From an uncultured Saprospiraceae bacterium (GTDB lineage Bacteria; Bacteroidota; Bacteroidia; Chitinophagales; Saprospiraceae), in NCBI GenBank assembly GCA_964423205.1, contig CAYRDX010000009.1, positions 6,535 through 70,534 of the forward strand: 64,000 nucleotides of DNA. The letters run 5' to 3'. The notes under the pieces are model-generated. The model was not told where the DNA came from and did no database searches. It was given only the letters and a program-made list of their open reading frames with translations. Shown piece after piece: positions 1 to 64,000 of this stretch; position 1 is the first letter of the stretch; every line of letters starts with the position of its first letter. The translations under genes were made by a program, and so were the position numbers.

Positions 1-538
1 TGGCTAGGCCCTTTTTCAGCAGCCAAGGGCACAGTATCAGGAAAAACAGATTGAAGCCAATATTGAGGGCTATGCCGGTGAGCCGTACCGCAGCAAATCT
101 TATGGGTCTGCTTTCAAGCCTCAGACGGGCCAGAGGGATTTCGGCCAGCGTATCCAGAGCCAGTATCAGACCGAATATGGTGATGTAACTGCTCTGAAAT
201 GGTGCATAATCCAGCCAGGACGTTATTTCTTTTGAAAAAACGAGTATAAGTAATGAAAACAAAAGTGAAGTACCTGCTACCGACCAAAGGGAAGTGGAAT
301 AGGCTTCCTCTCTTTGCTCTTTATCTGTTCCAAAGCGGAAAAAAGCCGTTTCCATCCGGTAAATGAATATCACCATCAGAAAGGCCGTCAGTGCATACAA
401 CTCCGACACAATGCCGTATTCTGCATCCAGGAAAATCCGGGTATAAATTGGCACGAGCAGGTAGTTCAGCACTCTGCCTATGATGGAACTAAGTCCATAA
501 ATGGCCGTTTCGCCAGCAAGTCGTTTGAGTAGTGACAA
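1..538 (-). CDS. oligosaccharide/polysaccharide flippase family protein (MOP superfamily), N-terminal part; the 3' end lies beyond the left edge
   Basis: An open minus-strand frame starts at TTG 538 and runs off the window. The translation LSLLKRLAGETAIYGLSSIIGRVLNYLLVPIYTRIF...YRMETAFFRFG, followed by hydrophobic helices, resembles the conserved N-terminus of Bacteroidota Wzx-like flippases. It is absent from the ORF track because no stop codon lies in the window. Confidence 0.6.
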   Translation of the reverse strand, partial: MSLLKRLAGETAIYGLSSIIGRVLNYLLVPIYTRIFLDAEYGIVSELYALTAFLMVIFIYRMETAFFRFGTDKEQREEAYSTSLWSVAGTSLLFSLLILVFSKEITSWLDYAPFQSSYITIFGLILALDTLAEIPLARLRLESRPIRFAAVRLTGIALNIGFNLFFLILCPWLLKKGLA

Positions 539-550
539 GGTTTTATTGTT

Positions 551-716
551 GAGAATATGAGCATATGAGGATATGAGGATATGAGGATTTGAGAATGGGA
601 GGATTTGAAAAGGAAAAACAGATACTAATCTAAGCTCACCCTTTATATCTCATATCTCATAGTTCATAGTTCATATCTCATAGTTCATAGTTCATAGTTC
701 ATATCTCATAGTTCAG
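551..716. repeat. block of 7-8 nt word tandem repeats forming an imperfect hairpin
   Basis: The left arm is atgaggat-type 8-mers (551-613). The right arm is ten consecutive heptamers, tcatatc (A) or tcatagt (B), in the order AABBABBBAB (647-716). The A units are partly complementary to the left arm. Confidence 0.8.
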
Positions 717-813
717 TCGTGGCAAATTTGTTCAATTTCCTTCACAATCCTCTATCTTTACCCGGCTTTTAAAAATCAGTTATATTTTCCCGATTCAAAT
801 CCTCAATTCTTCA

Positions 814-829
814 CCCCGAGTACTCGGGG
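814..829. repeat. 16-bp perfect palindrome CCCCGAGTACTCGGGG, copy 1
   Basis: Read directly from the sequence. It is flanked on both sides by the word caaatcctc and ends 15 nt upstream of the M42 peptidase ATG. An identical palindrome lies at 12855-12870. Confidence 0.9.
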
Positions 830-844
830 TCAAATCCTCCTAAA

Positions 845-1909
845 ATGGCCGATACCCAAAACATAAACATCGCGCTACTCAGTAAAATTTGCGAAATCCC
901 GGGGGCACCCGGTTTCGAACAGCGTATCCGGGAATTTGTGATACGGGAAATCAATCCTTTGGTTGATGAAGTCAGCATCGACAACATGGGTAGTATCATT
1001 GCGGTGAAAAAAGGACGGGAACGCAAAAAGGTCGTAATTGCAGCCCACCTCGACGAGATTGGCTTTATGGTGACCCATATCGATGAAGAGGGCTATGTCA
1101 GGATTCACCCTCTTGGTGGTTTTGACCCAAAGACATTGACCGCCCAGCGTGTGCTTGTCCATGGTAAAAAAGACATCATGGGTGTGATGGGTACCAAGCC
1201 TATTCATTTGATGAAACCTGAGGAGCGTAAGAAGGCACCGGATATCCAGGATTATTTTGTTGACCTCGGCCTGCCAAAATCAGAAGTCGAAAAAGTAGTG
1301 TCCGTGGGTGACCCCATCACCCGTGAGCGGGAACTCATTGAAGTAGGGGAGTGTGTCAATAGCAAGAGCATCGACAACAGGGTTTCGGTGTTCATTTTGA
1401 TAGAGGCATTGCGGGAATTGCAGAGCAAGGAATTGCCTTACGATGTGTACGCTGTTTTCACCGTACAGGAAGAAGTGGGCATTCGCGGTGCGGTATCTGC
1501 TGCCCACCGCCTCGACCCGGATTTCGGGATCGCACTCGATACGACCATTGCTTTTGATATTCCCGGCTCCAATCCTCACGAAGTGGTAACCAAACTCGGT
1601 AAAGGAACCGCCATCAAAATCATGGACAGCTCGGCGATCAGCGATTACCGCATGGTTCGTTATCTGAAAGAACTGGCGGAAAAAAACAATATCAAATGGC
1701 AACCGGAAATATTACCCGCTGGTGGAACAGATACCATGGGCATTCAGCGATACGGTAAACATGGTTCTATAGCAGGCGCAATTTCTATCCCTACAAGGCA
1801 TATTCATTCGGTTATTGAGATGGCCAATAAGAATGATATACGCCAAAGTATCGAACTTCTGAAAGTAGCTCTTCTGAATCTGGACAATTACGACTGGACC
1901 TTCAAATAG
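845..1909 (+). CDS. M42 family metallopeptidase (glutamyl aminopeptidase / FrvX-like)
   Basis: 354-aa ORF. HLDEIGFMVTHIDEEGYVRIHPLGGFDPKTL and DNRVSVFILIEALREL are typical of M42 aminopeptidases. Confidence 0.85.
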   Translation: MADTQNINIALLSKICEIPGAPGFEQRIREFVIREINPLVDEVSIDNMGSIIAVKKGRERKKVVIAAHLDEIGFMVTHIDEEGYVRIHPLGGFDPKTLTAQRVLVHGKKDIMGVMGTKPIHLMKPEERKKAPDIQDYFVDLGLPKSEVEKVVSVGDPITRERELIEVGECVNSKSIDNRVSVFILIEALRELQSKELPYDVYAVFTVQEEVGIRGAVSAAHRLDPDFGIALDTTIAFDIPGSNPHEVVTKLGKGTAIKIMDSSAISDYRMVRYLKELAEKNNIKWQPEILPAGGTDTMGIQRYGKHGSIAGAISIPTRHIHSVIEMANKNDIRQSIELLKVALLNLDNYDWTFK

Positions 1910-1981
1910 GTCCAAATCCAAAAAAAAGGTAGAATTATTGGATTTGAATCCGAAAATTCAATTATTTTTCGGGAAAAACAA

Positions 1982-3127
1982 ATGATAACCCGAATTCAGG
2001 AAGAAAGAATCAAGTCCTATCTGGATAAAGGGAAAGCCATCATCGTAACCGGCCCGCGGCAAATTGGCAAGACAACCTTATTACAGGAAATAGCACGACA
2101 ATTAGGACGAAAAACCTTGTGGCTCACTGGTGACGACCCTGTGACAAGGAACGTCCTGGAAAATGTCTCTCTTGGGCGCTTGCAGACCATCATCGGTGAA
2201 CATGAAGTCGTGGTTGTGGATGAAGCACAGCGTTTGTTCAACGCCGGCCTGACTTTGAAATTGATTACAGATCATATCAAGGACGTACAGTTGTTCGTTT
2301 CAGGTTCCTCTTCGCTCGACCTTGCAGCAGAGACAAAAGAAAGTCTGGTGGGCAGAAGGTATGAGTTCCCGCTATATCCAGTTTCATTCGGTGAGATGGT
2401 CAAACACCACGGTTACATTACTGAAAGGTCTTTGTTGGAGCACAGGATGATTTACGGTTATTACCCGGAGGTCGTGACAAGTGGGCCTGATGAAGGAATT
2501 AAGATACTCAATACCTTGTCGGACGGGCTGATGTACAAAGACTTGCTGACGCTCGACCAGCTTAAAAAACCTTCTCTTTTGGTCAAATTGCTGCAGGCCC
2601 TTGCCCTCCAGATTGGAAATGAAGTCAGTTACAATGAAGTAGCACAACTTATTGGTGCCGACCCGGTCACTGTCGAAAAATACATCGATTTGTTAGAGCA
2701 GTCTTTTGTATTGTTTCGCCTTCCATCATTAAGCCGGAATGTCAGAAACGAAATCAAGAAAGGCCGGAAAATATATTTTTACGATACCGGGATCCGCAAT
2801 TCCATCATTAAGAACTTCAGTCCTCTGAATCTGAGGTTGGATACTGGTGCTTTGTGGGAAAATTTCCTGCTTGCCGAGCGGCAAAAACGCAACACTTATA
2901 GGGATTATTATTGTAACGCCTACTTTTGGCGCACAACAACCCAACAGGAGATTGACTACGTCGAGGATAACAACGGCAAACTGTGTGCTTACGAATTTAA
3001 GTGGCAAACGCATAAGGAACCTCGTTTCCCAAAGACCTTTCTCGAAGCTTATCCGGAAAGTGAAACGAAATATATTCACAGGGAAAACTTCGATGAGTTT
3101 GTCGGGCAGGAAGACGTTGTTCGTTGA
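1982..3127 (+). CDS. AAA+ ATPase with C-terminal DUF4143-like region
   Basis: 381-aa ORF with Walker A GPRQIGKTT and Walker B VVVVDEAQ. The overall layout matches the common Bacteroidota AAA/DUF4143 ATP-binding proteins. Confidence 0.75.
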   Translation: MITRIQEERIKSYLDKGKAIIVTGPRQIGKTTLLQEIARQLGRKTLWLTGDDPVTRNVLENVSLGRLQTIIGEHEVVVVDEAQRLFNAGLTLKLITDHIKDVQLFVSGSSSLDLAAETKESLVGRRYEFPLYPVSFGEMVKHHGYITERSLLEHRMIYGYYPEVVTSGPDEGIKILNTLSDGLMYKDLLTLDQLKKPSLLVKLLQALALQIGNEVSYNEVAQLIGADPVTVEKYIDLLEQSFVLFRLPSLSRNVRNEIKKGRKIYFYDTGIRNSIIKNFSPLNLRLDTGALWENFLLAERQKRNTYRDYYCNAYFWRTTTQQEIDYVEDNNGKLCAYEFKWQTHKEPRFPKTFLEAYPESETKYIHRENFDEFVGQEDVVR

Positions 3128-3129
3128 TA

Positions 3130-3165
3130 GTTGTTGGTTGTTAGTTCCAACTAACAACCAACAAC
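3130..3165. terminator. perfect 17-bp hairpin between convergent genes (putative bidirectional terminator, no U-tract)
   Basis: gttgttggttgttagtt cc aactaacaaccaacaac, built from gttggtt/aaccaac words. It lies between the stop at 3127 (+) and the stop at 3183 (-). Confidence 0.55.
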
Positions 3166-3182
3166 CAACAACTAACACTCTT

Positions 3183-3998
3183 CTAAACCGACACATCATA
3201 ATCCCTCAGCGCCGAATTCAACGACACCTTCTTATTCGTGCTTTCACTGCGTTTACCAATGATTAATGCACAGGATACCTGGAATTCACCGGCAGGGAAT
3301 TGCTTTGAATAAGTGCCGGGAATAACCACTGAGCGGGCGGGAACACGGCCTTTGTACTTAACAGGTTCAGAACCGGTTACATCTATGATATGGGTGGATT
3401 GGGTGAGTACCACATTGGCACCTAAAACGGCCTCTTTTTCTACCCTGACTCCTTCCACAACGATGCAGCGGGAACCAATAAAGGCATCGTCTTCGATGAT
3501 ACAAGGCGCTGCCTGTGGCGGTTCCAGAACGCCTCCAATGCCAACACCTCCGCTCAGGTGTACATTGCGGCCAATCTGAGCGCAAGAGCCGACTGTGGCC
3601 CAGGTATCAACCATGGTGCCACTGCCCACCCAGGCGCCAATGTTTACATAACTCGGCATCATAATGACCCCTTTTTCCAAAAAAGCCCCATAGCGGGCTA
3701 TGGCGTGAGGTACCACACGGACGCCTTGTGCGGCAAAATTTTTCTTGAGGGCAATTTTATCGTGAAACTCAAAAGGAGGTGCTTCAATGGTTTCCATTTT
3801 CTGGATGGGGAAATAAAGTATGACAGCCTTTTTCACCCAGTCGTTCACTTTCCAGTCGCCATTGTCTGGTTCTGCTACGCGCAGTTCACCCACGTCTAGT
3901 TTGGCGACCACGCTTTTGATGGCATCCTGTACGAAATCTTTTTCCAACAGGCTGCGGTCGTCCCACGCCTGATTTATAATTTTCTGAAGGTCTTGCAT
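3183..3998 (-). CDS. dapD: 2,3,4,5-tetrahydropyridine-2,6-dicarboxylate N-succinyltransferase
   Basis: 271-aa ORF. The N-terminus IINQAWDDRSLL and the hexapeptide-repeat core (GAWVGSGTMVDTWATVGSCAQIGRNVHLSGGVGIGGVLEP) are typical of DapD. Confidence 0.85.
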   Translation of the reverse strand: MQDLQKIINQAWDDRSLLEKDFVQDAIKSVVAKLDVGELRVAEPDNGDWKVNDWVKKAVILYFPIQKMETIEAPPFEFHDKIALKKNFAAQGVRVVPHAIARYGAFLEKGVIMMPSYVNIGAWVGSGTMVDTWATVGSCAQIGRNVHLSGGVGIGGVLEPPQAAPCIIEDDAFIGSRCIVVEGVRVEKEAVLGANVVLTQSTHIIDVTGSEPVKYKGRVPARSVVIPGTYSKQFPAGEFQVSCALIIGKRSESTNKKVSLNSALRDYDVSV

Positions 3999-4009
3999 GT
4001 ATTGTTTTT

Positions 4010-4097
4010 TTGCTGTTGGCTATTGGCGATTGGCTGCTTGCCCCTGCGGGGTTGGCTGTTGGCTCAAACTCCAAACTTCAAACTTCAAACTCCAAAC
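4010..4097. repeat. two adjacent heptamer word arrays (nnttggc x5, then tncaaac x5)
   Basis: tgttggc tattggc gattggc ... gttggc tgttggc is followed by tcaaac tccaaac ttcaaac ttcaaac tccaaac. The array abuts the stop codon of the SPOR gene. Confidence 0.75.
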
Positions 4098-4510
4098 TAC
4101 TTAAGTAACTCTTCCGGCCTGATGTCGGTATCCTGAACAGGATAGGCAGCAGGGTAGTCGCGTTTGAGGAGGTACAATGTGCGCAGGGCTTCCCTTTTGG
4201 TGGCGAATGCTCCTGCCCTGATTTTATAATATGGTTTGGCATGCACCCAACTGGAAGCAACCCAAGGATATAGTGCTTGAAATTGGCTCAAGGCGTTTTC
4301 CATTCTTTGCCGATCGGTGGTGGCGAGAATTTGAACCCGCCATCCTTTCATGGTAGAAGAAGATTTGTTAATATCGATGAATCGCTGCATCAGTTGTGCA
4401 ACCCGCGGGTCAACTGTTTCACGAATCTGACCCTGCGCATGTATAGCAGTTATACCAAAGACGGTGAAACAAAGGAGGATGAATATTTTTCGCATAGCTC
4501 TGTTTTTCAC
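4097..4510 (-). CDS. SPOR domain-containing protein (secreted)
   Basis: 137-aa ORF with a signal peptide (MRKIFILLCFTVFGITAIHA). The C-terminal GWRVQILATTDRQRMENALSQF...YYKIRAGAFATKREA is SPOR-like. Confidence 0.7.
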   Translation of the reverse strand: MKNRAMRKIFILLCFTVFGITAIHAQGQIRETVDPRVAQLMQRFIDINKSSSTMKGWRVQILATTDRQRMENALSQFQALYPWVASSWVHAKPYYKIRAGAFATKREALRTLYLLKRDYPAAYPVQDTDIRPEELLK

Positions 4511-4558
4511 AAAAATAGAGAATTGTCATGTTTTACAACTGATGGAAGAGGCAAAGTT

Positions 4559-5206
4559 TTAATTCGCAATGAGTTGTACGCCAACCGAGGTGCCGATTCT
4601 GTCAGCACCCGCAGCTACGAGTGCTTCTGCAAAATTTCTGTCGCGAATATCGCCGGACGCCTTGACACGGACTTCAGGAGGCAATATATTCCTGAGAAAA
4701 CTTACCGATTCGATGGAAGCACCCGGTCCAATTACCCCTGAGGAGGTTTTAATAAAGTCAACTTCTGCAGCAACGGATAATTCACAAATGTGCCTGAGTT
4801 CATCCTCAGATAATTGAGCGGTTTCAACGATGAGTTTCAGAATTTTCCCTTTCATGTGGCACATAGTTACCATGGATTCTATTTCGTTTTTCACAGTACC
4901 CCATTGCTCAGATTTGATAGCACATAAGTTTACCATAGCGTCCACTTCATCGGCACCTTCGACAAAGGCCTTTTTCATCTCTTCAATTTTGGCAGCTACG
5001 TGACTGTAACCAAAGGGAAATCCGGCTACTGTCACTATGTTGACCGGCGCATCTTTAATAATACTTCTGGCAGTCTTGACAAAAAAAGGAGGAATGCAGA
5101 CACCTGCAAACTGATGATTCAAGGACTCTTGGCAGTATTTAGCAACTTCATCTGGTCTTGATAAGGGGCTCAGAATAGTATGGTCAATTCGTTGGGATAA
5201 GTTCAT
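4559..5206 (-). CDS. deoC: deoxyribose-phosphate aldolase
   Basis: MNLSQRIDHTILSP...FAGVCIPPFFV...FIKTSSG (Schiff-base Lys context). The ORF track extends to 5290, but the ATG at 5206 gives the canonical DeoC N-terminus. Confidence 0.85.
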   Translation of the reverse strand: MNLSQRIDHTILSPLSRPDEVAKYCQESLNHQFAGVCIPPFFVKTARSIIKDAPVNIVTVAGFPFGYSHVAAKIEEMKKAFVEGADEVDAMVNLCAIKSEQWGTVKNEIESMVTMCHMKGKILKLIVETAQLSEDELRHICELSVAAEVDFIKTSSGVIGPGASIESVSFLRNILPPEVRVKASGDIRDRNFAEALVAAGADRIGTSVGVQLIAN

Positions 5207-5633
5207 CGGTGTAGTTTTTGATCGGTCCATGGTCATTCTCAGCTGAGGGTTGCTGAAAAGTGGCTGCAAATTACAGGAAAAAAAGGCCAAGGGTCAAATC
5301 AATTAATCACTCTTTGGGAAAAGTTTTTATTTACTAACATTCTACAAGTTGAGTTTTGTAGGGTTAAAATTTCAGGAACTTGATCGATAACCTGCTACAA
5401 AAAGTTCTGGTACAATGCTTTGTATTTTTTTACCCGAATGGCATTTGAAGTGAAAGGTATGGCGATTCCGCGTGCCAATTTTTTATCAACATCAAATACG
5501 TGTTAATTAACATTTGTCGGGCCCACAACTTTTCCACATCAGGCATCTATCACCAGATTTCCTCGTAGCTTTGTTGTGCATCCAATGGCCTTCAAATCAG
5601 AAGAAAACCAGCGCCAAAGATTACTTATTCGCC

Positions 5634-7178
5634 ATGTCAGAAAATAGCAATGCTCAAAAAAAAGTAAGGAACCTGAAATCCAACCCGAGAACCCGGGGTC
5701 AGATGGAGGGCCAATTGTCAGATTATGTATTCGGGAAAGTGCCACCCCAGGCTGTTGATATTGAGGAAGCAGTATTAGGGGCATTGATGCTGGATAAAGA
5801 CGCCTTGCCTATCGTATTGGAAAATCTCAATCCGGAGAGTTTTTATACAGAAGCCAATCAGCTGATATACCGTGCGATGCGGCAATTGTTTGAGCGTTCC
5901 CATCCGGTTGATTTACTCACCGTAACAGAGGAATTGAAAAAGTCAGGCGACCTCGAAACGGTGGGTGGCCCTACATACCTCGTCAACCTGACGAACAGGG
6001 TTGCGTCCAGTGCCAATATTGAATACCACTCAAGGATCGTTTCGCAAAAGCATATCCAGCGTGAACTCATCAGGGTTTCCACACAAATTATCAAAGATGC
6101 TTTTGAGGATACTACCGATGTTTTCGACTTGTTGGATGACGCGGAAAAGGAACTGTTCAATGTGTCGGAAAACAACCTGAGGCGGCAATACCACAGCATG
6201 GGTGAGTTGACGGCCAAGACTTACAAAATGTTGGAAGAGCTGAAAAATAAGAAAGATGGTTTAACCGGCGTGCCGACGGGTTTTACCAACCTCGACAGGC
6301 TGACTTCCGGTTGGCAATCTTCCGACCTAATCATCGTAGCTGCCCGGCCCGGCATGGGTAAAACCTCTTTTGTACTGTCATTGGCCTTGAATGCCGCAAT
6401 GGATTTCCAAAGGCCCGTTGCTTTTTTTTCCTTGGAGATGGCGAGTACTCAGTTGGTGCAGAGGTTGATTTCTGTGCATTCCGAGATTGATGTGAGTAAG
6501 TTACGTACCGGTAAATTGCAGGAATATGAGTGGACACAGTTACACCACACCATCGAGAAATTGAGCAATATTCCGCTTTACATTGACGATACTCCGGGTA
6601 TCAACATTTTTGAACTGAGAGCCAAATGTCGCCGCCTCAAAAAACAACAAAAAATTCAAATGGTAATCGTGGACTATCTCCAGTTAATGAGTGGTGGCCC
6701 TGAAGCTTTCCGTTCTGCCAACCGGGAGCAGGAAATCAGTAATATTTCGCGTTCACTGAAAAGTATGGCTAAAGAATTGGATGTACCGGTCATTGCCCTT
6801 TCGCAGCTCAGCCGTCAAACCGAAATCAGGGGAGGTTCCAAAAAGCCGCAGCTTTCAGACCTGCGGGAATCTGGTGCTATTGAGCAGGATGCAGACATCG
6901 TTTCTTTTATCTATCGACCGGAGTACTACGACATCTTTGAAGATGAAAAGGGAAATTCCAATAAAGGTGTTGCGGAAATTATACTGGCTAAACACAGGAA
7001 CGGCCCAACTGATATGGTAAGGCTGCGATTTATCGACAAGTACACCAAGTTCACAAATTTGGATGAATTCAATTTTGACAATTTATCGCCAACAGATTCA
7101 TTTTCGCCACAACTCGAATCACAAGGAGTAATCAAACGGTCGTCGAAAATGAATGACGAAGAGGAAATTCCTTTCTGA
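5634..7178 (+). CDS. dnaB: replicative DNA helicase
   Basis: Contains PPQAVDIEEAVLGALMLD, Walker A ARPGMGKTSF and IVDYLQLM. The ATG at 5634 is preferred over the TTG at 5514 used by the ORF track. Confidence 0.9.
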   Translation: MSENSNAQKKVRNLKSNPRTRGQMEGQLSDYVFGKVPPQAVDIEEAVLGALMLDKDALPIVLENLNPESFYTEANQLIYRAMRQLFERSHPVDLLTVTEELKKSGDLETVGGPTYLVNLTNRVASSANIEYHSRIVSQKHIQRELIRVSTQIIKDAFEDTTDVFDLLDDAEKELFNVSENNLRRQYHSMGELTAKTYKMLEELKNKKDGLTGVPTGFTNLDRLTSGWQSSDLIIVAARPGMGKTSFVLSLALNAAMDFQRPVAFFSLEMASTQLVQRLISVHSEIDVSKLRTGKLQEYEWTQLHHTIEKLSNIPLYIDDTPGINIFELRAKCRRLKKQQKIQMVIVDYLQLMSGGPEAFRSANREQEISNISRSLKSMAKELDVPVIALSQLSRQTEIRGGSKKPQLSDLRESGAIEQDADIVSFIYRPEYYDIFEDEKGNSNKGVAEIILAKHRNGPTDMVRLRFIDKYTKFTNLDEFNFDNLSPTDSFSPQLESQGVIKRSSKMNDEEEIPF

Positions 7179-7217
7179 AACGAAGGAGTGAAGGGGTGAA
7201 TGACTGAAGGGTTGACT

Positions 7218-7299
7218 GAGTGAATGAGGAACTCTGTGAACCTTAATGCTCTCCGTGGCTCCTTGGTAAACAATGAGTGAATGAGGACTTCTATGAACC
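7218..7299. repeat. direct repeat of a 26-nt unit (gagtgaatgaggaNctctNtgaacct) spaced 56 bp apart
   Basis: Copies lie at 7218-7243 and 7274-7299, downstream of dnaB. Each contains CTCTGTG/CTCCGTG-type heptads. Confidence 0.7.
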
Positions 7300-7628
7300 T
7301 TTGTGTCCTCCAGATTTGTTTTTAGTTGAAATCCAGAGCTTTTTAACAAATAATCAAGGCGCTTTTACCACCTTTGCAGCCAAATTGGCTATTATAGTTA
7401 CTCGTTTTGAAAGTAGACTATCCAACTAAGGTGAGAGTTTTGGAAGTTGAGAATGGGCTTTGCTTTAATTATCTCAACTCTCAACCTCCTGAACCTGCTC
7501 AACTAATTGAGAAACCTTGAAAGTTTAAATTCATTTTTCAATTGGGCCAACTATGATACAAGTTAATTAATCTACCCCAGGAACGTGATAAGGGCATTAT
7601 CCCACATGATTTATTAAAATCCACTCTA

Positions 7629-8879
7629 TTGAGTTTCGACGAATTTGGCTTAGCACCCTCCATTCTGGAAGGCCTGGCCGCAATAGGCTTTGAAACTGCC
7701 ACCCCAGTACAGGAGTTGGCTATCCCGGTTGTGATGAACAAAAGGGATATACTGGCCTGTGCTCAAACCGGAACCGGAAAAACTGCTGCCTTCCTGTTAC
7801 CCATTCTGCATAGGTTAGTCGTGGAGCCAAACAATGGTGTTGACACCATCATTCTCGAACCCACCAGGGAATTGGCTATTCAGGTGGACCAACAATTGGA
7901 AGGATTGTCCTATTTCACCGATATCAGTTCTATAGCCGTTTATGGTGGCCGCGACGGCCAGTCCATGGAGCAGGAAATGAAAGCCTTGAAGACAGGGGCG
8001 GACATTATAGTGGCTACGCCGGGACGTTTGCTTTCTCACCTGCAAATGGGGTACGTCAAGCTGGATTCAGTCAGGCATCTTGTTCTCGATGAAGCCGACC
8101 GTATGCTGGATATGGGTTTCATTACCGATATCATGACCATCATCCACAAAATTCCGCGTAAAAGGCAGAATCTGTTGTTTTCAGCCACTATGCCTGATGA
8201 AATCAGGAAGTTTTCAAAAAACATTCTCAACAATCCTGCGGAAATCAGCATCGCCATTTCAAAGCCAGCCGATGGCATTATTCAGGGAGCATACATGGTC
8301 AATGAAAGTTCTAAAAACAAACTCATTGAACATCTCCTTAAAAGTCAGAATAACAAACAAAAGCGGGTCCTCATTTTTGCAAGCAGTAAAAAAAGCACCA
8401 AAGAACTCGCTGCCTATCTGACACGTAAGGGTTATCCCGCTGCCGACATTCATTCCGACCTCGACCAGCAACAACGTGAAAATACGCTGCTGGCATTCCG
8501 AAATAATTCTGTTCCTATTCTCGTAGCAACCGATGTCTTGTCCCGGGGAATCGACATCAGAGGTATTGATGTAGTAATTAATTATGATGTACCCAGTGAC
8601 CCGGAGGATTACGTGCACAGAATCGGCAGGACTGCCAGAGCCGACGAAACCGGTGTCGCCCTGACACTGATCACCCGCCAGACGACCCGTAAGTTTCAGC
8701 GTATAGAAAAACTCACAGGAATGGCCGTGAAACGACTTCCTGTACCTTTTGAGCAGGAGGAAGATTCCGTTAATGAACAAAGGAGAGATTCCAGAAAAAA
8801 AAGATATCGCAGAAAACCATCCGGATCTGGACGCAACCATGCAAGGGGCAAAAAACCTTCCGGTAATTCAAAGCCATAA
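7629..8879 (+). CDS. DEAD-box ATP-dependent RNA helicase with a basic C-terminal tail
   Basis: Has the Q-motif region, AQTGTGKT, DEAD (VLDEADRML), SAT and HRIGRTAR motifs. The start is TTG. Confidence 0.9.
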   Translation: MSFDEFGLAPSILEGLAAIGFETATPVQELAIPVVMNKRDILACAQTGTGKTAAFLLPILHRLVVEPNNGVDTIILEPTRELAIQVDQQLEGLSYFTDISSIAVYGGRDGQSMEQEMKALKTGADIIVATPGRLLSHLQMGYVKLDSVRHLVLDEADRMLDMGFITDIMTIIHKIPRKRQNLLFSATMPDEIRKFSKNILNNPAEISIAISKPADGIIQGAYMVNESSKNKLIEHLLKSQNNKQKRVLIFASSKKSTKELAAYLTRKGYPAADIHSDLDQQQRENTLLAFRNNSVPILVATDVLSRGIDIRGIDVVINYDVPSDPEDYVHRIGRTARADETGVALTLITRQTTRKFQRIEKLTGMAVKRLPVPFEQEEDSVNEQRRDSRKKRYRRKPSGSGRNHARGKKPSGNSKP

Positions 8880-8888
8880 CACAGGATA

Positions 8889-9764
8889 ATGGAACAGCAT
8901 AAGCCAAATAAAAAGAAGACAGGGCCAAAGAAGCCTTTTCAACAATTCAAGCGCTCACCTTCTTCTCTCAGCAGGCCAGATACTACTCCTTTTTCCAGGA
9001 GGCCAAAAAAGGTAATTGAAAAAACCCAGGCTCAGGAAGAATCGCAAGGACCGGAACTGATGCGACTAAATAAGTACATAGCCCATAGTGGAGTGTGCGC
9101 ACGCCGTCAGGCCGCAGAATTTGTGAAGGCTGGCAAAGTAACAGTAAACGGGGCTATTGAAATCAATCCTGGATATGTTGTTCAACCCGGCGACAAGGTG
9201 GCACTAAAAGGACAGCTTCTCAGAGTTGAGGAGAAAAGAGTTTACTTGTTAATGAACAAACCAAAAAATGTCATCACGACTGCAAGTGATGAAAGAGGAA
9301 GGAGAACTGTTTTGGATTTGGTTGGTAGAAAGGTAAAAGAACGGATTTTCCCCGTTGGGCGTTTGGACCGCATGACTACTGGCTTGCTGCTCTTGACCAA
9401 CGATGGTGAATTGGCTCAAAAGCTGTCTCATCCCAGTTATAAAGTCAGGAAATTTTACCACGTCACCCTCGATAAGAGCGTGTCACAGGCTGATTTGGAT
9501 AAAATCAGAACAGGAATAGAATTGGAGGATGGTATTGCAAAGGTTGACGGTGCAGACTACGTCGAAGGTGTAAAAAAAGAAGTTGGCATCGAATTGTATC
9601 TTGGAAAGAACCGCATCATTCGCCGCATCTTTGAATCATTAGGTTACGAAGTAATCAAACTGGACAGGACTTATTATGCCGGATTAACCAAGAAAGATAT
9701 TGGTCGTGGCCGCTTCCGCCACCTCACCGAACAAGAGGTGATTATGTTGAAGCATTTCAGTTGA
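8889..9764 (+). CDS. rRNA pseudouridine synthase (RsuA/RluB family) with S4 domain and a basic N-terminal extension
   Basis: MRLNKYIAHSGVCARRQA (S4) and GRLDRMTTGLLLLTNDG (catalytic Asp motif). Confidence 0.85.
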   Translation: MEQHKPNKKKTGPKKPFQQFKRSPSSLSRPDTTPFSRRPKKVIEKTQAQEESQGPELMRLNKYIAHSGVCARRQAAEFVKAGKVTVNGAIEINPGYVVQPGDKVALKGQLLRVEEKRVYLLMNKPKNVITTASDERGRRTVLDLVGRKVKERIFPVGRLDRMTTGLLLLTNDGELAQKLSHPSYKVRKFYHVTLDKSVSQADLDKIRTGIELEDGIAKVDGADYVEGVKKEVGIELYLGKNRIIRRIFESLGYEVIKLDRTYYAGLTKKDIGRGRFRHLTEQEVIMLKHFS

Positions 9765-9766
9765 AA

Positions 9767-9937
9767 GGATTGAAGGATTGAAGGACTGAGGGATAGAATG
9801 AAAGGAACAGATTTATCTCCGTGGTTCTTAGTGCTCTCCGATTCTCCGTGGTAAAAAATAAGGACTGAAGGATTGAATACCTGGCACAGCATTTTCTCTG
9901 TGGCCCTCCGTGCTCTCCGATTCTCCGTGGTAAAAAA
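9767..9937. repeat. tandemly duplicated ~79-bp unit carrying CTCCGTG heptads
   Basis: A perfect 28-nt direct repeat gtgctctccgattctccgtggtaaaaaa lies at 9831-9858 and 9910-9937. Each copy is preceded by aaggattgaagga words. The block sits between convergent genes. Confidence 0.85.
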
Positions 9938-9953
9938 AACTCGACCCTAAAAA

Positions 9954-11555
9954 TCACATCCAACTCCTGCTGTCTGTTTCCATCTTGTACAAAACGACAT
10001 CCTGCAATGCCAGGGCTTTTTCCAGCGGTACAAAAGGAATGCTGACAGCACCCGCTGCCGTAAAAATATCGACATGGGTGAGCCCCTTGCGGTCGAGAAA
10101 CCAATTAGACCTCAGACCAATTGCCTGTACCTTGTACCATTGCATCAGAACAGTCCTGTGATTGAAAACTCCCCAACTTATGCGTATGCAATCTTCGCTA
10201 ACCTGCCAGAGCCAGTTTTGGTGGTATTTTTTACTGATTAAATACGCAAAAGGCAACCAGAACAGCCAAATCAGAATTCCCGACTGCAACCATGACCAGG
10301 TCAGTGCCATGAGTATTCCCACTGGAATGAATCCACTGACAATCATCTGTCTGTAAATAATCCGGTTGTTGATACCATGGTCATTCATTAGCTGTTCGCT
10401 TTCTTCGGGAAACCATGTTTGTCTGATGGCGTCCAGGTTCTCTGCACGGCACCCGGGAAGACTTCCGGTGTTACTTCTGCCAACCTGCACACTTGCCGCC
10501 TGGGGCATTGCCACGCTGACCAGCCCAAAATACCTTTTTAGAGGATTGCTCTTCCACATCAGGTACTGGATTTTACGAAGGTTAACAGAGAATTCCTCTC
10601 TTGTGAACAGACCACTTTCAATTTTGAAACCCCTTTCAGTTCGCCAGAAATGCAGGTTAAAATACTTTAGCACCGTATTAAAGAGGGTCAATAAAAAGGA
10701 GACAATAAGGAAGACCGGAAGAGCCATTAAGATGTAATATCCAAAATTGATGGCTTGTTCCATGCCGAGCAGTTCTTCTACTTCTTCTGCGAGGTCAAAA
10801 CCCAACGCCTGCTCCAGGTCATCGAAAAATCCAATGAAGAAGGCCAGCATGATACCAGCCGTGCGCAGATGGTTTTGGCTGACGCCAATTTTCAGGAGGT
10901 CAACAGGACTCAGGTTAAAGATTAGTTCGTTGGGTTTCGGTTTTTCATAGTTACTATTGGAAGCAAACTTTCCCGAAGGCTCCATCACTTCGCCATGGTT
11001 TTCATAAACAGGGGATTGCTCCATCAGCTCTCCCTTTTCTACACCAAAACCGGATGTTTCCGGAGCAACATTGGCTTCAACGCTACTCCTGGTTTTTTGG
11101 CCCATCACATATTCCCTGAACTCAAGTGCCTGATTTTTACCAATCGCATGGAGGTGGAATTCCTTTTGTTTGGAGCCGGCAGTTTCAATTTCAATTTCCA
11201 CCACATCGAGAGCCTGATGCAGGATGCCCCGTTTCAAATTGACCGACTGGACACGGTCGAGTGGTACATTAATTTTGATTTTTCTGAGAATCCCTTTTTC
11301 GAGAATCAGTTCTCCCTGCCGGATATAAAAGTAGTACCTGAAGTAGGATATGACCGAACCGATGGCACCCAATACGGTCAGTGCAACAAACACCATTGTA
11401 AACCCATCGAAGAGGTTCCGTTTAGGATTAAACAGCACCACCAGTATGATAACCCAAAGCTGTTTCACCAAAATCCGGAAGTTGTCGCCGAGCAGAAAGA
11501 CGATGGCAGCAGGTGCTTGCCGTGTGGGGTGAGAGAAAGGTGTGTTTACAGTCAT
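9954..11555 (-). CDS. membrane protein with repeated bacterial PH (bPH_2/YdbT-like) domains
   Basis: About 530-aa ORF with alternating TM hairpins and repeated modules (ILEKGILRKIKINVPLDRVQSVNL; ESGLFTREEFSVNLRKIQ). The ATG at 11555 is preferred over the TTG at 11579. Confidence 0.7.
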   Translation of the reverse strand: MTVNTPFSHPTRQAPAAIVFLLGDNFRILVKQLWVIILVVLFNPKRNLFDGFTMVFVALTVLGAIGSVISYFRYYFYIRQGELILEKGILRKIKINVPLDRVQSVNLKRGILHQALDVVEIEIETAGSKQKEFHLHAIGKNQALEFREYVMGQKTRSSVEANVAPETSGFGVEKGELMEQSPVYENHGEVMEPSGKFASNSNYEKPKPNELIFNLSPVDLLKIGVSQNHLRTAGIMLAFFIGFFDDLEQALGFDLAEEVEELLGMEQAINFGYYILMALPVFLIVSFLLTLFNTVLKYFNLHFWRTERGFKIESGLFTREEFSVNLRKIQYLMWKSNPLKRYFGLVSVAMPQAASVQVGRSNTGSLPGCRAENLDAIRQTWFPEESEQLMNDHGINNRIIYRQMIVSGFIPVGILMALTWSWLQSGILIWLFWLPFAYLISKKYHQNWLWQVSEDCIRISWGVFNHRTVLMQWYKVQAIGLRSNWFLDRKGLTHVDIFTAAGAVSIPFVPLEKALALQDVVLYKMETDSRSWM

Positions 11556-11695
11556 TAGCTTTTGAATGGTTGAAGGCAACTAATCACAGAAGCTCAAATA
11601 TGCGGCATGTCGGCCGTTTCTCAAAATTCATTAATTTTCCGGGCTTTCTTTAACACCCTTAATTATGAGTAGGACATAATTGTAACAGAGCATCA

Positions 11696-12631
11696 ATGCA
11701 AATAAACAAAACCCTTATCGAACCCGGTCAAAATGAAGTGGTGCGTATGCTCGTAGGGCGGTTGCCCTCTGATACGCGCATTTACATGAATGTGCATGTT
11801 TACCGAAGCACAGAACCCGGGCCAGTGGCTCTGGTTATGGCGGGTGTTCATGGCGATGAAATCAACAGCGTTGAAATTGTCAGGAGAACCATTGCATCTG
11901 AGATGTTCACCCATCTGCAAAAAGGAAGCGCCATTGTTATACCGGTTTTGAACGTTTATGGCTTCAATAATTTTTCCAGGGATGTTCACGACGGTAAAGA
12001 CGTAAACCGAAGTTTTCCGGGCTCAGCCCGTGGCTCTTTGGCAGCTCGTGTAGCCAACCTTTTTACAAAAAACATATTGCCGATAATTGACTTTGGGGTC
12101 GATTTTCACACAGGCGGTAACAGCAATTACAATTATCCCCAGGTTCGATATTCCCGGCACCATAGTCCTTCCAGAGAATTGGCAGAGGCCTTTGCTGCTC
12201 CGTTTTCCATCGCCTCCAAACCCATTCCCAAATCACTTCGTAAGACGGCTCTGGATGCAGGCAAACCCATCATCGTATTTGAGGGTGGTGAAAACCTTCG
12301 CTTCGACGGACTGGCCATCGATAAAGGCCTGGCAGGGCTGCAAAGACTGTTAGTGTCCAAAGGCATGTTGGATGGGGTTCATACAACTGCGAAGACTGTC
12401 TATATTTCAGCTACCAGTTGGATGCGGGCCGCACGACCGGGCTTGTTCCGCTGGTGGAAACAGTCTGGACAACAAGTGCAAAAAGGTGAGCCAATCGCCG
12501 TCATCAATGACCCTTTCGGTCTGGAGGAAATCAGGGTTCTGGCGTCAAAAGATGGCTATATCATCGGCCACAACAACGCCACCATTGTTGGGCAGGGGGA
12601 TGCGCTGTTTCATATTGGGATGGGGGAGTGA
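11696..12631 (+). CDS. succinylglutamate desuccinylase/aspartoacylase family protein (M14-like)
   Basis: 311-aa ORF. AGVHGDEINS zinc-ligand motif and VPVLNVYGF, consistent with the AstE/AspA family. Confidence 0.75.
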   Translation: MQINKTLIEPGQNEVVRMLVGRLPSDTRIYMNVHVYRSTEPGPVALVMAGVHGDEINSVEIVRRTIASEMFTHLQKGSAIVIPVLNVYGFNNFSRDVHDGKDVNRSFPGSARGSLAARVANLFTKNILPIIDFGVDFHTGGNSNYNYPQVRYSRHHSPSRELAEAFAAPFSIASKPIPKSLRKTALDAGKPIIVFEGGENLRFDGLAIDKGLAGLQRLLVSKGMLDGVHTTAKTVYISATSWMRAARPGLFRWWKQSGQQVQKGEPIAVINDPFGLEEIRVLASKDGYIIGHNNATIVGQGDALFHIGMGE

Positions 12632-12854
12632 GAGTATCTATTCTCCGGCATAGACGCTGATCTTATTGCAAATCAGCGGGAAATATTATCAACAATGTAT
12701 TACCAATACGCAGTCGAATCCTGCCTCTGATTGTTGCTCCGACTAGATTTCAGTTCTATTCCACTCAATTTCATTTCAACTATTTTTTATCAATGCTACA
12801 ATTCCTCGCCCAGAATTCAATCTGACTAATTTCCCCAAAATGGCAGGCAATTTC

Positions 12855-12870
12855 CCCCGAGTACTCGGGG
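12855..12870. repeat. 16-bp perfect palindrome CCCCGAGTACTCGGGG, copy 2
   Basis: Identical to 814-829. It is flanked on both sides by the word caatttcc and lies 33 nt upstream of the ATG at 12904. Confidence 0.9.
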
Positions 12871-12903
12871 TCCAATTTCCAATTTCCTCCTACTTTTACC
12901 CCC

Positions 12904-13740
12904 ATGATCTTGCTCGGACAATACAACACACTCAAAGCGACCCGCCGCACTGACAACGGAATGTACCTTACCGATGAGGTTGAAAGCGGTGAAGTGCTCC
13001 TGCCCAACCGCTATGTGCCGGAAGAATTACGAGTGGGCGACGAAATCCGGGTTTTCATTTTCAAAGATTCAGAAGACAGGTTGACGGCCACAACAGCCAA
13101 GCCCCACATCGAACTGCATCAGTTTGCCTGCCTGCAGGTTGCAGAAGTCAATGATGCTGGGGCTTTTATAGACTGGGGACTGGAAAAAGACCTTCTTGTT
13201 CCATATAAAGAGCAGCCCGGCCGCATGAGAAAAGGGCAGTGGTACATGGTTTTCCTATACATCGATACGGAAACGGACAGATTGGTGGCGTCGGGCCGTT
13301 ATCAGCGTTATCTGCAAAAAGAAACCGCTAACCTGACGGAGGGCCAGGAGGTAGATTTGATTATTGATGACAAGACAGGGTTGGGTTATAACGTCATCAT
13401 CAATCACCTGTACCGCGGACTGGTTTACCACAATGAGGTTTTTCAAAAACTCAGGCGGGGAGACCAAATGAAAGGATTTATCAAAACAGTGCGGGAGGAT
13501 GGAAAGATAGATGTGAGCCTACAAAAACCTGGATTCAGAAGTATTGAACCCAATGCTTCGAAGATACTCGAGCTGTTGCGGGTCAACCACGGGTACCTTG
13601 GGTTAACTGATAAAAGCGATCCCGATGATATCGTTGAATTACTGGAGATGAGTAAAAAGACCTTCAAAAAAGCCATTGGGACGCTTTACAAACAGAGAAA
13701 AGTAAGACTGGAGGATGATGGCATTTATCTGAATGATTGA
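12904..13740 (+). CDS. S1-like RNA-binding protein (CvfB/YitL family)
   Basis: 278-aa ORF. GQYNTLKATRRTDNGMYL, repeated S1-like modules and a C-terminal winged-helix-like KTFKKAIGTLYKQRKV. Confidence 0.75.
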   Translation: MILLGQYNTLKATRRTDNGMYLTDEVESGEVLLPNRYVPEELRVGDEIRVFIFKDSEDRLTATTAKPHIELHQFACLQVAEVNDAGAFIDWGLEKDLLVPYKEQPGRMRKGQWYMVFLYIDTETDRLVASGRYQRYLQKETANLTEGQEVDLIIDDKTGLGYNVIINHLYRGLVYHNEVFQKLRRGDQMKGFIKTVREDGKIDVSLQKPGFRSIEPNASKILELLRVNHGYLGLTDKSDPDDIVELLEMSKKTFKKAIGTLYKQRKVRLEDDGIYLND

Positions 13741-13770
13741 TTAGTTTAGCCTTTGAGCGGATTTCAGTTG

Positions 13771-14658
13771 ATGCCGTTTGATATAAAACCTTTTATGAAG
13801 AAGAAATTACAAGAACTGAGAATCGATTTATCACCTAAAGACATCAAAATATTGGAAGACCTGAATGGATTGTATTCCATTCTGAAAAGCAATAATCTCG
13901 ACTCCAGAAAAATCCTCGATCACCTTCAATACGAAAGTGACCTTAAAGACCTGCAGATTGAGCTCGTCAAAATGCAACGCTGGTGCATTGAGAAAAACGA
14001 GCGCATTGTCATCATCTTTGAAGGCCGTGACGCTGCGGGTAAAGGAGGCTGCATCAAACGCTTTACCCAGTACCTGAGCCCAAGGGGAATGCGCGTGGTT
14101 GCACTTCCAAAACCCACCGATGTGGAAAGGGGACAATGGTATTTTCAGCGTTACATCAAAAACCTGCCTAATCCCGGTGAAATCGTTTTCTTCGACCGCA
14201 GTTGGTACAACCGGGCAGTAGTGGAACCTGTGAATGGTTTTTGCTCTGAAGAGGAGTACCGCAGGTTTATGTTTCAGGTTACTGCATTTGAAAATCTGCT
14301 GCATCAGGACAATTGCATACTCATCAAATTTTGGTTCGACATCTCCAAACAGGAACAGAAGAAGCGTTTTGAATCCAGAATAACCAATCCGCTGAAACAA
14401 TGGAAACAAAGCCCCGTCGATGCCAAAGCTCAGGAATTGTGGGATGAATACACCTACTACAAAAATGAGATGCTGAGCAAAACGCACACGCCCTTCAGTC
14501 CCTGGATTATCGTGAAAGGCGATGACAAAAAGAAAGCACGTCTGGAAGCTATTCGGTATGTCTTGTCAGAGATTCCTTATCCCAAAAAGAAAAAGACCCG
14601 CAACTTGCTGCACCCCGACCCATCTGTGGTGATGCGGTATATTGTGAATCTTGAGTAA
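13771..14658 (+). CDS. ppk2: polyphosphate kinase 2
   Basis: IVIIFEGRDAAGKGG (Walker A of PPK2), FDRSWYNR and PWIIVKGDDKKKARL. The ATG at 13771 is preferred over the TTG at 13753. Confidence 0.85.
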   Translation: MPFDIKPFMKKKLQELRIDLSPKDIKILEDLNGLYSILKSNNLDSRKILDHLQYESDLKDLQIELVKMQRWCIEKNERIVIIFEGRDAAGKGGCIKRFTQYLSPRGMRVVALPKPTDVERGQWYFQRYIKNLPNPGEIVFFDRSWYNRAVVEPVNGFCSEEEYRRFMFQVTAFENLLHQDNCILIKFWFDISKQEQKKRFESRITNPLKQWKQSPVDAKAQELWDEYTYYKNEMLSKTHTPFSPWIIVKGDDKKKARLEAIRYVLSEIPYPKKKKTRNLLHPDPSVVMRYIVNLE

Positions 14659-14824
14659 AATTGAGGTGATGAAGTGTTGAATGGAATAATGTGAGGATAT
14701 TTGAAAAGTAAATTTCTATTTTGAACTTTATTTTAAGCTTTACGAAGGTTAAACACTACCGCTATTCAATAGAAAATTATCTATTGATGGCACACCTTAT
14801 CTACTATTACACAATTGATTCTCC

Positions 14825-15754
14825 ATGAGTTACGAAGGTGAAATGCATAAGAAGTTGTGTATGCCTCGTAGACAAGAGGTGGAAATTGCGTTATTGAAAA
14901 CATTGTTCAAACACAATGGGACAATAAAAGAATTCGCATCTGGTGAGGACATAGTTGATGAATTAGCTGAATTGTTCTCATTGAATGAAGAACAAAGGGT
15001 AGCAGTATTAGAGCGGATTTATAAAAAGGAGAATCGTATTGTTAGAACACCTCTTTGGCACAGGCTACTGTATAGAGCTGCTGATTCATTGGCAAAAGAA
15101 AAGCTTGTATCTCGGCCAACTTCCACAGAAAAGATTACTGATAAAAAAGAGTGGATGCTTACAGAAGATGGGTATGAGAAGGCTATGAGAATTCTCAACA
15201 TACCGATTTACCAAAAAGACCTTCTTCCGGTCAAATCCTTTGAAGTTCAGAAATTTGTAAATAAACTAAAAGCAACCTCCAGCCCGGAAAATTACAATCC
15301 TATTGAATCGTCAAGCAAGAGAAAAAATTATACTAAACAGCTCTGTATTAGATCAAGGGGTTTTCGACAAGCAATTATTGAGTCCTATGATTTTAAATGC
15401 TCTGTCTGTGGGTTAAAGATAATGTCGCCCGATAATCGTATTTGGGAAGTTGAGGCTGCACACATTGTACCTCGCAGCTATTATGGGAGAGACGATATTT
15501 GGAATGGTATTGCCCTGTGCAGCTTACATCATTGGGCATTTGATGTTGGATGGTTTTCACTGACCAATGATTTCAGAGTCGTAGTTTCGTCAAGGTATTC
15601 AAACCAAGGTTTTGATATAGGCAAAATCGGCAATTTGAACTTTCTGAAGAATCCAGTAATTGAGAATAAGCCAATATCACTTCCTGAAATTGTCTCATTT
15701 TTTCCACATCTCAATTCCTTAAAATGGCATAGAGAAAACATTTTTTACAAATAA
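14825..15754 (+). CDS. HNH endonuclease with an Mrr_N-like winged-helix N-terminal domain (putative restriction/defence nuclease)
   Basis: The C-terminus CSVCGL...EAAHIVPRS...NGIALCSLHHWAFD is an HNH core. The N-terminus ALLKTLFKHNGTIKEF...ELAELFSLNEEQRVAVLERIYKKENRIVRTPLWHRLLYRAADSLAKEKLV resembles the Mrr N-terminal DNA-binding domain (from memory). The region is visibly more AT-rich than its flanks. Confidence 0.75.
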   Translation: MSYEGEMHKKLCMPRRQEVEIALLKTLFKHNGTIKEFASGEDIVDELAELFSLNEEQRVAVLERIYKKENRIVRTPLWHRLLYRAADSLAKEKLVSRPTSTEKITDKKEWMLTEDGYEKAMRILNIPIYQKDLLPVKSFEVQKFVNKLKATSSPENYNPIESSSKRKNYTKQLCIRSRGFRQAIIESYDFKCSVCGLKIMSPDNRIWEVEAAHIVPRSYYGRDDIWNGIALCSLHHWAFDVGWFSLTNDFRVVVSSRYSNQGFDIGKIGNLNFLKNPVIENKPISLPEIVSFFPHLNSLKWHRENIFYK

Positions 15755-15949
15755 ATCAACATATAGAAGAAGAACCTTTTTATGAACTTATTGATGAAGA
15801 TATTCAAACAGTTGCCCAGGATACTCTTGACAGGAGATTAACCGATGAAGAAATTTCCATGATTAAAGACGAAATCATTGAAAGAATGCCGTGGTACGAT
15901 ATAATTGAATCAGTAATTATGGAATTTATCGAGGATGCCATAGAAGAGG

Positions 15950-16314
15950 ATGAAGTCAGATTTTGCTAATGCAAAGAGGGCATTGCGAACAAGTAATTCT
16001 GGTCTTATTGTTACGGCAGTGAACGGATGTTGTTATGGCCGGGATAACAAACCCGATAAAGGAGAATATTTTAAATATTGCGGTCAGACTTTCTGGGAGT
16101 TCTGAGCGGAAACGCATCGCTTTACACTGAAATTATCGAGCCTCTTGGCTTCAAAGCCAAAGAACAGAATGAAGAGTATCAGAAGGCATATTCTCAAATA
16201 GTTAACAGATTCACCTTGAGTTTTGGTCAGAAATTTTGTCTGCCAGATGGTGCAATCAATTGGGAGCTGATCGTAAAATTTAACTCTTCCAAAGGTCGAA
16301 GTTGGAAGATCTAA
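15950..16314 (+). pseudogene. frameshifted ORF of unknown family (two abutting reading frames)
   Basis: ATG 15950 gives MKSDFANAKRALRTSNSGLIVTAVNGCCYGRDNKPDKGEYFKYCGQTFWEF and stops at 16103. The text continues sensibly in the -1 frame as LSGNASLYTEIIEPLGFKAKEQ... up to 16314 (track ORF 16078..16314). Confidence 0.4.
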
Positions 16315-16341
16315 ATTTCATTCTATCGTCCTTGTCCCGCC

Positions 16342-18132
16342 CTACATACTGATCTCCTCCTCACCGCTGTCTTCCTGATGGTTGTTGTTGAAAATGGTAT
16401 CGCTGTCGATATAGAGCAATTCGGCGGCATTGATGAGATGCCGGGAAATGCGAGCCACGGCGTCGCTGTCGTTGGCGAGGGAAGTAGCCATTTCGCTGCT
16501 GATGTGGCCGGAACGGATGAGTTTATCGAGGCTGCCGTCCACGAGCACATCGCTCTTTTCAGCCTTCAATCTCAGTTTATTCAGTCGGTCCAGGTGTGCC
16601 TCGGGGTAGTTGTCTTTTCGCGTCAGGTAAAGTTCCCGCAACACCTTTGAAATTTTCTTGCGCAATTTGTCGTACTCCTTTCTGATGAATTCGTTGTCGG
16701 ATACCATAAACTTGCCAACATTGGCATGCAAACCCCGAACATTTTTGATGGCTTCCACAATGTTGCGATTAGCCTGTTTGATGCGGGCAACAGCAGCCAC
16801 GTCCTTTGCACCGATGTTTTTCTGCTGTATCAGCGAGGCGTATTCGATGATTTTACTGTAAATCACTTTCACCTTTTTGTAGTACAATTCATCCACATCG
16901 ATATTCATCTTTTCTCTGGAACTCTTCACCAGTTCACCGATTTTACGGTCCGACTTGATGTCTTCACGATGTAGGTGCAATCCGTGAGCTACAATTTCAA
17001 AAGTCGCGTTTTTGAAAAGGTATTTTGATTCTTTGGTCAATGCCTCGATAGCTGCAGCTGGGTAATCCAGCGACAATTTGTTGAGGTGTTTGGGATATTC
17101 GATGCCCGGGTCAGGTTTTTCCTTGATATACTGTTCCAGCTTTCGGGCCAAAAGGCTCGTAAACGGCAAAAGCAACAGCACGCCAACGACATTGAAAATA
17201 GTATGGAATATCGACAGCTTCAAAGTGTAGTTCGAAGCTTTGATGCCAGTTTCAAAGGCTATGAAGTCCACGATGTTGATCATAAAATGTATGAAAAGAA
17301 CAGCCACAACTCCCGTTACGAAATTGAAAATCAGGTGGGCAACAGCTAATCGTTTACCTGCGATATTGGCTCCCAAAGAACCCAAAATGGCTGTAATGGT
17401 GGTACCGATATTAGCACCGATGGCCACTGCAATAGCATTGATGTAAGTGATGTGGCCTGCGGCCAATGCAGTCAGTATCAAAGCCAGTGAAGCACTGCTC
17501 GATTGCAGGATAACGGTAATGAAAATGCCAACGGCAACATAAACTACAATACCGGTAATACCTGGCATGGCATAAGCAGCCAGGTCCAGCTCAGATTCAA
17601 TAGCTGCAAAGCCCTCTTTCATGTAATGGATACCCAGGAAAAACATACCAAGGCCGGTTAACACATTACCTGCGCCTTTCAGAGTTTTGGCTTTTTGAAA
17701 AACCAGCAGAATGCCAAATGCCAGCATGGGCATGGCCAAGGCCGATATTTTGAAGGTCAGTCCGAACGCAGATACTAACCATGCTGTGGCTGTGGTGCCG
17801 ATATTGGCTCCATAAATGACTCCGATACCCGATTTCAGGCTCATCAGGCCGGCGCTAAGAAAAGAGATGACGACAATGGAAATCAGTGAAGATGACTGGA
17901 GCAGTGCAGTAGCAACACCCCCAACTGTTATTCCCTTATACAACTTGTCAGTGGAGGCCCTGATGATTTTTTCCAAAGGGCCATCTGTGAAAGAGCGGAA
18001 TCCTTCCTCCAAAAGCATCATCCCGAGCAGAAGAATAGCAACACCGGCAGCAATTTCATTAAACACAGGACTGGCCCAGAAAGCATAAGCCAAGGCTAAC
18101 ACCAATACAGGTAATATCAGTTTTCTAAGCAT
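16342..18132 (-). CDS. Na/Pi cotransporter family protein with a C-terminal PhoU-like region
   Basis: 596-aa ORF with duplicated GANIGTT motifs (GANIGTTATAW, GANIGTTITAI), multiple TM helices and a helical C-terminal half. Confidence 0.85.
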   Translation of the reverse strand: MLRKLILPVLVLALAYAFWASPVFNEIAAGVAILLLGMMLLEEGFRSFTDGPLEKIIRASTDKLYKGITVGGVATALLQSSSLISIVVISFLSAGLMSLKSGIGVIYGANIGTTATAWLVSAFGLTFKISALAMPMLAFGILLVFQKAKTLKGAGNVLTGLGMFFLGIHYMKEGFAAIESELDLAAYAMPGITGIVVYVAVGIFITVILQSSSASLALILTALAAGHITYINAIAVAIGANIGTTITAILGSLGANIAGKRLAVAHLIFNFVTGVVAVLFIHFMINIVDFIAFETGIKASNYTLKLSIFHTIFNVVGVLLLLPFTSLLARKLEQYIKEKPDPGIEYPKHLNKLSLDYPAAAIEALTKESKYLFKNATFEIVAHGLHLHREDIKSDRKIGELVKSSREKMNIDVDELYYKKVKVIYSKIIEYASLIQQKNIGAKDVAAVARIKQANRNIVEAIKNVRGLHANVGKFMVSDNEFIRKEYDKLRKKISKVLRELYLTRKDNYPEAHLDRLNKLRLKAEKSDVLVDGSLDKLIRSGHISSEMATSLANDSDAVARISRHLINAAELLYIDSDTIFNNNHQEDSGEEEISM

Positions 18133-18168
18133 CGATTTTCGTTGTTCTTTTGGTTTTTAGCTTTGGGA

Positions 18169-18222
18169 CAGAGGTGACGACACCTTTCAAAAAGGTGTCA
18201 CCTCTGGGGATTCCCGGGAATC
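18169..18222. promoter_or_regulatory. two adjacent palindromes in a divergent promoter region
   Basis: cagaggtgac(gac)acctttcaaaaaggtgtcacctctg forms a 16-bp stem with a 3-nt bulge (18169-18206). It is followed by the perfect 14-bp palindrome gattcccgggaatc (18209-18222). The site lies between the divergent starts at 18132 (-) and 18437 (+). Confidence 0.4.
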
Positions 18223-18436
18223 ACCTGTCATCCCAACAAAACTGGCGAATATCCTATTGAAACGAAATGCTACTGGTCAATCAATTTCAAATTCCTTTTC
18301 ACGCGGCTTCTTGAAGTACGCTATCTATGGATTTCTGTTTCTTTGTTTAGTCACCAATCTGCCAGAACGAAAAAGTAACAGTCATTTACTTTCCCCAAAT
18401 AAAATTACTTTTGCCAAATCCGAATTTGCAAATCTG

Positions 18437-19441
18437 ATGCTTAGAAAAACTTGTATTTTCCTATGCTCTGCAGTTGTATTGGTCAGTTCCTGTACCAATG
18501 ATTTTGAGGTGGCAGCACCCTGGAAAGACATACCTGTCGTGTATGGTTTGCTCAATATTGCTGATTCGGTTCATTATATCCGGGTAGAAAAAGCTTTCCT
18601 TGATCCAAACGGAGATGCACTAAAGATGGCGCAAAACCCCGACAGCCTTTATTACCCTGCTGCGTCTGTGCAATTGCTGCGCCTCAGCAATGCTCAGGTT
18701 TTCAACCTTCGAAAAATCGATGGCAATAAAGAAGGTTACCCGCGCCAAACTGGCATTTTTGCCACTTCACCCAATTGGTTATACAGGGCTGATTCTTCCA
18801 CGATCCGTCTTGAAAAAGGTGAAAAAATCCGGTTCAGGCTGGACAGAGGCAATGGCCTACCACCTGTAATAGCCGAGACAATCGTTCTGGATAAAGGAAG
18901 GCAGAGAACCCCGGCACCAACAGATGGCCGTTTTGCATTCCATTACAATCTGCCCTCGAAAGTGAGCTGGTCTTCTGATGCTGCTGCCCGGATTTTCGAT
19001 GTGAAACTGGTGTTGAATTATGCCGAATGGCCTGTGAATAACCCAAACGCAGTGGTTAAGAAATCCCTGGACTGGGTTTGGAGACAAGGGCTGCGAGTGG
19101 AATCTGCTCAGCCGGAAAACGTTGTCGAAAAATCAGGGGTGGAATTTTATCAGCATCTCAAAGCGAACCTGAGCGAAAACAACACCTTGCGCCGCATTTT
19201 CCTCGGCATTGATATCAACATTATTAACGGTGGTCCGGAATTGGAAAAGTTCATCAATGTGGCTCAGGCAAATACCGGCCTTACCGGTTCACAGGAACTT
19301 CCTGTTTATACTAATTTGTCGGAGGGTAGGGGAGTATTCTCTTCGGTCACCTTCCTGGTCACCAGGAATGTACAATTGACAACCGAATCGCGAGATTCTC
19401 TGAGGCTGGGCGTTCACACAAAGGCTCTTAATTTTCAATAA
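18437..19441 (+). CDS. hypothetical lipoprotein
   Basis: ATG 18437 gives MLRKTCIFLCSAVVLVSSC, a lipobox-like signal. I recognise no family. The track start at 18257 adds 60 aa that look non-coding. Confidence 0.6.
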   Translation: MLRKTCIFLCSAVVLVSSCTNDFEVAAPWKDIPVVYGLLNIADSVHYIRVEKAFLDPNGDALKMAQNPDSLYYPAASVQLLRLSNAQVFNLRKIDGNKEGYPRQTGIFATSPNWLYRADSSTIRLEKGEKIRFRLDRGNGLPPVIAETIVLDKGRQRTPAPTDGRFAFHYNLPSKVSWSSDAAARIFDVKLVLNYAEWPVNNPNAVVKKSLDWVWRQGLRVESAQPENVVEKSGVEFYQHLKANLSENNTLRRIFLGIDINIINGGPELEKFINVAQANTGLTGSQELPVYTNLSEGRGVFSSVTFLVTRNVQLTTESRDSLRLGVHTKALNFQ

Positions 19442-19514
19442 TAATCAATTGGCTGTGCTGCCGCAGATGTGAATTCAAACGCAGTCATCCAAAAACAACA
19501 ATTTCTGAACTGAC

Positions 19515-21083
19515 ATGAAAAAATCTTCCTTTTTGATGCTTCTGGTTTTGTTTCTGACCACTTTCCTGTTGGCTCAGGATAAACCCGCTGCTGATTTTGC
19601 AACAGTAATCAAAAAACATGGTCTGGACAAAAGCCAGGTCATGGAATTAGCCAGTTGGATGACCGATGTTTATGGCCCGAGGCTTACCGGCACGCCAGGC
19701 CTCGACCGTGCTTCTGAATGGGCCATGAAAACCATGAAAGATTGGGGTATGAAAAACGTCGCTCTCGACGAATGGGGGCCCTTTGGCAGAGGTTGGGAAC
19801 TCAAGCATTTTCAAATGCATTGCGAAGCACCAACTTATTTCCATGTTATTGCTTACCCGAAAGCCTGGTCACCTTCCACAAAGGGTTTGGTCAAGGGTGA
19901 AGTTATTTACCTGAATGCTTCATCAGAAGAAGACCTCGTCAAATACAAAGGCAAGCTCAAGGGTAAGTTCGTGCTGATTGATACCCTTCGCACACTGAAA
20001 GAATGGGAAGAACCACTTGCCGTTCGTTACAGCTCCGAGCAATTGCTCGACATGGCCAATGCAGGTGTTCCTGCCCGTCGCCCTTTCCGCAATTTCCCCG
20101 AAAGTGGCCGTAATTTCGTCCGTGTATTGCGCGATTTTATTCATGCTGAGCAGCCATTGGCCACTATTGACCGGAGCTTTAAGGGCGATTATGGAACTGT
20201 TTTCGTGTCGGGTGCCAGTGCCAGAGCAGGTAGCGCATACGCCGATACCGCACAGGTTCTTCCTCAGGTCACCATGGCTGTAGAACACTATAACCGCATT
20301 TTCAGAATGGTAGCCCGCGGGATTCCCGTTACGCTGAGCATGGACCTCCGTGCAGTTTACACTAATCCGGATAAAATGGAGCACAACATTATTGCTGAAA
20401 TACCGGGTACCGACCTCAAAGATGAGGTGGTCATGTTTGGAGGTCACTTTGATTCCTGGCATGCAGGAACCGGAGCTACCGACAACGCTGCCGGCTCAGC
20501 CGTCATGATGGAAGTAGCCAGAATACTGTTGGAAACGATTAAGGAAACAGGTGTTCAGCCAAGACGGACGCTGAGAATTGCCCTTTGGACGGGTGAAGAA
20601 CAGGGGCTTTATGGCTCGAGGGGTTATGTCAGGAAACATTTTGCCGATACCGATCAATTGGGCAACCTTCAAAATGTGAAAGCAGGGCATGGTAAGATTT
20701 CTGCTTATTACAATCTCGACAATGGTACTGGGCGCATTCGTGGCGTTTACCTTCAGGGCAACGAACAAATTGCTCCAATATTCCGGGAGTGGCTCGATCC
20801 ATTCCGCCAAATGGGAGCAACCACACTTACACTGCAAAATACAGGCGGTACTGACCACCTGGCTTTCCATGCTGTAGGGGTTCCGGGCTTCCAGTTTATA
20901 CAGGATGGTGTGGCCTATTCCAACAGGACCCACCACTCCAATATGGACATGTTCGACCACCTGGTTGAAGATGACCTCAAACAGGCGGCAACCGTCATTT
21001 CCTATTTTGTTTGGCAAACTGCCCAGCGTGATGAAATGTTGCCCAGAAGGAAAATGGAAAGAGCCAACATGGGCGGAGAATAA
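19515..21083 (+). CDS. M28 family metallopeptidase with a PA-like insert (secreted)
   Basis: Signal peptide, GGHFDSWHAGTGATDNAAGSAVMMEVARIL, WTGEEQGLYGSRGY and GGTDHLAF motifs. Confidence 0.85.
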   Translation: MKKSSFLMLLVLFLTTFLLAQDKPAADFATVIKKHGLDKSQVMELASWMTDVYGPRLTGTPGLDRASEWAMKTMKDWGMKNVALDEWGPFGRGWELKHFQMHCEAPTYFHVIAYPKAWSPSTKGLVKGEVIYLNASSEEDLVKYKGKLKGKFVLIDTLRTLKEWEEPLAVRYSSEQLLDMANAGVPARRPFRNFPESGRNFVRVLRDFIHAEQPLATIDRSFKGDYGTVFVSGASARAGSAYADTAQVLPQVTMAVEHYNRIFRMVARGIPVTLSMDLRAVYTNPDKMEHNIIAEIPGTDLKDEVVMFGGHFDSWHAGTGATDNAAGSAVMMEVARILLETIKETGVQPRRTLRIALWTGEEQGLYGSRGYVRKHFADTDQLGNLQNVKAGHGKISAYYNLDNGTGRIRGVYLQGNEQIAPIFREWLDPFRQMGATTLTLQNTGGTDHLAFHAVGVPGFQFIQDGVAYSNRTHHSNMDMFDHLVEDDLKQAATVISYFVWQTAQRDEMLPRRKMERANMGGE

Positions 21084-21242
21084 CCCGGCGTATATGGAGT
21101 TCTGAAACTCTGCGTTCGCCAAATCGTCGGGCCACCAGCTTTTAAAGGTAAAATCTATCTGTCTGTTTGGCTGGTGGCTCGACAACTTCGATCGTTTTCC
21201 CCTGATGGAATAATGCCAATTGAATTATGAATTTTAAGTAGG

Positions 21243-22478
21243 ATGCTTTTGAATATGAATGCGCTCGCCATACTGATCATATTGAGTGTTTTCAGTGCCT
21301 GCAGGGTAGTCTCTCCATCGGAATTTACTTATCCTGATCCGGTTGATACCAATGATAAAATCATTCAAAACCAGGTAAGGCAGGTATATTCTGCAAATGG
21401 AGTTTATGCAGATAACCGCTTTGATGCCGCCCGGTTGAATGGATTCCGGCAAACCCATCGCGATACCTTTGTAGCTACTATTTCCCCTGAAAATCAGCCT
21501 ATCAATATGAGTCCATGGTATGCTTTCAAGCTTTGGTCGGACAACATCCGGCAGATCAATCTCAGGCTGGAATATACTGATGGTTATCACCGCTACCATC
21601 CAAAACTCAGTAAAGACGGAAGAAATTGGGAACCGATGGACTCCAATGAACTTTCACTACGCCAACGTGGATATGCCAATCTGAAACTGAACATTGGGCC
21701 TGATACACTTTGGCTTGCTGCCCAGGAAATAGTAACGAGTTCCGATGCAAAAGAGTGGTGCGCCAGAATGAGCATGTTCAGCGGTGTCAGCCTTTCTGCC
21801 TTCGGCAAAAGCAAATTGGGTCGCGAAATGTACATGCTCGATATCAATGAGGGCAAAGCAAAGCGTAAGGATATCATCGTCGTGTTCAGCCGGCAGCACC
21901 CGCCCGAAGTGACTGGTTATTATGCCATGCAGCACTTTGTGGAGGAATTGCTTTCATCCGATAAACTGGCGGTTACTTTCAGAAAAAAGTTCAGAATTAT
22001 TGTATTCCCGCTGATTAATCCGGATGGTGTAGATTTAGGGCATTGGCGCCATAATGCAGGTGGTATCGACCTCAACAGAGACTGGGCCTATTATCGTCAG
22101 CCTGAAACCAAACAGGTAGCTGAATACCTGGTTAAAGAAGTAAAAAAGAATAAAAGCAAGGTACTGGTTGGTCTCGACTTTCACTCTACCTGGCAGGATG
22201 TCTATTACACAGGCAGCGTTGAACTAACCTCCAGGTCAAATGTTCCGCACTTCAAAGACTACTGGCTATATGGCATTCAGAACGCGATAGAGGGTTACCG
22301 TGTTAACGACCAGCCATCGAGTCTCAATGCACCAGTGACCAAGGGATGGTTTTTCCTTCAGTTCAATGCCGAAGGCATAACTTATGAAATTGGTGATGAT
22401 ACACCCCGGCCGTTTATAAAGGTAAAATCACAGGTTGCAGCTCAGGAACTGATGCGCTTGCTGATTTACAGAAAATGA
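21243..22478 (+). CDS. M14 family zinc carboxypeptidase-like protein
   Basis: SRQHPPEVTG, NPDGVDLGHWRHNAGGIDLNRDW and GLDFHS are M14-type motifs. The N-terminus has a lipoprotein-like signal. Confidence 0.8.
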   Translation: MLLNMNALAILIILSVFSACRVVSPSEFTYPDPVDTNDKIIQNQVRQVYSANGVYADNRFDAARLNGFRQTHRDTFVATISPENQPINMSPWYAFKLWSDNIRQINLRLEYTDGYHRYHPKLSKDGRNWEPMDSNELSLRQRGYANLKLNIGPDTLWLAAQEIVTSSDAKEWCARMSMFSGVSLSAFGKSKLGREMYMLDINEGKAKRKDIIVVFSRQHPPEVTGYYAMQHFVEELLSSDKLAVTFRKKFRIIVFPLINPDGVDLGHWRHNAGGIDLNRDWAYYRQPETKQVAEYLVKEVKKNKSKVLVGLDFHSTWQDVYYTGSVELTSRSNVPHFKDYWLYGIQNAIEGYRVNDQPSSLNAPVTKGWFFLQFNAEGITYEIGDDTPRPFIKVKSQVAAQELMRLLIYRK

Positions 22479-22496
22479 AAACCTGAATGATAAGGT

Positions 22497-22626
22497 TGAA
22501 GGCAAAAATAAAAAGGCAAAAGGCAAAAGTTTTCCAACTGATTTTCAAATTGTTTTCTTAACCACTTGAAGACCAGTTGAAAAACTTTTGCCTTTTTACT
22601 TTTGCCTTTTTACTTTTTACTTTTTC
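22497..22626. repeat. long hairpin element built from aaaaggc/gcctttt words, copy 1 (complete)
   Basis: The left arm aaaaggcaaaaggcaaaagttttccaactg (22511-22540) pairs with cagttgaaaaacttttgcctttttacttttgccttttt (22574-22611). A truncated copy lies at 51103-51172. Confidence 0.8.
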
Positions 22627-22653
22627 CTAAGTTCTAATCAAAATAGCTAAACC

Positions 22654-23751
22654 ATGAAAATCTATCGTACAGTATTCTTTTTGTTGTGCTTCATCATTAG
22701 CAACTCCTATGCTCAAACGAATGAAGACCTGCAGAAGGAAATCGCTTCCCTGAGAAGCCAGATTTCCAACCTCCAACATAATTTTGATGCTCTTGAAAAG
22801 TCCATCGACGATATTGCTATGACTCAAAGACTTGAAGACATTGCGTTTGTTGACAAAGTGGAACTTACCGGCCCCCCTCTCGGCAAGGAAAAAGCAAAGG
22901 TGATGAGCGGGGCTAACAATCCGCCACATGTTTACGAAAACCCACTTCGTTTCAAAACTTATGTTTTCATTCCTAAGAACCTGGATACCAATAAGAAATA
23001 TCCACTACTGGTATTCCCTCATGGTGGAGTCCATGGCAATTTCAATACATACTATTACCACATCATCAGAGAACTCATCACTCAGGGTTACGTCATAACA
23101 GCTCCGGAATATCGCGGAAGCAACGCATACGGCCGCGGTTTTTATCAGTCAATCGATTATGGTGGAAAAGAAAATGAAGATGTGAAAGCAAGCCGGGATT
23201 ATATGTTGGAGCATTACGATTTTCTGGATGCAAAACGTGTGGGCATATTGGGTTGGAGTCACGGGGGCATGATTACCCTGATGAATCTGTTTGATTATCC
23301 GGATGCATATGCGGTTGGATATGCAGGAGTACCTGTGAGCGACCTGATAGCAAGAATGGGGTACAAAACGGACAGTTACAGAGGGCTTTTCTCCGCACCT
23401 TATCATATCGGTAAAACAGCTTTTGAAGATGTAGATGAATACAAACGCCGCTCACCAGCCTGGAATGCTCATAAGTTACAAAAGCCGCTTCTGATACACA
23501 CCAATACCATCGACGATGACGTAAACGTACTGGAAGTGGAACACCTCATCAAAGCACTTAAAGCTGAAGGAAAGAAGTTTGAGTATGAAATATACAAGGC
23601 TATTCCGGGTGGGCATGGCTTTGACCGCATCGATACCAAAACAGCCAAAGAGATCAGGCTTAAGATTTACAAATTCCTGAACGGATACCTGAAGCCGGCC
23701 AAACCGATAAATAGTATGAAAGAGCTTCATAAAGCGGGTTATGTTTGGTAA
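22654..23751 (+). CDS. S9 family serine peptidase / alpha-beta hydrolase with an N-terminal coiled coil
   Basis: GWSHGG nucleophile elbow and a late D/H region (IDDDVNV, GGHGF). Has a signal peptide. Confidence 0.75.
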   Translation: MKIYRTVFFLLCFIISNSYAQTNEDLQKEIASLRSQISNLQHNFDALEKSIDDIAMTQRLEDIAFVDKVELTGPPLGKEKAKVMSGANNPPHVYENPLRFKTYVFIPKNLDTNKKYPLLVFPHGGVHGNFNTYYYHIIRELITQGYVITAPEYRGSNAYGRGFYQSIDYGGKENEDVKASRDYMLEHYDFLDAKRVGILGWSHGGMITLMNLFDYPDAYAVGYAGVPVSDLIARMGYKTDSYRGLFSAPYHIGKTAFEDVDEYKRRSPAWNAHKLQKPLLIHTNTIDDDVNVLEVEHLIKALKAEGKKFEYEIYKAIPGGHGFDRIDTKTAKEIRLKIYKFLNGYLKPAKPINSMKELHKAGYVW

Positions 23752-23874
23752 ACATTGCCTGTTGTTTGGATGAACTTTCAATTCAAAAAGGAGGTTGATA
23801 AAATGGGTTGCAGCAAACTTGTTGCAGTAACAATTTTTCCTATTTTTGCACCCCGATTTGAAAGTTCATTCCCA

Positions 23875-23949
23875 GGGTCGTTAGCTCAGTTGGTTTAGAG
23901 CGCATGCTTGACAGGCATGAGGTCACTGGTTCGAATCCAGTACGACCCA
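23875..23949 (+). tRNA. tRNA-Val (anticodon GAC)
   Basis: Manual cloverleaf: acceptor gggtcgt/acgaccc, D arm gctc..gagc, anticodon stem catgc/gcatg with loop ttGACag, and T arm actgg ttcgaat ccagt. Confidence 0.9.
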
Positions 23950-23960
23950 CTTCTTAACTA

Positions 23961-24002
23961 TGAGATATGAGATATGAGATATGAGATATGAGATATGAGA
24001 TA
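23961..24002. repeat. heptamer tandem array (tgagata x6)
   Basis: Six perfect copies lie between the two tRNAs. The unit is the reverse complement of the tcatatc-type unit of the 647-716 array. Confidence 0.9.
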
Positions 24003-24064
24003 TGAATTGAGTGATAAGAACTTTGTCTTATCATCATTCATCATTCCTAGTTCTTTGTTAAATA

Positions 24065-24138
24065 CGGGGTGTAGCGCAGTCCGGTAGCGTACACGTCTGG
24101 GGGGCGTGTGGTCGCTGGTTCAAATCCAGTCACCCCGA
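24065..24138 (+). tRNA. tRNA-Pro (anticodon GGG)
   Basis: Manual cloverleaf: acceptor cggggtg/caccccg, anticodon stem cacgt/gcgtg with loop ctGGGgg (G37), and T arm gctgg ttcaaat ccagt. Confidence 0.85.
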
Positions 24139-24151
24139 CTTAATAATCAAG

Positions 24152-24181
24152 GAGTTACGAAAATCGTAGCTCTTTTTTTTT
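24152..24181 (+). terminator. rho-independent terminator after the tRNA pair
   Basis: gagttacga aaa tcgtagctc (9-bp stem with one G-U pair) followed by a run of nine T. Confidence 0.75.
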
Positions 24182-24608
24182 GCCCGGGATTGAGAAAATG
24201 TTCAATAAAAGGAAAAGAACTTCCGATAACTATTCCTTTTTACACTAATTGGGACTGACCAAAAATGATGACTAATTATAAATAAGAAATTCGGCTGCTC
24301 ACTTGACTTTGACACTTAATTGAGTTAAAAAATTGATTATCAACACTCTGATTTTTGGCTTTCGCACCCGCCAGCTGGCGGGCTGCCAGGCTATCCTTGG
24401 GCAGGATGGGCGGTAGTGTTTTCAATGCCAGTAATTGTAACAGGTCTTTTTGAAAGTTGTCTAAGTTGGCCCTTAGATAGAATTATGCATCCCCTTGCTG
24501 GACCAGGCTGAATTGCATGCTATCAAGGGATTTGCGAATATGGTTTTCGGAATGGGGCTGGCCGGCTTCCCGGATAAAAATACCCACCCGTGATTTCTTC
24601 AGATACTT

Positions 24609-25370
24609 CTACACCCCCGCAATCCTCCTCTTATATTCCGCCAATGCTTCGTCAAGGCGAACTTTTGCGGTGGTATCGCCGGGCACGTTGTGTGAGGGAT
24701 GGATATAGAGTTTTACACCACGGTCAGCCAATATTTCGGCCACGGTTGTAACGGTCATCCAAACGCAGGTGACAAAAGCAATGGTGGAAACTGGACCTAC
24801 TTTATCAAAGTGATTTTTCAGAGGAACGGATGCATCCTCAATCGGTGTGCAGGTATCTACAATTATGTCAGCGAGGTCGAAGATGGTCTTGCCGCAAGAG
24901 TGCCGCGAGGTTTTTCCAACTGCCTCTGCTGCCGAGCCAAAAGCGATAACTTTCATTCCTTTTTTCCTGGCTTCGAGGGCGATGTCGATATTGACGTTGT
25001 TGATGCCGGTGTGCGAAAATATCCACATGGTGTCGCGGCTGTCGAAATCATATCCTTTCATAATTTCCTGACCGTAACCCTCCACACGTTCCAAGAATAT
25101 GAATTGATGCACGCCCATTTCACCTGTTATCCTGGTAAAAAACGTCAGGGGAAGTTCTATCATGGGGTGAAAGCCAACGAATCCGCCAATTCTCGGGTAC
25201 ATTTCTTCGATAGGTAAGGTGGCATGACCGCATCCGAAAGTATGCACCCAACGGCCCTGTTCTATTGTATCTGCCATTGTTTCAGCCGCTTTGCGGATGT
25301 TTTCCATTTGGGTTTCCTCAATTTTTGACATGATGTCATAGGCATTGCGTAGCCACTGTTTTGCCAGCAT
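24609..25370 (-). CDS. SIS (sugar isomerase) domain-containing protein
   Basis: 253-aa ORF. The layout WVHTFGCGHA...IFSHTGINNVNIDIALEARKKGMKVIAFGS matches UPF0309-type SIS proteins. It is the last gene of the ROK-MFS-SIS operon. Confidence 0.7.
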   Translation of the reverse strand: MLAKQWLRNAYDIMSKIEETQMENIRKAAETMADTIEQGRWVHTFGCGHATLPIEEMYPRIGGFVGFHPMIELPLTFFTRITGEMGVHQFIFLERVEGYGQEIMKGYDFDSRDTMWIFSHTGINNVNIDIALEARKKGMKVIAFGSAAEAVGKTSRHSCGKTIFDLADIIVDTCTPIEDASVPLKNHFDKVGPVSTIAFVTCVWMTVTTVAEILADRGVKLYIHPSHNVPGDTTAKVRLDEALAEYKRRIAGV

Positions 25371-25374
25371 GGTT

Positions 25375-26553
25375 TTATGATTGTGTTGTGATGAATTTGT
25401 TTTTAAGCTCTTTTCGAAGTATAACCCAGCAAAGGAAGCTCATGAATATAGCTTCAATGATAATGGCGGGCACTACCTGACCTATCCCGAACTGCTTTGC
25501 AATAATTCCCATCAGATAGTTGAGCAACATATTGCCAATCAAAGCCACTGAAAGAATAAAGCTGAATGCCGTTGCTGTGAGGTGTTGGAAATGCCTGCCA
25601 ACGATACCATACATGATGGGGAATCCTGCAGCTAGTCCCGCACCCATAATAATCAGCGAAGTTACCACTGTGTAGTAATCATTTGTCATCGCCAACATGA
25701 AACCACTGATGAGTAACATGCCCATGGAAAGCCAAAGTACTGCCGCATTGGACACTTTTCTGAGCAAACCTCCGAGAATCAGCCGCATGAGTGCCATGCC
25801 CACAACATTGAGCGTAAGCGCATAAAGAGCTTTGCTTTCATCTATTTGCAGGTCGTCGATGAGGTAAGAGGTAATCCAGTTATGTACGATGGCTTCAAGG
25901 CTGCTTTGAAAAAACAGGAAAAAAGCAATCAGGAGGATGAAATCATTTTTGATTAAATCCGTCACCTGTTTTAATTGCAGCTTTTCTGTTTGTTTTGCCG
26001 GTGGAAATGTTATGAAAAACATGAAAAAGGATACGACAAAAGCCAATACACTGATGGCTTTCAGCATAATCTCAAAACCATAACTTCCTTTGTACAATCC
26101 TAATATAAAAGGCATGCCCAAGGCGCCGATGGAAAAGAAAACACCCAGAAGGCTCAGGTTTGCTTCCTTGTCTCTTTCACTGATGTCGGATACCAATGCA
26201 TTGGTGGCTCCATTTACCATTCCTCCTCCGAATCCGAACAGAAAGATTCCTGATTTCAGAATATCAAGGTTTTCCAACTCAGCTATTCCCAAAAGGCCAA
26301 AACCAATCAATGCCGAACAAAAGGTCAGTATCCATTTATAGCCATATCTGTCGCAAAGTGGACCAAAAACCAGGGAGCCTGCCAGAATTCCCAATGGTAA
26401 AATCGCAAAGATGGAACCCGCAGCTATTTCATCCAGTCCGAATTTATTTCTCAAATCGGGGAGCACAGCACCTAGTGTAATCAGTGTTATGCCAAACAAT
26501 AGCATTCCTGCGCAGGCAGTAAAGAAATTGAGCGTCTTGTTATAAGTATTCAT
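25375..26553 (-). CDS. MFS transporter (probable sugar transporter)
   Basis: About 12 predicted TM helices. The ATG at 26553 (MNTYNKTLNFFTACAG) overlaps the ROK stop by 14 nt. The track start at 26595 is less likely. Confidence 0.75.
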   Translation of the reverse strand: MNTYNKTLNFFTACAGMLLFGITLITLGAVLPDLRNKFGLDEIAAGSIFAILPLGILAGSLVFGPLCDRYGYKWILTFCSALIGFGLLGIAELENLDILKSGIFLFGFGGGMVNGATNALVSDISERDKEANLSLLGVFFSIGALGMPFILGLYKGSYGFEIMLKAISVLAFVVSFFMFFITFPPAKQTEKLQLKQVTDLIKNDFILLIAFFLFFQSSLEAIVHNWITSYLIDDLQIDESKALYALTLNVVGMALMRLILGGLLRKVSNAAVLWLSMGMLLISGFMLAMTNDYYTVVTSLIIMGAGLAAGFPIMYGIVGRHFQHLTATAFSFILSVALIGNMLLNYLMGIIAKQFGIGQVVPAIIIEAIFMSFLCWVILRKELKNKFITTQS

Positions 26554-27490
26554 TTCCGTGTTTATCGAGCAAGAGCAGGGCTGCGTAGGCCGCACCTATG
26601 ACTCCTGCATCACCACCCAAAGCTGAACCCTTTAATTGATACATTCTGGCACTGATGGGTTGCGACCAAAAGTCAGCTTCCTTCTTTATTTCTTCGAGAA
26701 ATCTCAATCCTGGGCCAAACACTCCACCTCCCAATACTATGACTTCGGGATTAAAAGTACTGACCAGGTTGGAGATTCCCATGCCCCAAAGTCTTATGCA
26801 ACTCCTGATGGTTTTTTCAGCTATTTGGTCTTTATCGTAGTTCTCAAAAATATGATGTGTATTCAGGTTTTCAGTCATCGATACTAGCTTGCCCTGGTAA
26901 CTTGAATCATCCTTCATGAGCAATCCCGCCAGTTCAACCATTCCCTTTCCGGAAGCAAAATGCTCAAAAGGAAAAACAGCTCCATCCATTAGTGGTGAAG
27001 GTAGTGGTATCCAACCAACTGCGCCAGCTATGTCCGCTGCGCCGTGTAATACACGGTTTTCTGAATAAATTCCGGCGCCAATGCCCGTACCAATGGATAA
27101 ATAAATAGCGTGCTTGGTGCCTATTGCATTACCTTTCCAAATCTCGCCAAGAATATAACACGTGCGGTCACTCTCCACTGTCACGTGCTTTCCAGTGGTA
27201 ACATCTTTCAATTTATCTTTTAAGGGAAAATAGTCCCATCCTTTAATATTGGGAGCCCAAATCGTACCTCTTACTTTATCTGAAATGCCGGGGATAGAAA
27301 TACCAATGGCCTGTATCTCAAATTCTTCATGGGAACAAATCCTGTTGATTTCACTTTTTATGGTTTCAGTCACCTGATCCCCCTCAACAGTTTTCAGCAG
27401 AAACCTGTCAGTATAAAGCTGACGGCCTGATTCATCCACGACCGACAATGCGATTTTGGTGCCTCCAACATCTATACCCAGTAACGCCAT
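26540..27490 (-). CDS. ROK family sugar kinase
   Basis: LGIDVGGTKIA N-terminus, GIGAGI and glycine-rich segments typical of ROK kinases. Confidence 0.8.
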   Translation of the reverse strand: MALLGIDVGGTKIALSVVDESGRQLYTDRFLLKTVEGDQVTETIKSEINRICSHEEFEIQAIGISIPGISDKVRGTIWAPNIKGWDYFPLKDKLKDVTTGKHVTVESDRTCYILGEIWKGNAIGTKHAIYLSIGTGIGAGIYSENRVLHGAADIAGAVGWIPLPSPLMDGAVFPFEHFASGKGMVELAGLLMKDDSSYQGKLVSMTENLNTHHIFENYDKDQIAEKTIRSCIRLWGMGISNLVSTFNPEVIVLGGGVFGPGLRFLEEIKKEADFWSQPISARMYQLKGSALGGDAGVIGAAYAALLLLDKHGNEYL

Positions 27491-27936
27491 TTTTTACTGT
27501 TTTAAGAAGGCAGAAAGATAAACCTGTGGTTGAAATGGCTACCATCCTGGCTATTCAATTTTCCATGTTTATCGAAAATAAAGTGAAGGATTTTTTGCAC
27601 AGACTTTCTTTTATGAGCCAAAGCATGATTTTGACCTGCGATGAATCAGTACCATAATTTTCTCAGGACAAAAGTCATCCTATTGCCAATCTCGCAGCTG
27701 TATGTGATGACAATTACCACCCCTGATTTTTACAGCATTTGAATAATCCCCAATTTTTCTAACTTTCGCCCATCGGGTTCTTTTCAAAGTCGGACAAATG
27801 AAAAGACCTGTTTTACTGCATTAAAAGGGCTTATATTCTGGAAATCGCCATCCCTTAAGTCCTTTTACACCTCTCCACAACTGGCGATTGATGAATGATT
27901 TATGTCAGTACACACAAAGTCATAAATTCAAAAACT

Positions 27937-29598
27937 ATGGGATCAAACAAAGGTATTGAGAAAGCCGAACTCGACATGATAGTGGATGCTATCAAAGCCT
28001 ATGCAACGGAAAATTTTCCGGAATCACGCCTGCTGGAACTGGACCACAATGACGAATACCCAATTGAAGACATCCGTAAAATGTGCGGCGAGGGTTTGGG
28101 CTTGCACCTCATTTTTATACCCCAGGAATATGAAGGAATGGGAGGAGGAGCATGGGACTCATACAGGGTTTGTGAAACCATGGCCAGCATCGACCTCGGT
28201 GTGGCAACCGGAATTTTTGCCACTTTCCTCGGTGCCGACCCCATTGTTTTTGGGGCAACCGAAGATCAAAAGAAGAATTGGCTTAGCCGCATAGCTGTTG
28301 AGGGATTGCTGCTGGCTTATGGTGCCACCGAACCTGATGCCGGCTCTGACTTAGGTGCTTTACGCACCACTGCAACTCCGGTAATGAAAGATGGTAAGGT
28401 CACAGGCTACAAACTCAATGGTGCCAAGCAGTGGATAAGCAATGGTGGTTATGCCGACATGTACACCATTTTGGCAAATGCCCCCGGCGGACCTACCTGG
28501 TTCGTGCTCGAAAAAGGTGCTGAAGGATTCGCATACGGAAAACCGGAAGACAAGCATGGTATCCGCACCAGCAATACCGCCGCACTTTCACTTGAAGAAG
28601 TTTATGTGCCGGCTGAAAATCTGGTTGGTGAAGGTGAAGGAAAAGGTCTGTATCAGGCGCAACTCGTATTTGGCTACACCCGTCTGATGGTTGCCGCTTT
28701 CGGACTTGGAGGCGGCTGGGGCGCACTCAACAGGGCTATCCCTTATTCGCAGGAAAGGATTCAAAGAGGTACACCACTTTCAGAAAAGCAGGGATATACC
28801 CACAAATTGATCGTTCCCAATGTCGCCCGTTTGGAAGCTGCCCGGTCTTATGTTGAGGAAACAGCAGAAAGGATTGACAATGACGAAGGCAATCTCAACA
28901 CCGAAGGAGCGATAGCAAAATACATGGCTACGGTTTCAGGTAATCAGGCAGCCGACGACAGCATTCAGGCCCTCGGTGGTTATGGTTTCACCAAAGAATA
29001 CATGGTTGAAAAACACAAGCGCGATGTGCGCATCACGACCATTTACGAAGGTACCTCCGAAATCATGGAGATGACCATCAGCCGTGACCGCTGGCAATTG
29101 CACCTGAAAACTCAAGGCCAGTACTACCATGATATGGCCCGGCAGATGGAAAGTCTGCATATCCAAAATCCAAACGTCGGTGCCAATATCGCCGCCATTG
29201 CTATGCATACACTCGCAGACCTGCTGGAGCAGGCCAGGGTAAGGCGACTGACACGCCATCAGCATATCCTGTTGCGCATTGGTGAGTGGATAGCCTGGGC
29301 AGAATGTGCCGGTTCTATGGCCAGAAGGGCCGTGCGGGCTGCCAATGGCACTCTACACGAGAAGGCTGACAACCGTTTTGATGCAAATGCACTGGCTACA
29401 CTTAGTCGCATTTATGCTCGCGAAGCCGCCATGAAAGTAGGTCAGGATGGCTTGAGATGGATACTGGGAGCGGATGCACTTACTCCAGCAGAGGCTGCAG
29501 CTTTTGAAAGTAAACTCAATTTGTCCAGTATCTATCTGGTTCAGACCGGTATGATCAGCGACATGGATGCCATTTGTGATGTAATTTATAAGAGATAG
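27937..29598 (+). CDS. acyl-CoA dehydrogenase family protein with a ~170-aa C-terminal extension
   Basis: [26 protein letters not shown] and [10 protein letters not shown] (catalytic Glu context). ATG 27937 is preferred. The gene ends 51 bp upstream of the megasynthase gene on the same strand. Confidence 0.85.
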
Positions 29599-29649
29599 TG
29601 AAAACGAGCCGGATGCCCTGTTAGCACCGGTCTTTGAAATTTTAGAAAA

Positions 29650-32600
29650 ATGGAAAAAGCAACACATAAAACAGTAGCGATTGTTGGTATTGGAGCAGTG
29701 ATGCCTGACGCCCACGATTTACCACTATTCTGGAATAATATTAAACAGGGAAAATACAGTGTAACCGAAGTCCCTGAAAATAGATGGAGTTTGGATAAAT
29801 ACTACGACCCCGATCCAAAAGTTCCGGACAAAACCTACAGCAAAATTGGAGGCTGGGTGAAAGATGATTATTGGGATCCTCTGAAATGGGGTTTGCCTAT
29901 TCCGCCAAGAATCTGCGACCAGATGGACAATACACAACGCTGGGCCATCAGTGCTACCAGACAGGCATTGGCAGATTTTGGTTTCCCTGAGAAGGATTTT
30001 GACCGCGACCGTACAGCCGTAATTTTTGGTGTGGCCATGGGAGGCGACCAACACTTGTATTCTGCAGCCCGGATTTTTGTCCCTGAATATATTGGTTTGC
30101 TGGACAAATCACCTGGATTTGCCACTCTCCCTGCTGATTTACGCAAGAAAATTATCGGCGAGATGACCGGCCAATTAGGGGATATATTCCCCAGCATTTC
30201 AGAAGATACCATGCCTGGTGAACTGTCGAATATTGTTGCTGGCCGCATCGCAGCACTATACAATTTCCACGGACCAAATTACGTGGCTGATGCAGCCTGT
30301 GCTTCCGCAATGGCCGGCATTTCTGCAGCTATCGAAGGTTTGGTCAGTCACGACTACGACATGGTTGTAACTGGAGGCATCGATGCCAACATGAGCCCGA
30401 CAACCTTTGTGAAATTCTGTAAAATTGGTGCACTCTCAGCCACTGGTACAAGGCCTTATGCCGAAGGAGCCGATGGTTTTATCATGGGAGAAGGGGCTGC
30501 AGTTTTCCTGCTGAAACGACTGGCAGATGCTGAGCGCGATGGTGATAAAATATATGCTGTCATTCGCTCGGTAGGCGGATCCAGCGACGGTAAAGGAAAG
30601 GGCATCACGGCTCCCAACCCGGCAGGTCAGGTATTTGCTGTGAAAAGAGCCTGGGAAAATTCCGGCGTTTCACCTTCAACTGCTACCATGATAGAAGGAC
30701 ATGGTACATCGACATCCGTGGGTGATGCTGTGGAATTGAAATGCCTGCAGGATGTCTTCGGACAATTCAACCTGCCGGTTGGGTCAATCGCTCTGGGTTC
30801 CATTAAATCCAATATCGGCCACCTGAAGGGTGCTGCAGGAGCTGCGGGAATTGCGAAGGCCGTCATGTCATTGCATGAAAAAGTGCTGCCACCCAGCATC
30901 AACTTCCATTCCCCCAATTCCGGTTTTGAATTCGAAAAATCACCTTTTGCTGTGAACACACATTTGAGGCCTTGGGAGATGAAAAACGGAATCCCGCGCC
31001 GTTGTGGTGTGAGTGCATTCGGTTTTGGTGGAACAAATTTCCATGTGGTTCTGGAAGAACACATACCAGGAAAAATACTTTCCGAACAAAAAACTCAGGT
31101 ATTCATGGCCAGCGAACCGGAAGCACCCCATGCTGCACCATTGAAAGTCCCTCTCAGAGGGGCGATGGTGAAAGGTACAAGTTCAAAGGAGGCTTTGGTT
31201 GCTTTCCTGGAAGAAAGCCTTACCAAAGCAGAAGGCGGATGGACGCCAGCCATTGAACCACCACTGAAGGCTGACTTAAAAGCTGATCATCGCATTGCCC
31301 TTGATTTTGAAAATTCAACCGACCTGGCCGGTAAAATCAAGAGAGCTATAAACGGTTTGCAATCCGACAATCCCAAAATATGGGATGCACTGAATGCCAA
31401 AGGTATTTTTTATAGCCAGGGGCCGGTTACGAAAACGGCATTCCTCTTCACTGGTCAGGGTTCCCAGTACATCAATATGCTGAAAGAGCTGAAAGAAATT
31501 GAACCCATCGTGAAGAAAATTTTCGACGAGGCCGATGAAGTCATGAAGCCCTTGTTGGGAAAGCCCTTGACGGAGTACATCTTTTTCGATAGAAACGATA
31601 AAGAAGCGGTGGAAGCAGCCACCAAAAACCTGATGCAGACGGAAATAACACAACCCGCTGTATTGTCAGTTGATTATGCCCTTTTTAAAATGATGGAAGC
31701 TTACGGGATAAAACCCGACTATGTCATGGGTCACAGTTTAGGGGAATATGGAGCTTTAGTTGCTTCAGGAGCGCTGGAGTTTGCCAGCGCACTGAAAGTG
31801 GTCAGTGCCCGCGGTGCGGAAATGGCCAACGTGAAAGTGGAGGACAAGGGCATCATGGCTGCAGTTTTCGCTTCTCCGGACCAGATTTCGGAAGTCATCA
31901 GCAAGATTGATGGTTATGTTGAAATTGCCAATGTGAACAGTTTCGGGCAATGCGTGATAGGCGGTGAAACAGAATCGACTTTGGCAGCCATGAAAGCCTG
32001 TAAAGCAGCGGGTTACCATGTGACTCAATTGCCGGTTAGCCATGCCTTCCACACAAGAATTGTAGCGCCTGCCAGTATTCCATTTGCCAATGCGCTCAGA
32101 AATGGGAAATTGAAAGCACCTTCTATTCCAGTAATTTCCAACGTTACCGGCGAATTTTATCCCACAGGAGCGGATGTAGTTCCTGAGATACTGGATCTAC
32201 TCTCCAGGCAGATTGCCTCCCCGGTTCAGTTTGTAAAAGGCATCAACAAATTGTACGAAAGTGGTGTCCGTGTATTTGTGGAATGTGGTCCAAAAAGGGC
32301 CTTGCATGGTTTTGTCAAAGACATCACAGCTGAAAAGGAAGATGTGATGAACCTTTTCACCAACCAGCAAAAAGGTGGTGATATAGCTTCATTTAACCAG
32401 GCACTTTGTGGCTTGTATGCAGCCGGACTTGGATACGGCCGTGAAGAAATAAAAGTTGAGGTCCCACAGCAGGAAGTTCCTGCAGTGCAAGTTCAGGATA
32501 CTATGCCTGTCGCAAGCAAATCGGCTCCGGTACCAACTTTTTCCAGCCAACAGACATCATCACCGGAAACCCCTTCCAGCACACCATCTGGTGATAGATA

Positions 32601-35600
32601 TTCCCAACTAGGTAAGCTCTTTGTCGAATTCATGGACAAAGCCAATGCAGTGTACTCAGGAACTACCGGATCGCGTCCTGTGCAGGATATCTGGATAACC
32701 GGTGCAGCAGTGGGACTACCCAAGGTGGATGGAGTTTTCAGCGACTCCAACGTGGAGAAACTGCTGAATGGCGAGCAATTGATTAGTAACATTCCCGCTG
32801 AGTTTCAACAGGCCATGCTCGACAGGAATATCACACGCCTGGTGAAAATGGGACACGGCGGGCCACGGTTCGAAACCATTTCCACAATCAATGAAGTCAT
32901 AAAACTGGCCGCCCGAAAGGCCGGTATGGATTTAGCCGCCGATTTTGGATACCCCTCCAAACGTATGAGCGCCCTCGACATCACGACGGAACTGGCCATC
33001 GGTGCTGGCATCGATGCTATGCGGGATGCTGGTATTCCAATGGTCATGCACTATAAGACAACGACCACAGGCTCCAAATTACCCGACAGATGGTTGCTGC
33101 CTGCCCAGATGCAAAATGATACAGGCATCATTTTCTGTTCGGCTTTTCCTGGTTACAACAACTATGCAAAGGAAATGAGGGAGTACTTTGAAAATAAGGC
33201 TCTCAAAGAACAGTTGTCTGTATTGAACAGTCTGCGAACCAGGATAGGTGCACAAAACGGCGCAGAAAAATTACATCTGGAAATTGATTCCCAAATCCTA
33301 AGGGTTCAGAAAGAACTGGAGAAAACACCTTATTCCTTTAACCGCAGATTCTTGCTGCGGGTATTGGCAATGGGCCACTCTCAGTTTGCTGAATATATCG
33401 GAGCCAAAGGCCCCAATACGCAAATCAACTCTGCTTGCGCAAGCACAACCCTGGCAGTGGGAATGGCAAAAGACTGGATTGAAGCTGGACGTTGCAAAAG
33501 AGTTATCATAATTGCAGCCGATGACATTACAGCTGATGAAACGATTGGCTGGTTCTCCAGTGGTTTTCTGGCCGCGGGTGCAGCCGCAACAGACGCCAGG
33601 GTGGAAGACGCAGCCCTGCCATTCGACAAACGTCGCCACGGCATGATAGTCGGTATGGGTGGTGCAGCCATAGTGGTGGAATCAGGTGGTTCAGCTTCTG
33701 AAAGAGGCATCAAACCAATTTGTGAAGTACTTAGCACGGTAGCAGCTAACAGCGCTTTCCACGCCACTCAGCTCGATGTGGACCATATCAAGTGCATCAT
33801 GGAGGATCTCATAGCAGAGGCAGAACGCAAGTGGGGAATCGACCGCTATGAAATTGCCGCTCAAACGGTTTTTGTCTCTCATGAAACCTATACTCCCGCC
33901 AGAGGCGGCAGTGCTTCCGCTGAAATATTTGCGCTGCGCCATGTTTTCCAGTCGGCTGCCGATAAAATAGTCATTGCCAACACGAAAGGCATGACAGGAC
34001 ATGCCATGGCAGTTGGTATTGAAGATATACTGGCCATTAAATCTCTGGAAACCGGATGGGTACCGCCTGTTCCCAATTTCAAAGAAGTTGACCCGGAACT
34101 CGGAATGCTCAACCTGTCGAAAGGAGGAGCCTATCCCATTCGTTATGCACTCAGATTGGGTGCCGGTTTTGGTTCACAAATAGCCATGAGTCTCCTGCGC
34201 TGGACACCTGCTTCCGTAGATGGGTCCAGGCCAAAACCCAATCAGTTGGGGTATGCTTATCGCATCAACGACAATGACAGATGGAGAAACTGGTTGAAGG
34301 TAATCAGCGGTAAAGACGCACCTGAAATGGAGGTTGTAAAACGAACCCTCAGGATAAAAGATAAGTTTGGTGAACTATTAAGTGAGCCAGAAGATAACCT
34401 GAACGGCTTTGCTGAAGAAACTGCATCAACTGAACAGACCGTAACGGTGGAAACCACAGGAGTCGTGGTCGAAAACAATGGCCGAACTGAGTTATCAGAT
34501 CCGGTCAGAGACCGAATTTTAACACTCATTTCAGAAAAGACAGGTTACCCGGTCGATATGCTCAATCCCGACCTTGACCTGGAGGCCGATCTGGGTATCG
34601 ACACGGTAAAACAAGCTGAATTGTTTGCCGAAATCCGCGGCGAATACGGCATTGAGCGGGACGACAACGTTCAGTTGTCCAATTTCCCGACGCTCAACCA
34701 CATTATACAGTTCGTTTACGACAAACGTCCAGGCCTAAAGCAGGCTGCCTCAACTGTTGCTACTTCCCCAACTCTATCAGCAGCCTCAATGGACGCTCCT
34801 GCAACGGCGGCGGCCTCGTCCCCCCTCGAAAGGAGTTGGGGGGTGACCTCACCAGCCCTGACTGATGGAGTCAAGGAAAAAATTCTCTTTCTCATTGCCG
34901 AAAAAACCGGCTACCCGGTTGAAATGCTCGACCCTGAGCTCGACCTGGAGGCAGACCTCGGCATCGATACAGTCAAACAGGCAGAACTCTTTGCTGAAAT
35001 CCGCGGCAACTGGGGCATCGACAGGGACGATAACCTGCAACTGGCAGATTTCCCGACTATCAATCATATCGTCCAGTTTGTCTATGACAGGAAACCAGAA
35101 TTGAAGCAGGATTCGGTTTTACTGTCTGTGACCACCACTACTTCCGCAGACCTAGTGTCTGAAAAAGCTCCGGAAGACCATATAAAGTTTAGTAATCTCG
35201 AGGCTGTCAATCAGATTCCCAGACGCATTCCAACACCGCAACTCAGACCAGCACTGAAATATTGCAAAGCATCAGGTGTGCAACTCAACGATGAAACAAC
35301 AGTGCTCGTCATGCCCGACAATGGTGGAGTCGCAAAGTCTCTCCTTTCGCAACTGAAGAAATCGGGAGCGAAAGTGCATGTGCTTGATCAAGGTATTACC
35401 GCTGACCAACTCAGCAAACAGCTCTGTGATTTATCGGCAAATGGGCCCATTCACGGCGTGTACTGGTTGCCTGCACTCGATTACGAGGGTGACATTGAAA
35501 AACTGAGTTACAGGGATTGGAAAGCAGCCACGCAACTTCGTGTGAAGCTTCTTTACGCAACAATGCGTGAACTGGTGCTGCTGAAAAACGAAAACGTTTT

Positions 35601-37716
35601 CCTCGTCTCTGCAACATGCATGGGTGGCCATTTCGGGTACGACGAAAATGGTGCGCTTGCTCCTTTGGGTGGTGCGGTTTCTGGTTTTACAAAAGCATAC
35701 AAACGGGAGCATCCTGCTGCACAGGTGAAAGTGGTCGATTTTGAGAAATCACGCAAGACCACAGCCAACGCACAATTGCTGATTGACGAAACGCTCTTAG
35801 ATCCAGGTATTGTGGAAGTCGGATACAAAGATGAACAAAGATGGAGCATTGGTTTGCAGGAGGTGCCCGTTCCGCAGGGAAGCGAAGGCATGAAACTAAC
35901 CAAAGAATCCACTTTCCTGGTTACCGGTGCAGCCGGCAGCATCACCTCGGCCATCACGGCTGACCTTGCCGCTGCATCATCGGGAACGTTCTTTCTGCTC
36001 GACCTCACTCCTTCACCTGATCAATCGGATGCTGACCTGATTCGCTTCGCAAATGATAAGGAGGGTCTGAAGCGTGAAATTTTCAACCGCATGACTGCAT
36101 CTGGCGATAAACCCACGCCAGTCAAAGTGGACAAAGAGCTCGCTGCGATCGAGCGCAGATATTCAGCCCTTGCTGCCATTGAGGCAGTAGAAAAGGCCGG
36201 TGGCACAGCACACTATTACAGCGTTGACCTTCGTGACCAAAAGGCTGTTGCGGCAGCAGTGAAGGATATCAAAAAGAAAGTGAATAGGATTGATGTTATG
36301 CTGCACGCAGGAGGATTGGAAATCAGCCGTTTGCTGCCCGACAAGTCGCCGCAGGAATTCGACCTCGTATTTGATGTAAAAGCAGATGGCTGGTACAACC
36401 TGCTTTCGTCATTTGGCGAGTTCCATATCGGGGCAACTGTGGCCTTCAGCTCTATTGCCGGAAGGTTTGGCAACGGCGGCCAGACCGACTACAGTTCCGC
36501 CAATGACTTCCTTTGCAAGAGCACATCGAGCTTCCGCACCTACCGTCCGGAGACTCGTGGCATTGCACTCGACTGGACAGCATGGGGTGGTATTGGCATG
36601 GCTACCCGGGGTTCTATCCCTACAGTTATGAAACAAGCCGGCATCGACATGCTGCCACCGGAAGCGGGAATTCCGTTTATCAGAAAAGAACTGACTGCTG
36701 CCAATACCGGAATGGAAGTGGTAGTGGCACAGCGCCTCGGCAGGATGATGGAGGAATTTGATTATAATGGTGGACTTCAACCGGAAGCCGTCAGTGAAAG
36801 ACTGCAACAAAGCAAAGGGGTGATGGTGCAGGAAGTGGTGAAAATGGGCCTCTATGAAGGACTGGTTACCAAAGCAAGCTTCAATCCAAAAGAGCAGGGC
36901 TTCCTTTTCGATCACCAGATTAACGGCACCCCGGTATTGCCGGGTGTCATGGGCATCGAAGCGATGGTGGATGCCGCCACTTGTTTATTCCCGGAACTAC
37001 ATGTTCAGTCGGTTGAAGCTGTGGACTTTTTTGCTCCGTTCAAGTTTTATCGCTCAGAACCGAGAGAAGTGTTTGTGAAAGTCATCTATCTGGCAGATGG
37101 CTCTAATGTCGCAGCTAATTGCGAGTTGTTCGGTACCCGCAAACTACATGGCCAAACCAAAGAGGAGGTGAAGACTCACTTCAGCGCCAAAGTCTTTCTC
37201 GGAGAAAAAGCACCGGAAAAACCAGCACCATTGACAAAAAAATTAGATCCTTCGAAAAAGCAGGCAGTAGCTGTGCCGGATGATATTTACAAACTTTACT
37301 TCCACGGCCCGGCCTATCAGGTCATCGAAAAGACATGGAAGAAAGGGGAAGATATGGTTGGGCTTTACGCAAACGGTATTCCAGCCAACCACCATCCGGA
37401 GGAGCTGCAAACTCTGGCCCTGCCGCGGTTTGTGGAATTGTGTTTCCAGGTGGCTGGCATCACAGAAATGGGTGGACATGGAAGAATGGGATTGCCCAGG
37501 CACCTCGACTCACTGCAAATACACAGGCAAGCTGTTATTGGCAAAGCCAATTATTACGCTGTAGTGAGTCAGGATAATGGGGCTTACCATGCTTCTGTGG
37601 TGGATTCGAAAGGTGAAGTTTACCTGACCCTGAAGGGTTACCAGACGGTTGAGTTTATTTCGGATTTTGATAAAAATCTGTTGGTGCCTTTGCAGGCTGT
37701 GGCAGGAGGAGAGTAG
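29650..37716 (+). CDS. PfaA/HglE-like iterative type I fatty-acid/polyketide megasynthase: KS - AT - second KS-like domain - ACP - ACP - KR - PKS-type DH
   Basis: 2688-aa ORF. KS1 spans about 29671-31065 (DAACASAM Cys217, HGTSTSVGD, NIGHLKGAAG). AT spans about 31441-32320 (GHSLGEYG Ser696, VSHAFHT). A Pro/Ser-rich linker follows. KS2-like spans about 32689-34203 (NSACAST Cys1263, SHETYTP, TGHAMAVG). ACP1 is about 34501-34725 and ACP2 about 34864-35095 (both LGIDTVKQAELFAEIRG). KR spans about 35250-36720 (VTGAAGSITS, Tyr2281 in DYSSAND). DH spans about 36830-37700 (His2422 in DHQINGTPVLPG). Confidence 0.9.
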   Translation: MEKATHKTVAIVGIGAVMPDAHDLPLFWNNIKQGKYSVTEVPENRWSLDKYYDPDPKVPDKTYSKIGGWVKDDYWDPLKWGLPIPPRICDQMDNTQRWAISATRQALADFGFPEKDFDRDRTAVIFGVAMGGDQHLYSAARIFVPEYIGLLDKSPGFATLPADLRKKIIGEMTGQLGDIFPSISEDTMPGELSNIVAGRIAALYNFHGPNYVADAACASAMAGISAAIEGLVSHDYDMVVTGGIDANMSPTTFVKFCKIGALSATGTRPYAEGADGFIMGEGAAVFLLKRLADAERDGDKIYAVIRSVGGSSDGKGKGITAPNPAGQVFAVKRAWENSGVSPSTATMIEGHGTSTSVGDAVELKCLQDVFGQFNLPVGSIALGSIKSNIGHLKGAAGAAGIAKAVMSLHEKVLPPSINFHSPNSGFEFEKSPFAVNTHLRPWEMKNGIPRRCGVSAFGFGGTNFHVVLEEHIPGKILSEQKTQVFMASEPEAPHAAPLKVPLRGAMVKGTSSKEALVAFLEESLTKAEGGWTPAIEPPLKADLKADHRIALDFENSTDLAGKIKRAINGLQSDNPKIWDALNAKGIFYSQGPVTKTAFLFTGQGSQYINMLKELKEIEPIVKKIFDEADEVMKPLLGKPLTEYIFFDRNDKEAVEAATKNLMQTEITQPAVLSVDYALFKMMEAYGIKPDYVMGHSLGEYGALVASGALEFASALKVVSARGAEMANVKVEDKGIMAAVFASPDQISEVISKIDGYVEIANVNSFGQCVIGGETESTLAAMKACKAAGYHVTQLPVSHAFHTRIVAPASIPFANALRNGKLKAPSIPVISNVTGEFYPTGADVVPEILDLLSRQIASPVQFVKGINKLYESGVRVFVECGPKRALHGFVKDITAEKEDVMNLFTNQQKGGDIASFNQALCGLYAAGLGYGREEIKVEVPQQEVPAVQVQDTMPVASKSAPVPTFSSQQTSSPETPSSTPSGDRYSQLGKLFVEFMDKANAVYSGTTGSRPVQDIWITGAAVGLPKVDGVFSDSNVEKLLNGEQLISNIPAEFQQAMLDRNITRLVKMGHGGPRFETISTINEVIKLAARKAGMDLAADFGYPSKRMSALDITTELAIGAGIDAMRDAGIPMVMHYKTTTTGSKLPDRWLLPAQMQNDTGIIFCSAFPGYNNYAKEMREYFENKALKEQLSVLNSLRTRIGAQNGAEKLHLEIDSQILRVQKELEKTPYSFNRRFLLRVLAMGHSQFAEYIGAKGPNTQINSACASTTLAVGMAKDWIEAGRCKRVIIIAADDITADETIGWFSSGFLAAGAAATDARVEDAALPFDKRRHGMIVGMGGAAIVVESGGSASERGIKPICEVLSTVAANSAFHATQLDVDHIKCIMEDLIAEAERKWGIDRYEIAAQTVFVSHETYTPARGGSASAEIFALRHVFQSAADKIVIANTKGMTGHAMAVGIEDILAIKSLETGWVPPVPNFKEVDPELGMLNLSKGGAYPIRYALRLGAGFGSQIAMSLLRWTPASVDGSRPKPNQLGYAYRINDNDRWRNWLKVISGKDAPEMEVVKRTLRIKDKFGELLSEPEDNLNGFAEETASTEQTVTVETTGVVVENNGRTELSDPVRDRILTLISEKTGYPVDMLNPDLDLEADLGIDTVKQAELFAEIRGEYGIERDDNVQLSNFPTLNHIIQFVYDKRPGLKQAASTVATSPTLSAASMDAPATAAASSPLERSWGVTSPALTDGVKEKILFLIAEKTGYPVEMLDPELDLEADLGIDTVKQAELFAEIRGNWGIDRDDNLQLADFPTINHIVQFVYDRKPELKQDSVLLSVTTTTSADLVSEKAPEDHIKFSNLEAVNQIPRRIPTPQLRPALKYCKASGVQLNDETTVLVMPDNGGVAKSLLSQLKKSGAKVHVLDQGITADQLSKQLCDLSANGPIHGVYWLPALDYEGDIEKLSYRDWKAATQLRVKLLYATMRELVLLKNENVFLVSATCMGGHFGYDENGALAPLGGAVSGFTKAYKREHPAAQVKVVDFEKSRKTTANAQLLIDETLLDPGIVEVGYKDEQRWSIGLQEVPVPQGSEGMKLTKESTFLVTGAAGSITSAITADLAAASSGTFFLLDLTPSPDQSDADLIRFANDKEGLKREIFNRMTASGDKPTPVKVDKELAAIERRYSALAAIEAVEKAGGTAHYYSVDLRDQKAVAAAVKDIKKKVNRIDVMLHAGGLEISRLLPDKSPQEFDLVFDVKADGWYNLLSSFGEFHIGATVAFSSIAGRFGNGGQTDYSSANDFLCKSTSSFRTYRPETRGIALDWTAWGGIGMATRGSIPTVMKQAGIDMLPPEAGIPFIRKELTAANTGMEVVVAQRLGRMMEEFDYNGGLQPEAVSERLQQSKGVMVQEVVKMGLYEGLVTKASFNPKEQGFLFDHQINGTPVLPGVMGIEAMVDAATCLFPELHVQSVEAVDFFAPFKFYRSEPREVFVKVIYLADGSNVAANCELFGTRKLHGQTKEEVKTHFSAKVFLGEKAPEKPAPLTKKLDPSKKQAVAVPDDIYKLYFHGPAYQVIEKTWKKGEDMVGLYANGIPANHHPEELQTLALPRFVELCFQVAGITEMGGHGRMGLPRHLDSLQIHRQAVIGKANYYAVVSQDNGAYHASVVDSKGEVYLTLKGYQTVEFISDFDKNLLVPLQAVAGGE

Positions 37717-37717
37717 G

Positions 37718-37904
37718 GATTGAGGAGGTTGAGGGAGTTGAGAGAAGTTAAATGAAATCCGCGAGTATAGCCTCTGCGTAACTTCGCGCGTAATCTCTGC
37801 GGTTCTCTGTGTAATATCGCAGAGCTTCCCAGAGGATACACAAAGTTACTCAGAGGAGCGGTGCGTTATTAATCACCCTCAACTCCCTTAAACTCCCTCA
37901 ACTT
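37718..37904. repeat. composite hairpin: gttgagg word arms enclosing CTCTGCG/CTCTGTG heptads
   Basis: The left arm gattgaggaggttgagggagttgagagaagtt pairs with the right arm caccctcaactcccttaaactccctcaactt. The interior holds ctctgcg ... cgcagag and cagagg units. It starts 2 nt after the megasynthase stop. Confidence 0.8.
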
Positions 37905-38022
37905 ATCTTCTGGTAACAAGAAATCATAATGTCATTACTGTCAGTAGCCTGGTTCGCCCAATCATCCTGCGAGTAACATGTTCATTCACGAGAAATTTGA
38001 ATATTGGTTTAGCTATGGCCCA

Positions 38023-38116
38023 GCCACGTAGTGGCGATACCGTTTATAGAAATGCTAATTGATGGAATTTAGTCACGTAGTGACGGCCCGAAAAGTAGGT
38101 GCCGCCACTACGTGGC
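38023..38116. repeat. three copies of a 13-nt CACGTAGTG-core motif (two direct, one inverted)
   Basis: gccacgtagtggc (38023-38035), gtcacgtagtgac (38072-38084) and gccactacgtggc (38104-38116). Copies 1 and 3 are exact reverse complements. The cluster lies about 100-190 nt upstream of the PPTase start. Confidence 0.8.
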
Positions 38117-38211
38117 TCGATAGAATTTGTGGTGTTAACTATTAACTGAATCGGGGCTAACGCCCCTTTTACTTTCAGTTTTGGGAGTACCGAAACAATA
38201 ACTTTCTAATC

Positions 38212-38910
38212 ATGTTGCCCCTCATGGTCTTTTGGCTTAGGCAAACTTCCAGTGAGTTGCCCAACTCACTGGTCTGGCTGCATCCATTGGAGTTGGAGAC
38301 ATTTTCTGCCTTTAAGTTTCCCAAAAAACAAAACGACTGGTTGCTCGGCAGATGGACGGCCAAAAAAGCCGTAATTAGTTTCCTTAAAGAAAGTCATCCC
38401 ACTCTCCAAAACTCTGATTTTGCCATCATCAGAGCAAAAGATGGGGCACCGGAAATTCACTGCGAAGCAGAACCTTTGCCTGCGTTCCTTTCACTGAGTC
38501 ACAGTCATGGAAAGGCATTTTGTATCGTTGCAAAACCTGGTTTTCGGATGGGTTGCGATTTGGAGAAAATTGAAAAACGCAGTCCACTATTCGTCCGGGA
38601 TTATTTCACTGCAAGTGAGCAGGAATTGCTCAGCGCTGTCGACTCTGAGAGACAACCACTGCTAACCAACCTTATTTGGAGTGCCAAAGAAAGCACCATG
38701 AAAGCACTGAGAACGGGGCTGCGAATTAACCCATTGCGAATTGAGGTGCAAATATCGCCTCCGCTTGATAAAGAGGAATGGCAGGAACTACGAACTGTTT
38801 ATTCAGATAACACAATCAATTTCCGTGGCTACTGGCAATCTGGAAGTGGATATGTTTACACGGTGCTTTCGGATTGCCTGGAACGGGAGTTGGAAGAGTT
38901 GAAAACTTAG
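38212..38910 (+). CDS. 4'-phosphopantetheinyl transferase (Sfp/EntD/PfaE type)
   Basis: 232-aa ORF. RWTAKKAVISFL, SLSHSHG, GCDLEKIE (Mg-binding motif) and WSAKESTMKAL (W/KEA motif). Confidence 0.85.
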   Translation: MLPLMVFWLRQTSSELPNSLVWLHPLELETFSAFKFPKKQNDWLLGRWTAKKAVISFLKESHPTLQNSDFAIIRAKDGAPEIHCEAEPLPAFLSLSHSHGKAFCIVAKPGFRMGCDLEKIEKRSPLFVRDYFTASEQELLSAVDSERQPLLTNLIWSAKESTMKALRTGLRINPLRIEVQISPPLDKEEWQELRTVYSDNTINFRGYWQSGSGYVYTVLSDCLERELEELKT

Positions 38911-38985
38911 TTCATCTGGAGCCCGCCAAATCAGGTTTGCAAAAACAAAAAAGAACAGAAACCGGATACTCGAGCAGACCAATCC

Positions 38986-39969
38986 TCATTTCATTTTTCC
39001 AACAATAACATCAAACTTCTCAGTGAATAAGTTGTGAAGAAGTTCAAGGTCCTCCGGACACAATGGAACAATGCCGTTCACATTATCTTCTGCCTGAGCA
39101 GGTGTCCGGATACCGGGAATGACCGTGGACACCTCAGGTTGGCTTAGTATGTAACTCATGGCGAATGCCGTAGCGGAAATGCCGTATTTTTCAGAGAGCT
39201 GCCAGACCGGTTCCAGTGCTTCCAAAACTTCGACAAGCAGTTCAGGTGGAAGCCGGAAAAAGCGATGGTCGTTCATGGGGAAGCGGGTGTTTTCATCAAA
39301 TTTTCCGGTGAGCAGACCAAATTGTAGGGGCATTCTAACGATGATTCCCTTTCCATATTTACCGGCTTTCTGTATCGCAGAAAGGCCGCGCTGGTTGATG
39401 ATGTTGAGCACAACCTGGAACCCATCACCGAGATGTCTGTCCATCAGCCAATCCGCTTCGGTGTCCGGGTAGAAAGTATTCAGAGAAAGGCCCCAATACC
39501 GGATTTTGCCTTCCTTTACTAATTGCTGCATTGCTTCCATGCATTCGCCGTTTTCCAGGTCGGCCACTTTGGCGGTATGCAGTTGGTAAAAATCAATGCA
39601 ATCCCTGCGAAGACGGCGAAGGCTTTGTTCACAGGCTTGCAGCATGTAGTTTTTAGTGTAATCCAGAATGATATCCTGATTCTCACTCAGACGATGGCCA
39701 ACCTTTGTTGCAATGACCAGGTCCTTTCGCTTGCCCATCTCTTGCCCAATCAGGGTTTCGGAATGTCCCAGTCCATAAAAATCAGCTGTATCGAAGAAAT
39801 TTATACCTACATCGAGGGCTTTGCGCAAGGCTTCAATGGATACCGCATCATCCGCTTCACCCCATCCAATGGGGATGTCGCCCGCCATGACTGGTCCTCC
39901 AATTGCCCATGCACCAAATCCAATTTCGCTAACGCTTAGAGTAGTATTTCCGAAGTTGCGGTATTTCAT
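38986..39969 (-). CDS. aldo/keto reductase
   Basis: 327-aa ORF. GFGAWAIGG, INFFDTADFYGLGHSE and IPGIRTPAQAEDN are typical AKR motifs. Confidence 0.85.
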   Translation of the reverse strand: MKYRNFGNTTLSVSEIGFGAWAIGGPVMAGDIPIGWGEADDAVSIEALRKALDVGINFFDTADFYGLGHSETLIGQEMGKRKDLVIATKVGHRLSENQDIILDYTKNYMLQACEQSLRRLRRDCIDFYQLHTAKVADLENGECMEAMQQLVKEGKIRYWGLSLNTFYPDTEADWLMDRHLGDGFQVVLNIINQRGLSAIQKAGKYGKGIIVRMPLQFGLLTGKFDENTRFPMNDHRFFRLPPELLVEVLEALEPVWQLSEKYGISATAFAMSYILSQPEVSTVIPGIRTPAQAEDNVNGIVPLCPEDLELLHNLFTEKFDVIVGKMK

Positions 39970-40162
39970 GTTTTGAAGATTTAAGAAGCCTATGGTATGG
40001 TTTGCAAGGTAAATTTTCTATTCAGTTTGACTGACTGATTTTTGTTGTGGTAGCTGTTTCATTTTTCTGACATGCGACAAAAAAAGTGGAAAAAATTGCT
40101 AAAAATGAACTGAAGTCAGGGTAGTTTGGCATCACTAATTTTGACGCATTCATTTTGAAATA

Positions 40163-41038
40163 ATGAAAAAATCATTTGTCTATCTAATTGTTGCTGCAAC
40201 TGTACTTTTTGCGGGCATTGCCGGAGTTTATTTTTTCAATCAAGAGGAGCCGCATAAGGAACAAAACGCTGAAGAAACGGGTCCAGTCGTTGACCAAGGC
40301 GATGCTACAGCTACTATCGGTGGTCAAACAGATCAGGAATCTCTTGCTCAAGAAAAAATACCAGCTGGGCAAAGTCGTCTAAACATGCGCTTTCTGGATG
40401 TTGGTACTGGCACCGCCGTAATTCCCGACTTTGTTGAAATCAACTTGAGGGGAACTGGAGGCAAAGGATTGCGAAGCACTAAAAACGATGTCGCTGATAA
40501 TGGAAGCCTGTCCGTCGATTTGGAAAATGGATTGTATGATATTACGGTTCGTAAAGCAGGTTATCTCCCTATGTCCACCTTTTTTGACCTGAAGAACAAT
40601 GACCTTAAGGTGAACTTCAACCTGGAGCCGATTACTGAAAAAGAAGAGCTTTCCTCACAGTACATCACGACACTGCAAAGGCCGGATGCATTGGTTGTAG
40701 TTGGATATGTGGTGGACGACCAAAGTGGCAAGCCGTTGGCCAATGTGAATGTACAACCCGCCGACAAAGTGGCTTTCGCCATTACAGACAAAAACGGCTT
40801 CTTCCAGTTTCACCTTCCATTACCTTCGGTGAAAGAATCTGTTGCGAAGAGAAACAAGCTTTATTTTCAAAAAGAAGGTTACACAACTGAAGTCCGATCC
40901 AATTTCGATATATGGCCAAATGGGGACATGATTCTGCAAATTCGCATGAGAAGCGGAACCGGAACCCATGAAGAAAAAATACTTCTGGGCCGGAATGCCA
41001 GCATCAGTTTGTTGGATAAAAGCAATGCAAAACAATGA
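40163..41038 (+). CDS. membrane-anchored protein with two carboxypeptidase-regulatory-like (CarboxypepD_reg) domains
   Basis: N-terminal TM anchor. Two beta-sandwich-like modules end in GLYDITVRKAGYLP and YFQKEGYTT. The stop overlaps the next start (ATGA at 41035). Confidence 0.6.
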   Translation: MKKSFVYLIVAATVLFAGIAGVYFFNQEEPHKEQNAEETGPVVDQGDATATIGGQTDQESLAQEKIPAGQSRLNMRFLDVGTGTAVIPDFVEINLRGTGGKGLRSTKNDVADNGSLSVDLENGLYDITVRKAGYLPMSTFFDLKNNDLKVNFNLEPITEKEELSSQYITTLQRPDALVVVGYVVDDQSGKPLANVNVQPADKVAFAITDKNGFFQFHLPLPSVKESVAKRNKLYFQKEGYTTEVRSNFDIWPNGDMILQIRMRSGTGTHEEKILLGRNASISLLDKSNAKQ

Positions 41039-42951
41039 ATATCACGAAACGAATCACGCGGATACTTTCGGTGCTCATTGTCCTGAGTTTTGCGGGTGAA
41101 CTGTCCGCCCAGCAATGCCCGACCACCATTCGGGTAGGCACAAGTTGCTCTTGTCACACTTGCACAGGCACCATTAATGTGGTGAACTACACGACTTATG
41201 TGAAGCGGGTTTTGCCTCAGGAATGGCTCAATTGCTGGGGTAATCAGGTTGGTGGCACCCATTCTTTGAGAGCCGGTGCAGTGGCCATTCGCTCCTATAC
41301 GATTCCCCGGATGGCAGCTTATGTGAACAGTCATGGAAACGGATTGTATGATATATGCAGCACCACCTGCTGCCATGTGTATGGCACTTCACAATTTACC
41401 AATTCCAACCTGGCAGTGGACAGCACGGAAGGCGTGGTGTTGGTTGCCAATGGAAAAATCCAGTTATCGGAATACGCCGCGGAACAGAACAACCATTCTG
41501 CTTGTGGTAATGGCAAAGTGGGTAATGGAACCGCCCAATGGCCATGTAAAGATGATTCACCATGTAGCGGCCAAACCTACAACGGGCACGGCCGGGGTAT
41601 GTGCCAGAATGGTTCCGCGCGCTGGGCTACAGGGTTGAACTTCGCAAACAGCTCCTGCAACTGGCTGGCACCTCATGGCTACGGTACCAAAACATGGCAG
41701 GAGATATTGGCACATTATTACCCAAACTGGACGCTGACTCAGTGCGGTACATCTACTTGTCCCGCACCGGTAAATGATAATTGCACTGGAGCAATATCAC
41801 TGATACCGGCCTCTGAATGCAATTTTCAAACATTCAGTACAGATTGCGCATCCCAAAGTTTGGCAGCACTTCCCAATTGCAATGGTTTTACTTTGGGAAA
41901 TGCCGATGACGATGTATGGTTTAAATTTGCTGCCATTGCCGGACAATCTTATACCATTCAGGTTCTGAACGGCAATAATTTCGATGGTGTCATTGACCTG
42001 AGAGAATCCTGCAGCGGAAGTAGCCTGGCCTGTGCAGACCAACCCGGAACAGCAGGCGAAACTAACTCCGTAACCATCAACTCTTCAATTCATCAGACCT
42101 CCTATTTCAGGGTGTATCACTACGGTGCCGGTTCTGGAGGTGGTAGTTTTCAGGTATGTGTAAGCGCAGCATCACCCTGCCAGACTCCGGGAGCGCCATC
42201 CAATGTCACAGCAATGCCTATCGGAATAAACTCCGCCAATTTCTCCTGGTCAGCAGGCAGCCCGGCGGGTACGGAAGTGACTTATCACTGGGTCGTTGGC
42301 GATAATCCTGTAATCAAATACGGCGATGGTATTGCCTTCGGCAAAACAAGCGGTACAACAGCAAGCACGGGTGTTTTGGCCTGCGCCAGCACTTATTATT
42401 TCAGGGTGTATGCACTGACGGCCTGTAATAACACTTTTTCTGCTTACGCAACTGCTGAGGCGTTTACCACTTTTTCTGCTGATACGGCTGTCAGCCTGGT
42501 TGGAAATACACTTAAGGCCAATGCTTCTCCTGCCACTTATCAGTGGATAAATTGCAGTACAATGGCCAATATAACTGGTGCAACCGGACAGACCTATTCG
42601 CCACCTGGCAGCGGCGCTTATGCTGTCAGAGTGACTCAGAACAATTGTACTGCTGTTTCAAAGTGTCAGACCTGGACGAAGGCGACAGAGAACAAATTAT
42701 CCTGGGAGCTGAATATTTTTCCGAATCCTGTTGTTCACATGCTACATATTCAGGCCCGAAATGTTTCTTCAGGACAATCGGAAATCATTTTATATAACAC
42801 CGTTGGACAAATGGTTTTTAGTCAAAAGGTAATGATTGCGGCGGATGTGTGGGGAGAAAGTATCAATACCCGGAATCTGAATCCAGGTATCTATATGTTG
42901 GTTATCAGGCAGGGTAGGTACAGTCAGGTTTTTAAAATTCAAAAGCTGTAG
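41035..42951 (+). CDS. secreted SpoIID/LytB-like domain protein with Cys-rich and beta-sandwich modules and a T9SS C-terminal sorting domain
   Basis: YVKRVLPQEW...SLRAGAVAIRSY...DICSTTCCHVYG...VDSTEGVVL resembles the SpoIID fold motifs. The C-terminal LNIFPNPVVHMLHIQ...IYNTVGQMVF...LNPGIYMLVI...FKIQKL is a type A T9SS CTD. Confidence 0.7.
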   Translation: MNITKRITRILSVLIVLSFAGELSAQQCPTTIRVGTSCSCHTCTGTINVVNYTTYVKRVLPQEWLNCWGNQVGGTHSLRAGAVAIRSYTIPRMAAYVNSHGNGLYDICSTTCCHVYGTSQFTNSNLAVDSTEGVVLVANGKIQLSEYAAEQNNHSACGNGKVGNGTAQWPCKDDSPCSGQTYNGHGRGMCQNGSARWATGLNFANSSCNWLAPHGYGTKTWQEILAHYYPNWTLTQCGTSTCPAPVNDNCTGAISLIPASECNFQTFSTDCASQSLAALPNCNGFTLGNADDDVWFKFAAIAGQSYTIQVLNGNNFDGVIDLRESCSGSSLACADQPGTAGETNSVTINSSIHQTSYFRVYHYGAGSGGGSFQVCVSAASPCQTPGAPSNVTAMPIGINSANFSWSAGSPAGTEVTYHWVVGDNPVIKYGDGIAFGKTSGTTASTGVLACASTYYFRVYALTACNNTFSAYATAEAFTTFSADTAVSLVGNTLKANASPATYQWINCSTMANITGATGQTYSPPGSGAYAVRVTQNNCTAVSKCQTWTKATENKLSWELNIFPNPVVHMLHIQARNVSSGQSEIILYNTVGQMVFSQKVMIAADVWGESINTRNLNPGIYMLVIRQGRYSQVFKIQKL

Positions 42952-43037
42952 GAGTTCTGAATCACTGTTAAATAATACACGTGGTTTTGGTGGATTTTAC
43001 AATATTTACCAAATCACGAATCACTAAATCCTAATGT

Positions 43038-43547
43038 ATGAGATCGATATTATTCGTTTTTTTGGCTATGGTGCTTATTGGTTGTGCAACAACCAAAAAT
43101 CAGGAAGTTACCTCTCACACCGGCAAACCCATTTTACTTGGCAAGGTTGACAGATCAGGCATGGAGAAAGCTCCATACAATGAATGGTTCAATGCCACCT
43201 ATTCGGGTTACGAATTGGACAAAACAACACTCGACAAAACTGACCTGAAGGGTGTCGAGATAAAACTGTTTCTCGGCACCTGGTGTGGCGACAGCCAGGA
43301 GCAGGTACCACGCTTTTACAAGATGTTGGACTACAAGAAATATCCCGTCAAAAAGATGACTGTAATTGCACTTGACAATCATCCCGACCGCCGGAAAACA
43401 AGCCCGGGTGGTGAAGAAAAAGGCTGGAACATTGAATACGTTCCCACTTTCATTGTGCTGAAGGATGGGAAGGAAATGGGCCGAATTGTCGAATACCCTA
43501 AAGCCTCTTTGGAAAAAGACCTGGCTGCTATCGTTGCGAAGAAATAG
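43038..43547 (+). CDS. thioredoxin-fold lipoprotein (TlpA-like, CxxS variant)
   Basis: Lipobox LIGC, FLGTWCGDSQEQVPRF and a thioredoxin-like C-terminus (VPTFIVLKDGKEMGR). Confidence 0.7.
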   Translation: MRSILFVFLAMVLIGCATTKNQEVTSHTGKPILLGKVDRSGMEKAPYNEWFNATYSGYELDKTTLDKTDLKGVEIKLFLGTWCGDSQEQVPRFYKMLDYKKYPVKKMTVIALDNHPDRRKTSPGGEEKGWNIEYVPTFIVLKDGKEMGRIVEYPKASLEKDLAAIVAKK

Positions 43548-43600
43548 ACTGTTGAAAGTTGAGTTGGTTGAGTTGGTTGAAAGGGTTGAGAGGCAGAGTC

Positions 43601-43782
43601 GATTGGTTCTGGTTTTTGACTGGTTTTTGATTGACGATATATGATTGACGATATCAGATTTTTGATTTTCCGAGACAAGAACCGGCCGTTTGCGTCCCGA
43701 AAAATCAAATCCCGATAGCTATCGGGATACGTCTGATATCTTAAATCTGAAATCAAAAAACCCTTATAAACCAGAACCAATC
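43601..43782 (+). mobile_element. 182-bp MITE-like non-autonomous element, copy 1
   Basis: Perfect 15-bp terminal inverted repeats gattggttctggttt / aaaccagaaccaatc. The interior has a 20-bp palindrome atcccgatagctatcgggat and internal direct repeats (tgattgacgatat x2). There is no coding capacity. It is nearly identical to 47967-48148 in the opposite orientation. Confidence 0.8.
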
Positions 43783-43909
43783 AGCCCTGGGTTAGGGGGT
43801 TGAGAAAGTTGAGGCAATTGAGAGGTGCTATCTCAACTCAACCTTCTAAACTTCCTCAACCAACTCAACCACATCAGGAATTGTCATTTTTCCAAATAAA
43901 ATCAATGCC

Positions 43910-44113
43910 ATGAGTCTGAAAAAACTGATAACCCATTTCAATGAAAAAATGCAGTGGTACGACGTACCTATCCTGAAACTCACAGTGTTTTTTGCAACCC
44001 TGTTTCTTTTGACTGCCTGGCCGGCATTTCGTGAACTCTTACTCGGGATAGACTGGTACTGGTACCTGGGTCTAACCCTCATTATGATGTTTTATCTGAT
44101 GAAAAAGATGTAG
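43910..44113 (+). CDS. small hypothetical membrane protein (two TM helices)
   Basis: 67-aa ORF with two hydrophobic helices. I recognise no family and it may be non-coding. Confidence 0.3.
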   Translation: MSLKKLITHFNEKMQWYDVPILKLTVFFATLFLLTAWPAFRELLLGIDWYWYLGLTLIMMFYLMKKM

Positions 44114-44301
44114 AAATGATATTTTGCAATCGGTTGCAGAAGTCTTTTTCAATTTATTACCTTGTGCTTTCTATCTCGATTTTCAGTACTACTCCATCAA
44201 GTGTAGTAATGTAAACTCAGTGCAACACCTGTTTATAACCACCAGACACAGTATGCGAAACGCAGGGTGCTTCCAGGCTGTGTTTGCCAATTCACAGCGT
44301 T

Positions 44302-45441
44302 ATGCAAACCATGAAAGCAATCTCCATTTTGTTCTTCGTTCTGCCCATCGCATTTTCCTGTAATTCTGAATCAGCTCAAAAGGCAAGCTCCAGCAATGCC
44401 AATTCTTTGAAAGATGCCTACAAAGACAACTTTTACATTGGCGCTGCTTTGGGTGCCGAACACATCAGAGAAGAAGATCCAATAGCTTCTGGCCTCGTTT
44501 CCAAGGAATTCAACAGCCTCACAGCTGAAAACATTATGAAATGGATGTACATCCATCCAGAAAGGGGAAAGTTTAACTTCGAACTACCCGATAAGTTTGT
44601 GGCATTGGGTGAAAAACACGGGATGCAACTGATTGGACATACACTGATTTGGCACAGTCAGACAGCGCCCTGGGTAAATAACATTAAGACAGGCGGGGAG
44701 ATGGAAAAGGTGATGGAGGAACACATCAGTTCCATAGTCGGTCATTTCAAAGGTAAGATTCATGGCTGGGATGTGCTCAATGAAGTATTGAATGAAGACG
44801 GAACCTTGCGCGAATCCATTTTCCTGAAAACTATGGGAGAGTCTTATATCAAAAAAGCTTTTGACCTGGCGGCGGCTGCCGATCCTGAGGCCGAACTGTA
44901 TTACAACGATTACAACATTGAACAGCCCAGGAAAAGGGAAGGATGTATTAAAATGATAAAAAAGCTGCAGGAAAGCGGGACGAAAATTGATGGAGTTGGC
45001 ATTCAGGGTCACTGGGGATTAAATGGTCCTCCAGTGGAAGAAATTGAAAAGAGTATCATCGAGTACGCCGCCCTTGGACTTAAAGTGATGTTTACGGAAG
45101 TGGATATCAACGTATTACCCAACCCCTGGGACTTGACCGGTGCCGATGTGAGTTTGAACTATCCTGGCAGTCCACACATGAATCCCTATCCAGAGGGGCT
45201 TCCAGATTCTATTGCAATAAAACAAGCCAAACGCTACAAGGATATTTTCAAGGTACTCATCAAACACCAGGATAAAATTGACCGTGTAACTTTTTGGGGC
45301 GTAAATGATGGTCATTCCTGGAAAAACAACTGGCCGATAAAAGGCCGGACGGATTATCCTTTACTTTTTGATAGGGAGTTTAAACCGAAAAAAGCCTATT
45401 ACAGCGTAATGGAACTGAAAAACCCTGACATTAAACCTTGA
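44302..45441 (+). CDS. endo-1,4-beta-xylanase, glycoside hydrolase family 10
   Basis: Lipoprotein-like signal (ILFFVLPIAFSC), GHTLIWHSQ, WDVLNE (acid/base) and FTEVDI (nucleophile). Confidence 0.9.
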   Translation: MQTMKAISILFFVLPIAFSCNSESAQKASSSNANSLKDAYKDNFYIGAALGAEHIREEDPIASGLVSKEFNSLTAENIMKWMYIHPERGKFNFELPDKFVALGEKHGMQLIGHTLIWHSQTAPWVNNIKTGGEMEKVMEEHISSIVGHFKGKIHGWDVLNEVLNEDGTLRESIFLKTMGESYIKKAFDLAAAADPEAELYYNDYNIEQPRKREGCIKMIKKLQESGTKIDGVGIQGHWGLNGPPVEEIEKSIIEYAALGLKVMFTEVDINVLPNPWDLTGADVSLNYPGSPHMNPYPEGLPDSIAIKQAKRYKDIFKVLIKHQDKIDRVTFWGVNDGHSWKNNWPIKGRTDYPLLFDREFKPKKAYYSVMELKNPDIKP

Positions 45442-45469
45442 TATAAAAATCGCTTTAAACAGGTAACAG

Positions 45470-46891
45470 ATGAACAACGTTTCACAAAAACTATCCGTGC
45501 GGGAAAAGGTAGGATATTCCCTCGGCGATCTTGCTGCAAACCTGGTTTTCCAGACCCTTTTGACATTTCTCGCCTTCTTTTATACTGATGTGTACGGGTT
45601 GAAACCAGAAATAGCTACGCCGATTATTTTTTTCGTCGGCATTTTCGCTGCTGTCATTTTTAACCCCATCATGGGGGCAGTGGCCGACCGCACCAATACG
45701 CGCTGGGGAAAATTCAGGCCCTGGATACTTTGGACTGCAGTGCCACTGGGGGCCATAGCGTTGCTGGCATTCAGTACGCCAAACTTCAGCATGCAGGGCA
45801 AAATCATTTATGCCATCATCACCTACACCCTTTTGCTGATGTTGTATGCCGCCAACAACCTGCCTTATGCGGCCCTGAGTGGCGTTATCACCGGTAATAT
45901 GGCTGAGCGAAACAGCCTTTCTTCCTATCGCTTCGTGGCAGTTATGGCAGCACAATTCATCGTTCAGGTACTGATGTATCCCTTCGTAGACTACATGGGA
46001 GGTGGCGACAGGGCTCTTGGCTTTTCCAAAGTAATGACCTTTCTGGCAGCGACCGGCACTTTGCTTTTGCTGATAACCTTTTTTACAACGAAAGAAAGGA
46101 TAGTGCCCAAGCCGGAACAGAAATCCACCCTGAAGGAAGATTTAGACGACCTAATCAAAAACCGGCCCTGGGTAATCATGCTGTTGCTTACCATCCTGGT
46201 GTTCATCACGCTCGCACTGAAAGGGGGAATGTATGTTTATTATTTTGAAAATTACCTCGACAAAGCAGCAATAGGTGGCTTCCTCGGCAAGTTTGGACTA
46301 CAAAATATCGAAAATCCGGCATCCTATGGTTTCAGTGTTTTCAACGGCTGCGGCATCGTTTTCATGATCATCGGAATCATGTTTTCAAAACCACTGGCAG
46401 ATAAATATGGTAAACGGGATGTGTTCGGAATAGCGCTGGTGATTTCTACATTGTTCATACTGGTACTGTATTTTATATCACCATCCGGTATCAGCATGGT
46501 GATGCTTGCGCAAATCCTGCATGGCTTTTTCTATGGCATTACCATCCCAATTCTATGGGCAATGATTGCGGATGTGGCAGATTATTCGGAATGGAAAAAT
46601 AACCGCCGGGCCACTGCCATTATCTTTTCAGCCATGATGGTCGGCCTAAAACTGGGCCTTACTTTCGGTGGCGCCCTTGTTACGGGTATCTTGGGTGTTT
46701 ACGGATATGATGCGACTCTGACAAGTCAATCCGATGCTGCGGTTCAGGGAATCAGGATGTCCGTCAGCGTTTATCCGGGTATTTTCTTCTTGATTGGCGC
46801 GGCGCTTCTTTTCTTTTATGAAATTAACAAGGCAAAGGAGACGCAGATTGAGCAGGAATTGGCTGCACGCAGATTGGAGTCAAAACAATAA
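45470..46891 (+). CDS. glycoside-pentoside-hexuronide (GPH):cation symporter family MFS transporter
   Basis: LSVREKVGYSLGDLAANLVFQ N-terminus, RWGKFRPW motif and 12 TM helices. Confidence 0.85.
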   Translation: MNNVSQKLSVREKVGYSLGDLAANLVFQTLLTFLAFFYTDVYGLKPEIATPIIFFVGIFAAVIFNPIMGAVADRTNTRWGKFRPWILWTAVPLGAIALLAFSTPNFSMQGKIIYAIITYTLLLMLYAANNLPYAALSGVITGNMAERNSLSSYRFVAVMAAQFIVQVLMYPFVDYMGGGDRALGFSKVMTFLAATGTLLLLITFFTTKERIVPKPEQKSTLKEDLDDLIKNRPWVIMLLLTILVFITLALKGGMYVYYFENYLDKAAIGGFLGKFGLQNIENPASYGFSVFNGCGIVFMIIGIMFSKPLADKYGKRDVFGIALVISTLFILVLYFISPSGISMVMLAQILHGFFYGITIPILWAMIADVADYSEWKNNRRATAIIFSAMMVGLKLGLTFGGALVTGILGVYGYDATLTSQSDAAVQGIRMSVSVYPGIFFLIGAALLFFYEINKAKETQIEQELAARRLESKQ

Positions 46892-46948
46892 CACGGGTAT
46901 TTCACCCTCCTGCTTTAATTGCAACTAAGGTCAAAAAATAACTTCATC

Positions 46949-47968
46949 ATGGAAAAACCTTGGGAAGATCACATCATACAGGACTATAACGAAAGGGCCA
47001 TTTCCCCACCCCTGGTCACTCATATGTTCACAGCGGACCCCTCCGCTCATTTGTTTCAAGGCCGGATTTACATTTATCCATCTCATGACTTCGACGCGGG
47101 AATACCGTTCAATGACAATGGCGACCATTTCGGCATGGAGGACTATCATGTCTTTAGTATGGATGAACCGGGTGCATCGGTGACTGACCACGGTGTGGCT
47201 CTGCATGTCAGGGACGTCCCCTGGGCTGAACGGCAGATGTGGGCGCCAGATGCGGCATATAAGGACGGCAAATACTATTTCTATTTCCCGGCCAAACGCA
47301 AAGACGGCATTTTCCAGATTGGAGTGGCAGTGGGTGACAGACCTGAAGGGCCTTTCGTTCCTGAACCCGAAGCTATCGAAGGTTCTTATTCTATCGACCC
47401 AGCGGTTTTCAAAGATGATGATGGCTGCTACTACATGTACTTCGGAGGCATCTGGGGTGGTCAATTACAAAAGTACCGGAATAATATTTTCCATGAAAAC
47501 AATGAACTGCCCAAAGGTGATGAACCTGCTTTAGGCCCAATTGTGGCCAAGCTGAGTGACGACATGAAACAGTTTGCTGAAACACCCAGAGAGATTAAAA
47601 TTCTGGATGAAAACGGGATGCCACTATTGGAAAAAGACAATGACCGTCGGTTTTTCGAAGCATCGTGGATGCACAGATATCAGGGTAAATATTACTTCTC
47701 CTATTCAACAGGTGATACTCATTTCCTTTGTTATGCAACAGGTGATAACCCTTACGGGCCTTTCACTTATGGAGGCAGAATTCTGAACCCCGTGGTTGGT
47801 TGGACCAGTCATCATTCTATTTGCGAGTTTATAGGAAAATGGTACCTGTTTTACCACGATTCTCTGTTGTCAAAAGGTATTACTCACCTGCGTTCCATAA
47901 AAATGACGGAGTTGACATACCGGCCGGATGGAAGTTTCGAAACACTGAACCCCTATAGGCAGGGCTGA
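46949..47968 (+). CDS. glycoside hydrolase family 43 (beta-xylosidase/alpha-L-arabinofuranosidase type)
   Basis: FTADPSAHLFQGRIYIYPSHD, MWAPDAAYKDGKYYFYF and EASWMHRYQGKYYFSYS. ATG 46949 is preferred over TTG 46919. The stop codon overlaps the first bases of MITE copy 2. Confidence 0.85.
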   Translation: MEKPWEDHIIQDYNERAISPPLVTHMFTADPSAHLFQGRIYIYPSHDFDAGIPFNDNGDHFGMEDYHVFSMDEPGASVTDHGVALHVRDVPWAERQMWAPDAAYKDGKYYFYFPAKRKDGIFQIGVAVGDRPEGPFVPEPEAIEGSYSIDPAVFKDDDGCYYMYFGGIWGGQLQKYRNNIFHENNELPKGDEPALGPIVAKLSDDMKQFAETPREIKILDENGMPLLEKDNDRRFFEASWMHRYQGKYYFSYSTGDTHFLCYATGDNPYGPFTYGGRILNPVVGWTSHHSICEFIGKWYLFYHDSLLSKGITHLRSIKMTELTYRPDGSFETLNPYRQG

Positions 47969-48148
47969 TTGGTTGTATTTTATAAGGGTTTTTTGATTTC
48001 AGATTTAAGATATCAGACGTATCCCGATAGCTATCGGGATTTGATTTTTCGGGACGCAAACGGCCGGTTCTTGTCTCGGAAAATCAAAAATCTGATATCG
48101 TCAATCATATATCGTCAATCAAAAACCAGTCAAAAACCAGAACCAATC
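47967..48148 (-). mobile_element. 182-bp MITE-like non-autonomous element, copy 2 (inverted relative to copy 1)
   Basis: By manual alignment it differs from the reverse complement of 43601-43782 at only about three positions, all in one terminal repeat (gattggttgtattt vs gattggttctggtt). The flanks extend the inverted repeat (ccctataggcagggctgattgg ... ccaatcaaccctgccttataggg). Confidence 0.8.
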
Positions 48149-48193
48149 AACCCTGCCTTATAGGGATTAGGTAGAACCTGTCAAGAAAAGAAA

Positions 48194-49909
48194 ATGAAGA
48201 AGATAGATTTGGTTTTGCTTTTTGTTTTCGCACTGATTACAGCCTGTAATTCGGTGAAACAACATTCCGATTTTACATCGGAAACAACATTTACTAATCC
48301 AATTCTGGCCGGTTTTTACCCTGATCCAAGTATTTGCCGGGTTGATGACGACTACTACCTGGTCACCTCTACCTTTTCTTATTTTCCGGGGCTTCCCGTA
48401 CAGCATAGCAAAGACCTGGTCAATTGGACCACCATCGGTCATGTCATAGATAGAACGGAGCAAATGGACCACAACGGTGCCCGGGTTTCAAGAGGACTTT
48501 TTGCGCCAGCAATACGATACCACAAAGGGACCTTTTATGTTATTTGCACGCAGGTGGACAGGATGGGTAACTTCATCGTTACGGCTAAAAATCCTGCAGG
48601 GCCATGGTCTCTGCCAGTCAGGGTGCCGGAAGTGAATGGCATCGACCCCTCTTTGTTCTTTGATGATGATGGCAAAGTTTATCTCACTTACAACAGTATC
48701 CCACCAGACAACAAGTCACTTTACAGTGGGCACCGAACCATCCGTCAATATGAATTTGACCCTGTTGCGATGAAAGTAGTTGGAGAGGAGCGCATTCTTG
48801 TTAATGGCGGAGTGGACATCACCAAAAATCCGGTTTGGATTGAAGCGCCCCATATTTTTAAGAAGAACGGTTATTACTATTTGATTTGTGCGGAAGGCGG
48901 AACGGGCTACAATCACTCAGAGGTGGTCTTCAGAAGTGATAAACCCACCGGGCCATTCGTGCCGTGGGAAAGAAATCCCATCCTCACACAAAGGCATCTT
49001 GACCCTTCCAGACCGAATCCAATCACTTCAACCGGCCATGCCGATTTCGTGCAAACAAAGAACGGCGACTGGTGGGCAGTATTTCTTGGCTGCCGCCCTT
49101 ATGGGGATGACCTGTACAATACGGGCAGGGAAACCTTTCTGTCGCCGGTAAAATGGATAGACGGCTGGCCAGTCATCAATCCGGATTTTGAGGAAGTTCA
49201 ATACAGCTACCCGCTGCCACATCCTGATATAAAGGGCGAAAAAGGATTTCCACTCAGTGGTAATTTTGTGATAAGAGATGAATTCGACAAAAGTAAGCTG
49301 GCTCCCAATTGGGTCTTTTTGCGAAATCCACCTGCTGCCCCATGGTATAGCCTGATTACACGACCCGGTAGCATTGCTTTAAAAACACGGCCTGAAACAT
49401 GCGCCGGCACATTAAATCCCAGCTTTATTGGTCACCGTCAACAGCATCAGGTTGGTTCTGCCACAACCTTATTGTATTACAATGCAAATAGCGAACATGA
49501 AAAAGCAGGCCTTCTGGCCTTTCAAAGTGAAAAGAACTACTACTATTTGTGTAAGTCAATTAAAGCTGGTCAGCCTGTTGTACAGTTATTTCAATCGGAA
49601 GGTGAGGGATTGAAACTGCTTGCTGACAGTCCGGTAGGGGACGGACCTTTGCAATTGAAAATAGACATGCGAAAGGACACTTACGCCTTCTTCTTTGCTG
49701 AAAAAAAAGGATCGTGGAAGTTATTAAAGGAGGGGGTTGATGCGTCTTTTCTCAGTACCAAAGTTGCTGGTGGCTTTGTGGGTTCTTTCATGGCACTCTA
49801 CACAACCTCAATAGGACAGGAAAGTGATAATGTCGCCTTTTTCGACTGGTTTGAATACCTGGGTAATGACCCGGTTTTTGAAAAGGCAAAAACTGTTTCG
49901 AAACATTAG
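48194..49909 (+). CDS. glycoside hydrolase family 43 beta-xylosidase with a C-terminal beta-sandwich domain (lipoprotein)
   Basis: NPILAGFYPDPSICRVDDDYYLVTSTF, EAPHIFKKNGYYYLICAEGG and a C-terminal concanavalin-like region. Lipobox ITAC. Confidence 0.85.
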   Translation: MKKIDLVLLFVFALITACNSVKQHSDFTSETTFTNPILAGFYPDPSICRVDDDYYLVTSTFSYFPGLPVQHSKDLVNWTTIGHVIDRTEQMDHNGARVSRGLFAPAIRYHKGTFYVICTQVDRMGNFIVTAKNPAGPWSLPVRVPEVNGIDPSLFFDDDGKVYLTYNSIPPDNKSLYSGHRTIRQYEFDPVAMKVVGEERILVNGGVDITKNPVWIEAPHIFKKNGYYYLICAEGGTGYNHSEVVFRSDKPTGPFVPWERNPILTQRHLDPSRPNPITSTGHADFVQTKNGDWWAVFLGCRPYGDDLYNTGRETFLSPVKWIDGWPVINPDFEEVQYSYPLPHPDIKGEKGFPLSGNFVIRDEFDKSKLAPNWVFLRNPPAAPWYSLITRPGSIALKTRPETCAGTLNPSFIGHRQQHQVGSATTLLYYNANSEHEKAGLLAFQSEKNYYYLCKSIKAGQPVVQLFQSEGEGLKLLADSPVGDGPLQLKIDMRKDTYAFFFAEKKGSWKLLKEGVDASFLSTKVAGGFVGSFMALYTTSIGQESDNVAFFDWFEYLGNDPVFEKAKTVSKH

Positions 49910-49914
49910 ATATT

Positions 49915-50937
49915 ATGCTAACTAAGATTCAATTATTCAGCATTTTTCTGCTTTTGATTAGTTCGGGATGCGGAGATTCCCGGCATCAGGATTCTGATGG
50001 CCAGCCTGTTGCATATAAGTCGATTGGATTTCTGGAAAAAGTGGATCCCGAATTTGACAACATCGTGCCAACAGATGCCAAAATTGAAGTCCTGGCTGAA
50101 GGTTTCGACTGGTCCGAAGGTCCATTGTGGTTGCCTGAACATAAAATACTTTTGTGGTCTGACGTTCCCAAAAACACCATTTACAGTTGGACTGAAAGCG
50201 AAGGGGCACAGACCTATCTCAATCCTTCAGGCTATACGGGTGAAGGGGAACGTGAAGGTTCTAATGGTTTGTTATTGAGTCCGGATGGAGAACTGATGCT
50301 TTGCCAGCATGGAGACCGGAGAATGGCAAAGATGGTTGCTCCTCTGGATAAACCAACACCAAATTATCAGACACTTGCAGATCGCTACGACGGCAAACGC
50401 TTTAACAGCCCCAACGATGCAGCTTATGACCAGGAAGGGTATCTGTATTTCACTGACCCACCTTATGGCTTACCGAAACAACAGGATGACCCGGGGAAAG
50501 AAATTCCTTTTCAGGGTGTGTACTGCATATCTCCTGATGGGGTGGTTACCCTTTTGGTGGACGACCTGACACGCCCTAACGGTATTGCTTTCAGCCCTGA
50601 TTTCAAAAAGTGTTACGTTGCCAACTCAGACCCAGCTAGTGCAATCTGGATGGTGTACGATGTAGCTGCCAATAAAAAGCTCAGCAATGGCAGGATATTT
50701 TTTGATGCAACCTCTATGGTGGGTGAGAAAAAGGGTCTGCCTGATGGACTTAAGGTGCGTTCCGATGGAACCATATTCGCAACCGGGCCTGGCGGAGTTC
50801 TCGTATTTACACCTGTTGGAAAGCATTTGGGTACCATAGTTACAGGTGAGGCTACTGCCAATTGCGCATTTAACGAAGATGAATCTGTGCTTTTTATGAC
50901 TGCAGATGCCTACGTTGCCAGGATTCGTTTGAAATAA
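49915..50937 (+). CDS. SMP-30/gluconolactonase/LRE family protein
   Basis: EGPLWLPEHKILLWSDVPKNTIYSW, FNSPNDAAYDQEGYLYFTDP and RPNGIAFSPD. Confidence 0.8.
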   Translation: MLTKIQLFSIFLLLISSGCGDSRHQDSDGQPVAYKSIGFLEKVDPEFDNIVPTDAKIEVLAEGFDWSEGPLWLPEHKILLWSDVPKNTIYSWTESEGAQTYLNPSGYTGEGEREGSNGLLLSPDGELMLCQHGDRRMAKMVAPLDKPTPNYQTLADRYDGKRFNSPNDAAYDQEGYLYFTDPPYGLPKQQDDPGKEIPFQGVYCISPDGVVTLLVDDLTRPNGIAFSPDFKKCYVANSDPASAIWMVYDVAANKKLSNGRIFFDATSMVGEKKGLPDGLKVRSDGTIFATGPGGVLVFTPVGKHLGTIVTGEATANCAFNEDESVLFMTADAYVARIRLK

Positions 50938-51102
50938 ATTTCGAAGCAGATTAGCAATCTGACTATTGGTGTATAACAAGTGACAATTGAAACTGTAACT
51001 GAAATTCAACATTTGTTTACCTGTAAATTTGTATGGTGATGGAGGTAAAATTTGTTTTACCTGAATTCACCAAAAACATAAGATCCATGCCTTTTAGGAA
51101 CA

Positions 51103-51172
51103 AGTAAAAAGTAAAATGGCAAAAGGCAAAAGTTTTCCAACTGATTTTCAATTGGTTAAGAAAACAATTTGG
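51103..51172. repeat. truncated copy of the aaaaggc-word hairpin element seen at 22497-22626
   Basis: gtaaaaagtaaaatggcaaaaggcaaaagttttccaactgattttcaattggttaagaaaacaatttg matches one arm plus the loop of the reverse complement of copy 1. The second arm is missing. Confidence 0.7.
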
Positions 51173-51210
51173 CTACTTAATTTTTGACTCATTACTTAAT
51201 TAAAATCAAG

Positions 51211-52602
51211 ATGAAGTTCGTCCCATTGCTGGCATTCATTCTCCTGGCTGCCGGAGCCTGTAAAAAGGATAATAACAATCCCGACCCTGATCCAGAACCC
51301 TCAGATACAACCCAATACATTACCATCGACAAATCCAGGACCTATCAGGAAATGATAGGCTTTGGAGGAGCGCTGACCTGGTATTGCGACCGCGTAACCA
51401 GCAGTCCAAAGAAAGAAGAAATCACCGACCTGATGTTTAAAGACCTTGGTGCGGATATTATCCGCTTAAAGAACTGGTATTACCCAAAGGATTATCCAGG
51501 TGTGAAGTCTCCGGCTACAATGGAGCCGAACTGGTTTAAGAACCTTTTCGACGCCACTAACGAGCTCTTTAAGATTGCCAAAGCAAAAGACCCCAATGTA
51601 AAAATTCTGCTCTCATCATGGAGTCCGCCAGTTGCCCTGAAAAGTAATGGCCAACTCAACACAGGCACACTGAAAAAGAGACCCGATGGCACTTTTATGT
51701 ACGACGAGTTTGCGCAGTATTGGGTGGATATTCTGGACAACATCACCTTTAATCCCGATTATCTGAGTATCCAAAATGAACCTTCTTATGAAAATACGGG
51801 ATGGGAAACCTGTGCCTGGCGCGACACAGAAGGCCCCAATCATGGAGGTTTCGACAAGGCCTTTGATGCTGTTTACAACAAAATCAAAGACCGTCCAAAT
51901 CGTCCGATTCTGGTTGCTCCGGAATCAGCAAATATCAGTTTTGCCGCCAATGGCACCTCTTTCCATGAGTTTTCCAATGCCATCAGAAACCGCAGTTACC
52001 TGGGTGTGTATGGCTGGCATCCCTACAACTTTGGCAAAGGAACCAGCATACCAAGTACTGTCCAGTTGTTGGAACGCATCAAAAATGAATTTTCAGACAG
52101 AACGAACTGGATGACAGAGTTTTCCGGTTCATTTGATTGGTTCAATACAGGGCGTTTCATCAACCATACCCTGGTTTACGCCAATACCTCCGCATACATT
52201 TACTGGGAATTGATGTGGGATGAAAATGCCAGTAACAACGCAATGATCCGCATTCGGGGAAATGGAGAATATGAGGTGACCCCATTTTATCACCTGATTA
52301 AGCACTTCGCAAAGCATATCGACAGAGGATACAAACGCATTGGAGTGGGTTCCTCAAATGAGAAAATTGAAACTTCTGCATTCATCAGCCCGGATGCAAA
52401 AAAGATAACTGTTATACTTCTCAATACCAGCGATTTAATTGAGGACATCAAAATGAAAGCAACCAGTCCGGCGGCCAAAACTATGGATACATGGATAAGC
52501 CGAGAGGGGACAGGATTTTACAAACAAAGTCTCAATTTGGACCCCACTACCACTTTGACTTTGGGGCCAAAGTCGGTTACTACTGTGGTGCTGAATTATT
52601 GA
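51211..52602 (+). CDS. glycoside hydrolase family 30 (glucuronoxylanase/O-glycosyl hydrolase type) lipoprotein
   Basis: Lipobox AAGAC, GFGGALTWY, LSIQNEP (acid/base) and NWMTEFS (nucleophile). ATG 51211 is preferred over TTG 51184. Confidence 0.8.
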   Translation: MKFVPLLAFILLAAGACKKDNNNPDPDPEPSDTTQYITIDKSRTYQEMIGFGGALTWYCDRVTSSPKKEEITDLMFKDLGADIIRLKNWYYPKDYPGVKSPATMEPNWFKNLFDATNELFKIAKAKDPNVKILLSSWSPPVALKSNGQLNTGTLKKRPDGTFMYDEFAQYWVDILDNITFNPDYLSIQNEPSYENTGWETCAWRDTEGPNHGGFDKAFDAVYNKIKDRPNRPILVAPESANISFAANGTSFHEFSNAIRNRSYLGVYGWHPYNFGKGTSIPSTVQLLERIKNEFSDRTNWMTEFSGSFDWFNTGRFINHTLVYANTSAYIYWELMWDENASNNAMIRIRGNGEYEVTPFYHLIKHFAKHIDRGYKRIGVGSSNEKIETSAFISPDAKKITVILLNTSDLIEDIKMKATSPAAKTMDTWISREGTGFYKQSLNLDPTTTLTLGPKSVTTVVLNY

Positions 52603-52736
52603 ATCGATAGAAACATTGATTTTAAGTGGGGTACAAATTCAGGATTTTTCAGAGGTAAGCTGAAATTATTATCCTGCTTTGAGATTGACTTACAGCATGT
52701 GCAACTACTTAGTCAATTCTTCGCTACTTTTACCTC

Positions 52737-53255
52737 ATGCCAAAACAGAAGAAAGATACTGTTGTAAAATCTCCTGAAGAGGAAAAAATCAAGGGGATAC
52801 TTGACCAATCCGTGGCCATTTTAATCGATGGAAATAATATTGAAATGAGCCTGCACAAGGCCACCAGCAAGAAGTCAATGATAAATTTCGACACCCTGGT
52901 TCCTGCTCTGCTTCAAAACAGGGCATTGTCGCGGCTAATCTATTTCAGGGAGGGTAACAGCATTTCAAAAAAATTGGCCGAAAGACTGCAAAAGAATTTT
53001 CACGGTTCTGTCACGCCGTGTTATAAGTCGGCCGATATTCCACTTTCCATTAAGGCTGTCCAGGTTGCCTCAAAAGTGGACACCATCATCATACTCTCCG
53101 GTGATGCGGATTATGTGGAATTGGTTAGACATCTGAAATCAGAGGGCATCAGGGTGGAAGTGGCAGCCTTTCCGGAATCCACAGCCGATGTGCTCAGGAA
53201 TGAGAGTGATTATTTCTTTCCGATTACCGTGGATTACAGTTTTTCGTTTAAGTAA
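52737..53255 (+). CDS. NYN (LabA-like) domain-containing protein
   Basis: VAILIDGNNI, IILSGDADYVELVRHLKSEGIRVEV. The size and motifs fit LabA/NYN nuclease-like proteins. Confidence 0.7.
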   Translation: MPKQKKDTVVKSPEEEKIKGILDQSVAILIDGNNIEMSLHKATSKKSMINFDTLVPALLQNRALSRLIYFREGNSISKKLAERLQKNFHGSVTPCYKSADIPLSIKAVQVASKVDTIIILSGDADYVELVRHLKSEGIRVEVAAFPESTADVLRNESDYFFPITVDYSFSFK

Positions 53256-53423
53256 GGCCTTTTGGTTTTCTGTTCTTTTTACGCAGTCCACAGATACGAA
53301 GGACACGGTTGATTTTACAACAAAGTAATTTGAGAATTTAAGAGATAAGACGAGGCTGCGTCATAAGTGTTTTTCCCGCAGATTGCACTGATCATACCGC
53401 TGTTTTTCCTTTAGGAGTTTTTT

Positions 53424-53565
53424 ACCACTGAGACACTGAGAGCACTAAGAGCCACAGAGAGAACTCCGTGAGGCTCCGTGTCTCGGTGTCTTCGTAGTTC
53501 AAAAAAAACGCAGATGATTTGTTCCGCGACATCTGCGTGTCCATTTGCGCAAATCCGCGGGAAAA
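53424..53565. repeat. imperfect palindrome of CTCYGTG heptads followed by a CGCAGAT/ATCTGCG hairpin
   Basis: accactgagacactgagagcac...cacagagagaactccgtgaggctccgtgtctcggtg has its two halves inverted. It is followed by a perfect 9-bp stem acgcagatg / catctgcgt (53508-53538). Confidence 0.7.
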
Positions 53566-53590
53566 TCACTGTGTCATCATCTTCAATTCA

Positions 53591-55114
53591 TCAAAGCCCG
53601 AAAGCATAATAATACGTCCCCGGAATATCCTCATAAACACCTTCCAGCATTACGCCTCCTTTCTTCTTGTCGAGAATTTTGTTCAGGTCTTCAACCGTTT
53701 TTACGGCTTGCCCATCGGCTTTGGTGATGATAAAGCCCTCTCTTAGTTGGGTGTCTTTGCGAAGCTTGCCGGCAGAGAGCGATTTTACTTTTACTCCGCC
53801 ATCAATACCCAATTTTTTGGCAGTACTGGCATTCAGCGTTTCGAAGTCAGCTCCCAGCACGTTGAGTACGTCTTTCTGTTCCTTACTCACGAGGTTGGTG
53901 TTGCCTTTGCGGTTGTTCAGTATCACGTCGAAGGACTTTTCATTGCCATTGCGCAGCACTTTCACCTTTACCTTGTCACCAGGACGGTGTCTTGCGATGA
54001 TTTCCTGCAGCATGGGTGAACTTTTTACTGGTGAATCATTTATCGCCACAATCACATCACCCACTTTTATACCGGCCGCAGCGGCAGCACTGTTTTCGAG
54101 CAAGCTATCCACGTATGCACCTTCATTGATTCTGATGTCTTTTTCACGGGCGAGATTGCCATCAACCGTGCGTATCATGACACCCAAAACGCCGCGCTGA
54201 ACAACGCCGTATTTCATCAGATCTTCCACCACCTTGCTGACGATGTTGCTGGGCACCGCAAATCCGTAACCGGAGTAAGAACCGGTCGGGCTGGCAATGG
54301 CGGTGTTGATGCCTATAAGGCCGCCCTGCAGGTTTACGAGGGCACCACCGCTGTTGCCGGGATTGATGGCCGCATCGGTTTGGATGAAACTCTCCACAGC
54401 GAACTGTTCCCGCAAGATGTTAATGCTGCGCCCCTTGGCACTGACTATACCTGCAGTGACAGTGGAAGTCAGGTTGAAAGGGTTGCCAACGGCCATGACC
54501 CATTCGCCCACTTTCACTTCGTCGCTGTTGACGAATGGCAGATGAGTTAGACCTTTTTCCTTTATCTGAATAAGAGCCATGTCGGTAGTGGGATCTGTGC
54601 CGATGACCGTGGCTTTGAATGTGCGGTTGTCGTGCAGCGTCACTTCGATATCGTCGGCATTGGCGATGACGTGGTTGTTGGTCACGATATAACCGTCTGC
54701 GTTAATAATTACTCCGCTTCCAGTACCCATCTGCAACTGAGGGGAACGGCGGTCGTCAGGAGATGGCAGGTTAAATCGAGGGCCAAAAAAATCCCGGAAC
54801 GGGTCGTTTTCAAAGAAATCCCTGAATTGATTGGGAACATCTGCCCTGTTATTTCTTACCCTGATTTGGGTGGATTTGATGTGTACAACAGCGTCCATAA
54901 CCTTGGCGGCTACACGGGTAAAATCCAATGAAACAACATTGCCGTTCTCGTCGAGTGTGTAAAGCGCTTTGCTGCCTGCCGGCGCATTGATGTGTTCGAT
55001 TTTGAAAGTCCGGCCGGAATCGTTTCCGAGCCAATGATAAATTCCAAGGGTTCCTGAGGTTACAATTAATGCAATGAGTGCGGTGATCAGGTAATGTTTG
55101 TGGATCGTTTTCAT
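53591..55114 (-). CDS. Do/HtrA family serine endopeptidase with two PDZ domains
   Basis: TNNHV (His), DMALIQI (Asp) and GNSGGALVN (Ser), followed by two PDZ-like segments. ATG 55114 (MKTIHKHYLITALIAL) is preferred. Confidence 0.9.
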   Translation of the reverse strand: MKTIHKHYLITALIALIVTSGTLGIYHWLGNDSGRTFKIEHINAPAGSKALYTLDENGNVVSLDFTRVAAKVMDAVVHIKSTQIRVRNNRADVPNQFRDFFENDPFRDFFGPRFNLPSPDDRRSPQLQMGTGSGVIINADGYIVTNNHVIANADDIEVTLHDNRTFKATVIGTDPTTDMALIQIKEKGLTHLPFVNSDEVKVGEWVMAVGNPFNLTSTVTAGIVSAKGRSINILREQFAVESFIQTDAAINPGNSGGALVNLQGGLIGINTAIASPTGSYSGYGFAVPSNIVSKVVEDLMKYGVVQRGVLGVMIRTVDGNLAREKDIRINEGAYVDSLLENSAAAAAGIKVGDVIVAINDSPVKSSPMLQEIIARHRPGDKVKVKVLRNGNEKSFDVILNNRKGNTNLVSKEQKDVLNVLGADFETLNASTAKKLGIDGGVKVKSLSAGKLRKDTQLREGFIITKADGQAVKTVEDLNKILDKKKGGVMLEGVYEDIPGTYYYAFGL

Positions 55115-55244
55115 GTTATTTCGGTTTAATAAAAATTGACTTAGTCGTGTCAGTATCAAAGGTGGGATGCCCATAAACCAGCGGTTGGATGGGCATCCTC
55201 AGAATTCTGTTAAATCAGCGTTAAACCTTGGACAACGAAATTGC

Positions 55245-55688
55245 TTACGCAATGTCGATTTTACGAGGTGGCAAGGCCTTGGCCTCTTCACGCTTTGGAA
55301 TCATGATGTGCAGCATGCCATCTTCGTACTTCGCTTTGATTTTGCTAAGGTCAACTACCGATTTGGGCAGGTGGAAGGAACGCTCGAAGGACTGGTAGCT
55401 GAATTCCCGGCAGCTATAGCGTTCGTTTTCCTTCAGTTCATTTTCCACCTTCTTTTCAGAGCTGATTTTCAGGATTTCATTGTCGAGTTCAATTCTGAAA
55501 TCCTTCTTGCTCATACCCGGTGCTGCCATTTCCACATTGAAGCTGTCGTTCGTCTCCTTGACGTTCACGGATGGAATGGTAGAATCGGTGTTTGAAAAAT
55601 TGCGTGTGTTCCAATCGAGCAGGTCTCTGGTAAAAAAGTCGTCGAATACACGCGGAAAGAATGTGGGATTCCATTTAGTCAGTGTCAT
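55245..55688 (-). CDS. Hsp20/alpha-crystallin family small heat-shock protein
   Basis: 147-aa ORF with an alpha-crystallin core (FNVEMAAPGMSKKDFRIELDNEILKISSEK...AKYEDGMLHIMIPK). It is preceded by AAGGAGGT 6-7 nt from the ATG. Confidence 0.9.
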   Translation of the reverse strand: MTLTKWNPTFFPRVFDDFFTRDLLDWNTRNFSNTDSTIPSVNVKETNDSFNVEMAAPGMSKKDFRIELDNEILKISSEKKVENELKENERYSCREFSYQSFERSFHLPKSVVDLSKIKAKYEDGMLHIMIPKREEAKALPPRKIDIA

Positions 55689-55975
55689 GATAAACCTCCT
55701 TTTTAATGGTTAAACAATAAAGTGTAACGGTTCAAAAAATCAGTTTATAAACAGAACCAAAAATCTCCAATCAATGCCTGTGCCAAGCGGATTAGTGATA
55801 CAAATTGACAGTTGTGTAACTATATTGGCGACAAGATGGCAGATTTGGAGGGGGGAGGGTGGTGAAAAAATGGCAGTGGGTTATCCGCTAAATTATTTAA
55901 TTTGGCAGCAGTAAGTTGTGATTCAAGGATTCCCATAATCCTTGATTCTAGCGCTTGGACATTTACTCCTTATCT

Positions 55976-56215
55976 ATGCCCCTCTTCCAGCAATCAGTCC
56001 TGAAAAGGCATCTAACCACGCTCCCTTCAGAAACTACCCGTCATGCATGGCAGGTCTTTACCGCTCATTTTCTCGATCCGGTTAAACAGGAAAATATCCG
56101 GAACAGCAAAGAAGAACAGTACCAGAAAGGATTCCTGCGTGAGCTTTTCGTGTCCCTGTCACTTCCATTCAGTTCTAAAAAATACCTACTCTTTTACGTC
56201 AAACTCCAATTGTGA
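55976..56215 (+). pseudogene. truncated N-terminal fragment of a type IIG/Eco57I-like restriction-modification N6-adenine methyltransferase
   Basis: MPLFQQSVLKRHL...QENIRNSKEEQYQKGFLRELFV matches, from memory, the conserved N-terminal module of these large RM enzymes. The similarity stops after about 60 aa and the frame ends at 56215. No methylase body follows. Confidence 0.5.
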
Positions 56216-56277
56216 TAAGCCAATCGGCCCCAAGTATAGCAATGGAAATCCCTATCATTGCAGTCAAAATCATTGCG

Positions 56278-57078
56278 ATGTTTTCAATCTTCAAGCTGCT
56301 GCACAACTTTTTGTATTCCCTTGTTAAACCTTCACGAGTCGTCAAAAAGCCTGATGCATTCCAGATAAAAGACAAAATTTACGCAGCCTACGAAACACTG
56401 GCAGAATCCTACAATGACCTGATTGACCACAAACCGCACAATGCCTATTATGACCGGCCAAATACGCTGGCACTACTTCCCGATGTAGCTGGAAAGTCCA
56501 TCCTTGATGCAGCCTGCGGCCCCGGCAAATACGCTGAGATTTTGTTGGAAAAAGGAGCCTCCATTACCGGCTTCGATATCAGTCCGAGCATGGTCCGGCT
56601 GGCTAAAGAGCGCAATTCTGGCAAGGGATTCTTCTTTGTACACGATTTGTCAGAGCCAGTCACGTTGTTGAAGGATGAAACTTTCGATATTGCTCTATGC
56701 GCCCTGGCACTGCAATATATTGAGGATTGGACTATTCCTGTCCAGGAATTTCACCGGCTGCTGAAGCCAAAAGGAATCCTAGTTGTATCCATTGAACACC
56801 CCTTTTCTGAATTCAATTTTTACAAATCAACGAAATACTTCGCAACGGAAGCTGTGAAATGCGTCTGGAAGGGATTTGGACAGCCTGTGGAAGTGAACAG
56901 TTACCGAAGGTCCCTGTGGGAGAGCTTGTCACCATTTACGGATAATGGATTTTACCTCGACAGATTGGTGGAACCAAGACCCGTGAAAGAGTTTGAGCAG
57001 TTCGACCCCAGGCACTTCAGGGAGTTGAATGAATTTCCGGCATTTTTGTGTCTCAGGTTTGTGAAGAAGGAAATTTGA
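56278..57078 (+). CDS. class I SAM-dependent methyltransferase (Methyltransf_11-like)
   Basis: ILDAACGPGKYAEILLEKGASITGFDISPSMV (motif I and post-I) and FDIALCALALQYIEDW. The start is uncertain (GTG 56212, ATG 56242 or ATG 56278). Confidence 0.75.
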   Translation: MFSIFKLLHNFLYSLVKPSRVVKKPDAFQIKDKIYAAYETLAESYNDLIDHKPHNAYYDRPNTLALLPDVAGKSILDAACGPGKYAEILLEKGASITGFDISPSMVRLAKERNSGKGFFFVHDLSEPVTLLKDETFDIALCALALQYIEDWTIPVQEFHRLLKPKGILVVSIEHPFSEFNFYKSTKYFATEAVKCVWKGFGQPVEVNSYRRSLWESLSPFTDNGFYLDRLVEPRPVKEFEQFDPRHFRELNEFPAFLCLRFVKKEI

Positions 57079-57418
57079 ATTGCTGGGAATGCTGAGCCCA
57101 ATCTTTACAGGAGCAGTTTAATTTTCGATTTCGACAGCTAGTTACGAATTCTGATACCATCACCGCGACTGCCAAAGTCTCCCTTCAGTCTGATTGGCTA
57201 AACCGGATTCCCAAGAAGGGTGAAACATTTCTTCATTTCCATCTTGTACAATCCCTATGGCCAAGTTGCATCGATTTCTTTACATTTCAGTTCACGTCAT
57301 GCTATCAAGATTTTGAAGAATATTCTGATTAAAAATAATGATTTTGAAAAACGCTCATTAATTGTGTGGATATTTGTAAAATCAACTCATCTTCCAAATA
57401 ATCTCAAAATCGATAGCG

Positions 57419-57943
57419 ATGAAAATTACTAACCTTACCCTTGTTTTGCTCTTTACAACAAGCATCCTGGCAGCCCAAAAACCACCAACAGTTCTCGCAA
57501 CCAATCTCAACAGTTCGAAGAGTAATGTCTATCGGTTAATTTATCCGGGCCATTTCTTCAGTAGTGAAAAGGCATTGGCTTTTTTACATGAATTGGAAAA
57601 CGCTCAGCTTTCAAACCAGCGCACAGCAAAAGGCTGGATAGCACAAAACATGAAGCGTTATGCAAAACAGCAAGATGTGGCTGTTCAAGTCAGTTTTTTT
57701 ACCGAAAGGCAATACAAAGACTGCTCAAATTGCAAAAAATACTGCAAGGGACGTTGTGTTCAGGACCCGGGAGCCGATTGTGTGTGTATCTCGCACTCGG
57801 AACCCAATCTCAGGACAGTCGGAGGTTCGGGCGATTTTATTACGGTCATTCTCCTTTCTGAAAAGATCCTCGACGAACAAACTTCCCTAGCCCAAGTAGA
57901 AGCATACATTGTAAACAGGAAGCCGGTTATTAGGACGAATTGA
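57419..57943 (+). CDS. hypothetical secreted protein with a Cys-rich segment
   Basis: Signal peptide MKITNLTLVLLFTTSILAAQ and CSNCKKYCKGRCVQDPGADCVC. I recognise no family. Confidence 0.5.
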   Translation: MKITNLTLVLLFTTSILAAQKPPTVLATNLNSSKSNVYRLIYPGHFFSSEKALAFLHELENAQLSNQRTAKGWIAQNMKRYAKQQDVAVQVSFFTERQYKDCSNCKKYCKGRCVQDPGADCVCISHSEPNLRTVGGSGDFITVILLSEKILDEQTSLAQVEAYIVNRKPVIRTN

Positions 57944-57996
57944 ATTGGGGATTCGGAATTCAAGAATCAACAAAATCACATTCACTGAATTGGGAT

Positions 57997-59025
57997 TCAA
58001 CTTACCCGCAGCACCTTCGCCCCCCTGATTTTCTGCTGCTTCAACTCATGCAAAGCAATGTTGGCTTCCTCCAACGGATATTCCTGGTATTCCGGATGAA
58101 TGGGGATTTCAGCAGCCAACAGTAATAATTCACGTACATCGGCGCGTGTGACGTTGGCCACGCTTTTGATTTCCTTTTCCAGCCACAGGTGGGTAGGGTA
58201 GTCCATTTCCTGCAGATAATCTTTGTCGTGGTTTTCCTTGCGGATGGCATTGATGACGAGGCGACCACCTGGTTTCAAATGGCGCAATGCCTCAACAATA
58301 GGTTTCCAGACCGGTGTGGTGTCGATTATGGCATCCAGGCCCTCCGGAGGCGTATCCCTCGTATCGCCGGCCCAGGCTGCCCCGAGCTCGATGGCAAATT
58401 TGCGCTCACTTTCACTGCGGGCGAAAACGAAAACTTTTGATTCCGGATAGCGGTGTTTCACCATCTTGAGCACGAGATGGGCAGATGCTCCAAAGCCTGT
58501 CAGTCCAAGTGTTTGACTATTCTGGAGCTGCGAAAGACGCAAAGAACGGTAACCAATGGCTCCGGCACAGAGCAGTGGTGCAGCTTCGGCGTCTTTGAAA
58601 GTTATGGGAATATGAAAGGCAAAGTCTTCGTGAACGCACATGTACTCGGCATAACCTCCCGGGGCATCACGTCCGGTTGCTCTGAAGTGTGCACAAAGGT
58701 TTTCCTCACCTTTGAGGCAGTGTTCGCATAGTCCGCAGGCCGAAAAAATCCACGCCACCCCTACGCGATCACCGATATTGACCTTCGAAACATTATTTCC
58801 GGTTTTTTCCACGATTCCAACTATCTGATGCCCCAACACCATTGGGAAACGGCTAGGTGGAGTCCGGCCCTCGATTTCGTCAAGTTCGGTGTGGCAGATG
58901 CCGCAAACACTGACTTTTAGCTTTACTTCCCAGGGTTTTGGTTCAGGTTCAGGAATATTTGCCAAAATCAGTGGATTTGATTGCTCAGATAATGATGAGC
59001 AACGCTCAAGCAATAAGGCTTTCAT
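57997..59025 (-). CDS. zinc-dependent alcohol dehydrogenase family protein
   Basis: CGICHTELD, GHQIVGIV, structural-zinc CGLCEHCLKGEENLC and GLTGFGASAH. Confidence 0.85.
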   Translation of the reverse strand: MKALLLERCSSLSEQSNPLILANIPEPEPKPWEVKLKVSVCGICHTELDEIEGRTPPSRFPMVLGHQIVGIVEKTGNNVSKVNIGDRVGVAWIFSACGLCEHCLKGEENLCAHFRATGRDAPGGYAEYMCVHEDFAFHIPITFKDAEAAPLLCAGAIGYRSLRLSQLQNSQTLGLTGFGASAHLVLKMVKHRYPESKVFVFARSESERKFAIELGAAWAGDTRDTPPEGLDAIIDTTPVWKPIVEALRHLKPGGRLVINAIRKENHDKDYLQEMDYPTHLWLEKEIKSVANVTRADVRELLLLAAEIPIHPEYQEYPLEEANIALHELKQQKIRGAKVLRVS

Positions 59026-59143
59026 GGACTACTTTTTAGGATGCTGAAGTTAGCCATTTGAGTTTTTGAATCCAAACCCGACATACGATAAAAAACCTTA
59101 CTTTGGCGTGCTCACATACACCCTTTCACAAAATCCTGCAGAC

Positions 59144-59629
59144 ATGGAATCCAATTTTCTGAAAAGTGCCCTTCGCGAATTCAACCATTGCAAATCACTG
59201 GGCGAAAAGGCCATAGCCCAAATTCCTGATGACAAGCTGTTCTGGCAGCACAATGAAGAGACCAACAGTGTGGCCATCATAGTGAAACACCTTTGGGGAA
59301 ACATGATGTCCCGTTGGACTGATTTCCTGAAAAGCGACGGAGAAAAACAATGGCGGATGCGGAATGCCGAATTTGAGAACGATTTCAATTTACGGCAGCA
59401 AATAATGCAAAAATGGAACGAAGGTTGGGTCTGTGTTTTTGCTGCTTTGGCACCACTTAGTGAAGAGGATTTGAATAGAATCGTTTACATCCGGGGTGAA
59501 GCACATACCGTCTTGGAAGCCATCAACCGGCAGGTGGCCCATTATGCCAGTCATGTCGGACAAATCATCTTTATAGCCAAAATGTTTGCCCCGGAGTGGC
59601 AGACCTTGAGTATTCCCCGTAAAAAGTAA
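59144..59629 (+). CDS. DinB-like / DUF1572 family protein
   Basis: Its size (about 160 aa from ATG 59144) and helical His-containing pattern (VKHLWGNM, QVAHYASHVGQI) fit DinB-fold proteins. Confidence 0.6.
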   Translation: MESNFLKSALREFNHCKSLGEKAIAQIPDDKLFWQHNEETNSVAIIVKHLWGNMMSRWTDFLKSDGEKQWRMRNAEFENDFNLRQQIMQKWNEGWVCVFAALAPLSEEDLNRIVYIRGEAHTVLEAINRQVAHYASHVGQIIFIAKMFAPEWQTLSIPRKK

Positions 59630-59644
59630 GAGTTTCAAATTAAA

Positions 59645-59675
59645 GTAACCGGGCGACTCGAAGTCACCCGGTTAC
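59645..59675. terminator. hairpin between convergent genes (putative bidirectional terminator)
   Basis: gtaaccgggcgac tcgaa gtcacccggttac forms a 13-bp stem with one mismatch. It lies between the stops at 59629 (+) and 59688 (-). Confidence 0.55.
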
Positions 59676-59687
59676 TAACTACATACC

Positions 59688-62447
59688 TTAAGGCCTTCCA
59701 ATCTTGGCAAAGTCACCCGCTTTGATGTAAAGTAGTTTGTCTGGGTGCACGTACTTTTTCATAGCGGCATTGATTTGTTGAGGAGTCAGTGCCTTCAGCT
59801 TTTCTTCCAATTGAGCATCCCAGTTCAGGGTGCGTTTCAGGTCGAGATAGCTGTTCAATGTGCCTGACAAAGAGCGGTCGTCGGCACGGCTAAGGCCGCG
59901 GTTTTGGATGTAGCCGGTTTTGGCAGCCTCAATTTCTTCGGCAGTGAAACCTTCTGTCAGCATTTTGTTCAGTTCGTCCTTAAAAGCTGCTTCCAGTTTG
60001 TCTCTGTTCTCAGGTGCATAGATGGCGAAAGCCGCAAAAACACCTCTTTTATCAGTTGAACTTGCACTAAACTGGGAGCCCACGCCATAACTCAGCCCTT
60101 CCTTCTGACGTATGCGCACGGCGAGGCGGGAGTTCAGGAATCCTCCACCCAGCATGTAATTTCCGAGCAACATGGCGGGATATTCCGGATCGCTATCGTT
60201 GATGAGCAAAGGCATACCCGCGATGAACATAGCATTGGCTTTATCTGGTGTTTCCAATGAGATGCCCTCAGCTTTTATTTCTTTGTAAGGATTTGGCACA
60301 CGTGTATATCCGCTTTGGCTTTTCCAGCCGCTGAATTCTTTCAGCACGGTTTTCTGAACCGCCTCCTGGTCAAAATCACCCACCACGGATACCGTCGCAT
60401 CACTGGTGCCATAGAAATTCTTGTAAAATGCCTTTACGTCCTCCAATTTCAAAGCTTTGATAGCCGCAACTTCTTCATCAAAAGTAGGAGTGTAGCGGAT
60501 ATCATCGGCGGGATAAGGACTGAGTGCGCGGCTGAATGTGAGACTGGCAATTGCTGTCGGTTCACTTCGTTGCGCCTCGATGCCTGCCAGTTGTTCTTCT
60601 TTGAGCTTTTCGAATTCTTCTGCACGGAATGCAGGATTTTTGAGTATATGGCTCACCAGTCCAATGACTTCGGTCAGGTTGCCATACTCAGCTTCAATAT
60701 TCACGTTTAGAGTGCTACCAGAGCCAAAAAAGCTCACCCTGGCTTTCAGTTTGTCGAGTTCATCCTGAATCTGCTGCCGTGTTTTGTCTGTTGTGCCTTT
60801 GTCCATCATGGCTGCTGCAAAACGGCTGGCCATGGCTTTTCCTTTCAGGCTTTTTACGTCGCCAAAACGCAGCGTCATGCGGGCTGATACGGCATCGCCT
60901 CTGGTTTCTTTAGGCAAAAAGGCGAATTCAATAGACTTATCGGATGCCGCACCACGCGTGGTGCGCTGTTCGATGTTGGCAGGTGACGGGTCAAAGTCCT
61001 CACCCTGGGCAATGGCTTCTTTGCCTTTGTAGTTGGCCAGAAGTGTTGTGATGTCCGGAGCATCGGGGATGTCAGAACGGTCCGGTGACTTGTCGGGGAT
61101 AAATTGACCAATAGTTCTGTTGGAGGGCTTGAAGTATTTTTTTGCTACCGCAATGATGTCTTCTGCTCCCACCTTTTCGATGTTATCCCTGAACAGAAAA
61201 GCCAGACGCCAGTCGCCTTGGGCAATGTATTCACTGGCGTTCAGGCCCACGGAGGCACTGTTGCGGAAGCCGAGTTCCCAGTTTTTCAGTAAACGCTGTT
61301 TGGCGCGGCCAATCTCCTCGGCATTTGGTGGGTTGGTGCTCAGTTCGTCTAAGGTACTCAGCAGAATGGTTTTGGCTTCGTCCAGACTGTTTTCCAAACG
61401 CACATCGGCATTGATGTAAATAAATCCACCTTCTTTCAAGCCGGGGGCAAATGCCCATACTGAAGAAGCTTTTTTACTTTCTACCAACGCTTTATACAAA
61501 CGTCCGGAAGGCTCATTGGTCAATATTTCATCAATTACTGCGATAGCCGCATATTCGGGGTGAGAACCCGGAGGGGTGTGGTACATGCAGGAAACGGCCT
61601 GCACATCGCCTGTGCGGCGAAGGGTAACCTGGCGCTCGCCATCCTGGGTGGGTTCTTTGGTATAGGTCGGAATGAGTTGGCGTTCGGGTTTCGGTATCCG
61701 TCCGAAGTATTCCTTTATCCATTCCAGTGTGCGGGATTCATCAATTTTACCTGCAACTACCAACACAGCATTATCGGGCTGATAAAAGCGTCTGTAGAAT
61801 GCCTGAAGTCTCTCAATGGGTACATTCTCCAGGTCGGAACGGGCGCCAATGGTGCTTTTGCCGTAGTTGTGCCACAAATAACCGGTGGATAAGACCCGTT
61901 GCATGAGGATGCCGGCTGGGTTGTTTTCACCCATTTCAAATTCATTGCGCACGACCGTCATTTCGCTGTCGAGGTCTTTTTTGGCGATAAATGAATTCAC
62001 CATGCGGTCACTTTCCATATCGAGGGCCCATTTCAGGTTGTCTTCGGTGGCATTGAAGGTTTCAAAATAGTTCGTGCGGTCATACCAAGTGGTGCCGTTT
62101 GGACGTGCGCCGCGTTCGGTCAGCTCCTGCGGGATATTCGGGTGATTGGGAGTTCCTTTGAAAACGAGGTGCTCCAGCAGGTGAGCCATTCCGGTTTCAC
62201 CATATCCTTCGTGGCGGCTGCCAACTAAGTAGGTGACATTTACAGTAATCGTCGGTTTGCTCGCATCGGGAAAGAGCAAAATTTTCAGGCCATTGCTTTT
62301 CAGGTGGTACTCCGTGATGCCTTCCACAGAGGTTACTTTTTCGATGCCTTCCGGCAATTTCACCTGCTTCTGTGCTATGGCCCATTGGGCTACAAACAGC
62401 AAAAGCAATAGTGGATAAAGTTTTGAAAGGGAAAATTTCAATGACAT
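59688..62447 (-). CDS. M16 family (insulinase/pitrilysin-like) tandem-domain zinc peptidase, secreted
   Basis: HLLEHLVFKGT (HxxEH) and a duplicated M16 architecture over about 920 aa. ATG 62447 gives the signal peptide MSLKFSLSKLYPLLLLLFVAQWAIAQ. Confidence 0.85.
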   Translation of the reverse strand: MSLKFSLSKLYPLLLLLFVAQWAIAQKQVKLPEGIEKVTSVEGITEYHLKSNGLKILLFPDASKPTITVNVTYLVGSRHEGYGETGMAHLLEHLVFKGTPNHPNIPQELTERGARPNGTTWYDRTNYFETFNATEDNLKWALDMESDRMVNSFIAKKDLDSEMTVVRNEFEMGENNPAGILMQRVLSTGYLWHNYGKSTIGARSDLENVPIERLQAFYRRFYQPDNAVLVVAGKIDESRTLEWIKEYFGRIPKPERQLIPTYTKEPTQDGERQVTLRRTGDVQAVSCMYHTPPGSHPEYAAIAVIDEILTNEPSGRLYKALVESKKASSVWAFAPGLKEGGFIYINADVRLENSLDEAKTILLSTLDELSTNPPNAEEIGRAKQRLLKNWELGFRNSASVGLNASEYIAQGDWRLAFLFRDNIEKVGAEDIIAVAKKYFKPSNRTIGQFIPDKSPDRSDIPDAPDITTLLANYKGKEAIAQGEDFDPSPANIEQRTTRGAASDKSIEFAFLPKETRGDAVSARMTLRFGDVKSLKGKAMASRFAAAMMDKGTTDKTRQQIQDELDKLKARVSFFGSGSTLNVNIEAEYGNLTEVIGLVSHILKNPAFRAEEFEKLKEEQLAGIEAQRSEPTAIASLTFSRALSPYPADDIRYTPTFDEEVAAIKALKLEDVKAFYKNFYGTSDATVSVVGDFDQEAVQKTVLKEFSGWKSQSGYTRVPNPYKEIKAEGISLETPDKANAMFIAGMPLLINDSDPEYPAMLLGNYMLGGGFLNSRLAVRIRQKEGLSYGVGSQFSASSTDKRGVFAAFAIYAPENRDKLEAAFKDELNKMLTEGFTAEEIEAAKTGYIQNRGLSRADDRSLSGTLNSYLDLKRTLNWDAQLEEKLKALTPQQINAAMKKYVHPDKLLYIKAGDFAKIGRP

Positions 62448-62567
62448 AATAGTAATGATTAAGTGAAAGAGGTAGCGTCTATTTGAAAATGTTTCCAAAA
62501 GTAAGAAAATACATTTACCGTCGGTAAATATAATTTGATTGGCAGTCCGGCTTTGGACAAATTGCTG

Positions 62568-64000
62568 CTATTTATAGCCTAATTGCGACTTTAAGGCTTG
62601 GTATGTTGCATTGTTAGGGTTGAGTTTCAAAAGTTTTTCGCTTACTTTTCGAGCCTCCGAATTTCTGTTGTTTTGAGCCAACAAAACGGCAAGAGCATAT
62701 AAATTCACCTCGGAGTTGGGGTCTATGAGCAAGGCATTCTTATATGTTGATTCCGCTTCTTTTACCTTTCCCATTTTTTGCAAAACCAATCCCCAGTTGT
62801 AGTAGTGACGCGGATTTTTTGAAATAATCGCCGCCTTTTCCAGGTTTTTTGCTGCCTCCGGCAATTTATTGCGTTCGGCAAGTAACAATCCCAACCAGAA
62901 ATAAGCATCCCCGTATTGGGGCTGCAATTCAATCACCTTTTCAAAACCCTTTTCTGCAGCGTCCAATTGCCCGGAATTGTAACGCAGGTTTGCTAACAGC
63001 AGGTGCCCCTGCGCCAGATAGGGGTCTTGTCGCAGAGCTTCCAGAAATGCCTTTTCAGCCGCCTGCGTATTGCCTTTTTTGAGAAAATACTGCCCTTTCA
63101 GCAATTGACCCGTCGGAAAATCGGCCTGCATTTTCAATACCGTTTCAAACTCTTTGGAAGCAGACTGGAAAGCCTTTTTCTCCTTTTCCGGTAGAGCAGT
63201 CAGCGGCATATCAGCAAGCATGTAAGCAGCCTGAGCTCTGACGGACCGCACCGAATCCGACAGCATGGGAATAAGATGCTGCTGCCTTTCCTGCAAGGAG
63301 AAATTGCCCATGGAATTGACGGCGTAATACCGCACAACCGGACTTTTGCTTCGCAATGCTTCCAGTATCCTTTGATGCGTCAAGGGCGAGGGAATGTCAC
63401 CAAAAATATTCATAATCGTAGCCTGCACAATTTCAGGCTGTGCCGTATCACCTATCATAGAGGCCAGTTTAGGCAAAGCCGACATATCGCCGGAACGCAT
63501 CGCCACCAGTGCATCTGAAAAATGGGGCTTGCGCTGCGGGCCGTACCATTTTCGCACAGCCTCTGCCGACCATTTGTAAGATTTGTCCGTATGGCAATCG
63601 TTGCAGGCATTAGTCGTCCCGTATTTTTCGCTTTGGTCGGGTCGTGGCACCCGGAAACTGTGGTCTCTTCGGAAATCATTGCCCATGTACACACGGCCCG
63701 GCATATGGCAATTCACGCAAAGCCCGCCTTCTTTGTCCATTTTATGAAATGTGTGCAATGAGGTATCGTACTTTTTGGGGTCGTGGCAGGACTGGCATAA
63801 GCCATTGCCATCGACGCGTAACTTCATGCTGTGTGCATTGTGGCATTGGGTGCACATCACGCCATTGCGGTACATTTTGCTCTGCAAAAAAGATGAATAA
63901 TCGAAAACCTCACCCAGTATCTGACCGTCGGCCTGATACAATTCCGGTCTTAGAATTTCCGGCACATAGTGGTCCATGAACACTCCGCTGTGGTCGTAAA
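62568..64000 (-). CDS. multihaem c-type cytochrome domain fused to HEAT-like and TPR repeats; the 5' end lies beyond the right edge
   Basis: The frame stays open upstream of the track start (…FTTTAE precedes VFMDHY). Four CxxCH motifs lie in the window (CTQCH, CQSCH, CVNCH, CNDCH). They are followed by HEAT-like (SPVVRYYAVNSM) and multiple TPR repeats. Confidence 0.7.
   Translation of the reverse strand, partial: YDHSGVFMDHYVPEILRPELYQADGQILGEVFDYSSFLQSKMYRNGVMCTQCHNAHSMKLRVDGNGLCQSCHDPKKYDTSLHTFHKMDKEGGLCVNCHMPGRVYMGNDFRRDHSFRVPRPDQSEKYGTTNACNDCHTDKSYKWSAEAVRKWYGPQRKPHFSDALVAMRSGDMSALPKLASMIGDTAQPEIVQATIMNIFGDIPSPLTHQRILEALRSKSPVVRYYAVNSMGNFSLQERQQHLIPMLSDSVRSVRAQAAYMLADMPLTALPEKEKKAFQSASKEFETVLKMQADFPTGQLLKGQYFLKKGNTQAAEKAFLEALRQDPYLAQGHLLLANLRYNSGQLDAAEKGFEKVIELQPQYGDAYFWLGLLLAERNKLPEAAKNLEKAAIISKNPRHYYNWGLVLQKMGKVKEAESTYKNALLIDPNSEVNLYALAVLLAQNNRNSEARKVSEKLLKLNPNNATYQALKSQLGYK

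What the first reader, a model, noticed from the sequence alone, without database searches (positions are those of the whole stretch)
27937..38910. Orphan three-gene module: long acyl-CoA dehydrogenase, 2688-aa PfaA/HglE-like megasynthase and a dedicated Sfp-type PPTase
Three co-directional genes form a compact unit. The ACAD-to-synthase gap is 51 bp. The PPTase follows after a repeat-filled spacer. Divergent and convergent unrelated genes flank the unit: a ROK sugar operon on one side and an aldo/keto reductase on the other. The megasynthase has KS, malonyl-type AT (GHSLG, HAFH), tandem carrier domains, KR and a PKS-type DH, like PfaA of PUFA synthases or HglE of heterocyst-glycolipid synthases. 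The window contains no PfaB/C/D-type partners, no enoyl reductase, no FabA-type DH, and no thioesterase or reductase release domain. The only candidate for C=C chemistry is the ACAD, which carries an unusual C-terminal extension. It might work on carrier-bound acyl chains, as FkbI/TcsD-type enzymes do. The product and the release mechanism cannot be deduced from known paradigms.
Basis: partly seen in the sequence, partly recalled or inferred. Interest (0 to 1): 0.72.

Follow-up and report, generated by a model that had tools for sequence, protein, structure and literature searches.

The report
ER-less lipid megasynthase with flavoprotein partner
The three genes are a real, self-contained unit of a widespread but uncharacterised bacterial lipid-synthase family ("Type R"), which always travels with one acyl-CoA-dehydrogenase-type flavoprotein (probably its missing enoyl reductase) and whose carrier domains all have threonine where every studied carrier protein I know of has the cofactor-bearing serine.

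Summary
ACAD (27937-29598), a 2688-aa synthase (29650-37716) and an Sfp-type PPTase (38212-38910) lie co-directionally between unrelated genes.

The module is not unique. It matches the "Type R secondary lipid synthase" of Shulse & Allen 2011, whose product is unknown. Relatives occur in hundreds of species genomes: Acidobacteriota, Bacteroidota, Calditrichota, KSB1, Binatia and Actinomycetota.

- **ACAD partner.** A 59-84% identical ACAD sits directly upstream in 74 of 74 loci with enough flank. I found no report of this. In Terriglobia and Binatia the array is EtfD-like/EtfB/EtfA-ACAD-synthase-ACC-PPTase.
- **ACAD extension.** Its C-terminal extension is the VLCAD-type extra helical domain.
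- **Second KS.** Its Cys-His-His triad is intact, so it is not a CLF.
- **Carrier threonine.** All 855 carrier motifs examined but one read DLG[IV]DTVK. Thr replaces the phosphopantetheinyl Ser.

Best explanation, by inference: an ER-less iterative FAS-like synthase whose enoyl reduction is done in trans by the ETF-linked ACAD. The dedicated PPTase serves the Thr carriers.

The product, the release step and the direction of ACAD catalysis remain untested.

The parts
27937..29598 (+). Acyl-CoA dehydrogenase-family flavoprotein, 553 aa. ACAD N/M/C domains plus a VLCAD-type extra C-terminal helical domain (aa ~400-553). Catalytic Glu371 in the IYEGT motif.
   Evidence: Pfam. Best sequence matches in the PDB are Bcd and MCAD. 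AF2 model has pLDDT 81; Foldseek top hits 3owa, 2z1q and human VLCAD align over ~560-585 columns. The Glu is invariant in 53/53 orthologues. An orthologue lies directly upstream of the synthase in 74/74 loci.
29599..29649 (+). 51-bp ACAD-synthase intergenic gap, operon-like.
   Evidence: The median gap in related loci is ~72 bp.
29650..37716 (+). 2688-aa iterative type I synthase with architecture KS1-AT-KS2-ACP-ACP-(psiKR)-KR-DH. It has no ER, TE or reductase domain.
   Evidence: TIGR02813 (PfaA) scores 955 bits, below the 1010 cut-off.
29668..31092 (+). KS1 (aa 7-481). Residues Cys217, EGHGT349 and KSNIGH386.
   Evidence: PF00109/PF02801/PF16197. Motifs.
31441..32343 (+). Malonyl-type acyltransferase (aa 598-898) with GHSLGE694 and HAFH798.
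   Evidence: PF00698. TIGR00128 fabD scores 221 bits. Motifs are conserved in 119-120 of 120 homologues.
32665..34329 (+). KS2 (aa 1006-1560). A second, FabF-like ketosynthase with an intact Cys1263/His1411/Lys1446/His1451 set and a ~70-aa helical insertion. It was called 'CLF' in the 2011 classification.
   Evidence: The triad columns are invariant in alignment A1 and align with the FabF catalytic residues. Identity across phyla is 57-76%.
34510..34716 (+). Carrier domain 1 (aa 1621-1689). Thr1652 (ACG, nt 34603-34605) sits at the phosphopantetheine-Ser position of the DLGIDTVK motif.
   Evidence: PF00550. DNA read. The Thr aligns with the Ser of PigH and bacterial ACPs.
34876..35082 (+). Carrier domain 2 (aa ~1743-1811), with Thr1774 (ACA, nt 34969-34971).
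   Evidence: The domain bounds come from the 122-aa repeat offset.
35911..36588 (+). Ketoreductase (aa 2088-2313) with Tyr2281 in YSSAN. A weak psiKR region precedes it (aa ~1895-2040).
   Evidence: PF08659. Motif present in 120/120 homologues.
36853..37647 (+). PKS-type double-hotdog dehydratase (aa 2402-2666) with His2422 in HQINGTPVLP.
   Evidence: PF21089 and PF14765. Motif.
37717..38211 (.). 495-bp spacer. It holds a long palindromic element with GTTGAGnnn-repeat arms (37717-37910), a second inverted repeat (38022-38117) and a terminator-like hairpin (38153-38166 plus a T-run).
   Evidence: In related loci where the PPTase follows the synthase directly the gap is mostly -4 to 94 bp, so this spacer looks like an insertion.
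38212..38910 (+). Sfp-type 4'-phosphopantetheinyl transferase, 232 aa. Residues His97, G114-C-D116-x-E118 and W156-S-x-K-E160-S-x-x-K164.
   Evidence: PF01648. Weak HetI and AcpT hits. Conserved residues from 21 orthologues. Orthologues lie downstream of the synthase, directly or after an ACC gene.

Best explanation
**What the module is**

It is a member of the widespread 'Type R' secondary-lipid synthase family. It is an iterative, malonyl-CoA-fed, type I FAS/PKS-like megasynthase with architecture KS1-AT-KS2-ACPn-KR-DH.

**Shown**
- The domain set and intact catalytic motifs.
- No ER, TE or reductase domain.
- An invariably adjacent, co-evolving ACAD with VLCAD architecture.
- A co-conserved Sfp-type PPTase.
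- In relatives, adjacent EtfD-like, EtfB, EtfA and multidomain acetyl-CoA carboxylase genes.
- Thr in place of Ser in every carrier domain.

**Inferred mechanism**
1. The AT loads malonyl units on the tandem carriers.
2. The two active KS domains elongate, perhaps dividing the work by chain length as in PUFA synthases.
3. The KR and DH produce trans-2-enoyl-carrier intermediates.
4. The ACAD reduces these in trans, running in the reductive direction like the butyryl-CoA dehydrogenase or acryloyl-CoA reductase/ETF complexes. It takes electrons from ETF, which draws on NADH or on menaquinol through the EtfD-like membrane Fe-S protein.
5. The ACAD thereby supplies the missing ER step, and the product is a saturated or mostly saturated long acyl chain.
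6. The dedicated PPTase exists because the carriers bear Thr and are probably not substrates of the housekeeping enzyme.
7. Release is most likely by the AT to CoA (as the fungal FAS malonyl/palmitoyl transferase does) or by a lipid acyltransferase. Many Terriglobia loci carry a WS/DGAT gene alongside.

The final lipid is unknown.
For: **Architecture**
- Domains and motifs.
- No ER-type domain anywhere in the 2688 aa. The only unassigned stretches are a linker and a psiKR.

**ACAD linkage**
- A full-length, co-directional ACAD lies directly upstream in 74/74 loci from at least 6 phylum-level groups. The median gap is ~72 bp.
- Pairwise identities of ACAD and KS2 correlate at r = 0.94.
- The ACAD orthogroup is discrete: 64-66% identity and >800 bits, against <=46% and ~500 bits for the next full-length relatives. 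Two of those relatives were checked and do not sit next to such a synthase.
- The catalytic Glu is invariant.

**Link to ETF and malonyl supply**
- EtfD-like, EtfB and EtfA lie immediately upstream in 45/53 acidobacterial and 2/13 other loci, with gaps of 0-40 bp.
- The best equivalog-level NCBIfam hits of the ACAD, EtfB and EtfA are the three subunits of clostridial acryloyl-CoA reductase, AcrC/AcrB/AcrA. That complex is reductive ACAD-ETF chemistry.
- The best PDB sequence hit is Megasphaera Bcd.
- A multidomain ACC lies next to the synthase in 48 loci, which argues for a high-flux, malonyl-consuming biosynthetic direction (PMC3098273).

**Carriers and PPTase**
- Carrier Thr.
- Canonical PPTase catalytic motifs.
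Against: - No biochemical datum exists for any member, and the product is unknown.
- ACAD + ETF + membrane EtfD is the textbook oxidative chain of beta-oxidation.
- The ETF type (bifurcating/NADH-using or not) could not be resolved. The EtfB top PDB hit is the non-bifurcating W3A1 ETF. The EtfA top hit is the bifurcating C. difficile Etf.
- All NCBIfam hits to AcrA/B/C are far below their cut-offs.
- The window and the other Bacteroidota and Calditrichota loci have no etf genes nearby.
- No ACAD has been shown to serve as the ER of a FAS or PKS (own knowledge).
- Nothing shows that the ACAD uses carrier-bound rather than CoA-bound substrate.
- Phosphopantetheinylation of Thr is unprecedented to my knowledge, so the carriers' status is itself uncertain.
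- The r = 0.94 correlation partly reflects shared species phylogeny.
Confidence: 0.5

Rival explanations
1. The ACAD works in the usual oxidative direction. It dehydrogenates a saturated acyl chain, either an externally supplied primer or a carrier-bound intermediate or product. This could be an alpha,beta or TcsD-like gamma,delta desaturation. Electrons pass to ETF, then to the EtfD-like membrane protein, then to quinone. The system would then make an unsaturated lipid.
For: - ACAD-EtfAB-EtfD-like is the canonical oxidative electron path (own knowledge), and the gene order fits it.
- VLCAD architecture is typical of long-chain oxidising ACADs.
- The catalytic base Glu is retained.
Against: - The synthase has no ER, so no saturated carrier-bound chain arises for the ACAD to oxidise unless an unrelated ER acts first.
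- The KR-DH pair already gives 2-enoyl intermediates, which makes an alpha,beta-dehydrogenase redundant.
- The adjacent ACC points to de novo synthesis.
- PDB and NCBIfam matches to acyl- or prolyl-carrier dehydrogenases are much weaker than to Bcd/AcrC.
Confidence: 0.2
2. The synthase is a true ER-less iterative PKS that makes a conjugated polyene or polyhydroxy chain, for example a pigment or specialised metabolite in the manner of enediyne PKSE or aryl-polyene systems. The ACAD is only a tailoring or selective-reduction enzyme.
For: - KS-AT-ACP-KR-DH without an ER is the polyene-forming domain set (own knowledge).
- Two loci with the nearest ACAD relatives (44-46% identity) lack the synthase. 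One pairs the ACAD with an SDR gene, and one has a carbamoyltransferase upstream and FAAL and carrier genes on the opposite strand. This shows that this wider ACAD group occurs in other gene contexts.
Against: - Tandem carriers (2-7 per protein), an adjacent primary-type ACC and, in many loci, a WS/DGAT gene suggest bulk lipid flux rather than a trace metabolite.
- The core is extremely conserved (KS2 57-76% identical) and identical in content across distant phyla, with no variable tailoring genes.
Confidence: 0.15
3. The gene is the PfaA or HglE subunit of a split canonical PUFA or heterocyst-glycolipid synthase, with PfaB/C/D or HglC/D/G partners encoded elsewhere in the genome.
For: - TIGR02813 (PfaA) is the best NCBIfam hit, at 955 bits.
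- Only 64 kb of this genome is visible.
Against: - The score is below the family cut-off of 1010.
- An extra active KS sits inside the protein.
- No PfaB/C/D-like family recurs within +/-10 kb in 80+ loci.
- In complete genomes (Koribacter, Solibacter, Elusimicrobium, Roseiflexus) the published Type R cluster is described as the pfaA homologue plus a PPTase only (PMC3098273).
Confidence: 0.05
4. The ACAD is an ordinary beta-oxidation gene that lies next to the synthase by chance.
For: It has a generic ACAD domain set, and public annotations call it 'acyl-CoA dehydrogenase'.
Against: Adjacency is 74/74 across phyla. The orientation is the same, the gaps are short, the orthogroup is discrete and it co-varies with the synthase.
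Confidence: 0.01

Closest known systems
'Type R' secondary lipid synthase gene cluster (Shulse & Allen 2011, PMC3098273): Koribacter, Solibacter, Elusimicrobium, Roseiflexus
   Same: - One pfaA homologue with KS-MAT-(second KS-like)-tandem ACP-KR, followed by a PPTase gene.
- An ACC gene is sometimes inserted between the two.
- There are no pfaB/C/D genes.
- Distribution across phyla is patchy.
- The product is unknown.
   Different: - The paper calls the second KS a CLF, but here its Cys-His-His triad is intact and invariant.
- The paper lists 3-6 ACPs; the window has 2.
- It does not list the C-terminal DH.
- It does not mention the upstream ACAD, the ETF genes or the Thr carriers.
PfaA subunit of bacterial PUFA synthase (pfaABCDE; TIGR02813)
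   Same: N-terminal KS-MAT, tandem carrier domains, KR and a PKS-type DH. A dedicated Sfp-type PPTase (PfaE).
   Different: - The score is below the TIGR02813 cut-off.
- An extra KS lies between the AT and the ACPs.
- There is no PfaB (AT), no PfaC (KS-CLF-FabA DHs) and no PfaD (FMN ER).
- The carriers carry Thr, not Ser.
- An ACAD partner is present instead.
HglE / heterocyst glycolipid synthase (antiSMASH class hglE-KS)
   Same: PfaA-like KS-AT-ACPn-KR protein that makes a long-chain lipid.
   Different: No HglC/D/G/A/B partners, no reductive release and no cyanobacterial context.
Butyryl-CoA dehydrogenase/EtfAB and acryloyl-CoA reductase (AcrABC) complexes of anaerobes
   Same: - An ACAD with the MCAD-position catalytic Glu, working with an EtfAB pair.
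- These complexes physiologically reduce enoyl thioesters.
- They give the best NCBIfam equivalog hits for the ACAD, EtfB and EtfA, and the best PDB sequence hit (1buc).
   Different: - All scores are far below the family cut-offs.
- The substrate here would be a long, probably carrier-bound chain.
- The ACAD has an extra VLCAD-type domain.
- A membrane Fe-S/CCG protein accompanies the ETF.
- No etf genes are visible in this window.
VLCAD / ACAD9 / long bacterial ACADs (PDB 7s7g, 3b96, 8phe, 3owa, 2z1q)
   Same: Four-part architecture with an additional C-terminal helical domain. Foldseek TM ~0.75 over the whole length.
   Different: Only 24-26% identity. These enzymes are beta-oxidation dehydrogenases acting on acyl-CoA, with no synthase linkage.
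FkbI / TcsD / PigA-RedW-type acyl- or prolyl-carrier-protein dehydrogenases
   Same: ACAD-fold enzymes encoded in PKS/NRPS clusters that act on carrier-bound substrates.
   Different: - They are much weaker matches: prolyl-ACP dehydrogenase 4irn scores 113 bits against 200 for Bcd, and RedW/PigA models score 126-143 bits against 238 for AcrC.
- They are oxidative tailoring enzymes, not cycle enzymes.
Enediyne PKSE (KS-AT-ACP-KR-DH-PPTase)
   Same: An ER-less iterative KS-AT-ACP-KR-DH enzyme related to PUFA synthases, with its own PPTase function.
   Different: PKSE has a single KS, a single ACP, a fused PPTase and a partner thioesterase, and it makes a polyene. It has no ACAD and no ACC.

Membership tests
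Type R secondary lipid synthase (Shulse & Allen 2011) | A single pfaA homologue with KS-MAT-(CLF/second KS)-tandem ACP-KR | tested here: met
   Pfam and motif mapping give KS1-AT-KS2-ACPx2-KR(-DH). The ACP number (2) is below the published 3-6. The 120 homologues have 3-6.
Type R secondary lipid synthase (Shulse & Allen 2011) | PPTase gene downstream, sometimes separated from the synthase by an ACC gene | tested here: met
   PPTase at 38212-38910. Related loci have a PPTase or an ACC downstream in 67/68.
Type R secondary lipid synthase (Shulse & Allen 2011) | No pfaB/pfaC/pfaD homologues accompany it | tested here: inconclusive
   None lie in the 64-kb window. None recur within +/-10 kb of 80+ loci. 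The rest of the genome is not visible.
Type R secondary lipid synthase (Shulse & Allen 2011) | Proximal KS clusters phylogenetically with the published Type R KS sequences | not tested
   The Koribacter, Solibacter, Elusimicrobium and Roseiflexus sequences were not retrievable with these tools. The assignment rests on architecture, gene order and the acidobacterial homologues.
PUFA synthase PfaA (TIGR02813) | Score at or above the curated cut-off of the PfaA model | tested here: not met
   955 bits against a cut-off of 1010.1.
PUFA synthase PfaA (TIGR02813) | Works with PfaB, PfaC (KS-CLF-FabA DH) and PfaD (ER) | tested here: not met
   Absent from the window and from the flanks of related loci. 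Genome-wide absence is untested.
Heterocyst glycolipid synthase HglE | Clustered with hglC/hglD/hglG-type partners and a release or reductase function | tested here: not met
   No such genes lie in the window or in conserved flanks.
VLCAD-type (long) acyl-CoA dehydrogenases | ACAD N, M and C domains with a catalytic Glu | tested here: met
   PF02771, PF02770 and PF00441. Glu371 in IYEGT is invariant.
VLCAD-type (long) acyl-CoA dehydrogenases | An additional C-terminal alpha-helical domain of ~150-180 aa | tested here: met
   In the AF2 model, residues 395-550 are helical with pLDDT mostly 85-98. Foldseek full-length matches to 3owa, 2z1q, VLCAD and ACAD9. A weak second PF00441 hit.
VLCAD-type (long) acyl-CoA dehydrogenases | Oxidises long-chain acyl-CoA in beta-oxidation | not testable with these tools
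   Needs enzymology.
Sfp-type PPTase | ACPS-superfamily domain, ~230 aa two-lobed protein, with the SHS His, G-x-D-x-E and W-x-x-K-E-x-x-x-K motifs | tested here: met
   PF01648 at 66 bits and a weak 4PPT_N hit. H97, D116, E118, E160 and K164 are conserved in 21 orthologues.
Carrier proteins (PF00550) | Ser in the (D/E)-x-G-x-D-S-(L/I/V) motif as the phosphopantetheine attachment site | tested here: not met
   Thr at both window motifs. Thr in 541 of 542 plus 314 of 314 motifs of relatives. The Thr aligns with the Ser of solved ACPs. The fold and the rest of the motif are met (PF00550).
ACAD-EtfAB enoyl-CoA reductase complexes (Bcd/Etf, AcrABC) | ACAD encoded with its EtfA and EtfB partners | tested here: not met
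   No etf gene lies in the window. The feature is met in 47 related loci from Terriglobia and Binatia.
ACAD-EtfAB enoyl-CoA reductase complexes (Bcd/Etf, AcrABC) | NADH-binding (two-FAD) ETF and net reduction of the enoyl thioester | tested here: inconclusive
   PDB ranking mixes bifurcating and non-bifurcating ETFs. NCBIfam hits to AcrA/B/C are below cut-off. The direction of catalysis needs experiments.

The most novel reading that the evidence does not exclude
Type R synthases are a third architecture of type I fatty-acid synthase. They would be common in soil Acidobacteriota and in Bacteroidota, Calditrichota and Binatia.

- The enoyl-reduction step is not NAD(P)H/ER-domain chemistry. A dedicated VLCAD-like ACAD does it, wired through ETF and a membrane Fe-S protein to the respiratory quinone or NADH pool.
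- The growing chain rides on threonine-linked phosphopantetheine. A cognate PPTase installs this arm, and the modification insulates the system from the cell's housekeeping ACP machinery.
Probability: 0.3. Interest if true: 0.85.

Novelty: new variant of a known kind. Interest (0 to 1): 0.7.

Why it matters
- **Abundance.** The family occurs in hundreds of species of some of the most abundant soil and sediment bacteria. Genome mining flags it routinely (own knowledge: as hglE-KS or PfaA-like; this labelling was not tested here). No product or mechanism has been reported.
- **ACAD as reductase.** If the ACAD is the enoyl reductase, it would be the first FAS/PKS whose reduction step is ETF-linked flavoprotein chemistry. 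Lipid synthesis would then be tied to the quinone/NADH pool rather than to NADPH.
- **Threonine carriers.** The invariant Thr at the carrier attachment site challenges the rule that phosphopantetheine is carried on Ser. It gives a simple, testable reason for the dedicated PPTase.
- **Small test system.** The window's 11-kb version is the smallest form found: ACAD, a synthase with only two carriers, and a PPTase. That makes it a convenient construct for heterologous expression.

Tried and rejected
- **Exact look-up.** Looking up the window synthase (and P0001) in the contig index found nothing, so the source genome could not be named. The cluster look-up gave no names either. The host is inferred as Bacteroidota/Saprospiraceae-like from a T9SS sorting domain and the closest homologues.
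- **Literature.** Nine searches found only the 2011 Type R description. They covered Type R follow-ups, hglE-KS with ACAD, ETF with PUFA synthase, Elusimicrobium PKS and Thr-phosphopantetheinylation.
- **ETF classification.** The ETF classification paper (10.1128/JB.00440-17) is not held. Whether the linked ETF is bifurcating therefore stays unresolved.
- **Other checks that found nothing.** A search of the window for etfA, etfB, EtfD, ACC and WS/DGAT homologues gave no hits. Rfam found nothing in the region. The sigma-70 promoter scan was no better than shuffles.
- **Ideas rejected.**
  - KS2 is not a CLF, because its triad is intact.
  - No hidden ER domain lies in the unassigned stretches.
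  - The MDR-type dehydrogenase at 57997-59025 is not a partner. It lies 19 kb away and is not conserved near relatives.
  - The many antisense 'conserved ORFs' in the clustering are shadow ORFs inside the synthase or ACC.

Full report
**1. Observation**

The window has three co-directional ORFs on the + strand.
- 27895/27937-29598.
- 29650-37716 (2688 aa).
- 38212-38910 (232 aa).

With the ATG at 27937 the first product is 553 aa. All three products are identical to proteins called independently on one 85,957-bp NCBI contig (P0121, P0001, P0391).

The ACAD-synthase gap is 51 bp. The synthase-PPTase spacer is 495 bp.

Upstream on the opposite strand lie ROK, MFS and SIS genes. Downstream and convergent lies an aldo/keto reductase.

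The rest of the 64 kb encodes housekeeping proteins and a xylan-utilisation cluster. I found no ETF, ER, thioesterase, FabA-type or PfaB/C/D-type gene.

A T9SS sorting domain in a neighbour and the closest homologues (Saprospiraceae and Lewinellaceae) place the host in Bacteroidota.

**2. Anatomy of the synthase**

Pfam and motif mapping give the following domains.
- **KS1** (aa 7-481): Cys217, His in EGHGT, His in KSNIGH.
- **AT**, malonyl-type (598-898): GHSLGE and HAFH.
- **KS2** (about 1006-1560), a second ketosynthase.
- **Two carrier domains** (1621-1689 and about 1743-1811).
- **psiKR and KR** (2088-2313): YSSAN.
- **Double-hotdog PKS-type DH** (2402-2666): HQINGTPVLP.

The protein ends about 20 residues after the DH. 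It has no ER, TE or reductase domain.

A profile of KS2 from nine family members aligns from the active-site Cys onward with FabF structures. Cys1263, His1411, Lys1446 and His1451 match the FabF catalytic residues and are invariant. KS2 is therefore very probably an active condensing enzyme, not a chain-length factor.

KS2 is 57-76% identical across phyla.

The best NCBIfam model is PfaA (TIGR02813). It scores 955 bits, below its 1010 cut-off.

**3. The ACAD**

It has the three ACAD domains. The catalytic Glu sits at the MCAD position (IYEGT) and is invariant in orthologues.

By sequence it is closest to butyryl-CoA and medium-chain dehydrogenases (1buc, 200 bits). Its best NCBIfam hit is clostridial acryloyl-CoA reductase AcrC (238 bits, far below cut-off).

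An AlphaFold model (pLDDT 81, pTM 0.86) matches long ACADs over its whole length with TM about 0.75: B. anthracis 3owa, Thermus 2z1q, human VLCAD and ACAD9. The 'unusual' C-terminal extension is therefore the known VLCAD-type extra helical domain.

**4. The PPTase**

It is a canonical Sfp-type enzyme (PF01648). His97, D116/E118 and E160/K164 are conserved.

**5. Comparative genomics**

The synthase has thousands of database relatives.

The 80 best loci come from:
- Acidobacteriota (mostly Terriglobia);
- Bacteroidota/Saprospiraceae;
- Calditrichota;
- KSB1;
- Binatia;
- Acidimicrobiales/Actinomycetota.

A full-length, co-directional ACAD orthologue lies immediately upstream in every locus with enough upstream DNA: 74 of 74, 13 of them outside Acidobacteriota. 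These orthologues are 59-84% identical to the window's and include the C-terminal domain. The median gap is about 72 bp.

ACAD and KS2 pairwise identities correlate at r = 0.94.

In a search of 1.8 billion cluster representatives the ACAD orthogroup stands apart. Its representatives are 64-66% identical and score over 800 bits. The next full-length relatives are at most 46% identical and score about 500 bits. Two of those relatives do not neighbour such a synthase.

Downstream, a PPTase or an ACC gene follows in 67 of 68 loci. The PPTase follows either directly (gaps mostly -4 to 94 bp) or after a 1,880-aa multidomain acetyl-CoA carboxylase.

Unsupervised clustering of all flanking ORFs found only these further recurrent families:
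- the ACC, in 48 loci;
- an EtfD-like/EtfB/EtfA trio in 45 of 53 acidobacterial and 2 of 13 other loci (both Binatia), lying immediately upstream of the ACAD with gaps of 0-40 bp; the EtfD-like member is a ~690-aa membrane Fe-S/CCG-domain oxidoreductase;
- a WS/DGAT acyltransferase in about 20 loci.

The family therefore comes in two forms.
- **Minimal:** ACAD-synthase-PPTase, as in the window.
- **Extended:** EtfD-like-EtfB-EtfA-ACAD-synthase-ACC-PPTase.

**6. Threonine carriers**

Both carrier motifs in the window read DLGIDTVK. Thr is encoded by ACG at 34603-34605 and by ACA at 34969-34971.

Alignment with solved carrier proteins puts this Thr exactly on the phosphopantetheinylated Ser (DLGVDSIA, DLGADSLD).

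The same holds for 541 of 542 carrier motifs in the 120 closest homologues and for 314 of 314 in the genome loci. Ser never occurs.

To my knowledge every characterised carrier protein uses Ser, and the E. coli ACP S36T mutant is not modified by AcpS. I found no paper describing Thr carriers. This is unexplained. The simplest reading is that the co-conserved PPTase is specialised for Thr carriers.

**7. Literature**

Shulse & Allen 2011 (PMC3098273) defined a 'Type R' secondary lipid synthase.
- It is one pfaA homologue, KS-MAT-CLF-ACP(3-6)-KR, followed by a PPTase gene.
- In Koribacter an ACC gene separates the two.
- It occurs in Acidobacteria, Elusimicrobium and Roseiflexus.
- Its product is unknown.

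Architecture, gene order, the ACC insertion and the taxa all match the family found here.

The paper does not mention the ACAD, ETF, the DH, the intact KS2 triad or the Thr. Eight further searches found no later characterisation.

**8. Mechanism**

*Shown.* The synthase has a complete set of condensing, loading, ketoreducing and dehydrating activities with carriers. It has no enoyl reductase and no release domain. Its one universal partner is an ACAD. In many lineages dedicated ETF genes, a membrane Fe-S protein and a malonyl-CoA-producing ACC join them.

*Inferred.* The ACAD supplies the missing enoyl reduction in trans on carrier-bound 2-enoyl intermediates. It would use reduced ETF, as the Bcd/Etf and acryloyl-CoA reductase complexes do. 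The best equivalog-type hits of the ACAD, EtfB and EtfA are the three subunits of that reductase, though all fall below cut-off. The ACC argues for a biosynthetic, high-flux direction.

*Speculative.* Release by the AT to CoA, as in fungal FAS, or by a lipid acyltransferase such as the linked WS/DGAT.

*Main rival.* The ACAD may act oxidatively, since ACAD to ETF to EtfD to quinone is the textbook direction. That would need a saturated substrate, which an ER-less synthase cannot make. I rate the ER model at about 0.5 and the oxidative or tailoring models together at about 0.35.

**9. Verdict**

The module is a compact member of a known but uncharacterised family. It has only two carriers, the fewest among the 120 homologues.

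Three family-wide features are, as far as I can find, unreported:
- an obligatory ACAD, with ETF in many lineages;
- a catalytically intact second KS;
- Thr-type carriers.

These make it a new variant of the iterative type I FAS/PKS kind and a good experimental target.

Noticed in passing
window 34603-34605 and 34969-34971 (Thr1652 and Thr1774 of the synthase); also all carrier motifs in P0001-P0120 and L001-L086: The carrier-domain motif is DLG[IV]DTVK. Thr replaces the phosphopantetheine-bearing Ser in 855 of 856 motifs examined, and Ser never occurs.
   Followed up: partly
L015-L085 (Terriglobia and Binatia loci), e.g. L030:1248-5131: A membrane Fe-S/CCG oxidoreductase (EtfD-like, ~690 aa), EtfB and EtfA lie in tight operon-like order immediately upstream of the ACAD. 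A 1,880-aa single-chain acetyl-CoA carboxylase lies between the synthase and the PPTase. A WS/DGAT gene lies further upstream in ~20 loci.
   Followed up: yes
window 37717-37910; 43554-43876; 7480-7503: Intergenic palindromic elements whose arms consist of 9-bp 'GTTGAGnnn' repeats: 13 matches against 0.27 expected by chance. The copy right after the synthase stop codon folds into a ~190-nt hairpin (-80 kcal/mol, z = -7.65). It probably explains why this synthase-PPTase spacer (495 bp) is longer than in most relatives. The elements look MITE- or REP-like.
   Followed up: partly
window 38153-38176: A terminator-like GC hairpin (GGGGCTAACGCCCC) followed by a T-run, on the + strand, 46 bp before the PPTase start. 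The PPTase may therefore be transcribed separately here. A second inverted repeat (AGCCACGTAGTGGCG-type) lies at 38022-38117.
   Followed up: no
window 28001-38000: The module is slightly GC-richer (0.487-0.497) than its flanks (0.42-0.465). The 2011 paper notes a similar offset for the Elusimicrobium homologue. This could reflect horizontal transfer or simply amino-acid composition.
   Followed up: no
synthase 29650-37716 compared with P0002-P0120: The window's synthase has only 2 carrier domains and is the shortest of the 120 closest homologues. The others have 3-6 carriers and are 2,715-3,233 aa long.
   Followed up: yes
L088:1505-5246: A 44%-identical, same-length ACAD paralogue (P0246) sits beside a carbamoyltransferase, with convergent AMP-binding (FAAL-like) and carrier-protein genes. 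The wider clade of VLCAD-like ACADs may commonly work with carrier-bound acyl chains.
   Followed up: no
window 44284-52602: A xylan-utilisation gene cluster: GH10 xylanase, MFS_2 transporter, two GH43 enzymes, an SMP-30/gluconolactonase-like protein and a GH30-like protein. It is unrelated to the lipid module.
   Followed up: no
PPTase residue Cys115 (window 38554-38556): The metal-binding motif reads G-C-D-x-E, with an invariant Cys where, as I recall, Sfp-type enzymes usually have Ile or Val. The Cys is conserved in 21 orthologues. Any link to Thr-carrier recognition is unknown.
   Followed up: no

What the first reader, a model, noticed from the sequence alone, without database searches (positions are those of the whole stretch)
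34501..35100. Both tandem carrier domains carry Thr where the phosphopantetheinylated Ser of the DSL motif should be
ACP1 reads LEADLGIDTVKQAELFAEIRGEYG (Thr1652, codon ACG at 34603-34605). ACP2 reads LEADLGIDTVKQAELFAEIRGNWG (Thr1774, codon ACA at 34969-34971). I aligned them by eye to E. coli ACP (EDLGADSLDTVELV), and the Thr occupies the Ser36 position. All characterised ACP/PCP domains are modified on that Ser. The two Thr codons differ, and the surrounding nucleotide sequence has diverged while the peptide is conserved. This argues for selection rather than a sequencing error. A PPTase gene sits immediately downstream. There are three possibilities. The carriers could be pantetheinylated on Thr, which would be unusual chemistry. 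They could use another residue. Or they could be non-functional carriers.
Basis: partly seen in the sequence, partly recalled or inferred. Interest (0 to 1): 0.78.

Follow-up and report, generated by a model that had tools for sequence, protein, structure and literature searches.

The report
Carrier domains with threonine attachment site
A widespread but uncharacterised bacterial lipid/polyketide synthase family carries threonine instead of the textbook serine at the spot where its carrier domains receive their phosphopantetheine arm, which points to an undescribed threonine-linked form of this modification.

Summary
Both carrier domains of the 2688-aa synthase (29650..37716) have Thr at the first residue of helix II, where every known ACP/PCP has the modified Ser.

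It is not a strain defect. It is the family rule:
- 541 of 542 ACP domains in 120 full-length homologues have Thr, and none has Ser.
- 291 of 291 have Thr in 79 genome loci from many phyla, with all four Thr codons in use.
- No other Ser or Cys is conserved, and 30% of the domains contain no Ser at all.

The gene belongs to the uncharacterised 'Type R secondary lipid synthase' cluster of Shulse & Allen 2011. That cluster is an acyl-CoA-dehydrogenase gene, a KS-AT-KS-ACPn-KR-DH synthase, sometimes an ACC gene, and a dedicated Sfp-type PPTase.

The catalytic motifs of the synthase and the PPTase are intact. The PPTase family is found only next to such synthases in the cases I sampled. Ser-bearing relatives of the same ACP exist in sister architectures, and one Type R array reads S,T,T,T.

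Best explanation (about 0.65): Thr is the phosphopantetheine acceptor and is loaded by the co-inherited PPTase. This is not shown experimentally. I found no report of a Thr carrier in the searchable literature. I rate it a new variant of a known kind, with interest about 0.74.

The parts
27895..29598 (+). Acyl-CoA dehydrogenase-family flavoprotein (567 aa, with a C-terminal extension of about 170 aa). It is the invariant upstream partner of the synthase and a candidate trans-acting enoyl reductase or dehydrogenase.
   Evidence: Pfam Acyl-CoA_dh_N/M/1. The best NCBIfam match is acryloyl-CoA reductase AcrC. It lies upstream of the synthase in 59 of 60 related loci. In L001 and L002 it is preceded by ETF alpha/beta and a Fer4/CCG oxidoreductase.
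29650..37716 (+). Type R PfaA-like megasynthase, 2688 aa: KS (7-481), AT (598-898), second KS or 'CLF' (about 1000-1560), ACP1, ACP2, KR (2088-2313), PS-DH (2402-2666).
   Evidence: Pfam. TIGR02813 PfaA scores 955 bits, below its cut-off of 1010. Intact motifs: KS1 DAACASA, EGHGTST, KSNIGH; AT GHSLGE and SHAFHT; KS2 NSACAST, VSHETYT, NTKGMTGH; KR YSSAN; DH HQINGTPVLPG.
34492..34731 (+). ACP1 carrier domain (residues 1615-1694). Thr1652 (ACG, 34603-34605) sits at the phosphopantetheine-acceptor position.
34858..35097 (+). ACP2 carrier domain (residues about 1737-1816). Thr1774 (ACA, 34969-34971) sits at the acceptor position. The 80-aa domain contains no Ser.
37717..38211 (.). 496-nt spacer between the synthase and the PPTase, with two sets of inverted repeats. 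Its role is unknown.
   Evidence: arms 37724-37751 / 37869-37896, and 38022-38041 / 38098-38117.
38212..38910 (+). Dedicated Sfp-type (group II) 4'-phosphopantetheinyl transferase, 232 aa. Motifs LSLSHS, GCDLE and WSAKESTMKA are intact.
   Evidence: PF01648 at 66 bits. Aligns to human AASDHPPT and to Sfp. An orthologue lies downstream of the synthase in 25 of 27 loci with at least 7 kb of downstream sequence. Four of four sampled family members sit next to a Thr-ACP synthase.

Best explanation
The two domains are true acyl carrier domains. In them the 4'-phosphopantetheine arm is attached to the hydroxyl of Thr (Thr1652, Thr1774) rather than Ser. The Sfp-type PPTase encoded just downstream makes this attachment by the usual mechanism: Mg2+, CoA as donor, and a Glu acting as general base.

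The holo-ACPs then serve an iterative KS-AT-KS-KR-DH synthase. The neighbouring acyl-CoA-dehydrogenase-like flavoprotein probably acts as the missing enoyl reductase. Together they would make a still unknown fatty-acyl or polyketide lipid.

The Ser-to-Thr change arose once, at the base of this 'Type R' family, and has been fixed since.

Why Thr is kept is speculation. Three possibilities:
- Insulation from housekeeping AcpS-type PPTases and from ACP phosphodiesterases.
- Greater resistance of the Thr phosphodiester to beta-elimination.
- A restrained orientation of the arm.

Shown here: the position, the fold, the conservation, the synteny and the intact catalytic motifs. Inferred: the modification itself and its enzyme.
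For: 1. Position. Thr aligns with the DSL Ser of solved ACPs and is the N-terminal residue of helix II in a confident model.

2. Conservation.
- 541 Thr, 1 Met and 0 Ser in 542 ACPs of 120 full-length homologues that are 52-71% identical, from Bacteroidota, Acidobacteriota, Calditrichota and Binatia.
- 291 of 291 Thr in 79 genome loci plus the window, using ACG, ACC, ACA and ACT.
- At least 571 matching stretches in species-representative genomes of more than 10 phyla.

3. No alternative nucleophile. No conserved Ser or Cys, and 30% of domains are Ser-free.

4. The machine looks alive. KS, AT, KR and DH motifs are conserved, and the tandem arrays hold 2-7 ACPs.

5. A PPTase with intact GxDxE and WSxKESxxK motifs is co-inherited. 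In the reverse direction, 4 of 4 family members on long contigs lie next to a Thr-ACP synthase. The window cluster has no other carrier that the PPTase could serve.

6. Equivalence with Ser.
- Sister synthases (AT-ACP1-3-KR-DH plus PPTase) carry the same KTGYP...LDLEADLGID-S-VKQAE motif with Ser.
- One true Type R cluster, L097, has ACPs reading S,T,T,T, followed by the family PPTase.
- One lineage has Met in the first of four ACPs only, as expected if a dead copy is tolerated through redundancy.
Against: - There is no experimental evidence of any kind. No mass shift has been measured, and I found no precedent for phosphopantetheinyl-Thr.
- From my own knowledge (Keating, Carey & Cronan 1995), E. 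coli ACP S36T stays apo in vivo. It is used as an apo-ACP control, and the plasmid is listed in PMC10607373. So at least AcpS-type enzymes do not readily use Thr.
- The family PPTase shows no obvious active-site remodelling relative to Sfp that would explain Thr use.
- Ser is almost wholly absent inside the family, although it is one nucleotide away. This means Thr is specifically required, and the simple 'Thr equals Ser' picture does not explain that.
Confidence: 0.65

Rival explanations
1. The Thr hydroxyl carries a different group or works by different chemistry. Examples: direct O-acyl (oxoester) tethering of intermediates, or a CoA-derived or other phospho-linked cofactor that is not plain 4'-phosphopantetheine. 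The PF01648 enzyme would install it.
For: Ser is strictly avoided inside the family (0 of 542; 0 of 291) even though Ser relatives exist elsewhere. This hints that Thr does something Ser cannot. Thr co-varies with Val at +1 and Gln at +3, against Ile and Arg/Lys in Ser-type ACPs.
Against: The PPTase has the canonical CoA/Mg2+ and catalytic motifs. The KS and AT domains are canonical thioester enzymes with Cys-His-His and GHSxG/HAFH motifs, and they need a long thiol arm. An S,T,T,T array exists. No accessory enzyme for another cofactor is conserved in the cluster.
Confidence: 0.1
2. The tandem domains are never modified. They act as structural or docking modules, and the synthase uses a free-standing holo-ACP (for example the housekeeping AcpP) or CoA thioesters. 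The PPTase would serve some carrier encoded elsewhere in the genome.
For: AcpS-type enzymes do not use Thr (own knowledge; for use of the S36T construct). The partner flavoprotein belongs to the acyl-CoA dehydrogenase family.
Against: The ACP is among the most conserved segments, with a median of 69% identity across phyla, including the exact helix-II recognition face. Copy number of 2-7 varies as it does in PUFA synthases, where copy number sets throughput (PMC5067506, abstract). PPTase and synthase are linked in both directions. No free-standing ACP gene is conserved in the cluster. A purely structural role would not hold Thr invariant.
Confidence: 0.12
3. Phosphopantetheine is attached to another residue of the domain: a nearby Ser, or one of the two other invariant Thr at -21 (KTGYP) and +29 (FPT).
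For: Two other Thr are nearly invariant (98-99%).
Against: There is no conserved Ser. ACP2 of the window has none, and 30% of family domains have none. The other Thr map to loop I and to the N-cap of helix IV in the model, away from the PPTase-facing start of helix II. Equivalent positions are not modified in any known ACP.
Confidence: 0.03
4. Sequencing or assembly error, or a recently inactivated pseudogene in this one strain.
For: None beyond how unusual the residue is.
Against: The two sites use different codons, with 12 silent differences around them. The same residue occurs in more than 1000 domains from independent assemblies. The ORF is intact over 8 kb.
Confidence: 0.01

Closest known systems
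Type R secondary lipid synthase gene cluster (Shulse & Allen 2011, PLoS One 6:e20146; PMC3098273)
   Same: One pfaA-like gene with KS-MAT-'CLF'-ACPn-KR, followed by a PPTase gene. In Koribacter-like Acidobacteria an ACC gene lies between them, as in L002, L095 and L096. Distribution covers Acidobacteria and Chloroflexi among others. The PPTase has the P1b'-type hShxH motif (LSLSH here).
   Different: The paper does not mention the residue at the attachment site; the words 'threonine' and 'serine' do not occur in it. It also does not mention the conserved upstream acyl-CoA dehydrogenase, the DH domain, or the fact that the 'CLF' keeps its Cys. The window protein has 2 ACPs, against 3-6 in the definition. 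The product is still unknown.
PfaA tandem ACPs of PUFA synthases (motif LGIDSIKRVEIL)
   Same: Tandem repeats of a four-helix ACP between AT/KS and KR. The local motif is the same: (D/E)LG(I/V)D-x-(I/V)K. They are served by a dedicated Sfp-type PPTase (PfaE). They are the next-best hits in the exhaustive search.
   Different: PfaA ACPs have Ser, followed by Ile and Arg/Lys. Here it is Thr-Val-Lys-Gln. PUFA synthases use the PfaD enoyl reductase and the PfaB and PfaC subunits. Here there is a fused second KS and an ACAD-family partner. TIGR02813 scores below its cut-off.
Ser-type sister synthases found here (L083-L092: AT-ACP1-3-KR-DH plus PPTase)
   Same: Almost the same ACP motif, KTGYPxxMLxxxLDLEADLGID-S-VKQAE, and the same AT...ACPn-KR-DH order with a PPTase next door.
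   Different: They have Ser at the site and are at most 51% identical to any Thr-type ACP. They have no second KS and no ACAD. Their PPTases are only distantly related, at 20-37 bits against 49-177 bits within the family.
Sfp / PfaE / HetI group II phosphopantetheinyl transferases
   Same: Two-lobed PF01648 enzyme of about 230 aa, with conserved SH, GxDxE and WSxKESxxK motifs.
   Different: All characterised members transfer to Ser. This orthologous group is found next to Thr carriers. Its Thr activity is untested.

Membership tests
Acyl/peptidyl carrier domain (PF00550, PP-binding) | Sequence match to the family profile above the curated threshold | tested here: met
   55.1 bits for the whole protein and 64.1 bits for the didomain, against a cut-off of 20.8. 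Two stretches, each covering the full profile.
Acyl/peptidyl carrier domain (PF00550, PP-binding) | Four-helix-bundle ACP fold | tested here: met
   AF2 model with pLDDT 91.4. Foldseek TM 0.80-0.84 to AntF, AcpP and other ACPs.
Acyl/peptidyl carrier domain (PF00550, PP-binding) | Conserved Ser at the N-terminus of helix II (DSL / GxDS motif) as the attachment site | tested here: not met
   Thr at that position in both domains and in essentially all family members.
Acyl/peptidyl carrier domain (PF00550, PP-binding) | Post-translational 4'-phosphopantetheinylation | not testable with these tools
   Needs mass spectrometry of the protein.
Type R secondary lipid synthase cluster (Shulse & Allen 2011) | Single pfaA homologue with KS-MAT-CLF-ACP(3-6)-KR | tested here: met
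   KS-AT-KS-ACP2-KR-DH. The only deviation is 2 ACPs. Homologues have 2-7.
Type R secondary lipid synthase cluster (Shulse & Allen 2011) | PPTase gene downstream, with the P1b' motif hShxH rather than FNxSH | tested here: met
   PPTase at 38212..38910 with LSLSH. Definition taken.
Type R secondary lipid synthase cluster (Shulse & Allen 2011) | KS phylogenetic placement within the Type R clade, with Koribacter, Solibacter, Roseiflexus and Elusimicrobium | tested here: inconclusive
   No tree was built with the reference strains. The closest homologues include Acidobacteriota/Terriglobia and Chloroflexota loci with identical synteny, including the Koribacter-type ACC insertion.
PUFA synthase PfaA (TIGR02813) | Score above the curated cut-off, and PfaB/C/D partners | tested here: not met
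   955 bits against a cut-off of 1010, matching only residues 8-909. No pfaB, pfaC or pfaD genes in the window.
Sfp-type (group II) PPTase | PF01648 above threshold, with Mg2+-binding GxDxE and catalytic WxxKE(S/A)xxK | tested here: met
   66.2 bits against a cut-off of 25. GCDLE and WSAKESTMKA are present and invariant in the family.

The most novel reading that the evidence does not exclude
A whole, phylogenetically widespread class of megasynthases uses O-(4'-phosphopantetheinyl)-threonine as its prosthetic-group linkage. A dedicated PPTase subfamily that prefers Thr installs it. This would make the carriers orthogonal to housekeeping PPTases and to ACP hydrolases. It would be a new post-translational modification, and a natural orthogonal carrier/PPTase pair.
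Probability: 0.3. Interest if true: 0.88.

Novelty: new variant of a known kind. Interest (0 to 1): 0.74.

Why it matters
Attachment of phosphopantetheine to an invariant Ser is a textbook constant of fatty-acid, polyketide and non-ribosomal peptide synthesis. Domain-annotation rules and engineering tags depend on it.

A large natural family with Thr at that site has four consequences:
1. If modified, it would define a new protein modification and a new PPTase specificity.
2. It offers a ready-made orthogonal carrier/PPTase pair for synthetic biology and protein labelling.
3. Active-site checks that require Ser would wrongly call these carriers inactive.
4. It draws attention to an abundant, uncharacterised lipid pathway. 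That pathway is found in Acidobacteriota, Bacteroidota, Gemmatimonadota, Myxococcota, Actinomycetota, Chloroflexota and others. It appears to pair a type I synthase with an ACAD/ETF-type reductase.

The question can be tested directly with one co-expression and one mass spectrum.

Tried and rejected
- Ten literature searches, by concept and by sequence string (plus reading), found no report of a Thr carrier or of Type R biochemistry. The hits on 'threonine residue' were irrelevant.
- The Beld et al. PPTase review (PMC3918677) is not held.
- Organism identification failed. The window's synthase and PPTase are in the protein collection (P0121, P0242; NCBI; contig of 85,957 bp), but exact-match contig look-ups returned nothing and the clusters carry no names. 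From the nearest homologues and a T9SS-tailed neighbour, the window is probably from Saprospiraceae (Bacteroidota).
- I looked for a PPTase feature that would explain Thr use. All invariant residues of the family are the general Sfp-family invariants. The frequent Cys in GCDLE lies on the core-facing side of the strand by inference. No determinant was identified.
- I considered a hidden alternative Ser and rejected it.
- I considered gene conversion between the two ACPs and rejected it.
- Window neighbours (peptidases, sugar genes, an aldo-keto reductase, T9SS proteins) appear unrelated to the cluster. This organism has no ETF or ACC genes next to the cluster.
- I did not model a PPTase-ACP complex.

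Full report
OBSERVATION

The ORF 29650..37716 (+) encodes a 2688-aa protein. Pfam gives the order KS (7-481), AT (598-898), a second KS-like domain, two PP-binding domains, KR (2088-2313) and PS-DH (2402-2666).

Both carrier domains read LEADLGIDTVKQAELFAEIRG.

Three results place the Thr at the acceptor position:
- phmmer alignments to solved ACPs put the window's D-T on the D-S of the DSL motif in every alignment shown.
- An AlphaFold2 model of ACP1, built on a family alignment, has pLDDT 91.4. Its helix II begins exactly at the Thr.
- The model matches apo and holo ACP structures at TM about 0.8.

The two copies are 74% identical in protein and 70% in DNA, with 30 synonymous codon differences. 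There are 12 silent differences within the 63 nt that encode the identical 21-residue motif.

NOT A STRAIN DEFECT BUT A FAMILY TRAIT

A search with the didomain returned 2047 proteins. All of the best 120 are multi-ACP fragments with LEADLG[IV]DTVKQAE.

A search with the whole protein avoids bias from the motif. It returned 120 full-length homologues, 52-71% identical and named as Saprospiraceae, Lewinellaceae, Calditrichaeota, Acidobacteria and Binatia. Their 542 ACP motifs contain 541 Thr, one Met and no Ser, with 2-6 ACPs per protein.

They come from Acidobacteriota, Bacteroidota, Gemmatimonadota, Myxococcota, Actinomycetota, Chloroflexota, Calditrichota, KSB1 and Proteobacteria. In the 79 loci with motifs, plus the window, 291 of 291 sites are Thr. 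The codons are ACG (140), ACC (137), ACA (8) and ACT (6).

Across 728 unique domains:
- No column has more than 22% Ser.
- 30% of domains have no Ser, including ACP2 of the window.
- 98% have no Cys.

So there is no alternative attachment residue.

The single Met is real. It occurs in two independent sequences, and only in the first of four ACPs.

WHAT THE LOCUS IS

The cluster is compact and highly syntenic. An acyl-CoA-dehydrogenase-family gene lies directly upstream in 59 of 60 loci. The family PPTase lies downstream in 25 of 27 loci with enough flank. It sits either immediately after the synthase or after a multidomain acetyl-CoA carboxylase gene of about 5.4 kb. In some phyla ETF alpha/beta and a Fer4/CCG oxidoreductase precede the ACAD.

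This matches the 'Type R' secondary lipid synthase cluster of Shulse & Allen (PMC3098273). That cluster is KS-MAT-CLF-ACP(3-6)-KR plus a downstream PPTase, with ACC in between in Koribacter, and its product is unknown. The paper does not discuss the attachment residue.

In the window the neighbours are unrelated genes. The organism is probably a member of Saprospiraceae.

IS THE MACHINE FUNCTIONAL?

The following motifs are present in the window protein and conserved in the family:
- KS1: Cys-His-His.
- AT: GHSxG and HAFH.
- KR: YxxxN.
- DH: HxxxGxxxxP.

The so-called CLF also keeps Cys and both His.

The PPTase (38212..38910) has the SH, GxDxE and WSxKESxxK motifs of Sfp-type enzymes. These are invariant in 54 cluster-linked orthologues.

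The linkage holds in both directions. A search with the PPTase found 1354 relatives. Four of four sampled on long contigs lie right after a synthase whose ACPs all read DTVKQAE.

The window cluster has no other carrier protein that the PPTase could serve.

RELATION TO SER-TYPE CARRIERS

A metagenome-wide scan for the Ser (TCN) version, DLG[IVM]DSVKQAE, found only 10 stretches. All are in a different, sister architecture: AT-ACP1-3-KR-DH plus a distantly related PPTase, with no second KS and no ACAD. Their ACPs are at most 51% identical to Thr-type ACPs, against a median of 69% within the Thr type.

An exhaustive HMMER search of 1.84 billion representatives gave 6078 hits. In the top 141 proteins, 408 domains have Thr and 168 have Ser. 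The Ser domains are mostly the PUFA-synthase motif LGIDSIKRVEIL. Thr goes with Val at +1 (398 of 408) and Gln at +3. Ser goes with Ile at +1 (161 of 168) and Arg/Lys at +3.

Three proteins mix both residues. The clearest is L097, a complete Type R cluster whose four ACPs read S,T,T,T. It is followed by the family PPTase at 149 bits.

Together these results show that the Thr site is homologous to, and used alongside, a normal Ser site.

MECHANISM

The most economical reading is that Thr is the phosphopantetheine acceptor and that the co-inherited PPTase loads it. Three things then follow naturally: a conserved, multi-copy carrier array; an intact thioester-dependent synthase; and a dedicated PPTase.

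Against this reading:
- Nothing has been measured.
- I found no precedent in ten literature searches.
- From my own knowledge, E. coli ACP S36T stays apo. The construct is used as an apo control.
- The family PPTase shows no evident active-site change.
- The near-total exclusion of Ser suggests that Thr is specifically needed.

My proposals for why Thr is kept are insulation from housekeeping PPTases and hydrolases, greater stability of the linkage, or arm geometry. These are speculative.

I give 0.65 to Thr pantetheinylation. The remainder is spread over a different Thr-linked chemistry (0.10), unmodified structural domains (0.12), another residue (0.03) and error (0.01).

NOVELTY

The cluster type has been known since 2011, and the fold and the enzymes are ordinary. 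The Thr at the attachment site, its family-wide invariance and its coupling to one PPTase subfamily appear to be undescribed. I class this as a new variant of a known kind.

A single co-expression and mass-spectrometry experiment would decide it.

Noticed in passing
window 27895-29598; L001 1-4465; L002 1-4989: The acyl-CoA-dehydrogenase-like gene upstream has a C-terminal extension of about 170 aa. It is the invariant partner of the synthase (59 of 60 loci), and its best named relative is the ETF-dependent acryloyl-CoA reductase AcrC. In other phyla ETF alpha/beta and a Fer4/CCG oxidoreductase precede it. This suggests an ETF-coupled trans enoyl reductase that completes a fatty-acid-type cycle.
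   Followed up: partly
window 29650-37716, residues about 1000-1560 (Cys1263): The domain that the literature calls a chain-length factor keeps the full Cys-His-His triad (NSACAST, VSHETYT, NTKGMTGH). It does so in most homologues too, so it may be a second active ketosynthase.
   Followed up: partly
window 34492-35097: The window synthase has only two ACPs, the fewest seen in the family. Homologues have 3-7.
   Followed up: yes
L097 10580-11700 and 14298-15059: This is a complete Type R cluster whose four tandem ACPs read Ser, Thr, Thr, Thr at the attachment site, followed by the family PPTase. The Ser copy is divergent and has Ile at +1.
   Followed up: yes
P0221 residue 1665 and P0241 residue 1667: The first of four ACPs has Met (GIDMVKQAE) where the other three have Thr. 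It appears in two independent sequences and is probably a dead copy tolerated through redundancy.
   Followed up: yes
top 141 proteins (P0362-P0502): The attachment residue co-varies with its neighbours: Thr with Val(+1) and Gln(+3), Ser with Ile(+1) and Arg/Lys(+3). The +1 residue is the hydrophobic anchor for PPTase binding in known complexes, so this may be compensatory. It may also simply mark the clade.
   Followed up: partly
L083-L092 (for example L090 3750-8570, L085 1077-6035): These are Ser-type sister synthases (AT-ACP1-3-KR-DH plus a distant PPTase). Their ACP motif is almost identical: KTGYPxxML...LDLEADLGIDSVKQAE. They are uncharacterised, and some appear to come from low-GC organisms.
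   Followed up: partly
P0439, P0382, P0429, P0371: These are more divergent Thr-type arrays (DTVKQVEIF, ELGIDTVKQVDVL, DTVKQATIL). They often end in an extra, degenerate carrier-like domain that has Ser, Ala or no acceptor residue.
   Followed up: no
window 37717-38211: The 496-nt spacer between the synthase and the PPTase holds two sets of inverted repeats: 28-nt arms at 37724-37751 / 37869-37896, and 20-nt arms at 38022-38041 / 38098-38117 around CCACGTAGTGGC. It could be a terminator, a regulatory element or a small inserted element.
   Followed up: partly
L097 15256-18534; L002 21023-21122: Some Type R clusters are followed by a glycyl-radical enzyme with its activase, or by a radical-SAM gene. 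L001 has a wax-ester synthase/DGAT, an Fe-ADH and an aldehyde dehydrogenase next door. These may be tailoring steps that differ between lineages.
   Followed up: no
window 40163-42951: Downstream genes encode a CarboxypepD_reg-domain protein and a SpoIID-domain protein with a Por_Secre_tail (type IX secretion) sorting domain. This is consistent with a Bacteroidota origin for the window.
   Followed up: no

Follow-up and report, generated by a model that had tools for sequence, protein, structure and literature searches.

The xylan locus of this uncultured Saprospiraceae bacterium is bracketed by two near-identical sequences in inverted orientation. The question that this arrangement raises is whether the repeats are a device for moving or switching the genes between them, or whether they reached the two sides of the locus separately. 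The original prediction, made from a 64-kb stretch of DNA (referred to here as the window), had offered a composite-transposon-like unit, an invertible segment and two independent MITE insertions. We consider it likely that each repeat arrived independently, as an insertion of the same 196-bp non-autonomous transposon (MITE), which has tens of copies in this genome.

Anatomy of the inverted repeat pair

A repeat search of the window identified a single inverted pair (43591-43804 versus 47945-48158; 214 nt, 95% complementary), which is the longest repeat of the window. Alignment confirmed the near-identical 182-bp inverted copies predicted around the GH10, symporter and GH43 genes: 43601-43782 and the reverse complement of 47967-48148 differ only by three clustered substitutions, CCAG to ATAC (positions 43771, 43772 and 43774), which lie in one terminal repeat. 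Although the pair is real, its predicted length fell short, and the true length is 196 bp, with the terminal repeat reaching 7 nt farther out on each side than the 182-bp core (CAGGGCT...AGCCCTG). Similarly, the 15-bp terminal inverted repeat gattggttctggttt described earlier is present but is only the inner part of a 22-bp repeat; at one of the four ends, in copy 2, it is mutated to gattggttgtatttt. Three of the four ends begin with CAGGG and one with CAGAG. The features of the pair are as follows.

43594 to 43789, plus strand: putative MITE copy 1, 196 bp, CAGAGTC...AGCCCTG, end A on the left and end B on the right (alignment and end analysis)
43594 to 43615, plus strand: copy 1 terminal inverted repeat, end A, CAGAGTCGATTGGTTCTGGTTT (partner 43768-43789, 19 of 22 positions complementary)
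43768 to 43789, minus strand: copy 1 terminal inverted repeat, end B, CAGGGCTGATTGGTTCTGGTTT
47960 to 48155, minus strand: putative MITE copy 2, 196 bp, inverted relative to copy 1 and differing from it at 5 positions
47960 to 47981, plus strand: copy 2 terminal inverted repeat, end B, CAGGGCTGATTGGTTGTATTTT, bearing the three clustered substitutions
48134 to 48155, minus strand: copy 2 terminal inverted repeat, end A, CAGGGTTGATTGGTTCTGGTTT

Metagenomic contigs support these limits. Contigs of X1, X2 and X4 part from the window at 43592-43601 and 43789-43790 around copy 1, and contigs part from it at 47958-47960 and 48154-48159 around copy 2.

The element had been described as having no ORF, which holds in functional terms, although a mechanical 64-codon frame runs across it. 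This frame had no homologue among 5.8 billion proteins and no Pfam match; the protein search was also meant to catch other copies of the element called as spurious genes, and it returned zero matches. At 196 bp, the element has the small size and zero coding capacity of a MITE.

The xylan cassette and the insertion of copy 2

Pfam searches bore out the gene content expected between the copies, which comprises a small ORF (67 aa, without a Pfam match) and genes for a GH10 xylanase, a GPH-type symporter and a GH43 enzyme. None of the window's own genes matched a recorded protein in an exact-protein look-up.

44284 to 45441, plus strand: GH10 xylanase (Pfam PF00331, E = 2.8e-102)
45470 to 46891, plus strand: MFS_2 (GPH-type) sugar symporter (Pfam PF13347, E = 6.4e-82)
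46949 to 47968, plus strand: GH43 enzyme (P0001), 339 aa as called
47951 to 47959: left target-site duplication of copy 2, CCCTATAGG, encoding P-Y-R of the GH43 enzyme
47966 to 47968, plus strand: TGA stop codon that now ends GH43 (...NPYRQG*), contributed by the element
48156 to 48164: right target-site duplication of copy 2, CCTTATAGG
48168 to 48170, plus strand: inferred ancestral GH43 stop codon, TAG (...NPYRD*), cut off from the gene by the insertion (in-silico excision)

Copy 2 is flanked by a target-site duplication of 9 bp, in which the left and right 9-mers are identical at 8 of 9 positions (chance of approximately 1e-4 for unrelated 9-mers). As had been predicted, the GH43 stop codon lies inside this copy. 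In-silico removal of copy 2 and one repeat restored a GH43 C-terminus of ...TLNPYRD*. The GH43 proteins of relatives end in NPYRD or DPYRD, with an end of the ...TLNPYRD* type in P0006 and P0007. In this reading copy 2 went into the last GH43 codons, so that the protein end became ...NPYRQG* instead of ...NPYRD* and the spacer before the next GH43 gene grew from 23 to 225 nt. We view this copy as an example of harmless stop-codon rewriting by insertion.

The site of copy 1

The surroundings of copy 1 are of a different kind and comprise the following features.

43558 to 43590: left arm of a GTTGAG word hairpin (right arm 43837-43869); copy 1 breaks the run of GTTGAG words
43585 to 43593: 9-nt left flank of copy 1, GTTGAGAGG, in low-complexity word repeats; perhaps the remains of a duplication
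43790 to 43798: 9 nt right of copy 1, GGTTAGGGG

These two arms place copy 1 within a GTTGAG/CTCAAC hairpin, in agreement with the original prediction. Insertion into word-repeat hairpins had been suggested for both copies; this stands for copy 1 but not for copy 2, which is sited in the last codons of a gene, and the two sites do not demonstrate any overall preference for such hairpins. The flanks of copy 1 match at 6 of 9 positions, which is little above what a shared target consensus yields. On the MITE reading, copy 1 entered the GTTGAG word repeats that follow a thioredoxin-like gene on its downstream side.

Copy number and dispersal

In the source metagenome, the depth of the element was 20-100x the contig depth of its flanks (80-610 versus 3.6-7.8 in the subsurface runs X1 and X2), with copy number taken from summed de Bruijn contig depth, in which some copies could be from related strains. 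Per run, 51-61 contig pieces fell on the element at 85-100% identity, and unique contig pieces had a depth equal to that of the window (3.6-7.4). Among the copies were many differing flanks and distinct loose ends, with the common pattern CCYWWWRGG. A diverged copy with other flanks was identified in X4, an unrelated aquatic metagenome; its flanks match at 6 of 9 positions, again little above the shared target consensus. Searches elsewhere gave no further copies: a scan of JGI metagenomes with GATTGGTTCTGGTTTTTGAC returned 4 matches, all of them chance matches inside genes, a plasmid search had no match, and a scan of viral contigs with the terminal repeat returned 3 chance matches to one gene family.

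These data point to a non-coding element with 22-bp imperfect terminal inverted repeats starting with CAGGG, which would insert by a 9-bp staggered cut at CCYWWWRGG-like sites. The tens of copies with unrelated flanks are the scattered distribution that, according to the original prediction, would make the bracketing coincidental. Given that number of copies and two separate insertions, the bracketing of the cassette is ordinary and most likely coincidental. A multicopy element of this kind also explains the fragmented assemblies of the host organism.

Alternative explanations for the repeats

For a composite transposon, the two copies and the 4.2-kb segment between them would have carried the xylan cassette here as one unit, or could still mobilise it. 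Both outer ends of the pair are CAGRG terminal repeats in the right orientation, which a transposase could in principle use, and the genes adjoining the cassette differ from those of relatives in that the window has no GH67 gene upstream and no UxuA gene downstream (a search of the window for remnants of GH67, UxuA and XylA found none). However, no duplication is formed by the outer flanks GTTGAGAGG and CCTTATAGG, copy 2 is itself flanked by a duplication, and excision of this copy restores the GH43 reading frame. In addition, the GH10, MFS_2 and GH43 triad, followed by SGL, HtrA, HSP20 and methyltransferase genes, keeps its order and orientation in the relatives L122, L123 and L124, all of which lack the element. 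This synteny, which had been proposed as a check on the locus, indicates that the cassette is ancestral at the site. The outer flanks and the relatives' synteny refute the composite unit as an account of the arrival of the cassette, and we give this explanation almost no credence.

Inverted IS and MITE pairs can serve as substrates for homologous recombination, and the approximately 170 bp of identical inverted sequence here would be such a substrate, by which the cassette could be flipped relative to the downstream GH43 and GH30 genes. Against such a switch, the window holds no site-specific recombinase gene, the repeats are generic multicopy elements rather than specific to this locus, and the assembled orientation is the ancestral one found in relatives. 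Each copy also keeps matching flanks at both sides, and no inversion joints were found among the X1 and X2 contigs, though contigs cannot span the repeat. An invertible cassette is, in our view, very unlikely.

Somewhat different is the proposal that the repeat is a structured repeat of the host (a REP/BIME-like hairpin, terminator module or small RNA gene) that spread by recombination or duplication. The predicted fold of the element is very stable (z = -6.2 and -11), its arms consist of tandem words, as in other intergenic hairpins of the window, and its palindrome and T-rich tail are terminator-like. Such stability, however, is produced by any long inverted repeat. The sharp ends with their CAGGG terminal repeats argue for transposition, as do two features of copy 2, its 9-bp duplication and the ORF that its removal restores. 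There was no Rfam match, and the element has no GTAG or CGTC REP head. A REP/BIME unit is an imperfect palindrome 20-40 nt long, headed by GTAG or CGTC and present hundreds of times per genome; a 196-bp transposon-ended element does not belong to this class. We regard a host repeat as improbable.

By comparison, two independent MITE insertions agree with the duplication at copy 2, the ancestral GH43 stop codon restored by excision, and the tens of copies with unrelated flanks. We infer that the inverted arrangement itself serves no function. This reading is deflationary for the xylan locus, as the repeats would not be a mobility or switching device of the cassette but two insertions from an active, lineage-restricted MITE family.

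Internal hairpins and transcription signals

Each copy had been predicted to hold an internal 20-bp perfect palindrome, and ATCCCGATAGCTATCGGGAT was found in both; no other occurrence was found in the window with 3 mismatches allowed.

43661 to 43709: second internal hairpin, TTTGATTTTCCGAGAC...GTCCCGAAAAATCAAA (copy 2 counterpart 48040-48088)
43709 to 43728: 20-nt palindrome of copy 1, ATCCCGATAGCTATCGGGAT, with TTGATTTTTC a terminator-like site on the minus strand
48021 to 48040: 20-nt palindrome of copy 2; the terminator-like site is here on the plus strand, in the same direction as GH43

The palindrome and T-rich tail of copy 2, which have a terminator-like score and are on the sense strand, could terminate or process read-through RNA. 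A strong predicted hairpin now sits in the xylan operon, and may uncouple expression of the two GH43 genes. The X5 metatranscriptome had no match on the element, and the Bacteroidota-type promoter motif TAnnTTTG is absent in and beside both copies. Bacteroidota are not known to use promoters of the sigma-70-like type, and a sigma-70-like match inside the element was set aside for this reason. In an Rfam search across the window only two tRNAs reached the gathering score, and the element alone gave nothing but spurious sub-threshold miRNA-like matches, with no hit that passed either the gathering or the E-value cut-off. Since the tandem-word arms of the element resemble native intergenic hairpins of the same genome, it could have originated as a host hairpin that gained transposon ends.

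The 20-nt palindrome as a possible separate unit

A scan of genome contigs identified ATCCCGATAGCTATCGGGAT at more than 117 loci, none of them with the MITE, which shows that the palindrome is not peculiar to the element. It occurs alone across Bacteroidota, and filled and empty sites were observed in a transposase gene and in tRNA-Leu genes. It was seen in MITEs and intergenic hairpins, in the D-loops of tRNA-Leu and, in frame, within protein-coding genes; its sites have neither a duplication nor flank conservation. In the clearest cases approximately 5 nt give way to the palindrome, so that the site grows by 15 nt. In viral contigs, control palindromes had 1 and 0 matches versus 3 for the real palindrome, which is not discriminating, and no description of the palindrome or of its peptides turned up in a literature search.

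We tentatively raise the possibility, which we hold to be somewhat doubtful, that ATCCCGATAGCTATCGGGAT, which lies at the apex of the MITE, is a separate, phylum-wide unit of Bacteroidota that is gained and lost alone at short A/T-rich sites such as AAATT or GAATT. If so, the palindrome would count as a minimal element, mobile or templated, or as the product of an unknown repair or nuclease activity, and the MITE burst subfamily would have picked it up secondarily. The nested palindrome is a more interesting lead than the bracketing repeats.

Comparison with ISAs1-family and other known elements

No transposase genes were found among the ORFs of the window, and a transposase with DDE_Tnp_1_assoc and DDE_Tnp_1 domains specifically is absent from them. 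The original prediction had called for a search for an autonomous partner with matching terminal repeats; none lies in the window, and the scans of JGI metagenomes, plasmids and viral contigs described above yielded nothing beyond chance matches.

The ends of the element resemble those of the ISAs1 family. ISArsp11 has the terminal repeat CAGGGCTGATGCAAAGTCG and a 10-bp duplication (PMC6305408), and the first 10 nt of this repeat, CAGGGCTGAT, are identical to the element's own (10 of 10). In E. coli, the H-repeat that contains yhhI spans 1291 bp between CAGGG...CCCTG ends, and the yhhI product has DDE_Tnp_1_assoc and DDE_Tnp_1 domains. An Acaryochloris ISAs1 element has the same CAGGG...CCCTG bounds and a perfect 10-bp duplication. 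The family (ISAs1, ISEc1/H-repeat, ISArsp11) thus shares with our element CAGGG-type ends and a duplication in the 8-10-bp range (9 bp here). By contrast, its members are approximately 1.3 kb with a transposase gene, versus 196 bp without one; the ends of the element are unrelated to theirs past the first 10 nt, and no cognate full-length element was found. Because CAGGG ends and 9-10-bp duplications fit ISAs1, the element is probably moved by an ISAs1-family transposase, an assignment for which the evidence is the length of the duplication and 5-10 nucleotides at the termini. The mover would be an ISAs1-family DDE transposase acting in trans from elsewhere in the genome, its own element having CAGGGCTGATTGG ends. 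We propose the element as a candidate ISAs1-type MITE of Bacteroidota for which a target consensus is defined.

Within the same phylum, the BrickBuilt and MITEPgRS MITEs of Porphyromonas gingivalis are non-coding and mostly intergenic, with 10-20 copies per genome, terminal repeats matching resident IS elements, and internal tandem direct repeats (PMC4596501). They are comparable to our element as non-coding Bacteroidota elements with terminal repeats, but they differ in having IS5-type ends, GAGACCTTTGCA, and irregular duplications (PMC4596501). They also belong to another host lineage and have no sequence similarity to our element.

The Correia elements of Neisseria are hairpin-forming MITEs of approximately 100-150 bp found between and within operons, with hundreds of copies per genome. 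When co-transcribed, they can bear promoter-like or terminator-like signals and affect mRNA processing, which by analogy is the likely kind of effect for copy 2. Their TA duplication and 26-bp terminal repeats of another sequence set them apart from our element.

For the 20-nt palindrome, the closest comparison is with the Rickettsia palindromic elements (RPEs), short palindromic units of 100-150 bp that are limited to one genus and lie in frame in protein genes, in RNA genes and between genes. The palindrome shares this range of in-frame, RNA-gene and intergenic sites; unlike the RPEs, it is identical across a phylum and trades about 5 nt for its own 20.

Structure and Limits of the Repeated Element

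The inverted repeat pair at 43591-43804 and 47945-48158 (214 nt, 95% complementary) was the sole long pair of its kind in the window. The original prediction, which described two 182-bp elements bracketing a GH10-symporter-GH43 xylan cassette, was correct about the pair and the enclosed genes, and the near-identity it reported for the 182-bp cores was borne out by alignment, which showed differences at 43771, 43772 and 43774 only (CCAG to ATAC). The core itself is real, but the terminal repeats proposed as its ends are not the limits of the element, as similarity runs 7 nt further out on both sides. Contigs of three public runs diverge from the window at 43592-43601 and 43789-43790, the borders of copy 1, and at 47958-47960 and 48154-48159, those of copy 2. 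Based on this outward similarity and the divergence of the contigs at those borders, the element is 196 bp long, with the outline CAGGGCT GATTGG ... CCAATC AGCCCTG.

MITE and palindrome positions, with MITE limits from alignment and contig divergence
43594-43789, MITE copy 1
47960-48155, MITE copy 2
43709-43728 and 48021-48040, palindrome ATCCCGATAGCTATCGGGAT, at these two sites only within the window

Over 196 bp the two copies have five differences, and the terminal repeat of 22 bp is complementary at 19/22 positions. Each copy is a long imperfect palindrome containing two internal hairpins, and compared with shuffled sequence its predicted fold is much more stable (z-scores of -6.2 and -11). 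The window contains a second GC-rich perfect palindrome, CCCCGAGTACTCGGGG, at 813-830 and 12855-12870; both occurrences are flanked by direct word repeats (caaatcct, caatttcc) and precede a start codon by 15-35 nt.

Insertion Footprint and Copy Number

To the left of copy 2 is CCCTATAGG (47951-47959), to its right CCTTATAGG (48156-48164). The GH43 protein as now encoded ends in ...NPYRQG*, and its final two codons and stop are supplied by copy 2, in agreement with the earlier placement of the stop codon inside the element. When copy 2 was deleted in silico along with the right repeat, the C-terminus became ...TLNPYRD followed by TAG at 48168-48170; 11 GH43 relatives of 75-80% identity are equally long, and the last residues are NPYRD or DPYRD in several of them. 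The flanking 9-mers and the restored GH43 end explain the position of the stop codon within the element, and this footprint shows a transposition-type insertion. Copy 1 breaks up a run of GTTGAG words, and its flanking 9-mers agree at only 6/9 positions, at most a possible duplication in such word-repeat sequence. Intergenic word-repeat hairpins recur far apart in the window (22499-22621 and 51096-51171; 633-715 and 23947-24019; 9781-9937 and 53418-53469), their words including AAGGCAAAAG, ATCTCAT/AGTTCAT and CTCCGTGG; in one pair 76 nt are shared at 86%, and SGL and GH30 in the xylan locus have one member between them.

Two runs from a single subsurface-metagenome study contained the locus, at 94% and 79% of the words sampled. 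Contig depth in these runs was 3.6-7.8 on the flanks and 80-610 when summed over the element, on which 51-61 contig pieces per run were found at 85-100% identity. Short collapsed unitigs on the element had a depth of 25-75, and unique flank-bearing pieces a depth of 3.6-7.4, equal to that of the window. Together, the high depth of the element and the window-like depth of these unique pieces indicate that the same organism or population carries the element in tens of copies. The flanks of the copies differ, yet look like CCYWWWRGG (CCTTTGGGG, CCGAAAAGG, CCCAAAGGG, GATTTAAGG, CCCATCGGG), a symmetric target equal in length to the duplication. One diverged copy with other flanks, lacking the 20-nt palindrome, was identified in an unrelated aquatic metagenome; searches of JGI metagenome contigs, plasmids and viral contigs gave no member of the family.

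Origin and Orientation of the Xylan Cassette

The copies enclose a 67-aa ORF and genes assigned by Pfam to GH10, an MFS_2 symporter and GH43 (the triad). A SpoIID/T9SS protein and a thioredoxin-like protein are encoded upstream, and a larger GH43 beta-xylosidase, an SGL-family protein and GH30 downstream. The ORF (43910-44113, between copy 1 and GH10) had no Pfam match. Nothing equivalent to 43870-44283 exists in the loci of the relatives; their GH10 is preceded by a GH67 or CE4 gene. Elsewhere in the window, 29650-37716 encodes a 2688-aa multidomain synthase (KS, AT, ACP, KR, DH) similar to PfaA-type polyunsaturated fatty acid or polyketide synthases, followed by a 4'-phosphopantetheinyl transferase (38212-38910).

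One reading in the original prediction was that the cassette is a composite-transposon-like unit. The contigs with the nearest GH43 relatives (L122, L123 and L124, the last from a Saprospiraceae MAG) carry the cluster GH67-GH10-MFS_2-GH43-UxuA-SGL, and L123 runs on into HtrA, HSP20 and a methyltransferase in the window's order at 71-83% nucleotide identity. The MITE is absent from all three loci. Since relatives without the element keep the gene order, the triad is, as judged by synteny, ancestral at this chromosomal place and in its orientation relative to SGL. This synteny, the duplication belonging to copy 2 itself and the mismatch between the outer flanks refute arrival of the cassette as a composite transposon. 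The genes directly outside the triad are unlike those in the relatives, and no remnants of the relatives' flanking genes were found in the window, a result of little weight at this divergence. In L124 (11300-12560), a 1.7-kb stretch after GH43 without a called gene seems to encode mannonate dehydratase (UxuA), which was probably missed or disrupted in that assembly.

The cassette had also been proposed to be an invertible segment. No recombinase gene was found within the window and the left and right flanks of each copy belong together; the majority state as assembled is therefore the uninverted one, the contigs of the runs being interrupted within the repeat. In copy 2, the palindrome and the TTGATTTTTC that comes after it form a predicted terminator-like site, which lies on the sense strand with GH43 before it and the other GH43 gene after it; the predicted site in copy 1 faces the opposite way. 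A search at both copies found no Bacteroidota-type promoter motif. We infer that the copies may have an effect on the operon. The arrangement is an ordinary one: two copies from a multicopy MITE family, most likely flanking a conserved xylan module by chance.

The 20-nt Palindrome Outside the Element

The 20-nt palindrome is not private to the MITE. More than 117 exact matches to ATCCCGATAGCTATCGGGAT were listed in species-representative genomes, with ~0.5 expected by chance, and all but one of those listed were in Bacteroidota, of several classes. Among the matches listed, conservation ends abruptly at the borders of the 20-mer, the flanks are unrelated and no flanking duplication was seen; only ~10% of these sites place the palindrome at the apex of a longer hairpin. 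About one-sixth of them lie within long open frames, where the palindrome encodes IPIAIGI or (D/N/H)PDSYRD; these stretches belong to signal peptides, loops of T9SS C-terminal domains and an E2 linker. Two pairs of nearest-relative IS91-family transposase genes, L008 (filled) with P0121 (empty) at 92% nucleotide identity and P0122 (filled, slightly decayed) with P0125 (empty) at 87%, have the change at one site, GTTA[AAATT]GAAA to GTTA[palindrome]GAAA, a net gain of 15 nt. Tandem tRNA-Leu genes have the same filled/empty contrast in the D-loop, where the palindrome replaces AAAT or GAATT and normal tRNA-Leu copies adjoin.

tRNA-Leu genes or 5' fragments with the palindrome
L110, ~4590-4700, minus strand
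L030, ~4450-4520
L010, ~4700-4810

The palindrome-bearing copies at these loci were not called by ARAGORN or Rfam, and no Rfam family or paper was found to match the palindrome. The phage-like contig L126 has a word-repeat hairpin architecture as in the window, with the palindrome at the apex.

Possible Relationship to Known Transposases

No transposase gene was found within the 64-kb window. Members of the ISAs1 family have CAGGG ends and 8-10-bp duplications, a pattern checked here against three reference elements, and we lean slightly towards placing the MITE with this family. ISArsp11 (PMC6305408), whose repeat is CAGGGCTGATGCAAAGTCG and whose duplication is 10 bp long, is identical to the MITE in the first ten bases of the terminal repeat. 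The ends of the MITE also resemble those of the E. coli K-12 H-repeat around yhhI (1291 bp, bounded by CAGGG...CCCTG), whose product YhhI has the domains DDE_Tnp_1_assoc and DDE_Tnp_1, and those of an annotated ISAs1 element of Acaryochloris, which has CAGGG...CCCTG borders and a perfect 10-bp duplication.
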